A stretch of DNA of 63,920 nucleotides, filler included, from Hyphochytrium catenoides (GCA_900088475.1; 6 parts of 6 records of this genome joined end to end with filler, not necessarily neighbours in it); one strand, 5' to 3'; counted from the first letter of the whole stretch, positions 1 through 63,920 are shown. Translations and numbers: made by a program. Notes: generated by a model not told the origin, from the letters alone.

Positions 1-288
1 GGAGAACAGGGCAGTAGAGAGTGAGGCCTTACGTACTTCGTCTCTCTCTCTCTCTCTATGTGTGTGTGTCTCTCTCTCTTTATATGTGTGATTATCTTCT
101 TTTTCTCTCGCTTTGCCTCACCTTCTCTGTCATTTCCCTTCTTGGCCCTTCCTTGTCGCCCCTCTCCCTCTCTGGTTCGACCTTCCCTTCGGTTCTCTCT
201 CTATAACTCTCTCCCAGCTCACTCTCTCTCTCTCTCTCCCTGCTTCCTTCTCCTTGCTTCTTCTCTTCAACGCGATTTCCCATTGTAC

Positions 289-3200
289 CTTTGTGGTGAG
301 CGTCACAATCCTCTGAATAATGGAATCTGCGCCAATTTCGACTTCCTCTTCTGTTTCCTTGAGCTTCTTGGAACCATCACCAGCGCTGGCACCGGTGCCA
401 TCCATCCTGAAGAGGAGAGAGGAGGAGAGAGAGAGACACGGATAGAGAGAGAGCAAGGCGATGAGGGGGACAACGAGATCAATTGAAGAGAGAGAACCGT
501 CGTGTCAAAATTGAGAAGTTATCTGCGCATCCTGATGCATTAAACGTCAGAGACGGGACGCGGAAAGAAGAGAAAGACACACAGACAGAGAAAGAAAGAG
601 GGTCAGAGACAGAGGGGCTCTAGAGAGGGAATTTCAGCAGGGAGGTGGAAAGACTGAGAGTAAAGGAGACATTGACCAAAAACGAGGGAGACAGCTGGGC
701 GAGACAGGTAAAGAGAGACACACAGACACACACACCACACACAAAAAGAGAGAGAGAGAGAATATGAAGCCAGTGTGGCGCCGCTGAATCAAGCATTGTA
801 CCTTACGAAGACCTTGATTTTGAGGTTAAAAGGTCCTCCTTTCTTTCGAGCACGCGAGACAGCCAAGATCTTTCCAAAGGACACCTCTCTTCCTGAGGTG
901 CCCGTGTCTCCTCTCTCCTTTGGTCGTCTGGAGCCTCTCCCTGCTAACTTTGCACTCCGCGATCTGAACTTGATAAAATCTCCTGTTTCATACCTGAGAC
1001 AGAGAGAGACAGAGAGAGAGAAACAGAGAGACAGAGAGAGAAACAGAGAGGGAGAGAAAGACAGAGAGAGAGAGAAACAGAGAGAGTAAAACAGGGAGAG
1101 AGAGAAAGAGAGAGAGAAACAGAGAGAAAGAGAGAGAGAGAGAGAAAGAAAGGGAGAGAAAGAATGGAAAAGAGACAAAAGAAGAGGGAAGCGAGAAAGG
1201 TGATACGGCGTGAGAATAAGAGACAGAAAGAGAGAAGACAGAGTAAGAATGAGATTGCAAGAACATTCAAGAGAACAGGCAAGCGAGCACACCGAGCTCC
1301 AGAAAGTCTAAGAGAGGAAGACAAAGGGCTGAGAAGAAGAGAGAAGTTGGCCCATAGATTTAGCATCATCATCCCCGCAGATAAGTGCTGGAAGAGATCG
1401 TGGGCGGGGAAGACTGTGCGCACCTAACATTTTCTATTGAGCAGCTGTTGATGAGCGTCTGCTGTTCTGTGCTAAGTGTGTAACGAGGGTCATCCGCAGG
1501 AGAAAGCATCCGCTACAGAGACAGAGAGAGAGAGAGAGAGCGTCCTGAGGCCCCTCAACTCTAATCGATCTATCTCTGGCCATCGTTCGGCTCTGCATTT
1601 CTATTATCTCTCTCTCTCTCTCTCTCTCTGGTTCTCGCTCTCTTGCGTTTGCTCTTTCTCTTTTCTTCTGTGTCTCCTCCTCTTATCCGCTTTGTAATCC
1701 TTTTGATTGAGGTTTTTCTCGTTTCTCCTCTCTCTTTTTCTCTGTCTCTCCCTTAGTGTCTCGCCTCCTTCTGTCTCTGTGCCTCTTTCTCTCTCTTTTT
1801 CATGCTCTTTTCTTCACTCTCATTTTCTCATTTTCTTCATCATCTTACCTGCTCCACGATGCACTGATGCACCCAATCCATTGTGACTGTTCGTATCTTC
1901 ATCTCTTCAGCCTCGTGGAGAAGCTGCGCAAACGAGCTCTTGGGAGAGTCTTGCGGAGTCTCCAGCACTAGATAATGCAGGCGATTCACACGGCTAATGG
2001 TCGGAGCAGAGGGAGAGAGCTGGCGGATGTTGACAAGAGAACGGAAGAGAGAGAGAGAGAGAAACAGTTAGCAGTTGGCATCAGAGCCTTTTCCGCGCTG
2101 TCTTTTCCTTTTCTGTCTCTTACCGGCATGACTTTGGCCCCACACAGCAGTAAAACACGTTCAAAAGCTTTCTTCTTCTCTCCCTCAGAGTGCAAAACAG
2201 AGAGCCGCAGTCCGTTGAAAATTGTTACTGGCTGCAAAGAGTAAGATAGTTTAGGGCGATGCAGGCTCAGTCACTGGTGCAAGCCCTTGGAAGGGAAGAG
2301 AGCAGCTTGCAAATAGATGGAGCAGAGAGAGCGCCGAAGAGAGAGCAGTGAGAGAGCCCAAGTGAGAGCGGAGACAGCAGAGAGAGAGAGAGTACCGAAA
2401 CAGGGCAACTAGAGGGAAACAGGAGAAGAAATGCAAACAAAACGCGATGTTCAGGAGATTCTTTGGCTCAGTTCCAGCGTCTAGCCTCCGAGCATCAAGA
2501 ATAGCGGTTCAGGAAAGTAACCCATGGGAAAGGGTAGCGCAAGGAGAGACAGGAAGAAGCAAGGGCTATCAACTCAACCAATGAAGCTGCAAAAGAGAGC
2601 CGAGGGGAACGAAAGCCAAAAGAGAGAGAAAAAGGGAGAGGAAACAGAGAGAGAGAAAAAGAGAGAGAGAGAGAAGCAGTCCTTGCAGGCGAAGAAACAA
2701 GAAGGATAGCATAAGTAACCTGAAACTCTTTTCGGAACACAAACTGCCGGCGAGAGAGAGAAAAGCCCGTCGGCAGAAGATACCTGAGTCCACAACGTAA
2801 CGTATTATAGCGGAGAGAAGACGAAGAAGAGAAAAGGGATCAGGAGTCAGAGAGGATCTAAAGAAAAAGAAGCGGGAAGGATGATGGACAAACATAAAGT
2901 TCAGAATAGGAACCTCAACCTTACATAGAGGGCGATAGAGAAATGAGAGTATAGATTCAGGGCTATATAGAGCTATACATGGCACATTGAAGATGGGACA
3001 AGTAGGAGAGACAGAAAGTGAGAGGAAGAGAAGAGGAGATGTCTTCTATTCCCTGACCTCTCGAACTCGCAGACCTGCCTTCGACGTACAGAGTCCATCA
3101 CCCAGCTCCAGTGCAGAGGAGGAAGGCCAGCCGCCACTCCGACAATATACTTCAGACCACGATAGCGTGTGGGACGCGCAACCAAACATCTGCTCAAGAA

Positions 3201-4084
3201 GAAGAAGACGAGAAGAGCACATGAGGATCACAAGCGAAAACGGTCGAGAGAGGAAGGGCAAAGAAAGAGAGAACAAGACAAGAGCCGCAGAAAAATTGAG
3301 AGAGAGAGATACAGAGAGAATGAGAGAGAGAGAGATGGAGAGACACAGAGAGAGAGAGAAACAGAAGAGAGGTTGACCTTGGAGCATGAAGGGATTGAAG
3401 GAATGACCAGCCATTAGAAGAGAACAACTGGCAGTGGGGGCAATCCCAAGGTTGAGATCTAGAGAAACAGTGAGCGAAAGTGCGCTTTCGGACCTGATGC
3501 GATCGGGGGCAGCGCTAAGAAGCTCGTCGGAGTCAGAGATCAACTTTCCTCCATTCTTCTTGATCTCGCTCTCCAGGTCTGACTTCAGAGGCTTCTAGAA
3601 GAGCATCGAAGGGAGAGATGAGGCGATGGCATGGAGAAGAAGAGATTGGGAGCAGAGAGCAGAAAGCGCCAACTCAGACTGTCGACTAACAAAGAGCTGG
3701 GATTATGGCTAGATATGGAGAACAACTGAGAGAGAAAGATATGGATCATAGGGAAGGAACAGTAGGAAACGGCAATTTAATCGAAAGCTGAAGGTTCAAC
3801 CAATCCATCAAAGGAGTCATTTGAGGCAGAGCCTGATACATTGTCCACAAAAAGAGAAAGAGAGAGATGTGCGGGCTGGCAGCGTACAGACCAGCGTATG
3901 CAGCGCAGGAAAGATAAAGAGACGGGTGGGGAAGGGGAGAGAGAAAGAGAGAAACAATGAAGAAAAAAAAGAAAAGAGAGCGAAGGCTTCGGGTGCTACT
4001 GCCAGAAAGACAGACGGAGCGAGGAAGAGTGGAAAGAGAGCGGGAGCGGGAGCGTGAGAGAAAGAGAGAGCGAGAGAGAGCGAG

Positions 4085-4144
<60 letters not shown>

Positions 4145-7008
4145 TTCACCAGATATAGAGGCGAGGCAGGGTCACATCCTTACATAGTACTCGTCAAAGC
4201 CAGTGATAAGGAAGTCATATTCCTTGAACAGAGACCCACGCGTCCTAACTCCAGGATTGACAGACAAGGAAGATGAGGACATAGGAGAGAGTGAAGGGGA
4301 ATGCAAGAGAGGTGGAGGAGACGAGGAAGAGGTGCCTCTCTTGGCTCTCTTGGCCATAGGAGGGATCAGTACAGCCTCTTCCCCTCTCTCGGATGGAAGA
4401 GAGACAGCTGCAGGAGGGCCTCTCTTCTTTGCTGCAGGACGCGGACTGGATGCTTTGGCCGCCGCCTTTGCTCCTTTCTTTCCCGCTGCTTCCTTCTTTC
4501 CCGCTGCTCCCTTCTTTCCCGCTGCTCCCTTCTTTCCCGCTGCTCCTTTCTTTTCTGGCTGTCGAGAGCTTGTGTCTTTCTCCTTCTCCAGCGGCTCAGT
4601 CAAATGTTCCTCGTCTCTCTTTCCGTCTTGGTCCTCTTCTCTCTTTCCTCTCTTGTGCGCTGCTACGGGTGGCGTTCTGCTTGTCCTTTCTCTTCTATCT
4701 GTCGTGGTTGCTTTGTCTGCGACCAGATCTTCCTCCTTCTCGCTCTCGCTCTCTTCTACGGTCCTACTTTTTCTCTTACTTCTCCTCTCAGGCAACACCT
4801 TTTCTTCTCCTTTTTTCTCGTCTGTTGGCTTTTGCTTGGCCTTTGACGCGGCGGCTCTGGGAGGCGCTTTTGCCTTAGTGACTTCTGACGGGACGGCTGT
4901 CTGTTTGGCTCTGGCCTGTCCCTTTTTGGCGGCTTCTTGTCTATCTGCTCTGCCGGTTCGTCTCATCGTTTTAGGCTCTGTGTCGCTGACGTTTTCTTCC
5001 TCTTGCCTGTGCTTTCTGAAGTCTCTCTCGTCTTCTGTCGGGGCATCATCGTCCGAGAAGTCACTGGGAGAATCTCTAAAAGAGTTAGGCCCGGAGGGAG
5101 AGGAAAGAGAGAGGAAAAAGTTGAAAGAGAGCAGAAGACGGTTTAAGGCTACGAAGAGAGCAGATTCGCTATACTGTTTATCTCTCTCTCTGAAATCGAG
5201 CAACTCTAACAGTCCTCTCATTGGTCATCTCCCTTCCAGTCGGTCCCAGACCACTCTGCTCAGATGGCTAGATGTCTCTCTCTCTCTCTCTCTCTCTTTA
5301 TAGAAGAACCATGGCCATGATGCGTCTCCCTTTCTCTGGGTGTCGAGAAGTCTCATCATCTTCTTTCCCTTCCCCGACTCAATCGACGTCATATACGACA
5401 GCGTCTGTCTCCTTACCAACAAGCGCCTTATCTTCATTACTCCCTCTCTCTCTCTCTCTCTCTCTTTCCTCCCTCTTTTGATGGAGCGCATCATCCAAAA
5501 GGCTGTCGAAGGACTTACTCGTCTCCATCGTCTTCTTTTCTCTCTGCAGATGCATCCTCTTCGTCTGCATTTTCTGAACCTCGGATGGCAGTGAGGGCGA
5601 GAGCGGCCCCGACAGTGTTCTGAGTGCTTTGGCGGCTGAGGAAAGGGCTCTCCTGAGTTTCTCTCTCTCTCTTTCCCCTCTTGGCTCTGGTTGGCGTCTC
5701 TCCTTCTCCGACTCTTTCGGGAGAAGATCGTGAACCTCGGGTCCTCTCCGCTTGCCCAAAAGTCTCTTTTGTGGCTCTTTCCTTCATAGTAGGCGTAGAG
5801 GTCTGCTTTAGCTCTCTCTCGGGGGAGACAGTAGGGGAGAGGACCTTCTCTTCTTTTTCATAAGCTGGCTGCGAGGAAGAAATCTCTTCTCGCTCCTTCT
5901 GAGGAGAAGAAGCTGGAGAAGATGTCTTGTCCTCACCACTGCGGCCGCCAGCTATCAAGCGGGCTAAGGAGGATGCAGAGATAGGAGGTTTCTTGGGGCT
6001 CTTTCTCTCCTTTTCTTCTCTTTCTTCTCTCTCTCTCTTCTCTCTTTCACTTGCAGATGGACTAGAGGGAGAGGGAAGACTTTTGGAGAGAGAAGAGGAT
6101 GGAGGAGGGGCCATTGACCTGCGCACTTGAAGGACTTGAGAGTCTTCTGTGCCTAAGATATCGTCAGAATCATCAAAGAGAGCGAGAGGATCTTGAGAAG
6201 GAGCTCTCTTTTTAGGAGAGAGAAACGTTCTATCTCTCCCTTTCTCTTTCGGTTTCTCTCCTCTTGCCATGGGCTCTGTCCCGCCCATCACTGCCTCTGT
6301 CTCCATGTCATCCAGCGCTGCATCGTCCAGATCCATAGGAGACGGTGGTAACGTATCCTCCGATGTCTTTCTTTCCTTCTCCTCTTTCGCAATTTTCTGT
6401 TTCTCTCCTTCTCTCACTGGTAGTGCCTCTCTTTCCGAATCTTCAACTTTCTCTCCCTCTTTGCCTTCGCTCCTTCTCTCTTCCTGGCCTTGCTCTGCAG
6501 GCATCTTTATAAGTTGGAGAGAGGGGGAGAGAGATTGACTCTCTTTCTTCTGCTCTTGTCTCGTTGTGGCGGAAGAGGGGAGAGGAGACGATCGAGAGGG
6601 AGAAGGCAGACGAGGAGGAGGAGAATGACTTTTGAAGAGAGGTGGAGACGGAGAATCATCTTCCTCTTCTTCTTCTTCCTCCCTAGGAACCTCTTTCGAA
6701 GCTTCTCTCTTCTCTTTCCTCTCTCTCTCCTCCTTCAGTTCTTCTCTCTCTTTCTCTCTCTCTTCTTCTCTCTCCTCGATATCCTCTGGTGGAGGGGAAG
6801 AGAGGAGGACTGTCTCCTGTGTGGGCTGGGTCTCGGACATATGGAGCCATTCTTTATCGTCGTGATCTACCGGGAGGCGAGAGAGAGAAGTGGAAGAGAG
6901 AGGACGGGGAGGGAAGAAAGGAGAGGAATGGCCTGGCTCTCCCCCTTCCTGTGTCTCTGAGAGACGGAGCCATTCGCTTCCTCCGTGGTCCTCCTCAAGC
7001 TCCGCCAT
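289..7008 (-). CDS. 53BP1/Crb2/Rad9-type DNA-damage mediator: long disordered SQ/TQ-containing N-terminus, tandem BRCT domains, C-terminal BAH-like domain; 3' end runs off the window start
   Basis: Ten phase-consistent GT-AG exons: 7008-5519, 5075-4184, 3594-3494, 3189-3058, 2783-2720, 2231-2124, 2019-1849, 1512-1424, 993-802, 406-289. Spliced product has BRCT1 (LFKEYDFLITG...IKKNGG...CLVARPTRYRGLKYIVGVAAGLPPLHWSWVMDS), the 53BP1-like linker YLLPTGFS, BRCT2 (IFNGLRL...VLLLCGA...TVTMDWVHQCI), then SCSIENVRYETGDFIKF...GKILAV...IKVFVR...EVEIGADSIIQRIVTL (BAH pattern). Confidence 0.8.
4475..4552 (-). repeat. 18-bp coding tandem repeat encoding (AAGKKG/E) about 4 times inside the BRCT protein
   Basis: cccgctgctcccttcttt units on the + strand; protein reads KKGAAGKKGAAGKKGAAGKKEAAGKKG. 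Confidence 0.85.
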
Positions 7009-7467
7009 TCTGCTATTGTTAGAGGAGAGAGAGAGGTTTTCTTTTTCCTTTCTCTCTTCGCATCACTTGCTTATTGACTCTTCTCTCTCTCTTGCCTCCT
7101 CGCGCTTTCCTCTTTGCCTTCTTCCTGAAGTCCGCAACCTAACACCATCCTAGATCTCTCTCTCTCTCTCTCTCTCCTTCTTTTGCTCGCTCTCTCTCTC
7201 TCTCTCCCTGTGCAGTTAGTACGGAAGGAGAAGGCTGGGAGAGAAGATAGGTCGAAACAATGGGAAATGGACCCGCGAGCTATGTTCGAAGCCAAAGGTA
7301 ACACCGCCTCCTGGCTGATGGAGCTGCCGGATGTTATAGAACCTTACTGCCATCAAAGTATCTCTATTGCCCAGTAGAGAGAGGAAAGAGGAGCAAGACA
7401 GAGACAGACAGAGAAAGAAAGGCAGAGAGAGAGAGCTAGGGAGACGAGAGAGAGGGAGAGAGAGAGG

Positions 7468-7498
<31 letters not shown>

Positions 7499-8177
7499 TT
7501 GCAGAGAGAAAGTGAGAGTGGAAAAGACAAAGACAGAGCTACGTAAGAAGGGAAAAGAGAGAGGTAGAGATAGAAAAGAGAGAGAAGGACAAAGAGAGAA
7601 CGAGAACGAAGAGAGAGATAGAGAAAGAGAGAGATGAAGAGAAGACAGAGGGAGGAGAGAGAGGGGCAAGAGAAAGAGTTGAGGGAGACAGAGATGAAGA
7701 ACAGCAAAATTGCCAAATACACAAAGATTTAATTCCATCAATCCTTTCCGTTAACCGCTACCAAACGCTAATTCGACCACATTCATTCTTATTTTTGCGA
7801 TGAGAGATAAATTCGGTAGACGTTCAGTTTACGGAAGGTATTGACGACCTTTATTTTATTGCTATGCCAAGATCCGGAGAGAGAAACGTAATTCTCGGCA
7901 AACTAGCTGCAAGCTACCTACCATTTGGTTCTTCCTTCCTCTCCTCTGTGGGTCGCAGATTATTGTGGAAGAAAGGAAGTGCTGCTGCTGCTGCTTCTCC
8001 GTCGGTCGTGGTCCTACAAGGCCAAAGTATCATCTCCTTTGTCATTGTTCAACTGATCCAATGATGACTCTGAAGAGCGTTGCCCCCGTGCTTTATAAGT
8101 AGGGCAATGATCTCTGGCTGTTTGATCGACGATGAGGGACAGAGCACACCTTCTTGGGGAGCAGCAGAAGGTCTACT

Positions 8178-9092
8178 GTCATCAAGATCCGCTGGTGCGG
8201 CATCTGCCATTCTGACGTCCATCAAGGAGACTGGGGCCCAGCAAACCAGTATCCCTTGGTCCCTGGGCACGAGATCGTCGGCATCGTTGAGGAGATAGGC
8301 CCCAAGGTAACCCGATTCTCAGTCGGAGAGGGTAGGCATCGGCTGTATGGTCGACTGTTGCCGGAAATGTGAAGATTGTAAGGCGAAGGAGGAGTGCTAC
8401 TGCACTGGCGGCCAGATCCTCACCTACAATTCTGTGGGCAAGTACCGTCAGCCAACGCAGGGAGGATACTCTAACGTGATCGTGGTCGTTGAGGACCTTT
8501 TACTGAGGATCCCAGATGATATTGACTTTGCCGCTGCAGCGCCGCTTCTGTGCGCAGGGGTCACGACGTACTCTTACGTTGCGGAAATGGAACGTGAAGG
8601 CTGGCTCCAAGGTCGGTGTGGCTGGGCTTAGAGGGCTTGGCCACATGGGGCGCAGAGGTAACTGTCATCAGCACGAGTGAGAAGAAGCGGAAGGACGCCG
8701 AGCGGCTTGGCGCCGCGAACTTCCTGCTGTTTTCAGAAAGATCGAAGCGTAGCAACAACTTTGACCTCATTCTTGACACGATCTCAGCGCAGCACGACGT
8801 CAATGAGTACGCCGCGCTGCTTGCTAGAGACGGTGTTCTTTGCTTGCTAGGCGCTCCAGCGCATCCCCTGCAATTTTACGCTTTTACCCTTCTCTTCCGT
8901 CGGCACCCGATTGCCGGTTCTCTCATTGTCAGCATCCAACAAACGCACGAGATGCTAGATTTCTGCGGCAAGCATGGGATTGCCTGTGACATTGAGGTGG
9001 TGGATCCGAAGGAAGTGAATACAGCTTGGGATCGGCTACTGAAGAACGATGTCAAGTACAGGTTTGTGCTGGATATGAGCAAACTAAAGTGA
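8178..9092 (+). pseudogene. Zn-dependent NADP(H) alcohol dehydrogenase, cinnamyl alcohol dehydrogenase/YahK/AdhC family; intronless pseudogene
   Basis: Motifs CGICHSD, YPLVPGHEIVG, structural-Zn cysteines (DCCRKCEDC...C), TQGGYS, APLLCAGVTTYS and C-terminal DVKYRFVLD are spread over several frames. Frameshifts lie near 8330, 8577 and 8648, the N-terminal ~30 aa are missing, and the Rossmann motif reads GLRGLG. Confidence 0.88.
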
Positions 9093-9648
9093 CTGCTTGA
9101 GGCAGTAGAGGGAAAGCAGTAGGCCTCCTCACTGCAAGCAAGGAGCCCTGCCTTCTTCAGCAGCAAGCCTGCCGACCCACCAACAGAGAGAAGAGTAACC
9201 TATGCCCATAGTTCTAAAGGGTAGATGCAGACAAGAAGCGAGCAAAAAGAGAGGACAGCCAGACCTAGTAGACGATGTCCCAAGCCTATGCATGGCAATA
9301 GGGGAGCTAGGGAATATTAGGGAAGAAGGAAGGTAGAAAGACAGGCCAGAGCCAAGAAGGAATAAAGAGGCATGAGAGATGTGTCTTGGTTTAACATGCT
9401 TCCTGAGTCCTTGCCATGACGATGCGCTGCTCGATTGAAAGCAAGAGGCAGAGAGACTTCTGATATGCTGTCAGTCGTCTTTCACGAAAGACAAAGGAGT
9501 ATACGTTGTCTTGCCAAGAGACAGAGATAGTCATACAACCGCAATGAAAAGCTTCATTTATGAATAAATATTTAGAGACAGAGAGAATAAATAAAGCAAT
9601 AAATACTGCCTGAAAGAGAGCTTCCTCTCTCTGAGAGAAGACAGAACA

Positions 9649-10595
9649 CTATGATGAGACAGCGTGAAGGAGAACGGCGACTACTACTGTGAAAAGGGAC
9701 AAGACATAGTGTGGTCCAGAAAGGACGCTGGATGAGACAAATGGCGGCGGCGACGCCTGGCCAGGCATGAAGGGAGAGACATCCTGTGGCCGGTTGTCGG
9801 GAGATATAGGGAGACTTTCCCCTGCTTGAGATTGAATAGAAGGAGAAGTGGAAGGTTCTGAGGTCCCTTCGACTCTTGGTCCTGAAGTAGATGAGGGTGA
9901 TGCCTCTGTCGTCGTCTCGACAGCAACAGGTGTGACGGTAGGTGATGGAGAAGGCCCCGGGGCAGCGGTAGCAGATGACGAAGAGGTAGAAGGCTGGACA
10001 GATGGCTCTTTTGTCTCGTCTACCTTCCCAGAAGAAGACCAGGAGCCTCCAGAAATAAGAGACGATGGAGTGATACCGTCAGAGGAGACAGAGAAGGTCT
10101 TTCCAGCGGCGTCCGTGGCATGTAGAGTGAACTTGCCCTTGATATCCAGCCCACTGGCCAAGTAATAATTCAATCCACCAGCGCCAAAGGGCATCTCCAT
10201 AGTCCTGCCAGCTGGATATTCCATNNNNNNNNNNNNNNNNNNNNATGGGAGCTTGTGGCTCTCGTGAAAAGGTCATCCGCCAAATCCAGGTCGTGCTCTC
10301 CGCACTCTGGACATCGGTTGGTTATCATGCCAATGACAGACCTGGACCCATGTGATATCCGCACGCACCGACCGCACAGTTGCTGCATTCCCATCTTGTC
10401 CCATAGGACCTGGTTGATTGCTACGAAGCTCTTCTTTGCCTCTGCTGGGAGCTCCTTATACAAGCAAGCCCCACCCTGCCAGCCATCGCCATACGCAGTC
10501 AGCTCTCCGCTATATGACTCTCCAGCAAAGACAGCTGTGATACTCGCAGTAGCCACTAGGAGAACAACTAAGGTTGGCAGAGCTGGAGACATCAT
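9649..10595 (-). CDS. Expansin-like protein A (signal peptide, DPBB, CBM63, S/T/P stalk, GPI-like C-terminus); interrupted by an undersized assembly gap
   Basis: MMSPALPTLVVLLVATASITAVFA signal; TAYGDGWQGGAC, VAIN, CGRCVRI, TNRCPEC..DLDL before the gap at 10225-10244; EYPAG..LNYYLASG..GKFTLHATDAAG after it; hydrophobic tail YVLSLFTVVVAVLLHAVSS. The frame change across the N-run is explained by wrong gap length. Confidence 0.88.
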
Positions 10596-13500
10596 GATTG
10601 CCCTTCTTCTAGTGGTCACGTCAACAGCGAGGTTTGTTCTGTTGGTTTGATAGAGGAACGGGAAGCCTCTCGAGGGTATGGAAATTTGGATAATCATTGG
10701 CTGTTGAGCTGGTCGGCGGCGGCACTGCCTGGAAGAGGACAGCATCACCTAGTGCCTTTCTCTCATCAGCAGGTGCCCTCTCGTCTTCTTATCTCTTGAC
10801 ATCCATTGCCAACTCTATTGTCTGGCCTTGATGACAAGCTACCACCTCGCGCGCGCTCTTTGTCTCTCTATCCCATTGTGTCTCTACATAGACTCAAGCA
10901 CTCTGTCTTCTAAATCTGGGGCCTCTCTGACTCGTACTCTGTCTGGTGTTCCCCTATAGTATTTCTCCTTTATTTGAAGGGCCAAAAGCTTGGACATCAT
11001 CTGAGAGGCGCCAGTGGCAGCGCCATCTCTGGCTTTTCAGTGAGCTGGTCAACAGCATCAGTTTGTACATAAAATGTAGGGAGTAACGCCTCGAACGCGG
11101 AGTTGCGAGACAGAGCGATAGTGATAGCGCCACTAATAACACTGTCAAATGATGTTGAAGAGAGGCATGCCACGTTGGGCACTCCTAATCATGGTAGGAA
11201 GGTACGACAGCGTTACTACAACTACGAATAGGGTACTACAAACGAAAATAACCTGCCAAAAAAAAGCTAGCTATTTATACGGTAGGGCGATCATTCTGAC
11301 CCTACCCGCTTTATCTTCGGTTACGATTTCGATGTAAGCCCGGAATATTCGGTGAACCTGGGTTAACATTAGTCACTGAAAGGCCTACGAACTGGGTAGA
11401 CATCCACTACTTTCGCGATTATGTGCTCCTAGCGTCCCGTTTTCGAACGGGTTGTCACGACAGAACCCAAACAGCCTGGCCGTTGAACTGGTTCTACCGA
11501 TAGAAATGACGGCCATTGAGTTGTCATAAGCACGCCCGCTCGCACGCCAGAAATCGCGTCCTCTCATTGGCTGGATCTTTGTCGGTTCGGATGATGGTCC
11601 GTCCAAAACCTAAACGGCCATAGAGTCGTCACACTAGATTTAGAACATGATAACATCACCTTGTACCGTTACTGTACAAACAAACATCTGTAGGACATCC
11701 AAGGACCGCTTGCCAATCAAGAAATACGAACAGATTTATTGATTTCTATTATTACTCATAAAAAAAAATTATACTCCCATTAAACATGTAGACCCTGGCA
11801 TTTTGTAAAACGTTTCTTGCCAGCAAGGTTGTCAGTCATCCTGGTTCTTTCTTTTTATAAATTATGGAGCTTATTTATCAGAGTGCCCATATGACTACTA
11901 CTTTATTACGGAACATGTATTTTTTTACTTGTACAACATGCTGGCGTTTTGTAACTTGGAATAATATTGTAGAAAAAATTAAACCTCCGTTCCCTCTCAT
12001 TCTCTGGATCTTTCCTGTCAGAAGTCAGAACTTGAACGAAACTACTACAACTACTGTACCGTACAAGGAGTGTTCTTTTCCTCATTTTTGCATCCTCGAG
12101 TAGTAAGCCTTACTAGTAGCGAGCACAAAGGGACTCTAGGGTACAACTGCATGGCATAAATAAAAAAACATAAAACACCAAGGAAAAGTGTCAAGTGACT
12201 AAGTTACAATGAGAGAGAGAGAGAGAGACAAGAAAAAAAGACAAGGAGGCAGAGAGACACTAGAGAGACACGGCGCAGAGAGAGAGGCAGAGAGAGAGAA
12301 ACAGAGGGAGAGAGATAAGAGAGAGACGAGAGAGAGCACTTTCTTCTTTGAGTACTTCTTTTTTCGTCTTCTTCTTCTCTTTTTCTTCTTCTTCTCCTTT
12401 GTCTCCTCCCTTCTTGCTCTTCTTCTACTTCCGAGCGTAGTCTCTTCTTCCTCTTCCTCTTCTTCTTCAACGTAGTAGTAGTAGTACTAGCTATTGCATT
12501 TCTATAGATCTTAAGAATCATGATCAAAGTTTTCTCATTTCTTGGGGAAGGGCCGCCGTTCATTATGGACTGGAGGTAGAGCATTATCATCGGGGAGAAG
12601 AGGAAGAGGAATTGCTTCTTCTGCCGACCACCAACGTTCTGACGATCAACTGGCAACAAAGAGGATAATCGACGCGTTTTTTCCTTTCTTGTCAATGTCT
12701 GCTTGCCTGCTGCGACACTATCAGTATGTAGGATCGATTGGTCTCTAGCATTATTAAAAGTATTATCACCACTATATTCCATAGAATGTATCTACTAATG
12801 CTTCTTGTCGCCAAATGGAGTTCAAGAAGAGAGGTAGCTATTGGGCCGCTCCTCCTCCTCCTGCTGCTGCTGTTCATCCTCGTCTTCCATCGTCAGGAAA
12901 TAAAATGGCAGCTGCTGAGTTAAGAAACAGTAGCCAGAAAGAAGAGGTCTAGGGAAAGGAGTTAGCGTAACGCCAGTGTCGGTCTCTTTAGCTAGACTTC
13001 TTGATGGTCGATGAGTTGGGCATGGAGCCTTCTCAACGAAAGCAGCAATCTCTCAGTGTGCTTCCCATCAGTCCTCCTAGGAAGAAGAAGCATTTAGACA
13101 CCACAGTGTAAACAGTATCGCCCAAGAAGTAGTCGGCCGTAGTCGTAAGCACGCCATCAGAAGAGGAAGGACAACAGACATGAAGGGCAAACAGCCGTCG
13201 GACTCAGGAGATAGTTAGTTGTTGAGCTGGTGAACTCTAACAAATAAGAAGAAGAATACTATCCAGCGCCACCCTTTTCATACCGCTGATTGATGGGCTT
13301 CAGCTGTCAACGTTAAGCAACAAGAAGACCAACAACGGCTTTGATGAGAAGAACGGTAATAAGCTAGATAGGTCCCCTCTCCATGCCTTACGTTTGACAA
13401 TCAACATCCTCAAAGCGTCAAGCAGAAGAACGACAGCTAACCAAGAGGACGGCGGCTTCAAGGGCTTATTAAGAGAAATCCACACCTTTAAGCCTTACTC

Positions 13501-15312
13501 CTCCTCTGACTAGTAGCTAAGTAGCGACTATCCTTTGCCCAACAGCAGCTGGTCACCTATACAAGATGATACTAATACCGCTGGATAGACAGCAAGAACG
13601 TTCGGGTTGGCTTGATGTGCAATGACGACTGACGCCTCCTACTCTTATAAAGGACAGAAATGACTCTTCCTCCTCCGTTAACTCTTATTGATGAAAAACC
13701 TTGTTCCATAGCTTTGCTCACTACTGTTTGGAGGCGCGACTTCTTCTTCGAAGAGCTGTATCTCTCAGTCTGAGTAAGAAGCGCCGCCAACTTCGATATT
13801 GTGCTACTACTATTGCGGAGTCGAAGAGACAGTTTTATCGAAGCAGAAAGAAGAACAAGTACCGCGGAGAGACCTTCTTACTTGAGAGAAGAAAAGAAGA
13901 GAGAAAGACGAGAAGAGCGTTAAAAGAGTGATGAGGAGAGAGAGACAGGCAGAGCGAACGAACAGCATATCCAGTTGAGGAGGTAGTAATAATAATGAAC
14001 CGCAGTCTTCGGGAACTAGATAGTAGCATATAATAGAGCTGACCGGATGGTGCAGCAGGCTTCTGTTTGTTCAGAGAAACTGTTAAAGGGAAAAAAAGAA
14101 GAAGCTCGTCGGCAGGAGCACGTACTAATAAGGATAGAAGGCGGACCGAAACGCATGGCACCACTCCTGACGCCAGGCCGCATCATCCCCTCACTTTCAA
14201 TTTCTCCTTCTTCTCCCTCTCCTCTCACTCCCGTTGTCCGGAACTATGACCGTACGAGGAGGGAGGAGAGAGAGAGAACAATAAGGTGGACAAAGATGGC
14301 TAATGAGGATAGAGCAACAGCTACTCGAAATAAGAAGAGGAAATAGCCTCACAGACAGAGTCACAGAGATCAACAGTAATCTCTAGAAGAGCGCTCTACG
14401 AGAAGGAGAAGAGGGAGATGTAGAGAGGAGGGGAAGAGTGAAGAGAAAGAGGGAAACACGAGATCATCCTCATTCGTCCAGCCACGCCACCAGGAGTGAC
14501 GGTGATGAACTACTCTCTAGCGCCAGAGCGCGCACACTGACGACTGACTGAGGCGCGTGCTTCGCTCGTCTCAGATCGGCCTTCAGTGGATGTTGTGCAT
14601 TGCCTGCGTGGTCTGCCGTAGTATGACAAAGCTACAATCATAGAGATTGTTGTTATGGAGACCACCAGAGGTAGTGGAGGATGTAACGACGGCGCTGTAG
14701 AGCAAAACCGAGCGAGAGAAGAGAGACAGCAGAAGAGAGGAAAAGTCAGAAAGAGAAGAACAATAGAACTATCTAATAAGAAAGGAAGAGAGGAGAATAT
14801 AGGGCAAAGACGAGAAGAGAGGAATAGGAAGGAGGATGGAAGAGAAGAGGAGGAGAAAAGAAAGAGAAGGGATATCAAAATAAAACGAGAGAAAGAGAAA
14901 GAAAGGACGGGAACAAAGACGGGGGGAAAGAAAGAGAGGGAGCTGAGAAGCACGAGAGAGAGGGAGACAGAAGAAAGGAGACAGAGGACGAAAGAGAGAA
15001 GTGCCCAAGTAGACGAGTAATAAGAAATGCACTGTCTTCTTAGTAATGATACTGGCACCTAATAACAAGCTAGAGCACAATGAGATAAACCCTTGTCTTT
15101 CTCTTGGTGATGAGTAGGACGACCGGAGAGCTTTCGGAGAAGCTGCAGCGCTGGACTAAGATTCTGTTAAGACAGAGACCAATCGGTGTAGGCCTAGGAT
15201 GTCTATACCCCAATCAGAAGCCTGCCGGGCCCTGGCGTGCCTGCGGTCGTGACCACTGGCGCCACCACTAGAAGCATAGAGAAAGGAGGATGTGCCTCTC
15301 TCTCTCTCTCTA

Positions 15313-15350
<38 letters not shown>

Positions 15351-15655
15351 GGTCTGTTGTATGTCTTTATAGTCTTATCTTTCCCGCTCTGTCTCGTCCT
15401 ACAGGGCTAGTACTGTTTTACACTACTTGCTGTGAAGCTGCAACTCTGTCAACAGGATCTTTTCGGCCACGGGCTTTAGGTATGGAGACTGTATATCTTA
15501 GACGGTAGGAGGAGGAGACACAGAGAGAGAGAGATTGATGGAATGATTGACAGGAGATGGTACCAGGAGGGAGAGAGGCGACGAAAGAGTGAATGAGAGA
15601 GTCAGCAGAAGAGTGGAAACAATGAGGAGGAGGGGAAGAGAGAGGGAAGAGAGAG

Positions 15656-15695
<40 letters not shown>

Positions 15696-15713
15696 GAGAG
15701 AGAGAGAGAAGAA

Positions 15714-15786
<73 letters not shown>

Positions 15787-16160
15787 AGAAAGAGAGAGAG
15801 AGAGAAAGAGAAAGAAAGAAGAGAGAAGACCAGAAAGGGAGAGGGAGAGAGAGAGAGACAGGAAAAAGTGAGAGCCAGGGGAGAAAAAGTAGTAGTAGTG
15901 CTTGGGACCATTCCGGTAGGGAAGGAAGATCCATGCTACTGCTCACATCAACTAACAGGACCAACAAATGCAGATCCTGACCCAGGCAGCGGAAGAAGAG
16001 ACTCTCTTCCTTCTCATCCATTTTCACTTCTGCTTCCTCTCTCGCACCAGTGCAGCAGACACAGATATACTGCCCGCCAGGCCACAAGCGCGGTATATAC
16101 ACTTTTCTGCCCGCACTTTTTTCTCTCTCTATCTCTTCGCTTCCTTTTTGGTCAGCTAAC

Positions 16161-17465
16161 ATGGCCAACAAAAGTGGAAACTCTCTGTTCTCCCTCTTCT
16201 TTTTGCTCTTCTTCACCCTTCTCCTTAGCCTCTCCAGCCTGCCGAGGTCTCTTGCGTTCAGGGGAGACATCACGGCTTATGGAGATGGCTGGCAGGGCGG
16301 CGCGTGTCTCTATCAAGATCTGCCAGAGCCNNNNNNNNNNNNNNNNNNNNNNNNNNNNNNNNNNNNNNNNNNNNNNNNNNNNTCTGACTCTCTCTTCAAA
16401 GAGGCTACTGGCTCCCATCCCTCTCGACTGACGGCTTCTTGGGAGCTGGTGGACTGTGGGCCCGAGATGGGAGTGACTGGGAACGTTGGCTTCTTTACTA
16501 AAGACGGCTCTAACGGGAACTGGCTCGCTATTCATCCGATCAACTTCCGCTCTCCTATCACCAAGCTCTCCGTCGAATATCCTGCGGGAAGAGTGACGGA
16601 GATGCGCTTTGGCGTCTATGGACTCAACTATTACTTAGCAGCTGGGCTGGACATCAGAGGGCGGTTCACCCTTCACGCTACTGACGCTGCAGGAAGGACC
16701 ATCTCTGCTTCTGCAGAGTATGTCTCTGCCTCGAGTTATCTTGGAGGCGCTTGGGGAGGTCCGGGGCCCAGTCCTTCACCTTCTTATCCGCCTCCTTCTC
16801 CAGCTCCAGCTCCCTCTCCACCTTCTCCAGCTCCTTCTCCATCGGCACCTCGTCCTTCTCCATCTTCGCCGTCTCCTCCTCCGCCTTCTCCACCTTCACC
16901 TCCTTCTAGTCCTCCCTCGCCTGCCACTCCCGCGCCCACGACTCCTTCTCCTCCTCAACCAGCTCCAACCCCTGAAATGACTCCGGCTCCAGCACCTACT
17001 ACGTCTACGCCTTCCACTCTTCCTCCTTCCTCAGCAATAGTTCCTACAACGGCAGCAGCAACGACAGCTGCCAGTAGCTCCACTTCTCTTGGATCAAAGA
17101 CAGAGGAGTCACTCCAGGAAGAGACCATAAAGAAGGTTGAGAAGGTAGAAGAGTCGTCTCCAACACCGCTGGTCGCAGAAGAAAGAGCTCCAACTCCTTC
17201 ATCGCCTTCGAAAGAAGATGATGCCGCCGTGCCAAGCAGCAGTGATGCTGAGCCAGGACAGAAGAGCTCTTCTCCAGCAGCTGCTGTAGAAGATGCAGGA
17301 GGCGTGAGCGAGAGCACGGCTCAAGAAACAGCTCCTTTTGCACCTGAGAAACCTTCGTTTTCTTCTTCGTCTTCGCCATCCATTTACTCTGCCTCTTTCT
17401 TCTCCCTGATGAGTAGCTCTCTCTTGAGTTTATCCATATCTATGATCATACGTGCGCTTCTATGA
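16161..17465 (+). CDS. Expansin-like protein B (signal peptide, DPBB, CBM63, Pro/Ser-rich stalk, GPI-like C-terminus)
   Basis: ATG at 16161 followed by a hydrophobic signal; GDITAYGDGWQGGACLY; N-gap covers the DPBB core; KDGSNGNWLAIHPINFRSPITKL and NYYLAAG..GRFTLHATDAAG; SP/SPPPP repeats; hydrophobic end FFSLMSSSLLSLSISMIIRALL. Confidence 0.9.
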   Translation: MANKSGNSLFSLFFLLFFTLLLSLSSLPRSLAFRGDITAYGDGWQGGACLYQDLPEXXXXXXXXXXXXXXXXXXSDSLFKEATGSHPSRLTASWELVDCGPEMGVTGNVGFFTKDGSNGNWLAIHPINFRSPITKLSVEYPAGRVTEMRFGVYGLNYYLAAGLDIRGRFTLHATDAAGRTISASAEYVSASSYLGGAWGGPGPSPSPSYPPPSPAPAPSPPSPAPSPSAPRPSPSSPSPPPPSPPSPPSSPPSPATPAPTTPSPPQPAPTPEMTPAPAPTTSTPSTLPPSSAIVPTTAAATTAASSSTSLGSKTEESLQEETIKKVEKVEESSPTPLVAEERAPTPSSPSKEDDAAVPSSSDAEPGQKSSSPAAAVEDAGGVSESTAQETAPFAPEKPSFSSSSSPSIYSASFFSLMSSSLLSLSISMIIRALL

Positions 17466-17537
17466 GCTTTATAAGCTCCTTAGCGTTGCAGCAGCAGCAG
17501 TGAAAGACATCATAGTGGAGTGCACGATGTCTCTTCT

Positions 17538-17575
<38 letters not shown>

Positions 17576-19066
17576 CCTCCAAACTCAGCCGTCTGCGGTT
17601 TATCTTCATCTTTTCCCTTTATTAGATGTACACATAGCGCTCTTTTATTTATAGAGTGCGGAGCTTTAGCGCTCCGCTAACAAACTTTGCAGTTAATAGA
17701 GAATGGACTAGTCATTGCCAATGATATCTCTTTCCTTCTTAATGCCTTCCTAATCGTTAGGCCTCGGGTCTCTCTTCTTCAGTGTAAAGAAATGAAAGCA
17801 AGCAACATAACTCCAAAGCTCAGGACGCCGCGCAGCCGAAGAAGGAGCGCTAGCTTCCTCGTTGTCTGGCGCGCGGAGGGCCAAAGATGGGAGAGAATGT
17901 AGGCGCCGTAGGTTTGACAGGCGGTGTGAGCCGGAACTGACTTTCTGTTATTTATCTTGCCAGTGTTATTTCTCTCTCTCTTTTTTTCTCTCTCTCTCCG
18001 CCTGTCTGTCTCTCTCTCGCCCGCGGGTTCATCTTGGTAGCAGTTGGTTGAATCTTCTTTCCTAGTCTGTCCGTCAGTCTCTGTGTCTCTCTGGTTTAGC
18101 TCTCTCGCCCTTACTCTCTGCCTGTCCTCTTGAAATTTGCGCNNNNNNNNNNNNNNNNNNNNNNNNNNNNNNNNNNNNNNNNNNNNNNNNNNNNNNNNNN
18201 NNNNNNNNNNNNNNNNNNNNNNNNNNNNNNNNNNNNNNNNNNNNNNNNNNNNNNNNNCTCCCTGACTCCACATGATGGGTGGTGGTGAGGTGAGCGTACG
18301 TCGAGCAGACTGCCTTTCTTACGCAGGGTTAAGATCTCGGTGACGACAGCTCTAAGTCAAGCGATCCATCAGGATGTACGGCGAGAGAAAGACTCGGATA
18401 AGGAGACAGACGGCTATAGTAAGCATAAGAGAAGGAAGTCTCTCTCAATGGATCTCTCTCTCCCTCTCTCTCTTTTGTCTCTCAAGTTGTCTGTCTCTTT
18501 GACTCTCTCTCTCCCCTAACTCTGGCTCCCGAGTGCAGATGCTCTAAGCGGGGCGCCGGTGAATGTCAGTGGCCGGGACGGCGCGTGCCTGTACGGCCTG
18601 GACATGAGCTGCTCTGGCGTGCTGCGAGGCTTCCGCTGACGACGGAAGAGAGCTCTCAATCACATCACGGCCCCTGAGATGAAAGAGGCATTGAGACAGA
18701 GAAAGAGAGGAAAGTCGGAGTCGGTTGTAGAATTGTTAGGAAGAGACAGAGGGAAACAAGAGAGAGAGAGAAAAAGAGAGAGAGAGAAGAGGAACGGAGG
18801 CGTAGAAGGAATAGACGAAGCAGAGTGAGCAAGAGGTAATGAGAGAGAGAGAAGAGGCAGACAGGGAGAGAGACAGACAGACAAGGTGGACACTTTACGG
18901 GAGAGAGAGCAAGAGAGGGAAAAGGAGAGAGAGAGAGAGACGAGAGAGATGAGAGAGATGAGAGAGAGAGAGAGAAAAAGAGAGAGAGAGAAAAAGAGAG
19001 AGAGAGAGAAAAGAAAGGGAAAGGGAGAGAGAAGAAAGGGAAAGAGAGAGAGAAAGGGAAAGACAG

Positions 19067-19108
<42 letters not shown>

Positions 19109-20699
19109 GCGGAGAGAGCTTGACGCCAATGAGGAGTTGATGGCTTGGTGATGGTGGGTGTTGGCTCTGTGGACTCACTGAGTGCGTGCGAGCGTGGCTG
19201 CGTGATATGCATGCGGGGAACCAGAGGGTGTCAGACCAGAGCCAGAGGCAGACGTAGTTCAAGACAGAGAGAGGAATAGAGAACGTATTTGCCTAGGGAA
19301 GAGAGTATTAAAAAGAGATACAGAGAAGACACTAGCGACAGACAGAGTTTGGAGAGAGAGAAAGAGCCTGCTGTCATGGATGACTCTTCATATTAGCATG
19401 GCCTTTTAGAGGGTGAGCTGATGGAGACAGAGTTTGGATAGTAATTGAGATAGAGTCACCACAAGCCTAAGTATAAAACAGAAACACATGGAGGTATAGC
19501 GACGATAGGCTAGAGCAAGAGATTTGGTTTGACCAGGTTGAGTGGAGCAGAACGACCGCATCGAGACCTCCCCCAGGAGTGACGCCAACTTCTTTGACCA
19601 GTTAACAGACTTCAGCCAATCAGAATAGAGTAAAGATCGATATGCATCCAATCAGACGAGAGACCCTGCCCCCCACCGGCCAATGAGAGTGAAGCTGAGA
19701 GTCTGGCTATCCAGTCAGCGGCCGCCATCACCCTGGCGTGCCAACCTGTGTNNNNNNNNNNNNNNNNNNNNNNNNNNNNNNNNNNNNNNNNNNNNNNNNN
19801 NNNNNNNNNNNNNNNNNNNNNNNNNNNNNNNNNNNNNNNNNNNNNNNNNNNNNNNNNNNNNNNNNNNNCACTTTAGCTCGATCTTGTTCCCCCCACTTTC
19901 TTTCTCTCTATCTCGCCCTTTGGCCTCAGTTTCAACATCATTCGTTCCACCATCTGCCTGCTCGCAGCAACTCAAACTGGCTTCAACATCATCGCTTGTC
20001 TACTAGAAGCTGTACGAAGGGAAACAAAAGAAGAAAGAGAGTGGGGAGAGAAAGGAGACAAACAAAGAGCTGAACGTACCGATCAAAGGGGATGACGCAA
20101 GAATGGAGAGAGAGAGAGAGAGAGAGCTAGCAGGAGCCAGAGATGATTGGTGACGATTGACATGCATGGAACTTGAAGAGCAGCACCTGATTGTGTGCAT
20201 TCTCTCTGTTTCTTTTGAGCTCCTCACTCTTTTCTCCTACAGAACTAAGCCCGAGAGAGTCACAGAGAGAGAGAGACACTGCAGTCGTTGTCTTGAAGGG
20301 ACCTATTGGACAGTACGTGGTAAATGATGATGCTCATCATAACCACGCGAGCAACACTGCCACCTTTGTACAGGTCCTTGATCAGGAGGAGGGAAGAGAG
20401 AAAGGGAGAGACGAAGAGACACTGAGCAGGCAGAGAGAGAGAGAGAGAGAGAGAGCATTAGCGGAGAAACGAAGAGAGAGGGAGACAAAATGCCACCCAG
20501 TAGGGTTCATCTCCAGTCCTCACTCTCCAACTTCCCCCGTCCCGAGCACCTCCCTAGCCTACCAAACACAGCGCAGGAACTCAGGTCTAACCTACAACCC
20601 TGAGTGAACCAACATCCCGTGCCGCCCGCGTCCTCCGCTTCCTACATCTGATAAAGCTCCAAGTCGGAAAGGTTTGAAAAGCCTCAAGCACAAGACGAT

Positions 20700-21437
20700 A
20701 TGGCTCTCTTCTCGGCGCTATGCTCCAGCTTTCTCTTCTCTCTCTTAATTTCTTTCTCCCCTGCCTACGCCCAACAACGTACAGGAGACATCACGGCTTA
20801 TGGAGATGGCTGGCAGGGCGGCGCATGTCTTTATCAGGATTTGCCAGAGCCAGCCAAGAAGAGCTTTGTCGCCATCAACCAAGTTCTATGGGACAGCATG
20901 GGGATGCAGCAGGTCTGCGGCCGCTGTGTGAAGATCTCTTACGGAGGCAAAACCGTCATGGGAATGGTGACCAACCGCTGCCCAGAGTGCAAGGAAGGCG
21001 ATCTAGATCTGTCTGACTCTCTCTTTAAGGAGGCTACTGGCTCCCATCCCTCTCGATTGACGGCTTCCTGGGAGCTGGTGGACTGTGAGGATAGTATGGG
21101 AGTCACTGGGGATGTCGGTTTCTATGTGAAGGATGGAGTTAACGCCAACTGGCTCGCCTTGCAGCCCGTGAACTTCCGCTCTCCTATCACCAAGCTCTCC
21201 GTCGAGTATCCTGCGGGGAAGACAGTGGACATGCCCTTCGCAGGTGGCGCACTAAACTATTATCTAGCCAGCGGGCTAAACATCAATGGCAAGTTCACGG
21301 TCCGTGCGGAGGACGCGGAAGGGAAGAGCTACGAGGTCTCTGCGGATTCCATTAGGTCTTCCAGCTTCCTGACTGGCGCTTCACCGTTCCAAGCACAGGC
21401 CGAAGAGACGCCTACGGGCAATCTACGACGCGTTTAA
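20700..21437 (+). CDS. Expansin-like protein C (EXLX-type; signal peptide, DPBB, CBM63; soluble)
   Basis: Complete intronless 245-aa ORF: signal ending AYA, TAYGDGWQGGAC, VAINQ..W, CGRCVKI, TNRCPECKEGDLDLS, KDGVNANWLALQPVNFRSPI, NYYLASG, KFTVRAEDAEG; no stalk or GPI tail. Confidence 0.93.
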   Translation: MALFSALCSSFLFSLLISFSPAYAQQRTGDITAYGDGWQGGACLYQDLPEPAKKSFVAINQVLWDSMGMQQVCGRCVKISYGGKTVMGMVTNRCPECKEGDLDLSDSLFKEATGSHPSRLTASWELVDCEDSMGVTGDVGFYVKDGVNANWLALQPVNFRSPITKLSVEYPAGKTVDMPFAGGALNYYLASGLNINGKFTVRAEDAEGKSYEVSADSIRSSSFLTGASPFQAQAEETPTGNLRRV

Positions 21438-23190
21438 GAGGTTGAGAAGAAGAAGGCGGCCCTTTTATAAGACAGTCAGTTTTGCGTGGGTCCCGCTATA
21501 AGGCTTTCTCTACCGGCATGCGGCTGCTCTTATGACGATAGAGTGGTGGAAGCAGCAGAGCTGGGCTACTTAGTTTGCCGCTTATAGAAGCAAAGAAGCG
21601 GGAGCAATGCTCCTCTACTATTCTGAAGCTTTGTCCTATCGAAGGCTAGAGATTGCTGCTCGTGAAGCTCCTGGAAAAGATAATAATAGATGTTAATTAT
21701 TGTTCACTCTTGCTCCTACCTTCTCCAAAAGTTCGTCTCTTTCAGGCTCGTCTCGTCCGCCTTCACTACCTTCCTCTCCTGCTCTCCAATAGGTGAGGCC
21801 TCTGTTACCCTGCTAATAACCACCAGGGGATTAATCCTTCTGCTGCTCCTTCAATTCTCCTTGTGCTCCTTCTATCCTCCTATTATTTTCTTACTTGTTT
21901 GCTGTCTGCTGCTGCTGTCCCACCAGAGGAGGTCCACGTCCTTGTCTGCATGAACAGTGCTGTCTACTTTTCCTTCTTTCTTCACTTGCACCGAGACCTA
22001 ACTAGGTACTACCGCCGCCAAGCAGTCAGCTCACTTAGGTACTAGTTGGGGATGTTGTTCTCTAAGTAAGGGCAGCCAACAATCATCAAGTTTCAGGAGA
22101 AGCCGGAGGCAGACTACTTCTTGTCGCTGGGAGGACGGAGGAAATAGGAGGGACTGAGATGCCTCGACTGCTGCTGCTGCTTGCGGCGCTGGTATAGTTG
22201 GAGGCGTGGTATCCTCCTCCTCTTGGCAGCGCATCTTTTTTCTTCGAAGCTCTAACCTCTCCAACGACAAGGGCGGTCATATGCTGCTGTCTTTCTCTTT
22301 CTTCAGTATCGAAGGGTAAGGAGGAGGAGGACGCAAGAGAGACGACTATCGTCTTTCTTCTCTTCAACTCCGTGACGGATCATGCTGCAGGTGCTGGCCG
22401 ACGGACAGACGAACACACACTTATCGTCACACTGAAAAGAAGCGACCGCTAACGACCACACCTGAAACTATCCCAAATGTTTAGACCAAGATTTCACCAG
22501 ACCTTATATTATAAAATTATTGAAAGCTTCATAGGATTCCACTTTGAAATGAAAGGTACTTGATAGTTGAAGCAAGCTCAAGGAAATTGTTGAGGAAATA
22601 GATCATTATTATTAGTTATCAAAGCGGCTGGGCTGGAACGACCGCACCCTGATACAGAACCAAGAAGTTTGAGAGACAGAGAGGTAAAGAGACAGAGAGA
22701 GAGAGACCAAGGGAGACAGAGAAAGAGAGAGAAAGACAAAGCCAGAGAGAGAGAGAGATACAGAGCAAGAGAGAGAGAGAAGAGAGAAGGAAAGAGAGAG
22801 AGAGAGAGAAGGAAAGAAACGGAGAGAGAGAAAGGAGAGGGAGAGAGATGTAAGAGAGAGAGACTGGAAGAGGGAGAGGATGGAGCATGAAGAGAACTTG
22901 ACAGGGAGGCTGGGAGAGGAATCAGCAGCTGCTATTTCTTGCGGATGCTCGGTCTCCTCAGCACTGAGACTGACAGTCTCTCCACAGTCCTCTCCGCTAT
23001 TTATCTCGCAGCGCCAGGCAGCTGACAGGGAAAGCTATACCTGGGTCTGCCGCTCCTCTTATTATTCTCTCTCACCAGCGACTCGCCTGGTACGAGGAGC
23101 AGTTGTTGGAGAGAAAGAAAGGAAGCAGAAGAGTCACTCAACGACAGACATCAGACAGCAGGCAGTTGGGCCAAGAGTAGAAAGAGCAAG

Positions 23191-24470
23191 ATGGCAAAGG
23201 GCTCCTTTTCAGGGAAGAAGGTCGCCGTCGTCGGCGCAACCGGCGCCGTCGGCATTGAGATGGTCAAAGTTCTCTATGAGCGCAAGTTTCCTATTGTGGA
23301 GCTTCACCTCTTCGCCTCAGCGCGCTCTGCGGGAAAGACGGTCTCTACGCCATTTGGAGAGAAGACAATTGAAGCGTTTAGTGTGGAGGCAGTAAGAGAG
23401 ATGGATATCGTGCTGATGGCAGGTGCGTAGTATGGAAACTCTAGAAAGGGGAATTGAAAGAGAGAGACAGACACACAGACAGACAGAAAGAAAGACAGAA
23501 AGAGAGGCTCTGCCTTCTTTTCCCATTCTCTTCTATTCCTCTTTGCTTGTGTTCTGCCCTTGCGGCTTCTTCTGATGCTGCCTTGCCAATGGTGTCCAAT
23601 CGCATAATATCTGTTTGTTCTTTTCCTTCCTTTTCTTCTCTTCTTCGTATCGTGCTCTGCGGAACCTTCTCTTTCTCCTGCCGCGCACTTTACCTCTCTC
23701 TCTCTCTCTCTCTCACTCTCACTCTCTTTTTCACTCCCTCTCCCTCTCTCTCGCTCCCTCTCTCTCTCTCTCTCTCTCTGTCTTCCTGTCCATTGCACTC
23801 TGTCTTATTCCCTTTATCTTCTAACTCACTCTCTCTTCTCTTTGCCTTTCTCTCTCTTCCTGCCTTCTCTCCGGCAGTCTCTGGAACCTTTGCCCAAGAG
23901 AATTGTCCGAAAATAGTTGAAGGCGCCGATGGCCCCGTAGTTATTGATAATTCCTCAGCCTTCCGCTATGATCCTGAGGTGCCGCTCGTCATTCCCGAGA
24001 TTAACGGCTATAAAGTGAAAAATGCGCGCTTGATAGCGAATCCGAACTGCACAACGGCGGTGGCGGCGATGGCGCTGTGGCCCATTCATTGCCGGTTTGG
24101 ACTGAAGAAGGTCATTATCTCGACCTATCAGGCTGCCAGCGGGGCAGGGGCAGAGGTAAGAGAGGAGTTGAAAGAGAAGAGATGGAAAAGATGGGGGAGA
24201 GCGAGGCAGGAACCGAGAGCGATGGAGAAGTAGCGTCAGAAAGAGAGAGCTAAAGAGAGGAGCTTGTGTTACTATATTGTGGGGCGAGAGTCAGGGAAGA
24301 GAGAGAGAGAGAGAGAGAATTCAGTGGAGCGCAGGAGAGAGTTAAGAAGGGGACGGACAGGCACAGAGAGGACATGCGGTAGTTTATGGCCTATTGCTAA
24401 AGCTTTGGGCTTCAGGGAATGGAGGAGCTGCTGAATGAGACGAAGGCAGTCATCAATGGTCAAAAAGCAG
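23191..24470 (+). CDS. asd: Aspartate-semialdehyde dehydrogenase (bacterial/plant-type), 3'-truncated at contig end
   Basis: Exons 23191-23422, 23878-24155, 24416-24470, all GT-AG. Motifs KVAVVGATGAVG, ASARSAGK, VIDNSSAFR, PLVIPEIN, catalytic IANPNCTT, STYQAASGAGAEGMEEL. No N-terminal transit peptide. Confidence 0.95.
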
Positions 24471-24623
24471 GTGAGTCGTTTAAAGAGCCAGAAGATTGTA
24501 GATGAAGGGCAGAAGCTGTGCACCTAGACAGTGATGCAGAGTACCCGGAGATAGTTGTGAAGAGAGAAAAAAAGAGAGAGAGGGAGAGAGAGTAACAGAG
24601 AGAGAGAGGGAGAGAGAGTAACA

Positions 24624-24678
<55 letters not shown>

Positions 24679-24694
24679 GAAGATAAAGGTTTTG

Positions 24695-24794
24695 NNNNNN
24701 NNNNNNNNNNNNNNNNNNNNNNNNNNNNNNNNNNNNNNTTAATTAATTAANNNNNNNNNNNNNNNNNNNNNNNNNNNNNNNNNNNNNNNNNNNN
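24695..24794. other. Artificial contig spacer (N-run + TTAATTAATTAA + N-run)
   Basis: Six-frame-stop palindrome at 24739-24750 centred in a ~100-nt N block; the ASD gene is cut here. Confidence 0.95.
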
Positions 24795-24816
24795 GAGAGA
24801 GAGAGAGAGAGATAGG

Positions 24817-24860
<44 letters not shown>

Positions 24861-26272
24861 AGGGAGAAACAGCACCTTATAAACGAAGACCTCTACCTTG
24901 AAACGGCCTTGTCCCTCATCAGTCTCCTCTCTCTTACTCTTCCCTATTCTCCTGTCGCCTTCTGTCCCTCTCCAGCGTCACTAGAAGAGCTTTTTTTTTT
25001 ATTCTCTTTCCTCTTCCTCTGCCTCTCGCCTTCTGAGGCCGTCCTCGGCCACCCTTTCTCTTTCTTTCGGTCGCTTTTTCTGATAGAACCCAGCCCTGGT
25101 GATGCTCTTCTCTCTTCTCTTCTCTACACTGTCTCCCACCATCTGAGGCTGATATCTCTCTCTCTCTTTCTACGACTGATGTTTATAAAGGCTAACATTC
25201 TCTCTCTTTGGTTTGTCATCATCTGAGAGTCACAAACCCGTCCATTGTTCTTAACAGAGACGTAGAAGACAGAGATCGAGAGAAGAGAAAGAGAAGAGAA
25301 AGAAAGAGAGAACAATAGAGAGCTCACATCTCCCAGGGTTTGAATGTGCTCTCTGACGTTTTCTATGTTTCCTTGATTTCTCGCCTCTCTGCCTAGAAAG
25401 GAAGAGTGAGATGGAGATTGATGCAAAAGATGACAAAAGAGGGAGACCAAGAAGACAAGAACAGGGAGAGGGAGGGAAGACAAACAGAGAGCAAGAGAGG
25501 AGCAACAGAGGAAAAGGACAGAGAAAAGAAAATGAGAGTCCATTCAGGCACAAAAATAGAGCGAGAGAGAGAGAAATAGAGAGAATCAGAGAGAGAGAGA
25601 AAGAAAGAGAGAGAGAGAGAGAGACAGACAAACTGAGAGAGAGAAAACGAGCAACAGAGAGAAAGAATAAGAGAGAGCGAAAGAGAGATCGACGCAGAGC
25701 ACAAGAGAAGACAGAAACAGAGATATAGAACGACAAGGATACAGTGAAAGAGAGAAAAACAGAGAGAGAGGACAGAGGCAGAGAGAGAGAGGGCGAGACG
25801 AGGCCTACACTAGTTGATGATGGAGCGAGCTGTGTTATTTTATCAGGACTTTAGCTAGTCCCAGGTTCTCCCTTTCACCCTTTCTGCCGCGCAGTGAAGG
25901 GGCCACGGCGACCTTCAGCCTTTCTTGAGGAACTAGTCCAAAGCAAATGCTGTCTATCTCTCTTATGGAGCCTATCAGCTTAGGGTTAGTCCCTTCACTG
26001 CTTCTCGGAGGCGGCGATGATCGAGCCGAGGGTTAGCCGGACGAAGGACAGACCAGAGTCAGAAGTAGTAGCAAACAAGGGGCACACGTGACCGTGCGGC
26101 CTCGAGGTGTCGAAGAGGTCTAAGATTCGGATCTATCAGGGCTCCGATCCCCCGCTCTAGGAGATATTTTTTGTTATTTATACTTTGCTGTACGCACCGC
26201 ATAGTCCCCAGATTAATAAGGCCTTAGGTAAAATCGGTAAATAGTTCTAGTAGTAGTTCTACTGTTTCCGGG

Positions 26273-26338
26273 GTTCACGGCTAGGGTTAGGATAAAACAG
26301 TAGTTCACGGCTAGGGTTAGGGTTAGGGTTAGGGTTAG
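26273..26338 (+). repeat. Interstitial telomere-like (TTAGGG)n tract
   Basis: gttcacggctagggttagg occurs twice, the second copy extended as ctagggttagggttagggttagggttag. Confidence 0.75.
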
Positions 26339-27201
26339 CCATGCAACGCCTCCTGGTGCCTTTTCGTGCTCCTGATGCACTGTCAACTGGTGCTCCACGC
26401 ATCTTTCTTGGCTGCTGCTAGCGGTCCCAGACATCCAACGCATAGAACAGAAAAGTAGGACGGGAAGTCATAGTCTTATTATATCCTCCAGATATCAATG
26501 GTTTGAGAACAAGAACAATCACGACAATTCTTCTCTTCTTTCACGCGTGAGGGAAGAAAGAGAGAGGGAGCGAGAGGAACTTCTAAGGACTAAGACGAGA
26601 GAAGAGTAAAAAGAACGTGAGGAACATCTTTCGGGAACTATTATTAAGGAAGAGAACTTATGTGAGGAGTGCAAGAAAGGCGAGAGACTGTCTTCAAAAA
26701 GACAACTACTAGGAAACAACTAGCAGAAGAACAGGAAAAAAGCCAACAGAACGGCAGAGACGGAGCTTCAGAACCACTCAGAAGAGAAGGTGCTGGTAGA
26801 CGGGGCAAAGATCCTGCAGATCTGAACGAAAGCCACATCTTCTTTCTCAGAACGAGCATGAAGAAGCTTTGACCTCTTCCTTCTGACAAGAAGATAGACT
26901 TGAAACGTGGTGCAGCGTGCTTGCTTATTGGCTAGTTAAGAGGTCACGGTGACGACAGCACAACGGGCAACGCTGCGCATCACTGCTTCGGAATTTACTA
27001 AGCAGTCATACTAAAAAACACGCTGTAGGGGACCGATGGTAGTCCGCCAGCTCATTGAACAGCGAGACCGAGAATTGAGAAGCTTAACAGTTTAGTCTCG
27101 CCATTCCAGGGAGTCCCACGCACTTCCACAGGAGGAGGCGCGGAGCTCGCCGCTTTTTAGTTTTTAATTTGATCTCCTTACTGACTAATCTTCTGTCGGC
27201 C

Positions 27202-28119
27202 ATGGCTCCTCATATTAGTAAGGCAGCGGCCCTGCCCTCAGTGGGTCTAAAGAGTCTTTCTCTCGCTCTCCTGGTCAGCGCTCTCTCTTTCTCTAGATGC
27301 TCTGCTTCTTGTTCTTCTGCTTTCGCCCCTCCCATCGCGAGGAGGAGCGACCATACGGTCATTATTGGCAAGGTGGCAGGCGAGGACCGCGGTCCCAACC
27401 CAATGGATCCTCCTCTGACGGTGAATGATCCTTACTACTGGCTCAGAGACGACAATAGGAGCGACCCGGAGGTCTTGGCCTACCTTGACGCGGAGAACAA
27501 GTATCATACGGCGTATATGGAACATCTCAAGGAGCCTGCGGAGAAGATCTACCAGGAACTAGTTAACCGGAAAGAGGTAGAAGAAGACTGCCAGCATTTC
27601 TCGGAGGGCATTGGCCCGCTCTGATTCTTTCCTACTTTTCCTTTCTCGCCACCTTAGCCTGGGCATAAGCCTGGCTAGCTTTCTCTGTTCGATATCTCCT
27701 ACTGATGACCTTGGTCTGCATCCTCTTTGTCTCTCGTTTTGTCTATCCTAAACTCTTCGCTAGCTTAACTCTGTCTCTCCTCGTTAGTTGCTTTTCTCAC
27801 TCTCAAGCAAAGTGACACTATGTATCTCTCTCTTTCCTTCTCTCTCTTTTCTCCCTCTCTCTCTCTCTCCATATATAGCTTGAGAAGGAATCTCTTCCTG
27901 AGAAGGATGGCAAATACGTCTACTATGAGACATTTAGCAAGGAGCAAGCCTTTCCCAAGCACTTCCGCAAGCCCGCGGACTCGGAGGAGAAAGGTCCAGC
28001 GGAGCTGGTGCTGGACGTGAACGAGGTGGCCAAGGGACAGAATGAGACAAGTGTGTACTCTGTGAAGCCAAACTATGATGACTCTATAGTCGCCTACCCT
28101 GTGGTATGTGTCCTCTTCG

Positions 28120-28168
<49 letters not shown>

Positions 28169-28947
28169 CCCCTCTCTCTCTGTCTCTTTCGTTCTTGTTC
28201 CATCTCTCATCTCATCTTAGCCGCCCCACCCTCTCTTTCCATCCTCGATCTGTCTTCTGTTCCCCTCTCTTCTTCTTGACCTTCTTCCTGAAATATCCTC
28301 GTATCTCCCTGTGCTCTGATCTCTGAATATTCACCGTTTTCTTAGTTATAAACCTCTTCTTCTCCCAGGACTTTGACGGCGACTGGGTGACCTCCATTCG
28401 CTTCATCAACATGACCAGCGGCAAGGAACTTGAAGATGTCATTGACGATGTCTCATCGGGGCAGATGGCTTGGTCCAGGACGAGCAACAAAGTCTATTAT
28501 GTTAAGCCTGATGAGGCCAACCGTGCCTATCAGCTGTGGAGACACACGTTAGGGCAGCCAAGCGGCGAGGATGAGCTGCTTTTCACTGAGGAAGACACCG
28601 CTTTCAGTATCGGTCTGCAGCTTACTGAGAGCAAACGGTACCTCTTTATCTTCTCTTCTGCCAGCGACACGGATGAGCTTCACTACTTGGACCTGGAGGA
28701 GGAAGGCGTGGACGACCTGGCGAAGGTGAAGATGTTCCAGCCTCGCGTGGAGGGCCTAAGATTCGCTGTGAGTGGGAGCTAACACTTCCCTTTTATCGGA
28801 CTCTCCGTCTCTCTCTTCGCTCTCGGCTCTTCTCCCTCCTTTGTCTCGTCTCCTGGAGAAGTTATCTTCCTATCATGCTCTTGTCTTTCTTCGCACTTTA
28901 AAAGGTATCCTCTCCCTTGTGACACGTCTTATCTTAGTGGTGACCTC

Positions 28948-28991
<44 letters not shown>

Positions 28992-31929
28992 CTCTCTCTC
29001 TCGCACTCTCTCTCTCGCACTCTCTCTCTTCTCATCCTGCTTTCATTCTCTCTCTACTATCTCCCTCTCGGTCGCCCATCCATGTCCAGATCTCCCACCA
29101 GGAAAATAAGTTCTACATTGTGACCAACAAGGACGGGGCGATGGAAGGCAAGCTGATGGAGACAGATATTGCGGCCACCGGCGTCGAGAACTGGCGTGAA
29201 GTGCTTCCCTATACCCAGGAGATGCACCTGCAATATGCTACCTGCCAGCGATCCCTCTGCATTATAACTGGCCGTCGAGGTTAGGAAAGGAAACTCTTTG
29301 CCACCCTCAGGGCCGGCCTTGCTACTTCTGCTCCGCACTTGTCCTGCCCGCTCTCCGCCTCTTCGTGTCCTATCCTCAAGCCCTAAGGTCCTGCTTGTTC
29401 TGACCACGGATTCTCTCCATCACATTGCAGCGGGTCTCCCACGCGTCTGGTACTTTAAAGCAGGAGAAGCGGCTGCTGGGCTGCTGGAGGTGGAGTTCGA
29501 GGAAGCTGTTTACTCTGCTACGGGCTATGTCGCCGACTATGAGAGCTCCACCTTCCGAGTGATCTACACATCGCCAGTGAGTTTGGGGCAGGAGCTCGCG
29601 TGCCTGCGGTCTCTATGACCTGCCTCTCCTCGACCTGAAAAGTTGATAGTCCCCATGCTCTGCCTCTTCTCCATCTCTCTTTCATTTGTCCCCTTTGCCC
29701 TGATTCTCCATCCGCCTCTTTCTCTCTCTCTCTCTCTCTCTTTTTCTCTCTCTCTCTCTCCTTCTCTCTCTCCTTCTCTCCCTCTCTCTCTCCTTCTCTC
29801 TCTCCGGTTCACTCTCTCCTTCTCTCTCTCTTTCTTTTTCTCAGTCAGGCAGTAGACAGTCCATACCGGGCCACACTTCTGACATAACCATCCGCAGGTA
29901 ACTCCATCGAGAACGCTGGAGTACAATCCTCAAACGAAAGGCACCAGGGTCCTGAAGGTAACATCCCGTTTCTCTGCACTTCCTCCTACTTCTCCGATCC
30001 TCGACATCGGTGCTCCCGTTGTCCTTGCTGTCCTCTTCTCTTCCGAGCCTTTTCCACTGACAACGCTATGTCACTGAACCCGCCACTTTCCACGTCTCTC
30101 TCCCTGCACAGGAGACGAAGGTCTTCAACTATAACGCTGAAGAATATACTAGCGAACAGATCTTCGCGCTGTCCCGCGATGGAAAGACCAAGGTTCCTAT
30201 CTGGTTGGCGTACAGAAACGACATGAGGAAGACGTCATCCCCTCAACCGATGCACCTCGAAGGCTATGGCGCTTATGGAGCACCCATGGACCCTTACTTT
30301 TCAGAGTCAAAGTGCGTCTTCTCTTCTTTGATANNNNNNNNNNNNNNNNNNNNNNNNNNNNNNNNNNNNNNNNNNNNNNNNNNNNNNNNNNNNNNNNNNN
30401 NNNNNNNTCCCTCCGCCGTGCAGGATCTCACTGCTGGATCGTGGCGTCATCATTGCGTACGCTCAGATTCGCGGTGGTTCTGACATGGGCCGGTACTGGT
30501 ACGAGCTGGAGGGGAAGTACAAGCAGAAGAAGAACACATTCTTCGACTTCATTGACTGCGCGAAGCATCTCATTATCTTGAACTATACCTCTCCCAGCCA
30601 CCTGGCCATCGAAGGGGCGAGTGCAGGTAACGAGGCCTTTCCAAGCTTTATCGACCTTCTTCTCCTGTTCCAGTCTATCGTCGCACTACTTCTTCTCTCA
30701 CAGCTAAAACGTAAAGCTGTCTCTCGGCTGGTGGAGCAGAGAAGAGAACTAGGCTTAGTTGTTATATCTCATCCTCTCTCTCTCCGTCGATCTCTTCTCT
30801 TTTCTCCCCCTCTCTCTCTTCTTGCCTTTCTTTGCTGCCTGTGTACAACGATTAGGTGGACTGCTAATGGGAGCAGTCACCAACATGGCTCCAGAACTCT
30901 TCAAAGTCGTCCTTGCCAAGGTGCCATTTGTGGACGTGCTCGTGACGATGAGCGATCGTAAGCCATACACCTTGTCTTTCCCATTCCTCTCTCTCTCTCT
31001 CTCTCTCTCCCCCTCTCTCCCTGAAAGGCGTGCACCGCCATCACCTAGAATGTCATTCTTTGCCCTTTCCTTTGCCCTGTTCCTTCCGCCTGCCTGCGCT
31101 TTCATTTTGGGTCTTCACTTCTTCCTATCTCTCCACCCAAGCGCGGGGTGCTGACTGGCTGCTCCTAAACTCTGTCTGGTCCAGCATCTATTCCTCTCAC
31201 CACCGGAGAATGGAGAGAATGGGGCAATCCAAACGAGGAAGAGTTCTATGAGGTGATCACCTGCTCTCTCTTCTCCATCAGCACTCTCTTCTCCATCGGC
31301 ACTCTCTTCTCCACCAGTTCTCTCTTCTCCACCAGCTCTCTCTTCTCGCGTGACACTTTCCTCTCTCTCTCTTTTCGTCTCTCCATCAGTCCCTGCGGTC
31401 CCTTAGCACCAGGGATTATGATGTCTCCTCCTCCTCTTCCCACATCTGAAGTCACTCATTCGCCCCGCATCGCGCTGCTTTCCTCTCTGCAGTATATGAA
31501 ATCCTACTCTCCCATCAACAACGTGGAGGCGAAGGACTATCCTACGATGCTGGTCACAGGCGGTCTCTACGACAAGCAGGTATTCTACTGATTGCTCTAC
31601 TTCCTTTTTTCTCTCTCTCTCTCTCTCTCTTTTCTCTACTATCTCCACCCATCACTCTTCTTTCCCTTCTATCCAGATGCTTCCGTTGTCTCTCGCCCAC
31701 AATAGTTGTCTCAATCAGCCGTCTTTTCCTCGTTGCTCTGGCGCAGGTTGGCTACTGGGAGCCCGCCAAGTGGGTCGCCACCCTTCGTCACCTGAAGACG
31801 GACAAAAACTTGCTCTTTCTGAAGATGAACACTGACTCAGGACACTTTGGGAACACTGATCGCTTCAAGTCCATGAAGGAAACAGCCGCCGAAATGGCCT
31901 TCTACTTGGAGCAGATTGGAGCTCTCTGA
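27202..31929 (+). CDS. opdB: Oligopeptidase B (S9A, PtrB/OpdB-type) with a predicted signal peptide
   Basis: Twelve GT-AG exons: 27202-27576, 27879-28103, 28369-28767, 29090-29279, 29431-29576, 29898-29957, 30112-30311, 30424-30626, 30856-30957, 31185-31252, 31493-31579, 31747-31929. Motifs [25 protein letters not shown], catalytic [13 protein letters not shown] and DSGHF, plus [15 protein letters not shown]. Confidence 0.95.
31266..31347 (+). repeat. 18-bp intronic minisatellite in the oligopeptidase B gene
   Basis: ctctcttctccatcagca / ctctcttctccatcggca / ctctcttctccaccagtt / ctctcttctccaccagct tandem units. Confidence 0.8.
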
Positions 31930-32151
31930 TGGCCAAGACGAGGGAAGTCACTCATATTCTACCCAGCAAGAGAGATGCAAAGGGAAAGGGAAGACGCGAG
32001 CTAGGCTTATTTATGAGGCGAGGATGTGAGCAGCAGAAAGGTTGCTTTCCTCTTGCCTTGCCCTCCACTCGTATAACTATTATAGATTAGCCACACGGAA
32101 TGACCTTCTTAGCGAGCTAAGCGATGTTAGATGTTAGATCTCTGTTCATGC

Positions 32152-32188
<37 letters not shown>

Positions 32189-32579
32189 CTCTCTCTCTCT
32201 TTCTCCCTCTCTCTCTCTGTCTCTCCCCCTTTCTCTCTCTGTCTCCCTTTCTCTCTCTTCTTTGCTGTTGCTATCACGTATCTTGTGTTGTCTCTTCCTC
32301 CATTTGTCTGCTGCGCTGTGAGGTCTTCTCCGAGAGACCATCTTCAATCTCTCTCTTGCTCTCTTCTCCACCAGCTCTCTCCAGAGAGTGGGCTGCAAAG
32401 AAGTTTGAGTGGAAGACAACGATAGGAAGAAGGGAGCAGGAGCGGACCAGGCACTGATATTACGTCGTCCCTCGTAGAGACGAAGATGTTCTTTCCACTC
32501 AGCTCTCTTCCCAAACTCCTCAGCTCTGACCGCCTCCCTTGTGCTACATCGCACGACCTCGTATCCAGAAAGAAATAGC

Positions 32580-34073
32580 TCAAATCGCTCTCTTAGGACC
32601 CCAGCAGCATATTAAGTGCTGGCACTTGGACGGTGCCATGGTCTTCGTAGAGGAGCAGCACCGAGGAGAGTACACGACCGGCTCTGCCTGAAGCAGGAGG
32701 ACTTCTTCAGGAGTGAGTGCGATCGCGATCCAGCTAATCTCCTCATTATAGTTCTCTGAATGCACCTCACTGGTCTGAATCTTCGCGTACATCCCGCGTG
32801 GCACAAGCTCGTCGTTGAGATGCTCCAGCCACTGGGACAGCTTCTGATGGTACCGCGCCTGACGCATACAAAGCAAAGGGACGCAGACCAAGGTCATCCA
32901 GCAAACAATGAAGGTTATCAGCGCAGGGTGATAGGGCCGGACGTCACGGTCCATCTCCTCGACTAACTCTGCCCAGAAGGTACTGGAGACGCCGCGCATC
33001 GCCAGAGCCTCAGGTACCTCTTCTCGAAGCTTGCCCTTCAGGCCTAAGCCCGGGCCACACCATCCACAGGGATAGAAGGGGAGGATGAGCCGTGTGTCGG
33101 AGGATTTCGGTCGATGAACTGCCCAACCGCCATTCTTCGGTTCTCCAACTTGATGAAAGCGGGTCACAGCCGTGGGAGATATCAGTAAGGTCTCTTCAGG
33201 TTCTATAATGAAGATGTCTCTCTCTCCCTGCTGTTCCTCCTGTCTGTCTTCCTGTTGCGCACGAGGCTGTCTCTCTGTCGTGGGGCTCTCATCAGCTGGC
33301 AGAGCAGGAACAGGCTCAGGGATAGGCGATGGTGCTGATGGTGCTGTCGGTGACCCAAGAGCTGGCCCTGTCCTCCCTTCTCTCCTCCTCTCTCGGCGCC
33401 TTCTTTTCAACTCGGTTGAGGCACTGGACGGAGACAATTTGCGTGAGAAGTTATCTGCGCCTCCATTGTGTTGCCTCTCTTCGATGATACCATCTGCTTC
33501 TTCACCCGCAGCAGGATGAGGAAGAGCAGCAGCTACAGCCATGGGATGAGCGCCGTCCTCTTCGTCCTCATCAGGCACCAGAATAGCTTCCACATGCCTA
33601 TCCTGAGGAGGTGGACGAGGAGGAGCAGAAGGGATTGGAAAAGAAAGAGAAGAAGGAGCAAATCCTGCGCCGCCTGCTCTGGCAACGCCGCTGGCGGCGG
33701 CGGCCTCCGCTTCTTCCTCTGCGCTCCCCACGTGCATGCCTCCTCTTCCTGCCTTCTTCTTCCTCTTCATTAGCACTTCTTCTGGCGGCGCCGTGGGATG
33801 GCCACTATCATCAGCTCTTTCCATCTCTTCGTCTTTGTTCTCTTCTTGCTCCTCCCTCTCCTCCTTTTCGTCAACCATAAGAGCGAACTGGGTTGTTCTT
33901 GAGGGCGAAGAGAGAGACGTCCCCGCTTCTGTTTGGTCTTCTTCTCGTCGTCTTCTTATCGCGATTTCCTCCAAGGAAGGTGCCGATGGCGCCGTAGAAG
34001 ACACGGCATCTTTCCTCTTCATCTTTGCCGCTTTGATCGCCTTCTTTTTTTCTCTCTCCTCCAGCTCTGTCAT
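32580..34073 (-). CDS. Intronless protein with disordered N-terminus and Erf4/GOLGA7-like, Cys-rich C-terminal domain
   Basis: 497-aa ORF. VPEALAMRGVSSTFWAELVEEM..., a hydrophobic Cys-rich segment ITFIVCWMTLVCVPLLC and LSQWLEHLNDELVPRGM resemble the Erf4/GOLGA7 pattern from memory; CC pairs near the C-terminus suggest palmitoylation. Confidence 0.6.
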   Translation of the reverse strand: MTELEEREKKKAIKAAKMKRKDAVSSTAPSAPSLEEIAIRRRREEDQTEAGTSLSSPSRTTQFALMVDEKEEREEQEENKDEEMERADDSGHPTAPPEEVLMKRKKKAGRGGMHVGSAEEEAEAAAASGVARAGGAGFAPSSLSFPIPSAPPRPPPQDRHVEAILVPDEDEEDGAHPMAVAAALPHPAAGEEADGIIEERQHNGGADNFSRKLSPSSASTELKRRRRERRREGRTGPALGSPTAPSAPSPIPEPVPALPADESPTTERQPRAQQEDRQEEQQGERDIFIIEPEETLLISPTAVTRFHQVGEPKNGGWAVHRPKSSDTRLILPFYPCGWCGPGLGLKGKLREEVPEALAMRGVSSTFWAELVEEMDRDVRPYHPALITFIVCWMTLVCVPLLCMRQARYHQKLSQWLEHLNDELVPRGMYAKIQTSEVHSENYNEEISWIAIALTPEEVLLLQAEPVVYSPRCCSSTKTMAPSKCQHLICCWGPKRAI

Positions 34074-34678
34074 TGTTGCTGTCAGTTGGTGGTGATGCTA
34101 ATGTTCTTGTCGAAGTGCCTAGCTGCCCTTGACGATGGCTCGTTCTCTTTCTCGCCTGTGCCTTGCTTTTCTAATGACGTCCTTCTGGCTGCTTTGTCCT
34201 CTCTCCGCCTGCTACGCCCGAGGGCTAAAGACCAGAAGATAAAGGACAGAACAACAATTGACTTTCGTTCGTTGCTTCTGCGCCTTCCGTTATCAGCGAT
34301 CCCTATCTTTCTTTAGCTTACCCCTGCTTGTCCACCACCTACTCTGCTTGTCCACCACCACCAGTCGCTGGCTCTCACCGACCAACACCGCCGCACTTGC
34401 TTCTTTCGTTTCTCTCTCCTCCTCTTCTGCCTTTTCCCTTCTCCTCCTCCTCCGCTTCCACTATCGGACGACGATGCTTCTTCCTGCTCAGCCTCTACCA
34501 CCGAGTTCTGTCTGCAGGCAAAGAATCAAGAATTCGCCGCCAAAATCCTCTGTTGCTGTGGTTTGTTCTCTTAGATCTCTGACTTTGAAGTGATTGCTTC
34601 TTGTGCGGACAAGCAGTCTCACACAGGTGGAAGAAATTGTCAGAAAGGAGAGGATCCTCTCTCTCTCTTCTTCTCTCT

Positions 34679-34733
<55 letters not shown>

Positions 34734-35905
34734 TCTCCCTCTCCCTCTCTCTTCCCCTTTCTCCCTTTCTCTCATCTCATCTTCTTTCACTCTTCTCAGC
34801 ACAAGCATCAGAGGAGGGAGAGCAGGAGTGTTTGTCTTCAGTTCTCTCTGGCAGCTGAGCCTTTCGATAGCTCCTTCGATAGTCTCATCACCTCCTTGCA
34901 CCTGGAGGAGGAAGAGGAAGAGGAAGAAGGTGGGTTGAGGTGAGCAGGATTACTTCACGGTTCTACTGGAATTCTTCCATGCAGGAAACAGGTATGTCTG
35001 CCTCCTTCAGGATATCAAGCACTTCTGGTGGAAACCTTCACTAAAGCTTCATGAAATTCTTCATGAAGCTTTCAGTGCACTAGGTGCTCCTCCTCCTGCT
35101 GCTGCTCCATCTCCAGATCTTCATCAGCAGCAGCAGATAGAGTTTCAAAGGAGCAGTGTCCCATGCATGATTGCAGCGTTGGCGCACTTGGTTGGGGAGG
35201 AGGAACGATGACAGCGAGGCAAGGAATATGGCTGACAGACAGAATATGGTTGATTGAGGCGATGACTCCTTGTGGCGGTGTTTGCTGGTAATGGAGACTT
35301 AAGGTAGTGGAGCATGCAAAGAGCCAAAAAATGCAGCAGTGAAGCTGACGGCGTGTGAAATTCAGAGGGCGAGGTGCATCTACCAATGTATGGGCAGCAA
35401 AGGTGAACTGAACATGATCTCATCGCGATTGATTAACGAGTTGAGAGCAGTCGCAGAAGCTGTTTATAGGTCATAGTCCGTATAATAAGAATGATGACCC
35501 TTTCGTGCAGGGAACTTGGCAAGAGTTAAAAGGGCTCATAATTGAGTCGGCTGAATAAGTGCTTGTGGGCTTGCCAACGGGGGAACTTAGTTCTAGGGCG
35601 TGTGACGGAGAGATGAGTATGTCATCGGGGCAAAGGTTTTAATCTTGACGGTGATATGTCTCAGCTTTGGCGAAGCTTACAGAGTTCCTGAGGCAAACCT
35701 CCTGGGGCCACGAATGTCACCTGACGAGATAGATTACTAGGTAGAGATTAGGTGGCAGTGCCGTGATCGGCCTTATTGCTGACGCCATCAAGGAGCGGCA
35801 GAATGACTGGGCAGCCAATGGCAGCTGAGGACGAAGATGGCTTTTCACTTTTCGCTGAGAGCAAATTCCACCATGGCGGTCAGGTACATGTAGAGTCTGC
35901 CTGTA

Positions 35906-35965
35906 AGGACAAGTCCCTGCTCTGTGCCCTGATCGGAGACAAGTAAGGCACTTCAAGCAGCGCCC
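35906..35965 (-). mobile_element. Degenerate retroelement Gag zinc knuckle (relic)
   Basis: GRCLKCLTCLRSGHRAGTCP contains CX2CX4HX4C. An in-frame TAA lies just upstream and no recognisable pol follows; the surrounding 35.4-36.4 kb is microsatellite-free and TpA-rich. Confidence 0.55.
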
Positions 35966-37523
35966 AACTTACCAAAGCCCGCTAGGTGTGCCTCATGGAT
36001 GGCAACTAGTTTAGCCTTTCTTTGATGTATGGGGCGCTACTCTGAGTACTTAGCTCCTCTTTTGGTCAGGGGCAAAGAGCGGTGGTTTGTCGTTATAGCA
36101 GGCTGTACTTATACCTGACCCCAACGGTGGATTGTGCTCTACTGGTCCGCTGCCGACTCTATTCCTGAAAGCTGAACTGTTCAATAGAAGAATGGGAAGT
36201 GGTAGACGACGGAAGTACTGACTCTCTTTCTTAGCTGCATGTCACTTAAATGCTGTCATCAATATTTATAGCGGGCATCTAAGCTGCTAGACCTATGGAT
36301 GGCACCTAGACTGACAACTGCAATGGCCTCGAATAAGAGTGCCCCTATGGCACTAGGCTGGCATCTAACGCGGGTAACTAACTATCCCCGCCCTAAATGT
36401 CCATTCCGTTTTCCTTTCCTTTCCTTCTCTTCTCTTTCCTTTTCTATTCTCTCTCTCTCGCCTCTTTCCCATTTATTTCTCTCTCTCTCTCTCTCTCCTT
36501 CCTTCTCTCTCTTTGTCTCTTTCTTTGTCTGTCTCTCTCTGGTCTTGTCCATTCCTTTTTCTTCTCTCTCTCTCTCGCCTCTTTCCCATTTATTTCTCTC
36601 TATCTCCCTCCTTCTCTCTCTTTGTCTCTCTCTTCGTCTGTCTCTCTGCTCTTTATCTCTCTCTGCTTCTTTGTGCGGCGGAACGTCGCGAGAGCGGGGG
36701 CAAAAGTGAAAGATCAGGGCACCTCCTAGGACAAAGGAATAGGAAAACAACTCTAAGAAGAACCAAGATTAAGGACAGTAAAGGAAAGTGAGGGTCGTAT
36801 CAAGAGAGTAAGTCTTTAGAAGAGTAGCGAAGAGGAGTGAAAGGGGCTACCACTGAGAGAGAAGAGACAGAGGGAGAGAAAGAGACAGCCACCTCCTTTC
36901 CCTTCCTAAGCGCCACGGGTTTGGGCTCAGTACGTCTACTGCTGCCATAATTAGTCGTTAATACCAATCACTGTCGTCTGCCTATTCTCTTCTCCTTCTC
37001 TGACTGCCAGAAAGGGTTAGGGCTGCTTGGGTTAACACTCGTCTTTTCACCAGAGCACTTTGAAGCGCGCGTCGGTTGTTATGAAAGAGAAAACCTTCTT
37101 TCTCTACGGCCTGCCTGCTCTGTTTATACAGCGGCTTGGCGAGCCAAAAGGAAGACCTCATAGCACTACCCTCTCTCTCTCTCCTCATATCCCCCCCACC
37201 AGGGAGGAGAGGAAAAGAGGTCGGCTAATCGCGAACACTATTTAACGGAATAGAAAGATAGTGGAAAAAGAACCTCTTCCTCTCTCCTGCCCAAAAACAT
37301 TCATCTCTTTCGCCAATGCCATCCTAAGAGGCAGCTTCTTTGTGGAAAGAACATGCGGTGAAGAAGCGTGCGCCCCACTCTTCTTTATCCTCTCTCTGTC
37401 TCCTCTGCCTCTCTCTCTTTCTCTGAGCAAAAATAGCTCGCTGTCCTTACTTTCCTCTCTCTCCCAATCTCTAGAGAGAGGACTCTAAACTTCTACGGAG
37501 TACCTCAGTGACACTTACCTTTT

Positions 37524-38701
37524 TCAGCCCGATCTCTCTTTGTTTCTCACGAGAGCATTCATGATAGACTCGGACGCACCGGCAAGCACGTGATGCAATC
37601 GTTCTTCATGATAAGCCCGTTTGGCGGCTTCAATAAGTTCTCTTGCTTGGTCCTTTTTCTCTTCTTCAGGCAAAGCACGTAGAAAACTGTCGAGTAGCGG
37701 GAGGACTCTCTGATGCTCCCACCTAAGATCATAGGCTATCAGGTTATGCGCAGCGAGGGCGTACACGTAGTCTAACAACAATGCCCTGTCCTTCCCTTCC
37801 TCTTTTTGCTTCTCTAGTGCCAGTAACTTCATATAGTCCACCAGTTGGGTCGGTATGTTGCTATCCAGGTAGGTTAGATCATGGTATTCACTGTCACTGA
37901 TGATCTTATTAACTATGCGAAGGTACTCCAGTTGTAGAAGCAGAGACTCGTCCAGCACCGGCAAGAGCGGCTCCTGAGCACGTTACGCAGAGGCCCCAGC
38001 GGTGGAATCCAATGGACCAGCGCTCCAGGCGTCAACATCAATAGCAGTTCTAAGAGAATTCTTCCTGGCGATGAGACAAAATAAAGAGCCCTGGGAAAGG
38101 GGGCTTTCCGCGCCCTCTCAGCGGCCTTATTCCGAAGCCTTTCAACTACTCTAAGATCCTCAGGCTTGGATGACAGCTTTTCCCATGCCTCTTCTAACTT
38201 TGACGCGGAACCTTCGAGCCTCGTTTGCAGCTCGTTTATGCTATCACCTAACCTGCCAAGGTTTTGTTGGATGGCTGGGAGATCTTCGTGGGGAAAATAT
38301 GTGAAGATTGGCTCAATGATCTCAATGAACCGTGCCTTTCGTTTCTGGGCTTCCATTGTGCGGTCACGTATAATCGCGGCAGCTTGTTCAACCACTGCAT
38401 TGTCGGCCGGGGTCACCGGCTTTCTGCGGAGATGAAATTCAGTTTGTTGGCGGAGAAACATAGGAGGGAGGGCACCCTCAGAAGATCTACCCATAGCAAT
38501 TGTTGGGTCTCCATCTCTCAGCGTTTTTGTAGGAGCAGTCCTTTGAATGGTAGGAAGCCTTCGTCTTATGGCGGTGGGTTGACGACCAATGGCGGTCGCT
38601 GGGTAGAGAGAGAGATAAAGTAGACCGAGAACGAGAGGAGAGAAGAGTGCGACAAAGCGCGTTAGGCGAGCAGAGGAAGAAGGGGATGGCCTCTTCATCA
38701 T
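37524..38701 (-). CDS. Unknown helical protein with N-terminal signal/anchor; probably two exons
   Basis: Overlapping non-repetitive ORFs 37913-38785 and 37524-37964. Hydrophobic segment FVALFSPLVLGLLYLSLYPATA; acceptor gtgctcag near 37975 opens EPLLPVLDE in the second frame. The donor is ambiguous. Confidence 0.6.
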
Positions 38702-41700
38702 CTGCCTACACTCAGGTACTTCTTCAAGCTCCGCACTATGATGAGGACGCCAGAAGAGGGAGCAAGCACAAAATAGACCATCCATGCCGTGACTTTAAGG
38801 AGCCATCTTACCTACAAGGAGGCTCTCTCATCCATCACATCTGGATCTGTGGGTTAGCTGCTCAGTTCGATCTCCTGCCCCACGTTCTCCTGTCTCTCTC
38901 ATTTTTTTTTCTCATCCCTCTCCCTCTTGCCTTTCATACCACTGGAAACAAGAGAAATGATGTTTGAAGCCAGGAAGCAATCACTTAAAACGCTTTTTGT
39001 CCCCTCGCTCTTTTTCGTCGTAAGGCAAGGCTAGAACGAAGGTAAGATCCTGCTGCGAAAAGGCCTAGAGCGGCGAAGATTGAGGCGGCTAGCGTACAAA
39101 GGAGTTGATCTTAGAAAGACACGCAGCTTCACCCTTACTATACGGCTGGTGTTTATAATAACCACAGCTGGGAAGTGGGATCATCAACATCTTTAGCCGC
39201 TGTGGATGATGGTAATTGGGATGAGAGCATCAGACCTAACCCCAAGCAGTGAGCGACTAGGATAATTAGGGCCACTAATCGTAACGCTAAGCGGCGGTAT
39301 CATCGTCAGAATGGCGATTTCTCTCAAGCTTAGAATATAGAACAAAGTACTCGTAGTAGTATACGGACTCAGAAAGCGGTTCATCCGTTGCGCTTCTTTC
39401 GTTCTACTTTGTGAAGATGTGTACGAGTACCCTTCTTACGAACAGTGAGCTTTGGAATCCTATTTATGAAGGCTTAGGGTTAGGCAGAGAGTTTTCGCTC
39501 TCATCTGACCCAAGGAGACTGAGAACCTGCTCTTTGTGAGAGCCGGACTAGGAACATGACCATCAATCAATGAAAGCCGATAGTTCTATCTTGAGATCTG
39601 TGACATGTTGACAGTTGTACCGCGCTGTACACTAATTCTGCCATGCCCTGAGGCTGGCAATTCAGTTCCTTGCCATTTTGTCCGGATAGGTAGTTCTACT
39701 CTCTTTGCGGTGGGCTGTTCAGATCACATTCGACGGGTCCATCAGACAAGTCTCTCTTGTCTCAGAAGGCCCTTCCATGGGAGGCTTGGGTCAGGCATCC
39801 TATTTTTTTCATATAGCCTAATCAAAAGTTAGAAGTTACTCACAGAGGTATTGTAATTAGCTGTATGGTGTTTGGACAAGAAGTGACAGATGACAAGGAA
39901 GCTACTCTCTATTCCTTCTCTAATGATCACCATCACCGTTCATCATCCCTAACTGATATCTCTTGATCATGCAGCGACAAGGAATGTGATGCGTGATGCG
40001 AGACGGACAAAGATACGTGCAAGAGCCGTTCTATACGCGAATTAGGCACAGGGAGGGCAGGATCTTCCTACGTCCTACCTAACCGGGACACTTGCTTGTT
40101 ATAGGAAAAGGACGAGTTAGGTCAGAACTGCAGACTAACGCAAGAGAGAACAATCTCGGTCTTATTATCATTCTTATTAGTTTTATGCTGAGGTGATCTT
40201 TGCCACCTTTCACCCTTGACCCGAATGAGAAATAGAAGGAAGCACCACTAATAACTCCTACCTTTTTAGCTGACTACAGTTTTACCATACTGGTCCATGG
40301 AGTTGGTCCGTTATATTTATCAGGTAGGCCCGAGAGGCAGAACAAAGGCTACGTTATCTACGGATCAAAACTGCTGGTATCTCTTGAAACAATCGCCCCT
40401 TGGAAACTAACAGAACGAAATATAGACTTGAAAAATGGTTAGGTCTACCCCGAGCAGTGTGCGGTAATATTCACTGAAAGATACACCAATTTTCGCCCCT
40501 ATCCATCGCCGCTACTTCTCCTCAACCGACCAGAAGTGTCGCTCGCCTAATGAGCTGCGGCCACATTGCTACAGCAACACGGCAGACAGCAACAGCAGCG
40601 GCAACAGCAGCAACAGCAATGAACTCCAGGAATACTCTATATAAATCATCAGGCTACTACTTATAATGAAGCTAGCCGGCAGAGATTTTACAGAGCAGCC
40701 TAGCAGACCAGGAGCGGAGCTTGTTTGTTGAGAGAGGGAGAGGGAGAGGGTGGGAGAAGAGAAGAGGAGAGAGAGAGAGTGGGAGGAGAGAGAAAAGAGA
40801 GAATGAAAAGGCAAGAGGGCTTGGAGAAAGAGGGAGAGGAAGAGAGAGAGAGAGAAAGAGAGAGAAAGAGAGAGAGAAAGAGAGGGAGAAAGAGGAGAGA
40901 GGGAAAGAAGAGAAAGAAGAAGACGGCAGAAGTCGACAAAAGCGCTGGTGTGCAAGCAGCATCCAAAAGGCTTGCCAACAATCATAGGTAGTGCTTGCAA
41001 CCACGCTCCTATTCCTGCTTAGCGTAGGGTTAAGAGAGATAGATAGAAAGAGGGAGGGAGGGAGAAAGAGAATTGCGAGAAAAGAGAGAAGCAGTAGCGT
41101 GTGAGAGAGTACTACTTGATAGGAGAGAGAGCGATAGAGAGAAGAAATATGAAGAAATGGGAGGGCGGCGAGAACAGAAGAGGACGTAGCAAGATGGGAC
41201 TGAGGGGAGATCAGGAAAAGAGGCACAGATCTAGTGATGTTTCTGGTCACCAAACGTCCACATTTGACTCCTCACTCCTTTCTTGTAGCCCGCTAGCTCT
41301 TGTTGGTGGGACTGGCAGAGTCGGGTGGCGATAAGGCGAGATGAAGCAGTTTTTTTTAGAAGGGCGGGCCTGGTGCTGCAGAGGTTCTAACACCGGCGGC
41401 GTTCTAGCGAATTATTACGGCCTCCCCTCTTCTTCCTCTTTCTCTTCTTTCCTCCTGCTGCTCGTACGTATTTTTATCGAGATCCACCTCTTCTTCTTCT
41501 TAGGCTTCTTGTTGCTTGCTTTCTAAGCTCTCCTCGGCGTCGTACTCTATTGCTGGGTGTCCGGCTAGTCTGCGTTTCATAGAGATGGAGCTATTGTGCA
41601 GCACACATGGAAAAGCGTAGCTTATCATAAGCGACCACCCCCAACTCCTCTTCTTCGCTCAGCCATCAGAGTTTTATTCAAAACTGGCTCACTTATCCCT

Positions 41701-44700
41701 TTCGGAAGCACCGCCGCATCAGCTCTGAAGCCCATTACATCTTTTTGCGTTCTTCCTCTTCCCGCTAAGAAGCAGCCTCAATAAAGCTGCCACGGGTAGC
41801 CTTCCGCCCGCGTTCTTGTTGTCTTCTCCTCTTCTAGCCTGCACCCCAACACACATCTCTTTTATGAGTGTACATTCTCTCTCTTCTGTTTGACTACCAT
41901 CTGACCCGTTTCGTCCTGCCTGCTGCCGTCGACACTGTAACGAGCAGCAGACTCTAGAGGAAACGAAACCGGGAGTCAATATAGCCTTAGACGACTCTCA
42001 TTTCTAACGGTAATAAGCTGTCCAGGATGGCCGTCTTCTTGCAGCATCCTATTATCGATTACTCTTGTTTGCCCATTCTCTATTGTCTTTCTCTTTCCTT
42101 TCCTCACTCTGGCGTACTTCTCTCGAACTCAGCATCTCCTTAGATCCTTCGTTTCGGGCTTGCTCTCCCTCTTTCTCTCTTTTTGTCTGTCTTCAATTTC
42201 CTGTAGGTAACTGTCCCCTTCTCCCTCTCTCTGTCTATTTTCATATCCTCCCCCTCTTCTTCTGTTCTCCCGTCCTCCTGTTCCTGCTATTCTCTTCGGT
42301 CAAACTTTTGCCTGCCTCCGCTGCTCGCTCTATCTCTCTTTCTCTTCCTGTCCGGTAACCCCTCTGTCCTCTCAATCTCTCTGCCTTTTGCATCATTCAC
42401 TTTTAGGTATAAGCTCATTAGTACGCCGTCTGCTGGGCCGTCCTCTATTATTCCTCCCCAAGTTCCCTCCTTTTCCTGCAATACTTTCCCCTCGTTTATT
42501 GGACTGACACAAACAGCAAAAAAGTATAGAGATTCTCCATTCCAACCGGCATCTGCCTGTCTCCTACTTGCCCACTCTTCTATTCTCCTAGCCAAGTTTA
42601 AAGCGGTGGCCCTCTTGCTCTCTTTTTGAGTTAGCGCTTTAAAGGCTCTTTATTGTTCGCGCTTTCTTGGGAAGCCCCCACACTACTGTTTCAGTGCTTT
42701 TTAACTCTTCCTTTGATTAGCTCTTCCTCTAACGCTCTCTCAGATTGTCTCCACGTCGACATTTCCCTTTCCTTGTTGCCCTCTTTTTCGTGTGTCTCCG
42801 TTGCCTTAGTGGTTAGGATATCTCTTTCTCTCCCATTTTCCTGACAGGCTTCTCGGCCCCCCATCTTCTTTCCTTCTTGCGATGGTCGCCGTTTTATGAA
42901 TGGGTTAATTGATACCTAGCTGTTGCCACCACCGCTCCCGGTTGCTTCTGCTTTATTGGCCTCTTCCCTCCATCAATCTCACCCGCTATCTTCTCTACTA
43001 CTCTCTCTCTGGCGATACTCGGGGCTGCTCATCTTCTCACGTCTGCTGTAACCGTTTTCCACCTCCCCCTTTTAGCTGAGTGCTTCTCTTCTGGAACTTG
43101 ATGAATGATTAGTTTGTGAGCAGGTGCTCTTAACTGATAACTCTACCTACATCTCGACGCTTCACCAATAAGTGCCATCTTCTACATCACCAATAAGCCT
43201 ATCTCAACTCACACAGCTGAGCTCCTCTGAGTCTCTAAGAAGCCCTTCCATAGCTAGAGAGAGACAAGGAGGGAGGAGTACAAGATAGAAAACCAAGACA
43301 ACCTATCTCCTATCCTCCACATCAGCCAAGCAGCAGAAAGCCAGTTCCTCTATCGTCTCCATGTGCTTGCAGCCACAGGTTCCCAAGAGATGATGCTACA
43401 ATGCCACAAGTTCCCGAGAGATGCTGCTGCAATGAGTTCAGCACCACAAACTCCTACCACTGCCATATAGTCGTAACGCTCACTCTCGTAACACCCCTTT
43501 CTATCTGCCAAGTCCTCGCTCATTATCTCTCTGTCTTTTCTTCTCCTTGTTAATTTTCTCTTTATCTTCTTATTATACGTTTCAACGCCAAGACTTCAGC
43601 TTCCTACTGCCTGTTCTCTCCCTCAGCTGTTTCCAGCAAGTGTCTGTTAACCGATCTCTAAGTAGCAGCTTTCCTTCCCTTTTTCCCTGAGCGTCAACGT
43701 TTAACTAATTCCAGCGCTTCTCTATCACCTCATTGCTTCTCTATGTTCTATGAACTTCCTCTTCCATAGCACTCTTTCTCCTCTTTAGGTGAGGTGCCGG
43801 GCAGAATTCTGTGCAACGCGGGTTACAATAAAAAAGAGACCCAGGAATGGGATGAAAACGCTGCTAGTACGTGTAGGAGCACCACTTCGCAAGCAGAAGA
43901 GCAGAGGGGCATGGGAGGACACTTGGAACACAAGGCCACAAGCTTCTTTGCTAACGCCTTTGGTAGAAACCCACCTCAAAGCTGTTGTCTCCTTCTTCTT
44001 CATGCTTGACTCCATTCTCGTCAGAGAAAACAAATAAATAAACGGAACGGAGCTATACGGCTTGGCATAAATAAGAACAGTACAAGTGAATGGATTAAAC
44101 TGTAGACGAGGGAGACTCTAAAGGCCAACAGGTGCTGCGAAATTTGTACCGGTTAGCATGCGATGAAGGAAGCGCAGTCAGGAGCACAGATATGTATGTT
44201 GGTAGATCAACGATTAACCAGTATTTAATCAGCCGATAGATCCGAAATAGGTGCTCATCCTCCCGTGCCACCAATTGGCCAGCGTTGTCTCTGACGCCTT
44301 CATGATTTATTAACTAGACTACTAATCGATCCGTACAATAGAAGATGCTCCGTCAGTACCTTCGTGTGTTTGGGACAGAGCCATCACATCATGTGACTGA
44401 CTTTCTAACCTCAGAGGCTGCTGAGAAGTTAAGGGAGATTGTAAATAACCAGAGTAGATAGACCTCATTAGGTAGTAAGGTGAGGGACAGAAGAAATGAG
44501 GATCAGAAGAGTCAGTTCTGGAAGAAAAAGGAGCCCCCGAGATTTGCTGTAAGCTGATACCAGGGAGGCGGAAAGAAGTCTGTCCTGTCGATGAAGTCGT
44601 CGGGCCACGGGAGGGCAGATCGAGACCCTAACAAGAGAGAAGTCAGAATCTCTTCCCTTTTAGCAAAGACAAAGTCCGGGAGAGTGTTTCGTTTTCTCCT

Positions 44701-45215
44701 CAACAAGATAAGATATCGTCATCTCCTCTTTCTCGGGAGGATGAGGCACCTCTTGCTCTTCCGACAATCTCACCGAAAAGACATAGTACTGCCTCTCTCT
44801 CTCTTCTCCTTCCCCTAAACCACTACAATATCAATCTGACAGGCAATGCCGAAGCGATGAATTCCCTTTGCTGCAGCAGGGACCGAAAAGCGCAAGAACA
44901 ACACAGTCAGAGAGAGAACTTGACGATGGGCTCTCTCTCTCTCTCTCTTTCTCTTTCTGGCTCTCTCTCTCTCTCTCCGTCTCTCTTTCTCTCTCACTGC
45001 CTCTCTCTCTCTTCTTGTCTCTCTCTCTCTCTCTCGCTGTCTCTCTCTCTCCTCCTCTCTCTCTCTCGATCTATCTATCTCTACTCTTTTTCCTCTACCT
45101 TGCTTAATAAGCACCATAGTCTTACATCTCATTTACTTCCTTTACTCAAGAATATCTCTCTAGCGGGCGGAGAGACTGTGGCGGAAAAGTGGAGCTTCCT
45201 CTTTCTTCGTCTCCG

Positions 45216-45315
45216 NNNNNNNNNNNNNNNNNNNNNNNNNNNNNNNNNNNNNNNNNNNNTTAATTAATTAANNNNNNNNNNNNNNNNNNNNNNNNNNNNN
45301 NNNNNNNNNNNNNNN
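45216..45315. other. Artificial contig spacer
   Basis: TTAATTAATTAA at 45260-45271 inside an N block. Confidence 0.95.
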
Positions 45316-45803
45316 TCTCTCTCTCTCTCTCTCTCGTTCTCTGTCCCTCCTCCTCGCTTGCAACCCTGGTGCACGACGTAGCCTCACGTCCAATCTTCAA
45401 AAGTGCAACACCAGATAATCGGAAAAGAGCTCATCGGGATCTGACGCTTCATCCAGCAACAGCAGACAAAACGGGAGAAAGAAAGAAGCTTGGCTATCCT
45501 TCAAGACAGATCTTTGATAACCTACAAAAAGTTGAAGAGACAGCGAAGAGACAGAAGCTCGAGGAAAGACGAAGAGACACATCTACTCGAGGAGAGAGAG
45601 AAGCGGACGCCGCTAGAGCCAAAGATTGAATAACCCGCGGAAAGAGAGGGAGAGAAAGGAGTCNNNNNNNNNNNNNNNNNNNNNNNNNNNNNNNNNNNNN
45701 NNNTCTCTCTCTCTCTCTCTCACACACACACTCTCTCTCTCTCTCTCTCTCTCTCGCTCTCTCTCGCGCTCTCTCTCTCTCTTCTCACGCTTTCTCTATC
45801 TTG

Positions 45804-47792
45804 ATGAGCCTACCAGAGGGCATAGATCTCTCCCAGTGGAGACTGGAGGTTCTCTCCTTCCGGGAAGAGAATGATCAGATTCTCTACACTTTAGCTGTGC
45901 AGTGCCTTGCGCGTTCCTCTGACGGCTGGGAAGAGACGCTGCGGTGGGAGACAGACAAGCGGTACCAGCAGTTCAAAGACTTAGACCAGCGCCTTCATCA
46001 GAGCGGTGCCTCTTCTCTCTTGCGCTCTCTCCATCTTCCAAAAGAGAGAAAGAGCACGAACTGGTTCGGGGCAAAGAAGAATGGCCTTCAAATCTATGAG
46101 GATAACATGCTGGCGCTGCATCACTATGTCCAGTCATTGACACTGATAAAGTCTCTATGGGATCTCAAGGCCACAGGAGCGGCGCAGGAGTTGCACAAGT
46201 TCATTGGCTCTTCGAAGGTTATCGCCCAAGTTCTTAAGAAGCAAACGGCGAAACAAGGAGAGAAAGAGCCACAGGAACAAAGAAAAGAAAAAGAAGAAGA
46301 AGAAGAGGAAGGAGAGACACCAATCTCTCTTCACCGAGAGACGGAGCAGCCTACGACGTTCGCAGTGGAGAGAAATAAAGGGGAGAAGTCTCCTTACTCA
46401 TCCGTCACAGAGGAGGAGCAGCATCTTTTATACGATGCGCTTCTCAAGCACGTGACGGATGCTTGTCATGGCAATGAAGCCGTGATTAGGGCCTTCAAAA
46501 GGGCTTCAAAGCGTTATTCTAAGGGACAAATGCGAGAGAAAGAGTATCTTCTCTTTCTAGATGAATCCTTCTACCCGGCGTTCACGGACTGGCTGGTACC
46601 TAACGTGGTACATCTCTTCCCTGAAGAGAGATTGAGAGATGAGCTACAGAGAGAACTGAAGAGGATCAGAGAGGGAGAGAGTCACTTTGTCCAGAACATC
46701 TCTCCCCAGGTTGATTGTGAAGAGGACGGGTGGATGGAGAGAAATTCAAGAGAGAGACACAGCGCCAAAGAGAGAGAGAAACACGTGGACTATGTTGACT
46801 TTCTCTCCTCTCTCTTGGGAGGAGTTGACCTCTCTTTGGTTGACAATGCGCTAGCTCAACTCGTGACCCTTCGCCTGGTACGGGCAGTAGGCGGAAAGAA
46901 GAGTTCTCTCTTCTCTCTCAGGCAAATCTTCCGTCTCCTGCGCTCTGGCTCTTTCTCAAGCAAGGCTCTCGTGAAAGAAGTAGGAAAGCTTCTAGAGGGA
47001 GAAGAAGAGAGAGACGAGCCAATGGAGGTCATCCTCTCCCTCTGTCTACTTCTAGATGACAAAGAACTCCGTGCTTCTCTCCTTAAGGAGCTCTGCGAAG
47101 CAAGGAAAGAGTATCAGGGGATAGAATCTCTATCCTTGATAGAAGAAGTAGTGAAAGGCTTCCTAGTGAAAGGAGAAGAAGATGAGCCTTCACTTCCTCT
47201 CTCTTCTACTGACAGCGGTCGGAGAAGTGCGAGAACAGAACAGGTGTCAGGAAAGACAGAAAGCTCAACGGCGGCTTCCGAAGCTTCTCTGGAGAGAGAG
47301 CCAGAGCCTGCGTCTTCTCTCTATGCGGCCTCTGCGCCAAGATCCAGTAGAAGAGAGACACGGACAAGACGCCGTCAAAATAGCACGAAGAGCGTAAGAA
47401 GCGTGAAATCAGAGGGCGGAGGACTAGAGAAGATGAAGGAGGAGGAAGGTAGAGCGGCCAGAAGAAAGAGCAGAGCAACCGCTGGTTCTGCTCCCTCCAT
47501 TCCTGCGGTGAGAAGAGAGGCATACCTTGTGAGAAAGCGCTCTATCCCTGCTGGGACAGTGGAAGAAGGAGAAGAAATACCTCTGTGTGACTACGCGGAG
47601 CTCCAGGTACTAGAGAGCCCAGAGGGGAGAGAGCCAGAAGAAGACCCAGAAAGAGAGGTGGATGAGGAGAAAAGAGAAGAAGAAGCAAAGAAGAAAAAGA
47701 TTCTGAGCAGGCTGCAGAGCCAGGGAGGCATTAACATCTTTCAAGGTCTTCAGATGAAGGGCAAAAGCCAGGAAGCAGCAAGAGTTTGTTAG
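45804..47792 (+). CDS. PX-domain protein with two predicted small helical-bundle repeats, intronless
   Basis: ATG 45804. YTLAVQ...WETDKRYQQFKDLDQRL...LPK...LHHYVQSL fits a divergent PX domain. Two similar helical blocks follow (FKRASKRYSKGQM..KEYL..L..LFPEERLRDEL and LRQIFRLLRSGSFS..LLLDDKELRASL). Confidence 0.7.
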   Translation: MSLPEGIDLSQWRLEVLSFREENDQILYTLAVQCLARSSDGWEETLRWETDKRYQQFKDLDQRLHQSGASSLLRSLHLPKERKSTNWFGAKKNGLQIYEDNMLALHHYVQSLTLIKSLWDLKATGAAQELHKFIGSSKVIAQVLKKQTAKQGEKEPQEQRKEKEEEEEEGETPISLHRETEQPTTFAVERNKGEKSPYSSVTEEEQHLLYDALLKHVTDACHGNEAVIRAFKRASKRYSKGQMREKEYLLFLDESFYPAFTDWLVPNVVHLFPEERLRDELQRELKRIREGESHFVQNISPQVDCEEDGWMERNSRERHSAKEREKHVDYVDFLSSLLGGVDLSLVDNALAQLVTLRLVRAVGGKKSSLFSLRQIFRLLRSGSFSSKALVKEVGKLLEGEEERDEPMEVILSLCLLLDDKELRASLLKELCEARKEYQGIESLSLIEEVVKGFLVKGEEDEPSLPLSSTDSGRRSARTEQVSGKTESSTAASEASLEREPEPASSLYAASAPRSSRRETRTRRRQNSTKSVRSVKSEGGGLEKMKEEEGRAARRKSRATAGSAPSIPAVRREAYLVRKRSIPAGTVEEGEEIPLCDYAELQVLESPEGREPEEDPEREVDEEKREEEAKKKKILSRLQSQGGINIFQGLQMKGKSQEAARVC

Positions 47793-47916
47793 ATGGGGTG
47801 CTAGCGGGTGGTTACTGCTGAATGCTCTGCTATTTGTCCTTTTCTTTCCACTCTTTCCTTGATCCAAGGTAATTGTCACGCCCTTCATCCTTCCTTCCAC
47901 GTTCTCTCCTCTCTCT

Positions 47917-47966
<50 letters not shown>

Positions 47967-48627
47967 CCCTTCCCCCTCCCTCTCCCTCTCGCATAAGGTG
48001 CTCTCTCTCTTTTCTCACCCATCCCGCTTTCATCTCTCTCGTTAAAAGGAGCGCCCTCCGCGTCTCTCTCTCTCCTCGTCTCTCTCTCTCCGCGTCTCTT
48101 TTTCTCTCCGTGTCTCTCTCTCTCACTCTCTCCCTTTGTGAAGAGATTGTCTCCCCTCTGTGGTTCACCACCCTTTCGTTCCAACGGTTGGGTGCTGAAG
48201 TATCGTGGGCTTATCCTTCATTGATAAATGCTTGGATCTGTCTTTGTGTGACTTTTATGCTGAGCGTCTCGTTGTCTTTTCCTATCTGCGAGACCAGAGA
48301 TGCCAGACTACCTTCTTAAGACTCAATGTATATGTGCTGTTCATCAGCTGAGATACCGCGAAGCAGACCCTACTCCTAGGTGAGCTAGACTATGTCAAAA
48401 TGGCAGGCGCACGACGTGAAGAGACAGCCTAAGGGAAAAGAAGCTTGTGTGAGAGAGAGAGACAACGAGTAAGGACATGAGCAGAGAAGAGAGAAATAGT
48501 GAACCTTATGGGCTATGAAGGCCAACCGCAGAGAGAGAGAGAGAGAGAGTGCTGGCTACGTTGAACGTCATGACAGGAGAGCGGCTGCGTATATTTATCT
48601 TTGCTATTAGAACTCTTCGGTCACGTT

Positions 48628-50967
48628 CTATGTCCCTTTAAAGAACCGCGGCGCCACCTCCGGCAACCACTGCGGGTCAATCGTGGTGACGCCCCTCATA
48701 TACTGACGACTGGTCACCACCAGCTCGTTGTACACCACGCACTGAGGCGGAGGAGAGCGAGAGAAGAGGACAGAAGACGGATGAATGGAGACAAGTTGCC
48801 CTGTACACAGACTCTTATAAGCAGCTTTGCCCTGTCCTCCTCCTCCCTCTACCTTTGGCATCCTTTTTGCACAGTTCAGGAAGAAGCCGCTAACTATGGC
48901 TTTCCTTACCACTTCGTTGTCCTGCGAGCAGCTTACGAGAGGGAGAGAAAGAGACCGGAAGTGCTCTACCAGCTGTTTTCTTACTGATTCCGCTGTCTTC
49001 ATAGAGGCAACGTTGACAAAGTTCTCATAGCACCATCGAGGCTCGCCTTTCATCTGCCTAAAGGCTTTATAGACGTTAAGGAGAGTAATGCAGTCTCCAT
49101 CGTAAGAAGCAAACCTCTTCTTTGCCGCTGCAGCCTTCTCTCTCTTCTCCTTTGGAGAGAAGAAGATATTCTCGACGGAGAGAAGAGAGACTATTGTCAA
49201 TGCCTCTTCAGAACAGCCAAAGTCCACGCTCTTCAGTAGCATCTTGGCATACATGGGATCTACAGGGAAGCGAGCCATCTTTCTTCCCATTTCGGTCAGC
49301 TTGCCGTCCTCACCCAGAGCCTCAAGTGCATAGAGTCTCTCTAACGCCTTTCCCAGCGCTTCTTTAGACGGCTTCTCCAGAAAGTCAAATCCAATGATAT
49401 CGTCAATGTTGAGGCTCTTCAGTTGAAGAACGACAGAGGAAAGGTTGATTCTCTTAATCTCAGGGATGATGTTCGGGCGTAGCTCAAGGAACTTCTTCTC
49501 TTGGTAGAGACGGAAGCATTTCCCTGCGCTCTCTCTCCCTGCTCGTCCGGCTCTTTGCTGTGCTTGTGCCTTTGAGATCTCAGTGATCTGCAGTGCATCC
49601 ATGCCATTCTTGGGGTTGTAGGAGCGGACCTTCACGAGTCCTGGGTCTATCACGTACTTGATGCCGTTGATTGTGAGGGAAGTCTCTGCGATGTTGGTGG
49701 CAAGGATCACTTTCCTTTCTCCTCTCTCGGCAGGTTCGAAGACACGGAGCTGCTGCTGTGGAGGCATAGCAGCATAAAGAGGGCAGATGCGGAGCTTGGC
49801 ACTTTCTGGAGGAAGTTGTTTCCCTTTCTCTTCTAAGAGCTGTTGGAGAGCTTCGATCTCTTCTTGGCCAGTTAGGAAGGCCAATATATCGCCGGAATCC
49901 TCTTCCAGGTGGATCTGTAAGACAGAGATGAGCACTGCATCTAGATAGTCCAGCTGTGGTTCCTGTGTATAGTAGACATCTACTGGGTACTGCCGCCCTT
50001 GAACGTAGAGAGAGAGTGCCCCAGGAAAGAAAGAAGAAAAGAGATCAACGTCTATCGTTGCTGACATAATGACGATCTTCAGATCCTTTCTTCTTCTGGC
50101 GAGAGGCTTCAGAATGCCCATCAAAATGTCAGTGTTCAGACTCCGCTCGTGGGCTTCGTCTAACATAACGACAGAGTAACGCGAGAGCTCTGGGTCGAGC
50201 ATCGCCTCTCTTAGAAGCATTCCGTCAGTCAGAAACTTGAGCTTAGTCCATGGCGTAGTGCAGTCATCAAAGCGGATGGAGTAGCCTACAAGCTCCCCTA
50301 GACGTGTGCCAACCTCCTCTGCTACTCTCTTGGCCACAGTGATCGCGGCCACTCTCCTCGGCTGGGTGACGCCTATCAGTTTGCCCTGAGAGGTGAAGCC
50401 TTTTTCCATGAGAAACTGAGGGATTTGCGTGGTCTTCCCGCTGCCAGTCTCTCCTATGATAATAACTACCTGATTGTCCATGATAGACTGCACGATCTTC
50501 TCTCTCTCTCCATAGACAGGAAGCTCCTTACGTATCTTTCCATGTTTACGAGGGAGAAGGACGGGTGCAGGCCTAGTCTGGGAAGCTTTGGATGCGGAGG
50601 AGTAGGGAGGAGAAAGCACTCTTTGTTTATTCGTTAGATAGCCTGCAGAGTGGCTCTGAAGGCTTTTCTTCCTCCTTATCTCTTCTGTCCTTTCCTCCTC
50701 GCCTGTATTGACTTTCTGCTCTTCCGTCGGGTTGAACGCCTGTTCTTGCGTGGAAGAGATAGAAGGCTGGCTCTGGCCAGTATCTTCAATGGCTTCGTTC
50801 CCGTGGTCATCAACATTCACTTCTTGACGCTTTCTCTTCTTCTTCCTCTTGTGCTTCTTTCTCATACTTTCGTCAGCAGGAAGAGAAGCGCCAGGCAGAA
50901 TGTTGATGTTGTTCTGCGAAGAGAAGACAGGGGCTGGCATCTGGTTCTGCAGGGTCATTGTGCCCAT
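48628..50967 (-). CDS. DHX33: DEAH-box RNA helicase, DHX33/Dhr2-like, intronless
   Basis: GETGSGKTTQ, TQPRRVAA, DEAHER, SAT, FLTGQEEIE, TNIAETSLT, QRAGRAGRE, HA2 and OB-fold (HPSSVL..VVYNELV). No S1 domain and a short C-terminus favour DHX33 over Prp22. First ATG at 50967. Confidence 0.88.
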   Translation of the reverse strand: MGTMTLQNQMPAPVFSSQNNINILPGASLPADESMRKKHKRKKKRKRQEVNVDDHGNEAIEDTGQSQPSISSTQEQAFNPTEEQKVNTGEEERTEEIRRKKSLQSHSAGYLTNKQRVLSPPYSSASKASQTRPAPVLLPRKHGKIRKELPVYGEREKIVQSIMDNQVVIIIGETGSGKTTQIPQFLMEKGFTSQGKLIGVTQPRRVAAITVAKRVAEEVGTRLGELVGYSIRFDDCTTPWTKLKFLTDGMLLREAMLDPELSRYSVVMLDEAHERSLNTDILMGILKPLARRRKDLKIVIMSATIDVDLFSSFFPGALSLYVQGRQYPVDVYYTQEPQLDYLDAVLISVLQIHLEEDSGDILAFLTGQEEIEALQQLLEEKGKQLPPESAKLRICPLYAAMPPQQQLRVFEPAERGERKVILATNIAETSLTINGIKYVIDPGLVKVRSYNPKNGMDALQITEISKAQAQQRAGRAGRESAGKCFRLYQEKKFLELRPNIIPEIKRINLSSVVLQLKSLNIDDIIGFDFLEKPSKEALGKALERLYALEALGEDGKLTEMGRKMARFPVDPMYAKMLLKSVDFGCSEEALTIVSLLSVENIFFSPKEKREKAAAAKKRFASYDGDCITLLNVYKAFRQMKGEPRWCYENFVNVASMKTAESVRKQLVEHFRSLSLPLVSCSQDNEVVRKAIVSGFFLNCAKRMPKVEGGGGQGKAAYKSLCTGQLVSIHPSSVLFSRSPPPQCVVYNELVVTSRQYMRGVTTIDPQWLPEVAPRFFKGT

Positions 50968-51879
50968 CTCCTCAAGAAATGGTGGATCGCCTAGAACTTC
51001 TCTTCCCACTCTAGAAAGCGGACCATGATGCTCGCCATTCTGAGACCGAGAAAGTACAACGCCGTACGAACATACTGCTTTTGCATATCCTTTAACCGAT
51101 CCGTCTTGCTCTTCAACGCTCCGGGCTTAAGGAGAAACATGCTTTCAGAATTATGTTGGACCACGGGTTTCCCTGCTCTTCTTGTTGGCGTCCGCAATCC
51201 AGCTGCAAATCTCTGAAAGAGAAAGCTTCAGAATTGGCCGATGTCTGAGCTTCGTCCTCACTGGCCAACGCGTCTCTGGATCTCTGTGGTCAGCAAGAGA
51301 AGAAGAGATCATGAGACAGAGCAAGATAAGAGGCACGGCGAGGACAAGACAGAGGGCAGTAGAGAGACAAATAAAACTGCTGAAAGTACAAGAAAAAACA
51401 GAGAGAGCTTGGGAGAGAGAGAGGGCTATGAAGACAGAGGAGTAGAGAGAGATGGTCATGAGCTAAGAAAGGTGGCATTAAGTGGGAGAGACATGTACAA
51501 GGGAAGAAGTATATATACAAAAAGACAGGCACAAGGATGGGGTCCTTCAAGACAGAGTGGCGGTGAGAAGGCAGAATCAATGGATGAGGTGAACCGCCAA
51601 AAGACGGTTTATGTAAAATCACCTTGCCCTCAAGAATCTCTATCACAGTCCAAATAGTACCAAATTCCAAAATACATCTGACCCAAAAGCCTCTAGGAGC
51701 CTTATCATTGTACTCCCATGGCCATTAGAGTTTGGCCAGTCGCGACCAGGAGTTATTACGGATAAAGACACCTAAACATACACTATCTACATGCCGCTTA
51801 TTCAGGATCAGCAGATGACGGGCCGTTTCACAGTGGCAGGTGGCGTTACATACTTCCCTCCTCTCCTCCCCTCTCCTCT

Positions 51880-51979
51880 NNNNNNNNNNNNNNNNNNNNN
51901 NNNNNNNNNNNNNNNNNNNNNNNTTAATTAATTAANNNNNNNNNNNNNNNNNNNNNNNNNNNNNNNNNNNNNNNNNNNN
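51880..51979. other. Artificial contig spacer
   Basis: TTAATTAATTAA at 51924-51935 inside an N block. Confidence 0.95.
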
Positions 51980-53414
51980 TCCACCACTCGCTGGAGGTCC
52001 CAGTGAGCCAGTGCCTCACGGATCCCGTCCGCCTTTTGAGAAGCGGAGAACTTGTGAAGCATTTTTCTAGCAGAGAGGAGGGGTGAATACAGCAGGAAAC
52101 AGACACCTTAATGTATGAATAGGTGACCAGATTAGAGGACTGAGAGTGAACAAGAAGAGAAAAGAGAGAGAGAAAGCGTGCAAGAGACAGAGAAAAGGGA
52201 AAGAGAGAAAAGGAGAGAAAGAGACATGCAGCAAGAGAGAGAGATGCAGAAAGAGAGAGAGAGAGAGAGAGAGGGAAAGAGAGAAAAAGAGAGACAGGAA
52301 TTGGGTCAAAAAGACGGACAAGACCAGCATCTGAGGTATTAAAGAGACAAGAGAGAGGTAGCGCTCTTACGATATCTCCTTTCTCATCACTGCTCTCTTC
52401 TCAATGTTCCTAACTGCTTGCTCTACTCGTCGGCGCTTCTCCTCTGCCTCCTTGATTCGCTCGGCCAAGATTTTCAGCCGCGCCCAGCCCGACGCGTCCT
52501 CAGTACTAAGAGGTAAGCCAAGCCGCTGAGCCTTCTCCCGCATCTATACAGATCGAGCGAAAGAAGTGAAAACGAAGGAGCATGTGATCAGAGGGAGGGA
52601 CAATGGGGGCCGAGAGAGAGATAGGCAGAGAGAAAGCGAAAGCCACAGAGAGACAGAGATAGACATGGAGAGACAGAGACAGACAGAGAGAGGGCTGAGG
52701 GCGGGTGAAGAGAGCGCGTAGAGAACGAGATGAGAGAGAGAGCTCACTAGGAGAGAGAGGAAACGGGGAGCTAGGAAGATATGAACCTGAGAAAAATGAT
52801 GATACGAAAGAGAAAAGGGAAGCAAAAGGACTCTAGCAGGGTGGCATATCGTCGTCGAAGGAGAACGATGGGATGATAGGGACATCTTACCATGGCAACG
52901 TTGTGGTAAAGAGAAAGATGATCCTCTTTGGCCATCAGCTGCCGCTGGTGAGCCTCCTTTGCCAAGTCTTCAGCTCTCAGAGCAAACGCATGACGGTCTT
53001 CCCAAATCATCTTCTTCACTTCCATCTAAACCAAACAAGAGCAGACAAGGCCGGGCGAGAATGGTCACGTACTCTTATCTATTAAGGAAAGAGCGAGATG
53101 GAAGGAGCTAAAAGCATAGCAAACTTGGTAAGAGCGACGCTTACAGCTCATGATGAGTGGGCGCCAAACGTCGGAAGCATGAGTGGGATGAAAAGATAGA
53201 GGCGAGTTCAGGAAGAGAGGCAAGAGAGGGTGAGTGATGTGAGGCAAAGGGTGCATAGGAAAGGGGTAAGGAAGAGGATGCGAATCTCTACCATCTCTCT
53301 CTTCCTCATCCATTGCTCCTCCTGCTGAGCATGAAACTGCCTCCGCATTAGATTCGACTTCCGTCGATCCACCTTCCACTGCAGCTGCAGGGAGTTGCTG
53401 AGCACCGCCTCCAT
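51980..53414 (-). CDS. Unknown coiled-coil protein, at least four exons, 3'-truncated at contig end
   Basis: Phase-consistent GT-AG exons give MEAVLSNSLQLQWKVDRRK...REM / MEVKKMIWEDRH...NVAM / MREKAQRLGLPL...RKEIS / KMLHKFSASQKADGIREALAHWDLQRVV. Confidence 0.65.
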
Positions 53415-54272
53415 GGTGCCCGTTGTTGTCCTGGTCCTACCCTGCCGCTATTCTCTCTTCCCGCCAAGTCGGACCATGCTTTCAAGGATCACATTGCTCA
53501 GCATCAGTCGCGGACGTCACTCTTTCTCTCCACGCAGGAGCTGATGAGCCCCTGCTAACGAGGTACATGGCTCTTGACGGTAGGCACATCCATGTCTCTG
53601 GTGCCGTCCTACTACCATAGCGGAGCAGATATCACGGAGAATTGTGAAAGCAACTGTTGACGCTGACGCTGAGCCTCTGCTGTCTTTGCTGTCATCCACT
53701 CGTTGCTCTCTTCTCTTCTCTCCTTGCCTTTCTCCCCTATGAGACACTGAGCTCTCAATCCCTCTCCTCCTGCCTCATTGCCACTTGATGTTCTTCTTCT
53801 CTCCCAGCACACAGAAGTGCACTCTCAGAATCCTTCCCACTCCGGCCCTGGAATTACCACGAACAGCCATTTGTAACGCCATTTATAGCTGCTAACGCCT
53901 AAGCCCAGCACTACTCTCTAGTCGAACAGTCAACCGAAAAGGGTCGCTAACGGTCATTCTAGCGGTCCGCGGTCCGTTATATGGGCGAGCTCGGAGCTCA
54001 GCAGGAAGGACGGGATCGGCCGGGATGGCAAGCAGGGAACCCGGCTGATGGAGAGCAATTGAGGAGAAGAAGCTGATGGAGATGGTCAGAGGAGAAGAAG
54101 CAGAAAGGCTGAGAGCGCAATGTTTCTCTTGGAAGTCGTATGGGAAGCCGTGTGGTCGCATGCTGGGCATGATGGTTTATGGCCAGAAGCAGCCGTAGGA
54201 CCAGAGCGGGATAGGGCTAAACAAGATCGTCCACGGAGTATAAGCAGCAAGGTTGACGATGAAGAAGATTCT

Positions 54273-56099
54273 TTATTTGTAACTTCTATTGGGAAGTCTT
54301 GGGTGAATGCGGGTCCTCTCTCTCCATAACTGCCGTAGCTGCTTCTTGTTCACTTTGCCCATTGCGTTCTTCGGGACTTCAGGCACCACCTTCAGCAAGG
54401 TGGGCAGCTTGTACGGAGACAATTGCGAGGAAGCGAAGGTTCTCATCTTCTCTAAAGTGACCTCTCCTTCTTTTCCTGTCCATGTACAAGCTGGTAAGAG
54501 ATGACATGAAGGAGCCATAGAGCCAGATTGGTCGAGAACGCAGAAACCACTTGAGGATTGAAGCGGCGCCGACGCTTAAGACGGTGACGCACCTGCTGCG
54601 GCTCTGATCACTGCCGCCACTCTTTCTCCCCAAACTTCATCCTTGATCCCCAGGACGTAGCACTCAGCGATGGCTGGATGGTCAAGGAGCGTTCTCTCTA
54701 TGTCTAAAGCAGAGATCTTGTACCCGCCGCTTTTAATGATGTCTATAGAGGCCCTCCCAGCAATCTGGTAGCTTTGGTGAGAGGAAGAGAAGACAGCGAT
54801 GTCTCCTGTCTTGAACCAGCCCTTTCTCTTCCTTCCTTGAGCTTCTGTCCTGCTTTCTTCATCCGAGTCCTCCTCAAATTCCGCATTAGTGGCTGCTTCG
54901 TTACGCCAGTACTCCTTGAAGACAGTTGGGCCCTAGGTTTCATTAGTTAGCAGTGCGGAAGGAAAGGATATTGCGGCGGCTGTGCTTCAGAAGACAAGGA
55001 GGTATTGAGGGAGAAACAAGCTAACATTATCGTAAAGAGATAGACCATGAGCTGAGAAGAAGAGATTAGAGATGGAAAGGTTGGTCGCGTTCGAGTGTCT
55101 GCTTTATGCACTTTTACCTTAACAAGAAGCTCTCCTTGCTCTCCTTCTTGGACTCTTTGTCTCGTGACGGGATCCACTACTTTTACCTGGACACTGGGCA
55201 GCGGACGGCCCACAAAGCCTGGGATCCGGGCGCTAACCGGCCACAGAGGGTTTGATAACGCCATTCCTATCTCTGTCATTCCGTACCTGAATTGATAAAA
55301 GATAGAGACAAAGCATTAGCTGCAGTGTCGACAAACTTTCCAGAAATGGCTGGACCTAGACCATAACCAATGAGCGTGTGAGAGACGAGCGTGAGCATGG
55401 GAACGAGAAAACTGGAATGAGGGAGAGATAGAGAACATTGGGAACGACAAGGTGAAAGAGACGCAGATTTACCGAAACATGACCGCGAGAGGCTGCAAAG
55501 AAGAGAAAGACAGGCATGAGAGAGACATGATGAAGGGGCAGGAGAGAGAGAGAGAACCAGGAGGCACAGAAATGCGGAAGAGAAAGAAAGTGAAAAGAAG
55601 CTTCTTTCCTTTCAAGCAAAGTATGTCCGGTTAGGTCGCTCCATCTCATCATAGTGGAGACTGGACAGGCAGCTGATCCGCTCACCATGAGTCTCATAGA
55701 CTTCACATGGGCCAGCGCTCTCTCTTTCTCCTCCTCAGATAAACGAGGGAAGGCCTCTAGGAGCTTCATATAAATAGTTGGGACTGCCATAAAGACTGAT
55801 ACCCGGTTCCCTTCCTCTTGGTCTTTCTCTCCCTGAGGCGTTTTTGCTAGGCGTCGCCAGATCTTCTCCGCACCATGCTCTGCTAGGAACTCCACGCTGG
55901 CACCGGTCCATAGGGGACAGAGGAGCTTATTAACAATGCCATGGACGTGATGGAGAGGGAGAAAGTGCAGGATGTGGTCGTCTCTCTGCCATTCCCAGGC
56001 TTGCACCAGGTCTCTTATCATAGCTTCGATGCTGCTATGAGTATGGACCACGCCTTTCGGTGGCCCTGTCGTTCCACTAGTATAGAGGATCATCGCTCT
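54273..56099 (-). CDS. ACSF3: Malonyl-CoA synthetase / ACSF3-MatB-type acyl-CoA synthetase, 5'-truncated
   Basis: Exons 56099-55609, 55286-55118, 54932-54593, 54475-54273. Motifs [92 protein letters not shown]. Confidence 0.93.
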
Positions 56100-56199
56100 N
56101 NNNNNNNNNNNNNNNNNNNNNNNNNNNNNNNNNNNNNNNNNNNTTAATTAATTAANNNNNNNNNNNNNNNNNNNNNNNNNNNNNNNNNNNNNNNNNNNN
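56100..56199. other. Artificial contig spacer
   Basis: TTAATTAATTAA at 56144-56155 inside an N block. Confidence 0.95.
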
Positions 56200-56942
56200 T
56201 CTGACGAAGGCGACGATGCTATCTGGGGACTAGGTCGCCAATAGAAATGATCATTGGCCTCCTTGACCCTCATCACGCATCTCTCAACTGCTGCAGTAAC
56301 ACCTTTTGGTGGCCGGGACGAAATATTCCCACAAGCTTTCGAAGCTCATTCATTTCATTCGTTTCATAACATGAGCTTTGTTATAGATTGCGATATCCTT
56401 CTCGAAACTTATGAAAGATGTACTGTCGTTACCGGCTACAATGGTGTTACAAAGTTGGCCTCATATATCTGACTTCATCATCACATCATTGTCCTCTCTG
56501 GCTCATTGTTAGTCCTGCTGACTCGACTCCATCCCCACAGTCACGACGTCGAGAGTGCACCTCAGGAAGTTGATACAGAGTCCCATAGGCCAATACCCGG
56601 TCAGAGTTAAAGCTTAGCCAGGCTAGGGTTATAGAGTTTCAGGGGCCAACACCGATGACCTTGTGAACTTAGCCAGGCTGTGGTTATAGAGTTTGAGAGA
56701 CCACCACCTGTGGCGTCGAAGTTATTCAAGGATAACGTAGACGGATAACTCATGTGACTGGACAAGCATGTATTACTGACGTCCGAAAGGCAAGAAAGGC
56801 CTCGTGCGCATGGGTAAGCTATGCCGTTCGCGCTAAGAAAGATAGAACAACTAATAAGGACCGTAGGGTTAGAGACTACAACTAAAGAGTTAGAGAAGCG
56901 GCGCATTAGAAGTGACAGATGATGACTGTCAGCACCTCAGGC

Positions 56943-59865
56943 CTATCGAGTGAAGTCTCGGTCTGGCAATAAGATGGGAGCGACAAGTGACCAGCAATAT
57001 AGAGCTACGCCTAGCCAACCGCTGCCAATTGCAACCCAAACGGCAGTCCAAGAGCCGCCAGAGATATACTTACTGAGCTTGACCTAAAATAACAGGTTAG
57101 CGTTTCGATCAGCTAGGCATACGGAAGGCGAAGCAGAAAGGAGGACTAGAAAAGCATACTGAAAGGGACGTTAAGCAACGAGACAACAATGTAAGGGTTG
57201 CCAAGAGCGAGAAGATCCACAGACAGAAAGCCCCTACTACTACCGCTTTGTCGACTTACCTCCTCAAAGTCGGTGATGACCTGAGACATGTATAGAGCAG
57301 AGCAAGCGAACACAAAGTGGAAAAATGCATAGCTATAGTCCGGCCTCTCGGCCCTAGGTACTCTTCTGCTCCAGCCCTCACTCTCCTCGCCAGCACCCTT
57401 TTCTTCGTCTTCTAGCAGTGTTGAGCCGTCATCTGGCCCATCATACTCATACTCGCTGTAACCCATGAAGTTACTGCTGCCGTTTGAAAGACTAGAGTAC
57501 ACTATAGAAATCACCGTCAATACGGTCCCAAATGCCTCGCCACCAGCGTTGTACTTGGCTTGAGTCTAAGGACGGAAACAGGTGGGGCGCATTAGAGAGC
57601 GCCAGGGAGAGCAGCGGTTAGCGCGAAGGAACAGTAGGAAAGTATAAATAGTATGCTGTATGGAGGAGAAGGACCGACCATAAAGGCATGAGAGAAAAGT
57701 ACCAAGCAACCTCGTAACAGAAGAGTGCCACAGAGAGGGCTATGAGTGGGAACCAGATATTGAAAAGGCACGCCTGAGGACCGTATCATGCAACATACAT
57801 CTTTTGAAATGGCTGAACATCCTGAGGCGTAAGGTTCACTTGATAGAGCAGTCCATACAAGGTATGTGCTGTACAGAGCCACTAACGAGGCTTGTAGCAA
57901 ACCTGAGTCCGGATTGGCCTCCTGAACATAATGTCAAAAGGGAGAAGGAGATATTAGTACCCCACTGACAGGAAGGAACGGAGAGACAGCCAGGCGAAGT
58001 TTTATAGGGACCTGCAAGCGGCTCTGTCTGCAGATGAGCACAAGGTAAGTAACTGCGTCGGATGCACGCAACTCAACGACGCAAGCGCTGAATGTTGGGC
58101 AACGCAGAGAAGAGTCAGAGGAAATAAAGCAAGGGGTTATGAAGAAATACCTGGACTTCGGGATGGATGGAAAGTAGGCAGCTGATAATGCAGGCAATAA
58201 GGTTGAAGACAAGGAAGAAGGAATTTAGTCCGCAGTGCTCTCCATGTCTTCCAGGTGCAGGAGCGGTATAGTTCATAAAGGATATGACAGTCAGGCCTAT
58301 AGCACCCAAGAGCATAGACACCTAAAGGCAAACAGAGCGAGAGAGTAATGGGCAAGAGGGAGAGAAAGAAGTAAGACGGGTGGTAGGAAAGAGAGGGTCC
58401 GCGAGAAAGGGAATGAGTGACCAAAGCCATATTTTATAACGGAGCGGAAGCCACATTTGACCAAGCTACGAGGAAGCAGGGAGCTACCATCTACCATCAA
58501 GCTAGACCTCCACGAAAGAAAACACTACAAAAGAGGAGGGGTAAGGGTTCAAAGGTTGCAAGCATTGGCGGGCTGGGGGATAAGAGGAGGCGCCAAACGT
58601 GTGACGAAGAAGGAGCGGTGAAGCAGAGCAAGGTCAAGCGTCTGTCCTACCGTAGAGACGAGCAAAGCCCAGAAGTACTTCCCGTTCTCGGGTGCCCGTT
58701 CACTGGCAGAGAGGAGATACTCTGCTATCGAGTGAGCGAAATCCACCAAGAGAACCATCTGAACCACGATGAAGAGAAACGAGCAAATCCAAGCGAGAGT
58801 CGAATAGGACGAGAGGAAGAACTCATAGTCTATAAAGGCGCTGAAGAAGATGATAGTCCCAAAGAGCAGCGTTTTCAGTGTCCACAAGCTAGATCAGCCA
58901 CCAAGTTAGAGCGCCAGCCAGGAGGTCCACGAAGTAATTTGAGGGAGGAGTTGGTGGCGAGGGGCGGTCGGAGGACATATGTTAGCCATGGAAAGAAGCC
59001 AAAAAGAACATCTTCATATTAATCTTGCAAGAAGATAGAAGCGAAGAGGCGAGAGGAAGCGAGGAAGCCAAAGAGAAGTAAACACCAGCGAACTTGAAGG
59101 GACAACGGAGGGCGGAAAAAAGAGCACTGATGGGACTCCGGATAGTAGCGTACGCACCTATTTTGGAGCTTTCCTTGCCAGCTGTTAATGGAGTTCGCCC
59201 CAATGGTAAGTAGTGAGAAGAGGAGAAAGAAGAAAAAGACGCCTAAGCATATCCTCTCCATCATAATCCGGCTCACCACGTCTTCGAGCACACATCCCTC
59301 CGTCGAGCTACAGAGCCGCCGGAGTGAGGGCGGAGTAACAGCTTTGGACTATATTGAGGCCGAGAAGAGGGTCACACCCAGAGAGTGGAGAGGCAAGCGA
59401 AGTTAGAAAGACCTCTTAGTTGTGGTTTGGGAAACGAGGGTGGCTGAGCCCAGTGAGAGAAAGCAAGGAAGATAGGACAGATGGGATGGGGTTGAATAAA
59501 ACGGGAAAGGAGGACGCAGCGGCGTAGGTGCAGAAGCTTAAGAATACGGTGGTTGCGGTCGGCTTTCCATCTGACGAAGCACAAGGATCTAGGCACTGAA
59601 GGTCTGAAGAGTCTGAGCGAAGCGGTGATGGTTGATGGCAGAGAGAGAAAGATCAGGGACGCACCCAGACAAGCCATCGTACTACGGGCTTTGACATCGC
59701 AAGCCTCGCGATTCCAAGGCCACTGAAGAGAAAGAGAGACCAAGAAATGCGAGAGTTCTCAGACAGACTGAGCGTCCGGCCAATGGCCTTTAACACTGTC
59801 CCAGCCACCATGGACATGCAGCAGCATGCGGCGTCAGAAAGGATGAAGGCGATGAAGGTCGCCAT
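56943..59865 (-). CDS. SERINC: Serine incorporator (Serinc/TMS1) multi-pass membrane protein
   Basis: Seven GT-AG exons. Hallmarks [61 protein letters not shown] and C-terminal [14 protein letters not shown]. Confidence 0.93.
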
Positions 59866-60064
59866 GCTGCACTAACACGAGCAGAGGACGTCTCCTTCTC
59901 TTCGTCTCCTCTCCGGCTAGCGGCCAAGCTCTGTTGCTCTCTGTCTAATTTCCAGACTTTCTTCTCGCCGGAGTCGATCCTATTGTCAGAAGAATGAGTG
60001 GTAGAATGAGTGCTACTAGCCAGAAGGCTCAGGAACTTGCTAAACTCTAGAAGGACGAAGAAGA

Positions 60065-60073
60065 GCTATAAAT
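60065..60073 (+). promoter_or_regulatory. Candidate TATA-like element GCTATAAAT in the Serinc/Rab divergent intergenic region
   Basis: The same 9-mer occurs on the - strand at 53881-53889 and 36264-36272, each upstream of a same-strand coding segment. Confidence 0.35.
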
Positions 60074-61118
60074 CTGGCAGTGCCCACCTGCGCCTCACAA
60101 GCCTCGTCCCTGGTGGCTCCTAACTCGATCTGCCTAGCGAGGACGCAAGGGAAGGACCGTTCACGGCCCTGTCATCAGCTCGTCAGCTCCTCCTCTGCTG
60201 CTGTCGCTTCACCGTGTCATTGACAAGAGCTCCTGCTTTCTTGGAAAGTCATCTTTTTCTTGTCTTGATCGTCAGTTTGTTTAACTTCGTATTTTTCCTC
60301 TTTTAGTGAATGTTTCCAAAACTCGCTACTTTCTTAGCTGTCGGGAAGGTAAGTTTAATGAATCTTCCAGAGGAAAGATTCCCCACTTGCGAACCGTTCT
60401 CTTTCCCTTCACGTTCGCTCCTTCCCAACTTTCTCGTCTCTCTCTTTCTNNNNNNNNNNNNNNNNNNNNNNNNNNNNNNNNNNNNNNNNNNNNNNNNNNN
60501 NNNNNNNNNNNNNNNNNNNNNNNNNNNNNNNNNNNNNNNNNNNNNNNNNNNNNNNNNNNNNNNNNNNNNNNNNNNNNNNNNTCTCTCTCTTATCTTTCGC
60601 TATAACTCTGGGTTGTCTCTCTCTCTCCCCCTTCTTTCCCTGTAGCACATGTGCCCTCCAAAGAGGTCCTTTGCGCCATTTCCTTTGCGCCACGTCTCTC
60701 TGCTATCCTCCTTCCTTCGTTGACCTCTTTGGCCTCTTCCAAGTGGTCCTCTCCCTTTTCCCTCCCGATGAGGAAGAGGGTGGCTGCTCTGTGCAGAGAG
60801 AGGCTCCTGGATCAGTGCTCCATCAGCGCTTAAGGCGGCCTTATCTTATGGGAGCAAGGAGGATAGCTTCTGTCCCCTTCGTCTGAGGGTGATCGCTGCC
60901 TACTGTCCGAGGTAGAGGAAAGGAGAGGACTCCTTGCCTTCCAGCGGACTTCGTGCCCACTCTCTCGCTCTGTCTCTGTCAGCGTCTTTCTCTCGCCTCT
61001 CTCCTATCTCTCGGCACACGGAGCATCTTTCTTCTTCTATCTCGCAGTTGGATCTCTTCATTCGATAGTTGATAAGCCCTGATGGACTAGGGATGCAGAG
61101 AGAGAGGCCAAAGCTAAG

Positions 61119-62439
61119 ATGCTAGCACCACAGCTGGAGGCTAAGAGAGAAGAAGATGTGCCGCCCCTCTCTCAAAGAAGGGCCTCTCTTTCTCGGGCAT
61201 CACTTCAGCTCCAAGGACCCCGTCTCTCTTCTTCTGCATCGTCGTCTCTCTCCTCAGCTCCTGCTCATCCTTGGACAAAGGCACTATCTGGTCCTTCTGT
61301 CGGCTGTGTGCTAAAAGTGGTGGTGGTCGGCTCGCCTGCAGTTGGAAAGACTCAGCTCGTCTCTCAGTTGGTGCGACATCAGTTCTCTAGGGACTACCAG
61401 CCGACCACAGGTAAGGTGAAGAGGAGTGAGGGAAGGGCTCTGTGGAAGGAGAGTATACGAGCTAGGGTGACTGAATAAAGGACGAGCGCCGATGTTAGAG
61501 AGACAGATGGACGATCAGGAAGATCCTCCGAAGAGGAAGAAGAAAGAAAAGAGAGTGTGACGAAGGAAACCTAGGGGAAATGGGAGAAGAGAGAGCTCTC
61601 CTCCACCACTTGGAAGAACGAAGAAGGAGGTTAACTTGTGAGGTTCTAAGATCGCCCCCTTCTTCTTCTATCTGTCTAGGGTTCCAGTTCTCTTCCAAGA
61701 CTCTAAGAGTCGAGGGCCGCGGCGTGAAGGTCCAGATCTGGGACGCCTCGGCCGAGGGAGCGCTTACCCCGGTGAGCGTAGGAGTATGAAGAAGCCAGAG
61801 ATATAGGAAGGAGAGTCTGTGGGTGAGGGGGCTTTCTATTGGTGGAAACAAGTCACGCGTGCTACAACTGGATGGAAGAAGAGAGAGAGAGTGAACAAGA
61901 GAGAAAGAGAAACAAAGAGAGAGAGAGAGAGAGAGAGAAGTAAAGGACCTGCATGACTGCGAGAACGATATAACTAGAAGAAGAGCGAAGAAAGAACCCT
62001 CCAACTCACCCGGTAATTGCCTCCTAGTCTTTCTACAAGGGTGCGGTAGGAGTTTTGTTGGTCTACGACGTGACCGGTAGAGAAACATTTCTTGAAGTCC
62101 AGCACTGTCTGGCGGTTGTGCGGCAACTGGCGCATAAAGACGTTCTTCTTGTCCTTGTGGGCAACAAGACAGACAGCAGTCACCTGCCAGGAGCTCGACA
62201 GGTCCTTAACTCTTTCCACATCCTGTTTTGTTTGGGCTGCTTCGCACTGTTGGAAGCCCGTAGTCTTTCTGCCCTGCTCACATCTCTCTCTTCTAGCATG
62301 CTCTTTGTGTCTTCCGGTCCTCATTCTCACTCTCTCTCCTTGGACTATGTCCTTCAGGTATCAACACTAGAGGCTGCGAGGTTTGCCGAGAAGCATTCGA
62401 TGGACTTCATCGAGACATCAGCAGTGGATGGTACAAACG
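61119..62439 (+). CDS. Atypical Rab-like small GTPase with N-terminal extension, 3'-truncated
   Basis: Exons 61119-61410, 61680-61771, 62028-62201, 62358-62439. G1 GSPAVGKT, G2 YQPTTG, divergent G3 IWDASAEG, FYKGAVGVLLVYDVT, G4 GNKTD, G5 ETSA. Confidence 0.85.
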
Positions 62440-62508
62440 GTAAGAAATTGCCGCTCACGTGTTAGAAGCATGCTCCCTCTTCTGGCATTGTGTCTCGGTC
62501 GCAGCCTA

Positions 62509-62608
62509 NNNNNNNNNNNNNNNNNNNNNNNNNNNNNNNNNNNNNNNNNNNNTTAATTAATTAANNNNNNNNNNNNNNNNNNNNNNNNNNNNNNNNNNNN
62601 NNNNNNNN
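62509..62608. other. Artificial contig spacer
   Basis: TTAATTAATTAA at 62553-62564 inside an N block. Confidence 0.95.
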
Positions 62609-62842
62609 TCTCTCTCTCCTCTCTCTCCCTCTCTCTCTCTCTCTCTCCCTTTTCTCTCCTTTCTTCTCGCTATGTTCTTCTTCCATACTTATAGTCCGTA
62701 ATGAAAAGCCACTCTTTGACCCATTTGCTCTGTTTCCTTGTCAAAATTCTTCTATCTGTTAGCTAGGCCATAACTGGTCTTTCTGCCTCTCTTCCTCTCT
62801 CTCTCACTCTCTCTCTCTCTCTCTTGCTCTGTCACCCTTCAG

Positions 62843-63920
62843 GCCATCCAGATTCACCAGGCGAGAGATGAGAGAGGCGGCGCCGTGAACAATCAGATCG
62901 AGACTTTCTCTTTTAAGTTTGACGGACTCCTGGCCGCTGCTTCCCAGGAGGAAGTGTACCAGGCCGTCGCCAGTGACCTCGTCCAGAATTGTATCAACGG
63001 CTACAATGGTCAAAGCAAACCTCTCTCTCTATTCTCCCTCCCTCTCTCTCTCTCTCTCTCTCTCTTCTTTTTCTCTCTCTCTTGCTCTTACTTTCTGTCG
63101 CTTTCACTTTCTCCTTTGCACAATCCAGTCTCTGTCTTGTTTCTCCTGTTCTCTTTAACGTCTCCTCTAAGCTCGTCGTCTGTCTCTTACTTCGTGCTCT
63201 CGACAGGCACCATTTTGGCTTACGGGCAGACTGGTGCCGGGAAGACGTTTACCATGGTAAGAGTGACACACTGAGAGAGAAAAGAAGGGAGCATGAGCTA
63301 AAAAAGCAGCAAAGCGGAGAGAGAGAGAAAAGAGTCCATAGAAAGAGACGATGCTTAGAAAACAAGACTAAACCTCTCTTTCCTTCTCTACTTCTCCCCA
63401 CCTTCTCTCTCTCTCTCTCTCCCTCTTTTAATGGTTCTAAAGTCAGGCAGCAATCAGCAGTACTCGGACCGCGGCCTCGTCCCTCGCTCTATCTCTCACG
63501 TCTTCCGAGAGGCGAAGCGTCTGACCGGCTTTGAGCTGTGCGTGCGTCTCTCCTACGTTGAGATTTACAATGAGAAGATCTATGACCTCCTCGCCGCAGA
63601 GGGAAAGACGGCAGACCTGCAAGTCGTGGAGCTCAAGAGCGGTGCGTGAACGACTGAGCAGGAGAGGAGATAGGCAGATGGGAAAGATAGACGTCCCAAG
63701 ATAGAGAGACAGTGAGAGAGTAACAGAGTGAGAGAAACAGAGAGAGAGAGAGAGAGAGATGCAAAGGAGAAGGAATCGCGAAGAAGAGAACGGATCAAAG
63801 TATTGAGTTTTCCCGAGACTAATCGCGCTTGCTGCTGAAGGTGTCACGATTATCAGAGGTGTGGAGATGCCAGAGGTGAAGTCAGAGGAAGAGGCCCTGG
63901 AGAAGCTCTTTGAAGGAGAG
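62843..63920 (+). CDS. KIF9: Kinesin-9 (KIF9/KLP1-like) motor domain, partial at both ends
   Basis: Exons 62843-63008, 63207-63256, 63443-63641, 63841-63920. GAVNNQ..FSFKFDG..ASQEEVY, GYNGTILAYGQTGAGKTFTM (P-loop), DRGLVPR, SYVEIYNEKIYDLL, EEALEKLFEGE. Confidence 0.88.

What the first reader, a model, noticed from the sequence alone, without database searches (positions are those of the whole stretch)
9649..21437. Three-gene microbial expansin island with tethered and soluble variants
Seen: three intronless DPBB+CBM63 paralogues within 12 kb, separated by decayed DNA, in a genome where many neighbouring housekeeping genes are intron-rich. A and B have long S/T/P stalks and hydrophobic GPI-like tails; C is secreted without a tail. 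Known: EXLX expansins are patchily distributed wall-loosening proteins of plant-associated microbes and have often moved horizontally. Inference: a surface-display plus diffusible wall-loosening or adhesion system in a flagellated protist, acting on a plant/algal host or on its own cyst wall. This is the best candidate for an undescribed system here.
Basis: partly seen in the sequence, partly recalled or inferred. Interest (0 to 1): 0.8.

Follow-up and report, generated by a model that had tools for sequence, protein, structure and literature searches.

The report
Three clustered protist expansin genes
Three neighbouring intronless genes in an unidentified intron-rich protist encode secreted cell-wall-loosening expansin proteins, two on long stalks with a membrane-anchor-like tail and one free. 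This layout is already known in oomycetes, so the cluster is fairly ordinary, but its closest relative sits in a small DNA virus.

Summary
Three paralogues are present: A (minus strand, 9649-10595), B (plus, 16161-17465) and C (plus, 20700-21437). C matches bacterial and fungal EXLX expansins over both domains by sequence (B. subtilis YoaJ, E 1.4e-12) and by predicted fold (Foldseek E about 1e-16).

A and B carry Ser/Pro/Thr-rich stalks of about 110 and 215 aa that end in hydrophobic tails. C has neither. Assembly gaps cut A and B inside the conserved module. If each gap holds what C has there (153 and 160 nt), both reading frames stay open.

The genes are under purifying selection: Ka/Ks is 0.04 between C and a copy in a related species. 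Their third-position GC content matches that of the neighbouring spliced genes.

The spacers are GA/CT low-complexity DNA like the rest of the piece. They hold no expansin remnants, so "decayed DNA" is not supported.

The claim of an undescribed system is not supported either. Phytophthora parasitica has 12 such proteins, six with a C-terminal membrane segment, and Dictyostelium has nine expansin-like genes.

One new point emerged. The three genes form a 100/100-supported clade with the expansin of a virus-like element that encodes a helicase-polymerase fusion, an A32 ATPase and VLTF3. The direction of transfer is unresolved.

Verdict: new member of a known kind.

The parts
9649..10595 (-). 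Expansin paralogue A, whole gene as assembled: signal peptide, DPBB domain, assembly gap, end of D2, stalk, hydrophobic tail, stop.
   Evidence: ORFs; sequence; tblastn; Pfam DPBB_1/EXPB1_D1 weak hits on the N-terminal piece.
10524..10595 (-). A: predicted signal peptide (24 aa, ends ..AVFA).
   Evidence: Hydropathy maximum 2.58 over 15 residues. Heuristic only; no predictor was available.
10225..10244 (.). Assembly gap inside A. It replaces about 153 nt (the equivalent of C residues 117-167, the D1/D2 junction).
   Evidence: The flanks are in frame only if the true length is 153 nt or another multiple of three.
9718..10044 (-). A: Ser/Pro/Thr-rich stalk (about 110 aa).
   Evidence: Composition.
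9652..9717 (-). A: C-terminal tail of 22 aa with a 14-residue hydrophobic core running almost to the stop. It is preceded by a run of Ser and a short polar spacer, so it looks like a GPI signal or a membrane anchor.
   Evidence: Hydropathy; sequence.
16161..17465 (+). Expansin paralogue B, whole gene as assembled.
16161..16256 (+). B: predicted signal peptide (32 aa, ends ..RSLA).
   Evidence: hydropathy maximum 2.55. Heuristic.
16331..16382 (.). Assembly gap inside B. It replaces about 160 nt (the equivalent of C residues 52-104, most of D1 including the CPEC..DLDLS motif).
   Evidence: 170+160 = 330 nt keeps the frame.
16383..16757 (+). B: end of D1 plus D2 (125 aa), 67% identical to C.
16758..17396 (+). 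B: Pro/Ser/Ala-rich stalk (about 215 aa) with SPPPP/SPP extensin-like runs, followed by an acidic Ser-rich segment.
17397..17462 (+). B: moderately hydrophobic C-terminal tail (22 aa), preceded by a run of Ser.
   Evidence: mean KD over the last 15 residues 1.9.
20700..21437 (+). Expansin paralogue C: complete, 245 aa, soluble form. Signal peptide 20700-20771, D1 about 20772-21086, D2 about 21087-21383, disordered 17-aa end.
   Evidence: The orthologue contigs L008-L010 are colinear with it.
18143..18257 (.). Assembly gap in the B-C spacer, not in a recognisable gene.
19752..19868 (.). Assembly gap in the B-C spacer, not in a recognisable gene.
23218..24179 (+). Context: two exons of an aspartate-semialdehyde dehydrogenase gene (23218-23421 and 23874-24179) split by an intron of about 450 nt. 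This shows the contig is from an intron-bearing eukaryote.
8347..9092 (+). Context: exons of a zinc-type alcohol dehydrogenase-like gene immediately beside A.
   Evidence: ORF translations. Assignment from sequence motifs, not tested with a tool.

Best explanation
The locus is a lineage-specific tandem family of three expansin genes of the microbial, EXLX-like kind in an unidentified intron-rich protist.

Each protein enters the secretory pathway through an N-terminal signal peptide. Each carries a cysteine-stabilised double-psi beta-barrel domain (D1) followed by a CBM63-like beta-sandwich (D2).

C is released as a free 24-kDa protein. A and B hold the same module at the cell surface on a probably O-glycosylated Ser/Pro/Thr stalk. 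The stalk ends in a C-terminal hydrophobic signal, either a GPI-attachment signal or a membrane anchor.

Most likely mechanism (inferred, not shown): the module binds a beta-glucan wall polymer and loosens it without hydrolysis. It would act mainly on the organism's own cellulose-containing wall or cyst during growth, germination or spore release. The tethered forms would act at the membrane-wall interface and the free form would diffuse through the wall.

Shown: identity, fold, architecture, paralogy, purifying selection, and residence in the host genome. Inferred: the substrate, the own-wall target, and the type of anchor.
For: - Identity: phmmer of C against PDB hits B. subtilis YoaJ/EXLX1 at E 1.4e-12 over residues 22-212. 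Streptomyces, Talaromyces, Xanthomonas and Clavibacter expansins follow.
- Fold: the AlphaFold model (pLDDT 73.6; folded core mostly 73-95, dipping to about 65 in two 10-residue blocks) gives Foldseek top hits to the same expansins at E 4e-16 to 3e-13 over about 210 columns. Plant beta-expansins come next. Single-domain DPBB proteins and GH45 are far weaker.
- Functional residues: the equivalents of EXLX1 T12, E75 and D82 are kept (T32, E96, D103), and six Cys are invariant across the family.
- Family size: 3201 relatives at E<=1e-3. Named relatives are 'expansin' or 'Expansin-like EG45' proteins of oomycetes and a green alga.
- Paralogy: A, B and C with C's orthologue group at SH-aLRT 94. They fall in a 100/100 clade in the careful tree.
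- Selection: Ka/Ks is 0.043 for C against its orthologue and 0.23-0.26 for C against B.
- Residence: GC3 is 0.57-0.66, against 0.59-0.64 in neighbouring exons.
- Architecture. The same signal peptide, module, stalk and anchor layout occurs in relative P0136 and a few others.
- Own-wall use has precedent. Dictyostelium ExpL3 binds cellulose and affects stalk morphogenesis (PMC4408306). Oomycetes with cellulosic walls carry multiple expansins (10.1101/637728).
Against: - Single-sequence Pfam hits (DPBB_1 at 17.8-18.5 bits, EXPB1_D1, Barwin) are all below gathering thresholds, and nothing hits D2.
- Two of the three aromatic residues of the EXLX1 cellulose-binding face are not aromatic here. W125 aligns with N150 and Y157 with L185. 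Those columns are aromatic in 123 of 152 family members. Cellulose may therefore bind weakly, or another polymer may be the target.
- EXLX1 D71 aligns with N92.
- A and B are each interrupted by an assembly gap in the conserved module, so their integrity is inferred.
- No expression data for this organism. No wall chemistry is known because the organism is unidentified.
- GPI against transmembrane anchoring could not be tested.
Confidence: 0.7

Rival explanations
1. Same proteins, different target. They would be offensive or adhesive factors that loosen or grip the cellulose wall of a plant or algal host or prey. The tethered forms would act as surface adhesins and C as a diffusible wall softener.
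For: Bacterial, fungal and oomycete expansins are concentrated in plant-associated organisms. It is openly unresolved whether oomycete expansins serve morphogenesis or host colonisation (10.1101/637728; PMC4176579). A long stalk with a binding module at its tip is a typical adhesin layout.
Against: There is no information on the organism's lifestyle. The reduced aromatic platform argues against strong binding to crystalline cellulose. The nearest cellular relatives with names are Saprolegniales, many of which are animal pathogens or saprotrophs with their own cellulosic walls, though that link is weak (49/59).
Confidence: 0.2
2. The family is virus-derived. A viral expansin was endogenised in this lineage and then duplicated and fitted with stalks and anchors. 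In this reading the genes are domesticated viral wall-breaching factors.
For: The closest relatives outside the lineage (51-57% identity) are encoded in virus-like contigs of 24-32 kb. They sit next to a PIF1-helicase/protein-primed PolB fusion, an A32 packaging ATPase and VLTF3. The viral genes fall inside a 100/100 clade with A, B, C and P0136 on a long stem. The viral contigs (0.49-0.50 GC) and the window (about 0.49) have similar base composition.
Against: The window holds no other viral gene (tblastn). Codon-position GC matches the host genes and synonymous sites between paralogues are saturated, so any transfer is old. The inner branching of the clade is unresolved and the tree is unrooted. 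The opposite direction, host to virus, is at least as likely, because the viral gene is a single accessory gene close to the end of most of the contigs fetched, with at least one more gene beyond it in L002 and L006.
Confidence: 0.15
3. A and B are pseudogenes or assembly chimeras, and only C is a real gene.
For: Both A and B have gaps inside the conserved module. The flanks of A are out of frame as written. A 68-nt patch of B beside its gap is 94% identical to C, while the rest is 75-83% identical. That could be read mis-placement.
Against: Outside the gaps, both have long open frames with no stops. This includes 137- and 242-aa low-complexity extensions ending in hydrophobic tails. Ka/Ks is below 0.3 where measurable. 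C-length fillers restore both frames exactly.
Confidence: 0.08

Closest known systems
Oomycete CBM63 / expansin-like proteins (for example the 12 in Phytophthora parasitica; 'Expansin-like EG45 domain-containing' proteins of Aphanomyces, Saprolegnia, Thraustotheca and Lagenidium)
   Same: Eukaryotic microbial expansin module with the same six Cys and the CPEC..DLDLS motif. Multi-gene families that mix short soluble members with members carrying long C-terminal extensions and a C-terminal membrane segment (PMC4176579).
   Different: The window clade sits on its own long stem, and its link to the Saprolegniales clade is weak (49/59). The window proteins have N and L where most family members have aromatic residues in D2. 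The organism itself is not an annotated oomycete: its ASADH exon is at most 80% identical to any hit.
Bacillus subtilis EXLX1 (YoaJ) and other bacterial or fungal EXLX expansins with solved structures
   Same: Two-domain fold aligned end to end. The T12, E75 and D82 equivalents are conserved. The proteins are secreted.
   Different: About 24% identity. The bacterial proteins lack the disulfide cysteines and have no stalk or anchor. The W125 and Y157 equivalents of EXLX1 are lost here, and D71 is N.
Dictyostelium expansin-like proteins (expL1-9)
   Same: A protist multi-gene expansin family used on the organism's own cellulose. ExpL3 binds cellulose (PMC4408306). One family member retrieved here (P0180) has a Thr/Ser stalk and a hydrophobic C-terminus and looks dictyostelid-like. 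Its origin was not verified.
   Different: A different branch of the family. Dictyostelium genes contain introns (expL3 has one), while the three here have none.
Expansin genes in giant-virus (NCLDV-like) inserts of Klebsormidium
   Same: A precedent for a virus carrying an expansin next to a VLTF3 gene, proposed to help cross the host wall (PMC5294986).
   Different: Those are plant-like expansins in large-virus fragments. Here the viral carrier is a contig of about 24-32 kb with a protein-primed PolB fused to a PIF1 helicase, and its expansin belongs to the protist clade of this window.

Membership tests
Expansin superfamily, microbial EXLX-like type | Two-domain architecture: N-terminal double-psi beta-barrel (D1) packed against a C-terminal beta-sandwich (D2, CBM63) | tested here: met
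   phmmer to 2bh0/3d30 over residues 22-212, E 1.4e-12. Foldseek top 12 hits are all two-domain expansins, E 4e-16 to 3e-8, about 210-245 aligned columns.
Expansin superfamily, microbial EXLX-like type | Conserved D1 surface residues needed for wall loosening in EXLX1 (T12, D71, Y73, E75, D82; D82 is the critical one, from my own knowledge of the EXLX1 mutagenesis work) | tested here: inconclusive
   T32, E96 and D103 are kept in A and C (in the gap in B, apart from T32). D71 aligns with N92 and Y73 with C94. C94 is the family-wide Cys of CPEC.
Expansin superfamily, microbial EXLX-like type | Linear aromatic platform on D2 (EXLX1 W125, W126, Y157) that binds cellulose | tested here: not met
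   Only W151 (= W126) is kept. N150 and L185 replace the other two. Those columns are aromatic in 123 of 152 relatives. This depends on the alignment. Y187/Y188 nearby might compensate.
Expansin superfamily, microbial EXLX-like type | Non-hydrolytic wall creep or weakening activity | not testable with these tools
   Needs recombinant protein and an extensometer or paper-weakening assay.
Pfam DPBB_1 (PF03330) / EXPB1_D1 (PF22514) | Score at or above the curated gathering threshold | tested here: not met
   17.8-18.5 bits against 28.8, and 15.3-17.8 against 27. More distant relatives P0003-P0005 do carry a precomputed PF03330 hit.
GPI-anchored surface protein (A and B) | N-terminal signal peptide, plus a C-terminal hydrophobic segment with no cytosolic tail, preceded by a short polar spacer and small omega-site residues | tested here: inconclusive
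   Hydropathy and sequence fit for A (SSS, a polar spacer of about 7 aa, then a 14-aa hydrophobic core and 5 more residues to the stop). The fit is weaker for B. No GPI predictor was available. Relative P0136 instead has a membrane segment followed by an 11-aa tail.
Oomycete CBM63/expansin-like family | Phylogenetic placement within the oomycete clade | tested here: inconclusive
   SH-aLRT 93 in the quick 152-row tree, but 49/59 in the careful 48-row tree.
Polinton-like / small protein-primed-PolB dsDNA viruses (carrier of the sister gene; not part of the window) | Protein-primed PolB, A32-type packaging ATPase, and double jelly-roll capsid proteins | tested here: inconclusive
   PolB (47.5 bits), PIF1 (51.8), A32 (43.8) and VLTF3 (33) all pass Pfam thresholds. 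No capsid protein was recognised. The single-sequence model of the 587-aa candidate reached pLDDT 32.7.

The most novel reading that the evidence does not exclude
The expansin clade of this protist lineage has been exchanged with a virus-like dsDNA element, seen on contigs of about 24-32 kb (complete size unknown), that encodes a PIF1-helicase/protein-primed PolB fusion, an A32 ATPase and VLTF3. That virus would deploy a host-type secreted expansin to open the wall of hosts related to the window's organism. This would be the first expansin reported in a small, polinton-like-sized virus. It would also tie an unidentified protist lineage to its virus.
Probability: 0.4. Interest if true: 0.55.

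Novelty: new member of a known kind. Interest (0 to 1): 0.3.

Why it matters
The cluster adds a well-supported expansin family, with tethered and free forms side by side, to a protist lineage that has no annotated genome in the collections searched. This fits the view that wall-bearing eukaryotic microbes generally keep expansins.

Two details deserve a specialist's attention. First, two of the three cellulose-platform aromatics are lost in this clade, which hints at a different or weaker polysaccharide target. Second, a virus-borne copy falls inside the same tight clade, which offers a handle on virus-host gene flow and on how small viruses of walled protists get through the wall.

Neither detail changes how expansins are understood.

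Tried and rejected
- Pfam on single sequences gave only sub-threshold D1 hits and nothing for D2, the stalks or the B pieces.
- Organism identification failed. The exact protein C is not on record. Paper searches for the assembly and run accessions found nothing. The ASADH exon search gave at most 80% identity, with stramenopiles (Hondaea, oomycetes, diatoms) and dinoflagellates on top. Only 'probably SAR' can be said.
- The search for orthologues of B returned only C's orthologue.
- A scan of IMG/VR viral contigs with the family profile found no relative.
- The capsid of the virus-like element was not found. PDB and Pfam sequence searches were empty, and the single-sequence AlphaFold model was unusable at pLDDT 32.7, so no fold search was run on it.
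- No terminal inverted repeats could be checked, because the contig ends are incomplete.
- Contaminant or recent transfer was rejected. The genes match neighbouring spliced genes in GC3, and no viral gene lies in the window.
- 'Decayed DNA' as expansin pseudogene debris was rejected. There are no extra fragments even at E 10.
- Rfam found nothing.
- The metagenome and prokaryote genome scans were not used, because they would add no names or context that bear on the verdict.
Full report
**What is there**

The ORF list, the raw sequence and tblastn with expansin queries show exactly three homologous loci in the piece:
- A on the minus strand, ATG at 10595 and stop at 9649-9651.
- B on the plus strand, 16161-17465.
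- C on the plus strand, 20700-21437.

C is an uninterrupted 245-aa ORF. No further fragments appear even at E = 10.

**Assembly gaps**

Two of the four gaps fall inside genes.
- In A, 20 N replace the stretch that in C is residues 117-167 (153 nt). As written, the two flanks are in different frames.
- In B, 52 N replace the equivalent of C residues 52-104 (160 nt).
- A has 351 nt before its gap and B has 170 nt. C-length fillers give 504 and 330 nt, both multiples of three.

The data are therefore fully compatible with intact genes. The N-run lengths are placeholders, and integrity is inferred rather than shown.

The gaps sit where the paralogues are most alike. A 68-nt patch of B next to its gap is 94% identical to C, against 75-83% elsewhere. 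The likely cause is that the assembler could not resolve the paralogues, or there was local gene conversion.

The other two gaps (18143-18257 and 19752-19868) lie in the B-C spacer.

**Identity**

Single-sequence Pfam scans give only sub-threshold D1 hits (DPBB_1, EXPB1_D1, Barwin). Stronger evidence comes from three directions.
- Sequence against structures: phmmer against PDB aligns C residues 22-212 with B. subtilis YoaJ/EXLX1 at E 1.4e-12. Streptomyces, Talaromyces, Xanthomonas and Clavibacter expansins follow, and both domains are covered.
- Predicted fold: an AlphaFold model built on seven homologues has mean pLDDT 73.6. The folded core is mostly 73-95, with two 10-residue blocks near 65, and only the signal peptide and the last 17 residues are disordered. 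Foldseek against PDB returns the same expansins first (E 4e-16 to 3e-13, about 210 columns). Grass pollen beta-expansins come next. Single-domain DPBB proteins (papain inhibitor, kiwellin, loosenin) and GH45 endoglucanases come far behind.
- Family: a profile search finds 3201 relatives at E<=1e-3. Those with names are oomycete 'Expansin-like EG45 domain-containing' proteins, a Picochlorum 'carbohydrate-binding protein', and JGI 'expansin' calls.

**Residues**

The alignment maps EXLX1 positions onto C as follows.
- T12, E75 and D82 correspond to T32, E96 and D103. All three are conserved.
- D71 corresponds to N92.
- Y73 corresponds to C94. This is one of six Cys that are nearly invariant in the family (C43, C73, C76, C94, C97, C129) and absent from the bacterial proteins.

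On D2, only W151 (= W126) of the aromatic triad survives.
- N150 and L185 stand where 123 of 152 relatives have Y, W or F.
- The viral sister keeps two Trp at the first two of these positions (150 and 151) but, like the window proteins, has Leu at 185.
- This is a real departure from the canonical cellulose-binding face, though it depends on the alignment.

**Architecture**

All three proteins start with a hydrophobic segment followed by a small-x-small motif (AYA/Q, VFA/G, SLA/F).

After D2, the extensions differ.
- A continues for about 135 aa, rich in S, P and T. It ends in a 14-residue hydrophobic core five residues from the stop.
- B continues for about 240 aa, about a quarter Pro and a quarter Ser, with SPPPP-type runs. 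It ends in a Ser-rich, moderately hydrophobic 22-aa tail.
- C stops 17 residues after D2 with a hydrophilic end.

The tails fit a GPI signal in outline, but no predictor was available. The closest cellular relative, P0136, has a membrane segment followed by an 11-residue tail. The anchor type is therefore open.

Among 157 family members, 89 have C-terminal extensions of 60 aa or more, and 47 of those are S/T/P-rich. Only a handful also end hydrophobically.

**Are they real, resident genes?**

- Three Logan runs each contain a contig of about 1 kb encoding a 95-96% identical protein (84% identical DNA). These contigs are colinear with C and its flanks.
- Ka/Ks between them is 0.043. Between C and B it is 0.23-0.26. 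Other pairs are saturated at synonymous sites. The duplications are therefore old and the genes are constrained.
- GC3 of the expansin modules (0.57-0.66) matches the neighbouring alcohol-dehydrogenase-like and ASADH exons (0.59-0.64).
- ASADH is split by an intron of about 450 nt. The contig is from an intron-bearing eukaryote, and the expansins are neither contamination nor a recent import.

The spacers have the same GA/CT low-complexity character as the rest of the piece. They contain no convincing ORFs and no Rfam match.

**Organism**

The organism could not be named. The best named ASADH matches are stramenopiles (Hondaea 80%, oomycetes 70-77%, diatoms) and dinoflagellates. No near-identical protein exists in the collections.

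**Phylogeny and the virus link**

In a 152-row tree, A, B, C and C's orthologue group together (SH-aLRT 94). Their neighbours are the P0002 cluster and P0136 (98). Saprolegniales expansins lie further out (93).

A careful 48-row tree confirms an 8-member clade at 100/100 on a long stem. It leaves the inside of the clade unresolved, and the oomycete link is weak (49/59).

P0136 lies on a eukaryote-looking contig and shares the stalk-and-anchor layout.

The P0002 cluster (51-57% identical to C) is different.
- Every contig carrying it is gene-dense and about 50% GC.
- These contigs encode a 1865-aa PIF1-helicase/protein-primed PolB fusion, an A32-type packaging ATPase (43.8 bits) and a VLTF3-like factor (33 bits). 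All of these pass Pfam thresholds.
- The contigs are 24.1-24.5 kb in several runs and 32 kb in a JGI metagenome. One 4-kb contig is in NCBI assembly GCA_009612975.1.
- None of the other viral genes has any trace in the window.

A virus-like element thus carries a secreted expansin of exactly this protist clade. The direction of transfer is not resolved. I lean towards host-to-virus capture. No capsid gene could be recognised, and IMG/VR holds no relative.

**Comparison with what is known**

- Microbial expansins are documented in Amoebozoa, stramenopiles, a haptophyte and one alveolate. Oomycetes carry several per genome, and whether they act on the organism's own wall or a host wall is an open question (10.1101/637728).
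- P. parasitica has 12 CBM63 expansin-like proteins. Six have a single C-terminal membrane segment, and several have neighbouring locus numbers (PMC4176579).
- Dictyostelium has nine expL genes. ExpL3 binds cellulose and alters stalk morphogenesis (PMC4408306).
- Expansins in giant-virus inserts were reported in Klebsormidium (PMC5294986). No paper in the library pairs 'expansin' with 'polinton-like'.

The 'tethered plus soluble' family is therefore a known pattern found in a new lineage.

**Verdict**

The locus is a new member of a known kind, with interest of about 0.3. The most novel reading still open is the virus-host exchange of this expansin.

Noticed in passing
L011:19965-20765 (minus), L015, L002:465-1265, L004:109-909, L001:232-1038: The nearest non-lineage homologue of the window's expansins (266-269 aa, with a signal peptide and two Trp at the first two platform positions of D2) lies close to the end of most of the virus-like contigs fetched, which are 24-32 kb. 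At least one more gene lies beyond it in L002 and L006. The contigs also encode a PIF1-helicase/pPolB fusion (1865 aa), an A32 ATPase, a VLTF3-like protein and several large ORFans. They were seen in at least seven Logan runs, a JGI metagenome and one NCBI assembly.
   Followed up: partly
window 16263-16330 vs 20784-20851: A 68-nt patch of B directly beside its assembly gap is 94% identical to C. The rest of the B/C alignment is 75-83% identical. This points to gene conversion or reads of C mis-placed into B.
   Followed up: partly
window 21147-21152 and 21252-21254 (C residues N150/W151 and L185); same columns in B: The window clade and P0136 have lost two of the three aromatic residues of the canonical CBM63 cellulose-binding face. 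Most of the family keeps them, and the viral sister keeps one of the two (Trp at 150, but Leu at 185 like the window).
   Followed up: partly
window 1-4100, 7200-7750, 12200-12350, 14500-15900, 17520-18030, 18700-19130, 22600-23800: Long GA- or CT-rich microsatellite-like tracts with strong strand asymmetry (GC skew up to 0.45) fill introns and spacers throughout the piece. They generate many spurious 'SLSLSL' and 'ERERER' ORFs.
   Followed up: no
window 16758-17000: The stalk of B contains extensin-like SPPPP/SPP/APAP runs. This suggests hydroxyproline or O-glycosylation-type modification, as in plant and algal wall glycoproteins.
   Followed up: no
window 4172-5221 and 5515-7008 (minus strand): Two long low-complexity ORFs (349 and 497 aa), rich in Glu, Lys, Ser and Pro, one with KKGAAG repeats. 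They are probably exons of a host gene of unknown function.
   Followed up: no
L014:4648-6036: P0136 is a 462-aa cellular relative from another unidentified eukaryote (run SRR32051698). It has a signal peptide, an expansin module, a Thr/Ser stalk, a membrane segment and an 11-aa cytosolic tail. It shows that the tethered layout predates the split of these lineages.
   Followed up: partly
L008, L009, L010: Three runs (SRR24052875/86/87) each give a contig of about 1 kb with nearly the same ends, covering C's orthologue plus about 130 nt upstream (93-130 nt in the three contigs) and 130-150 nt downstream. This looks like a transcript assembly and would mean the gene is expressed in a sister species.
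   Followed up: partly
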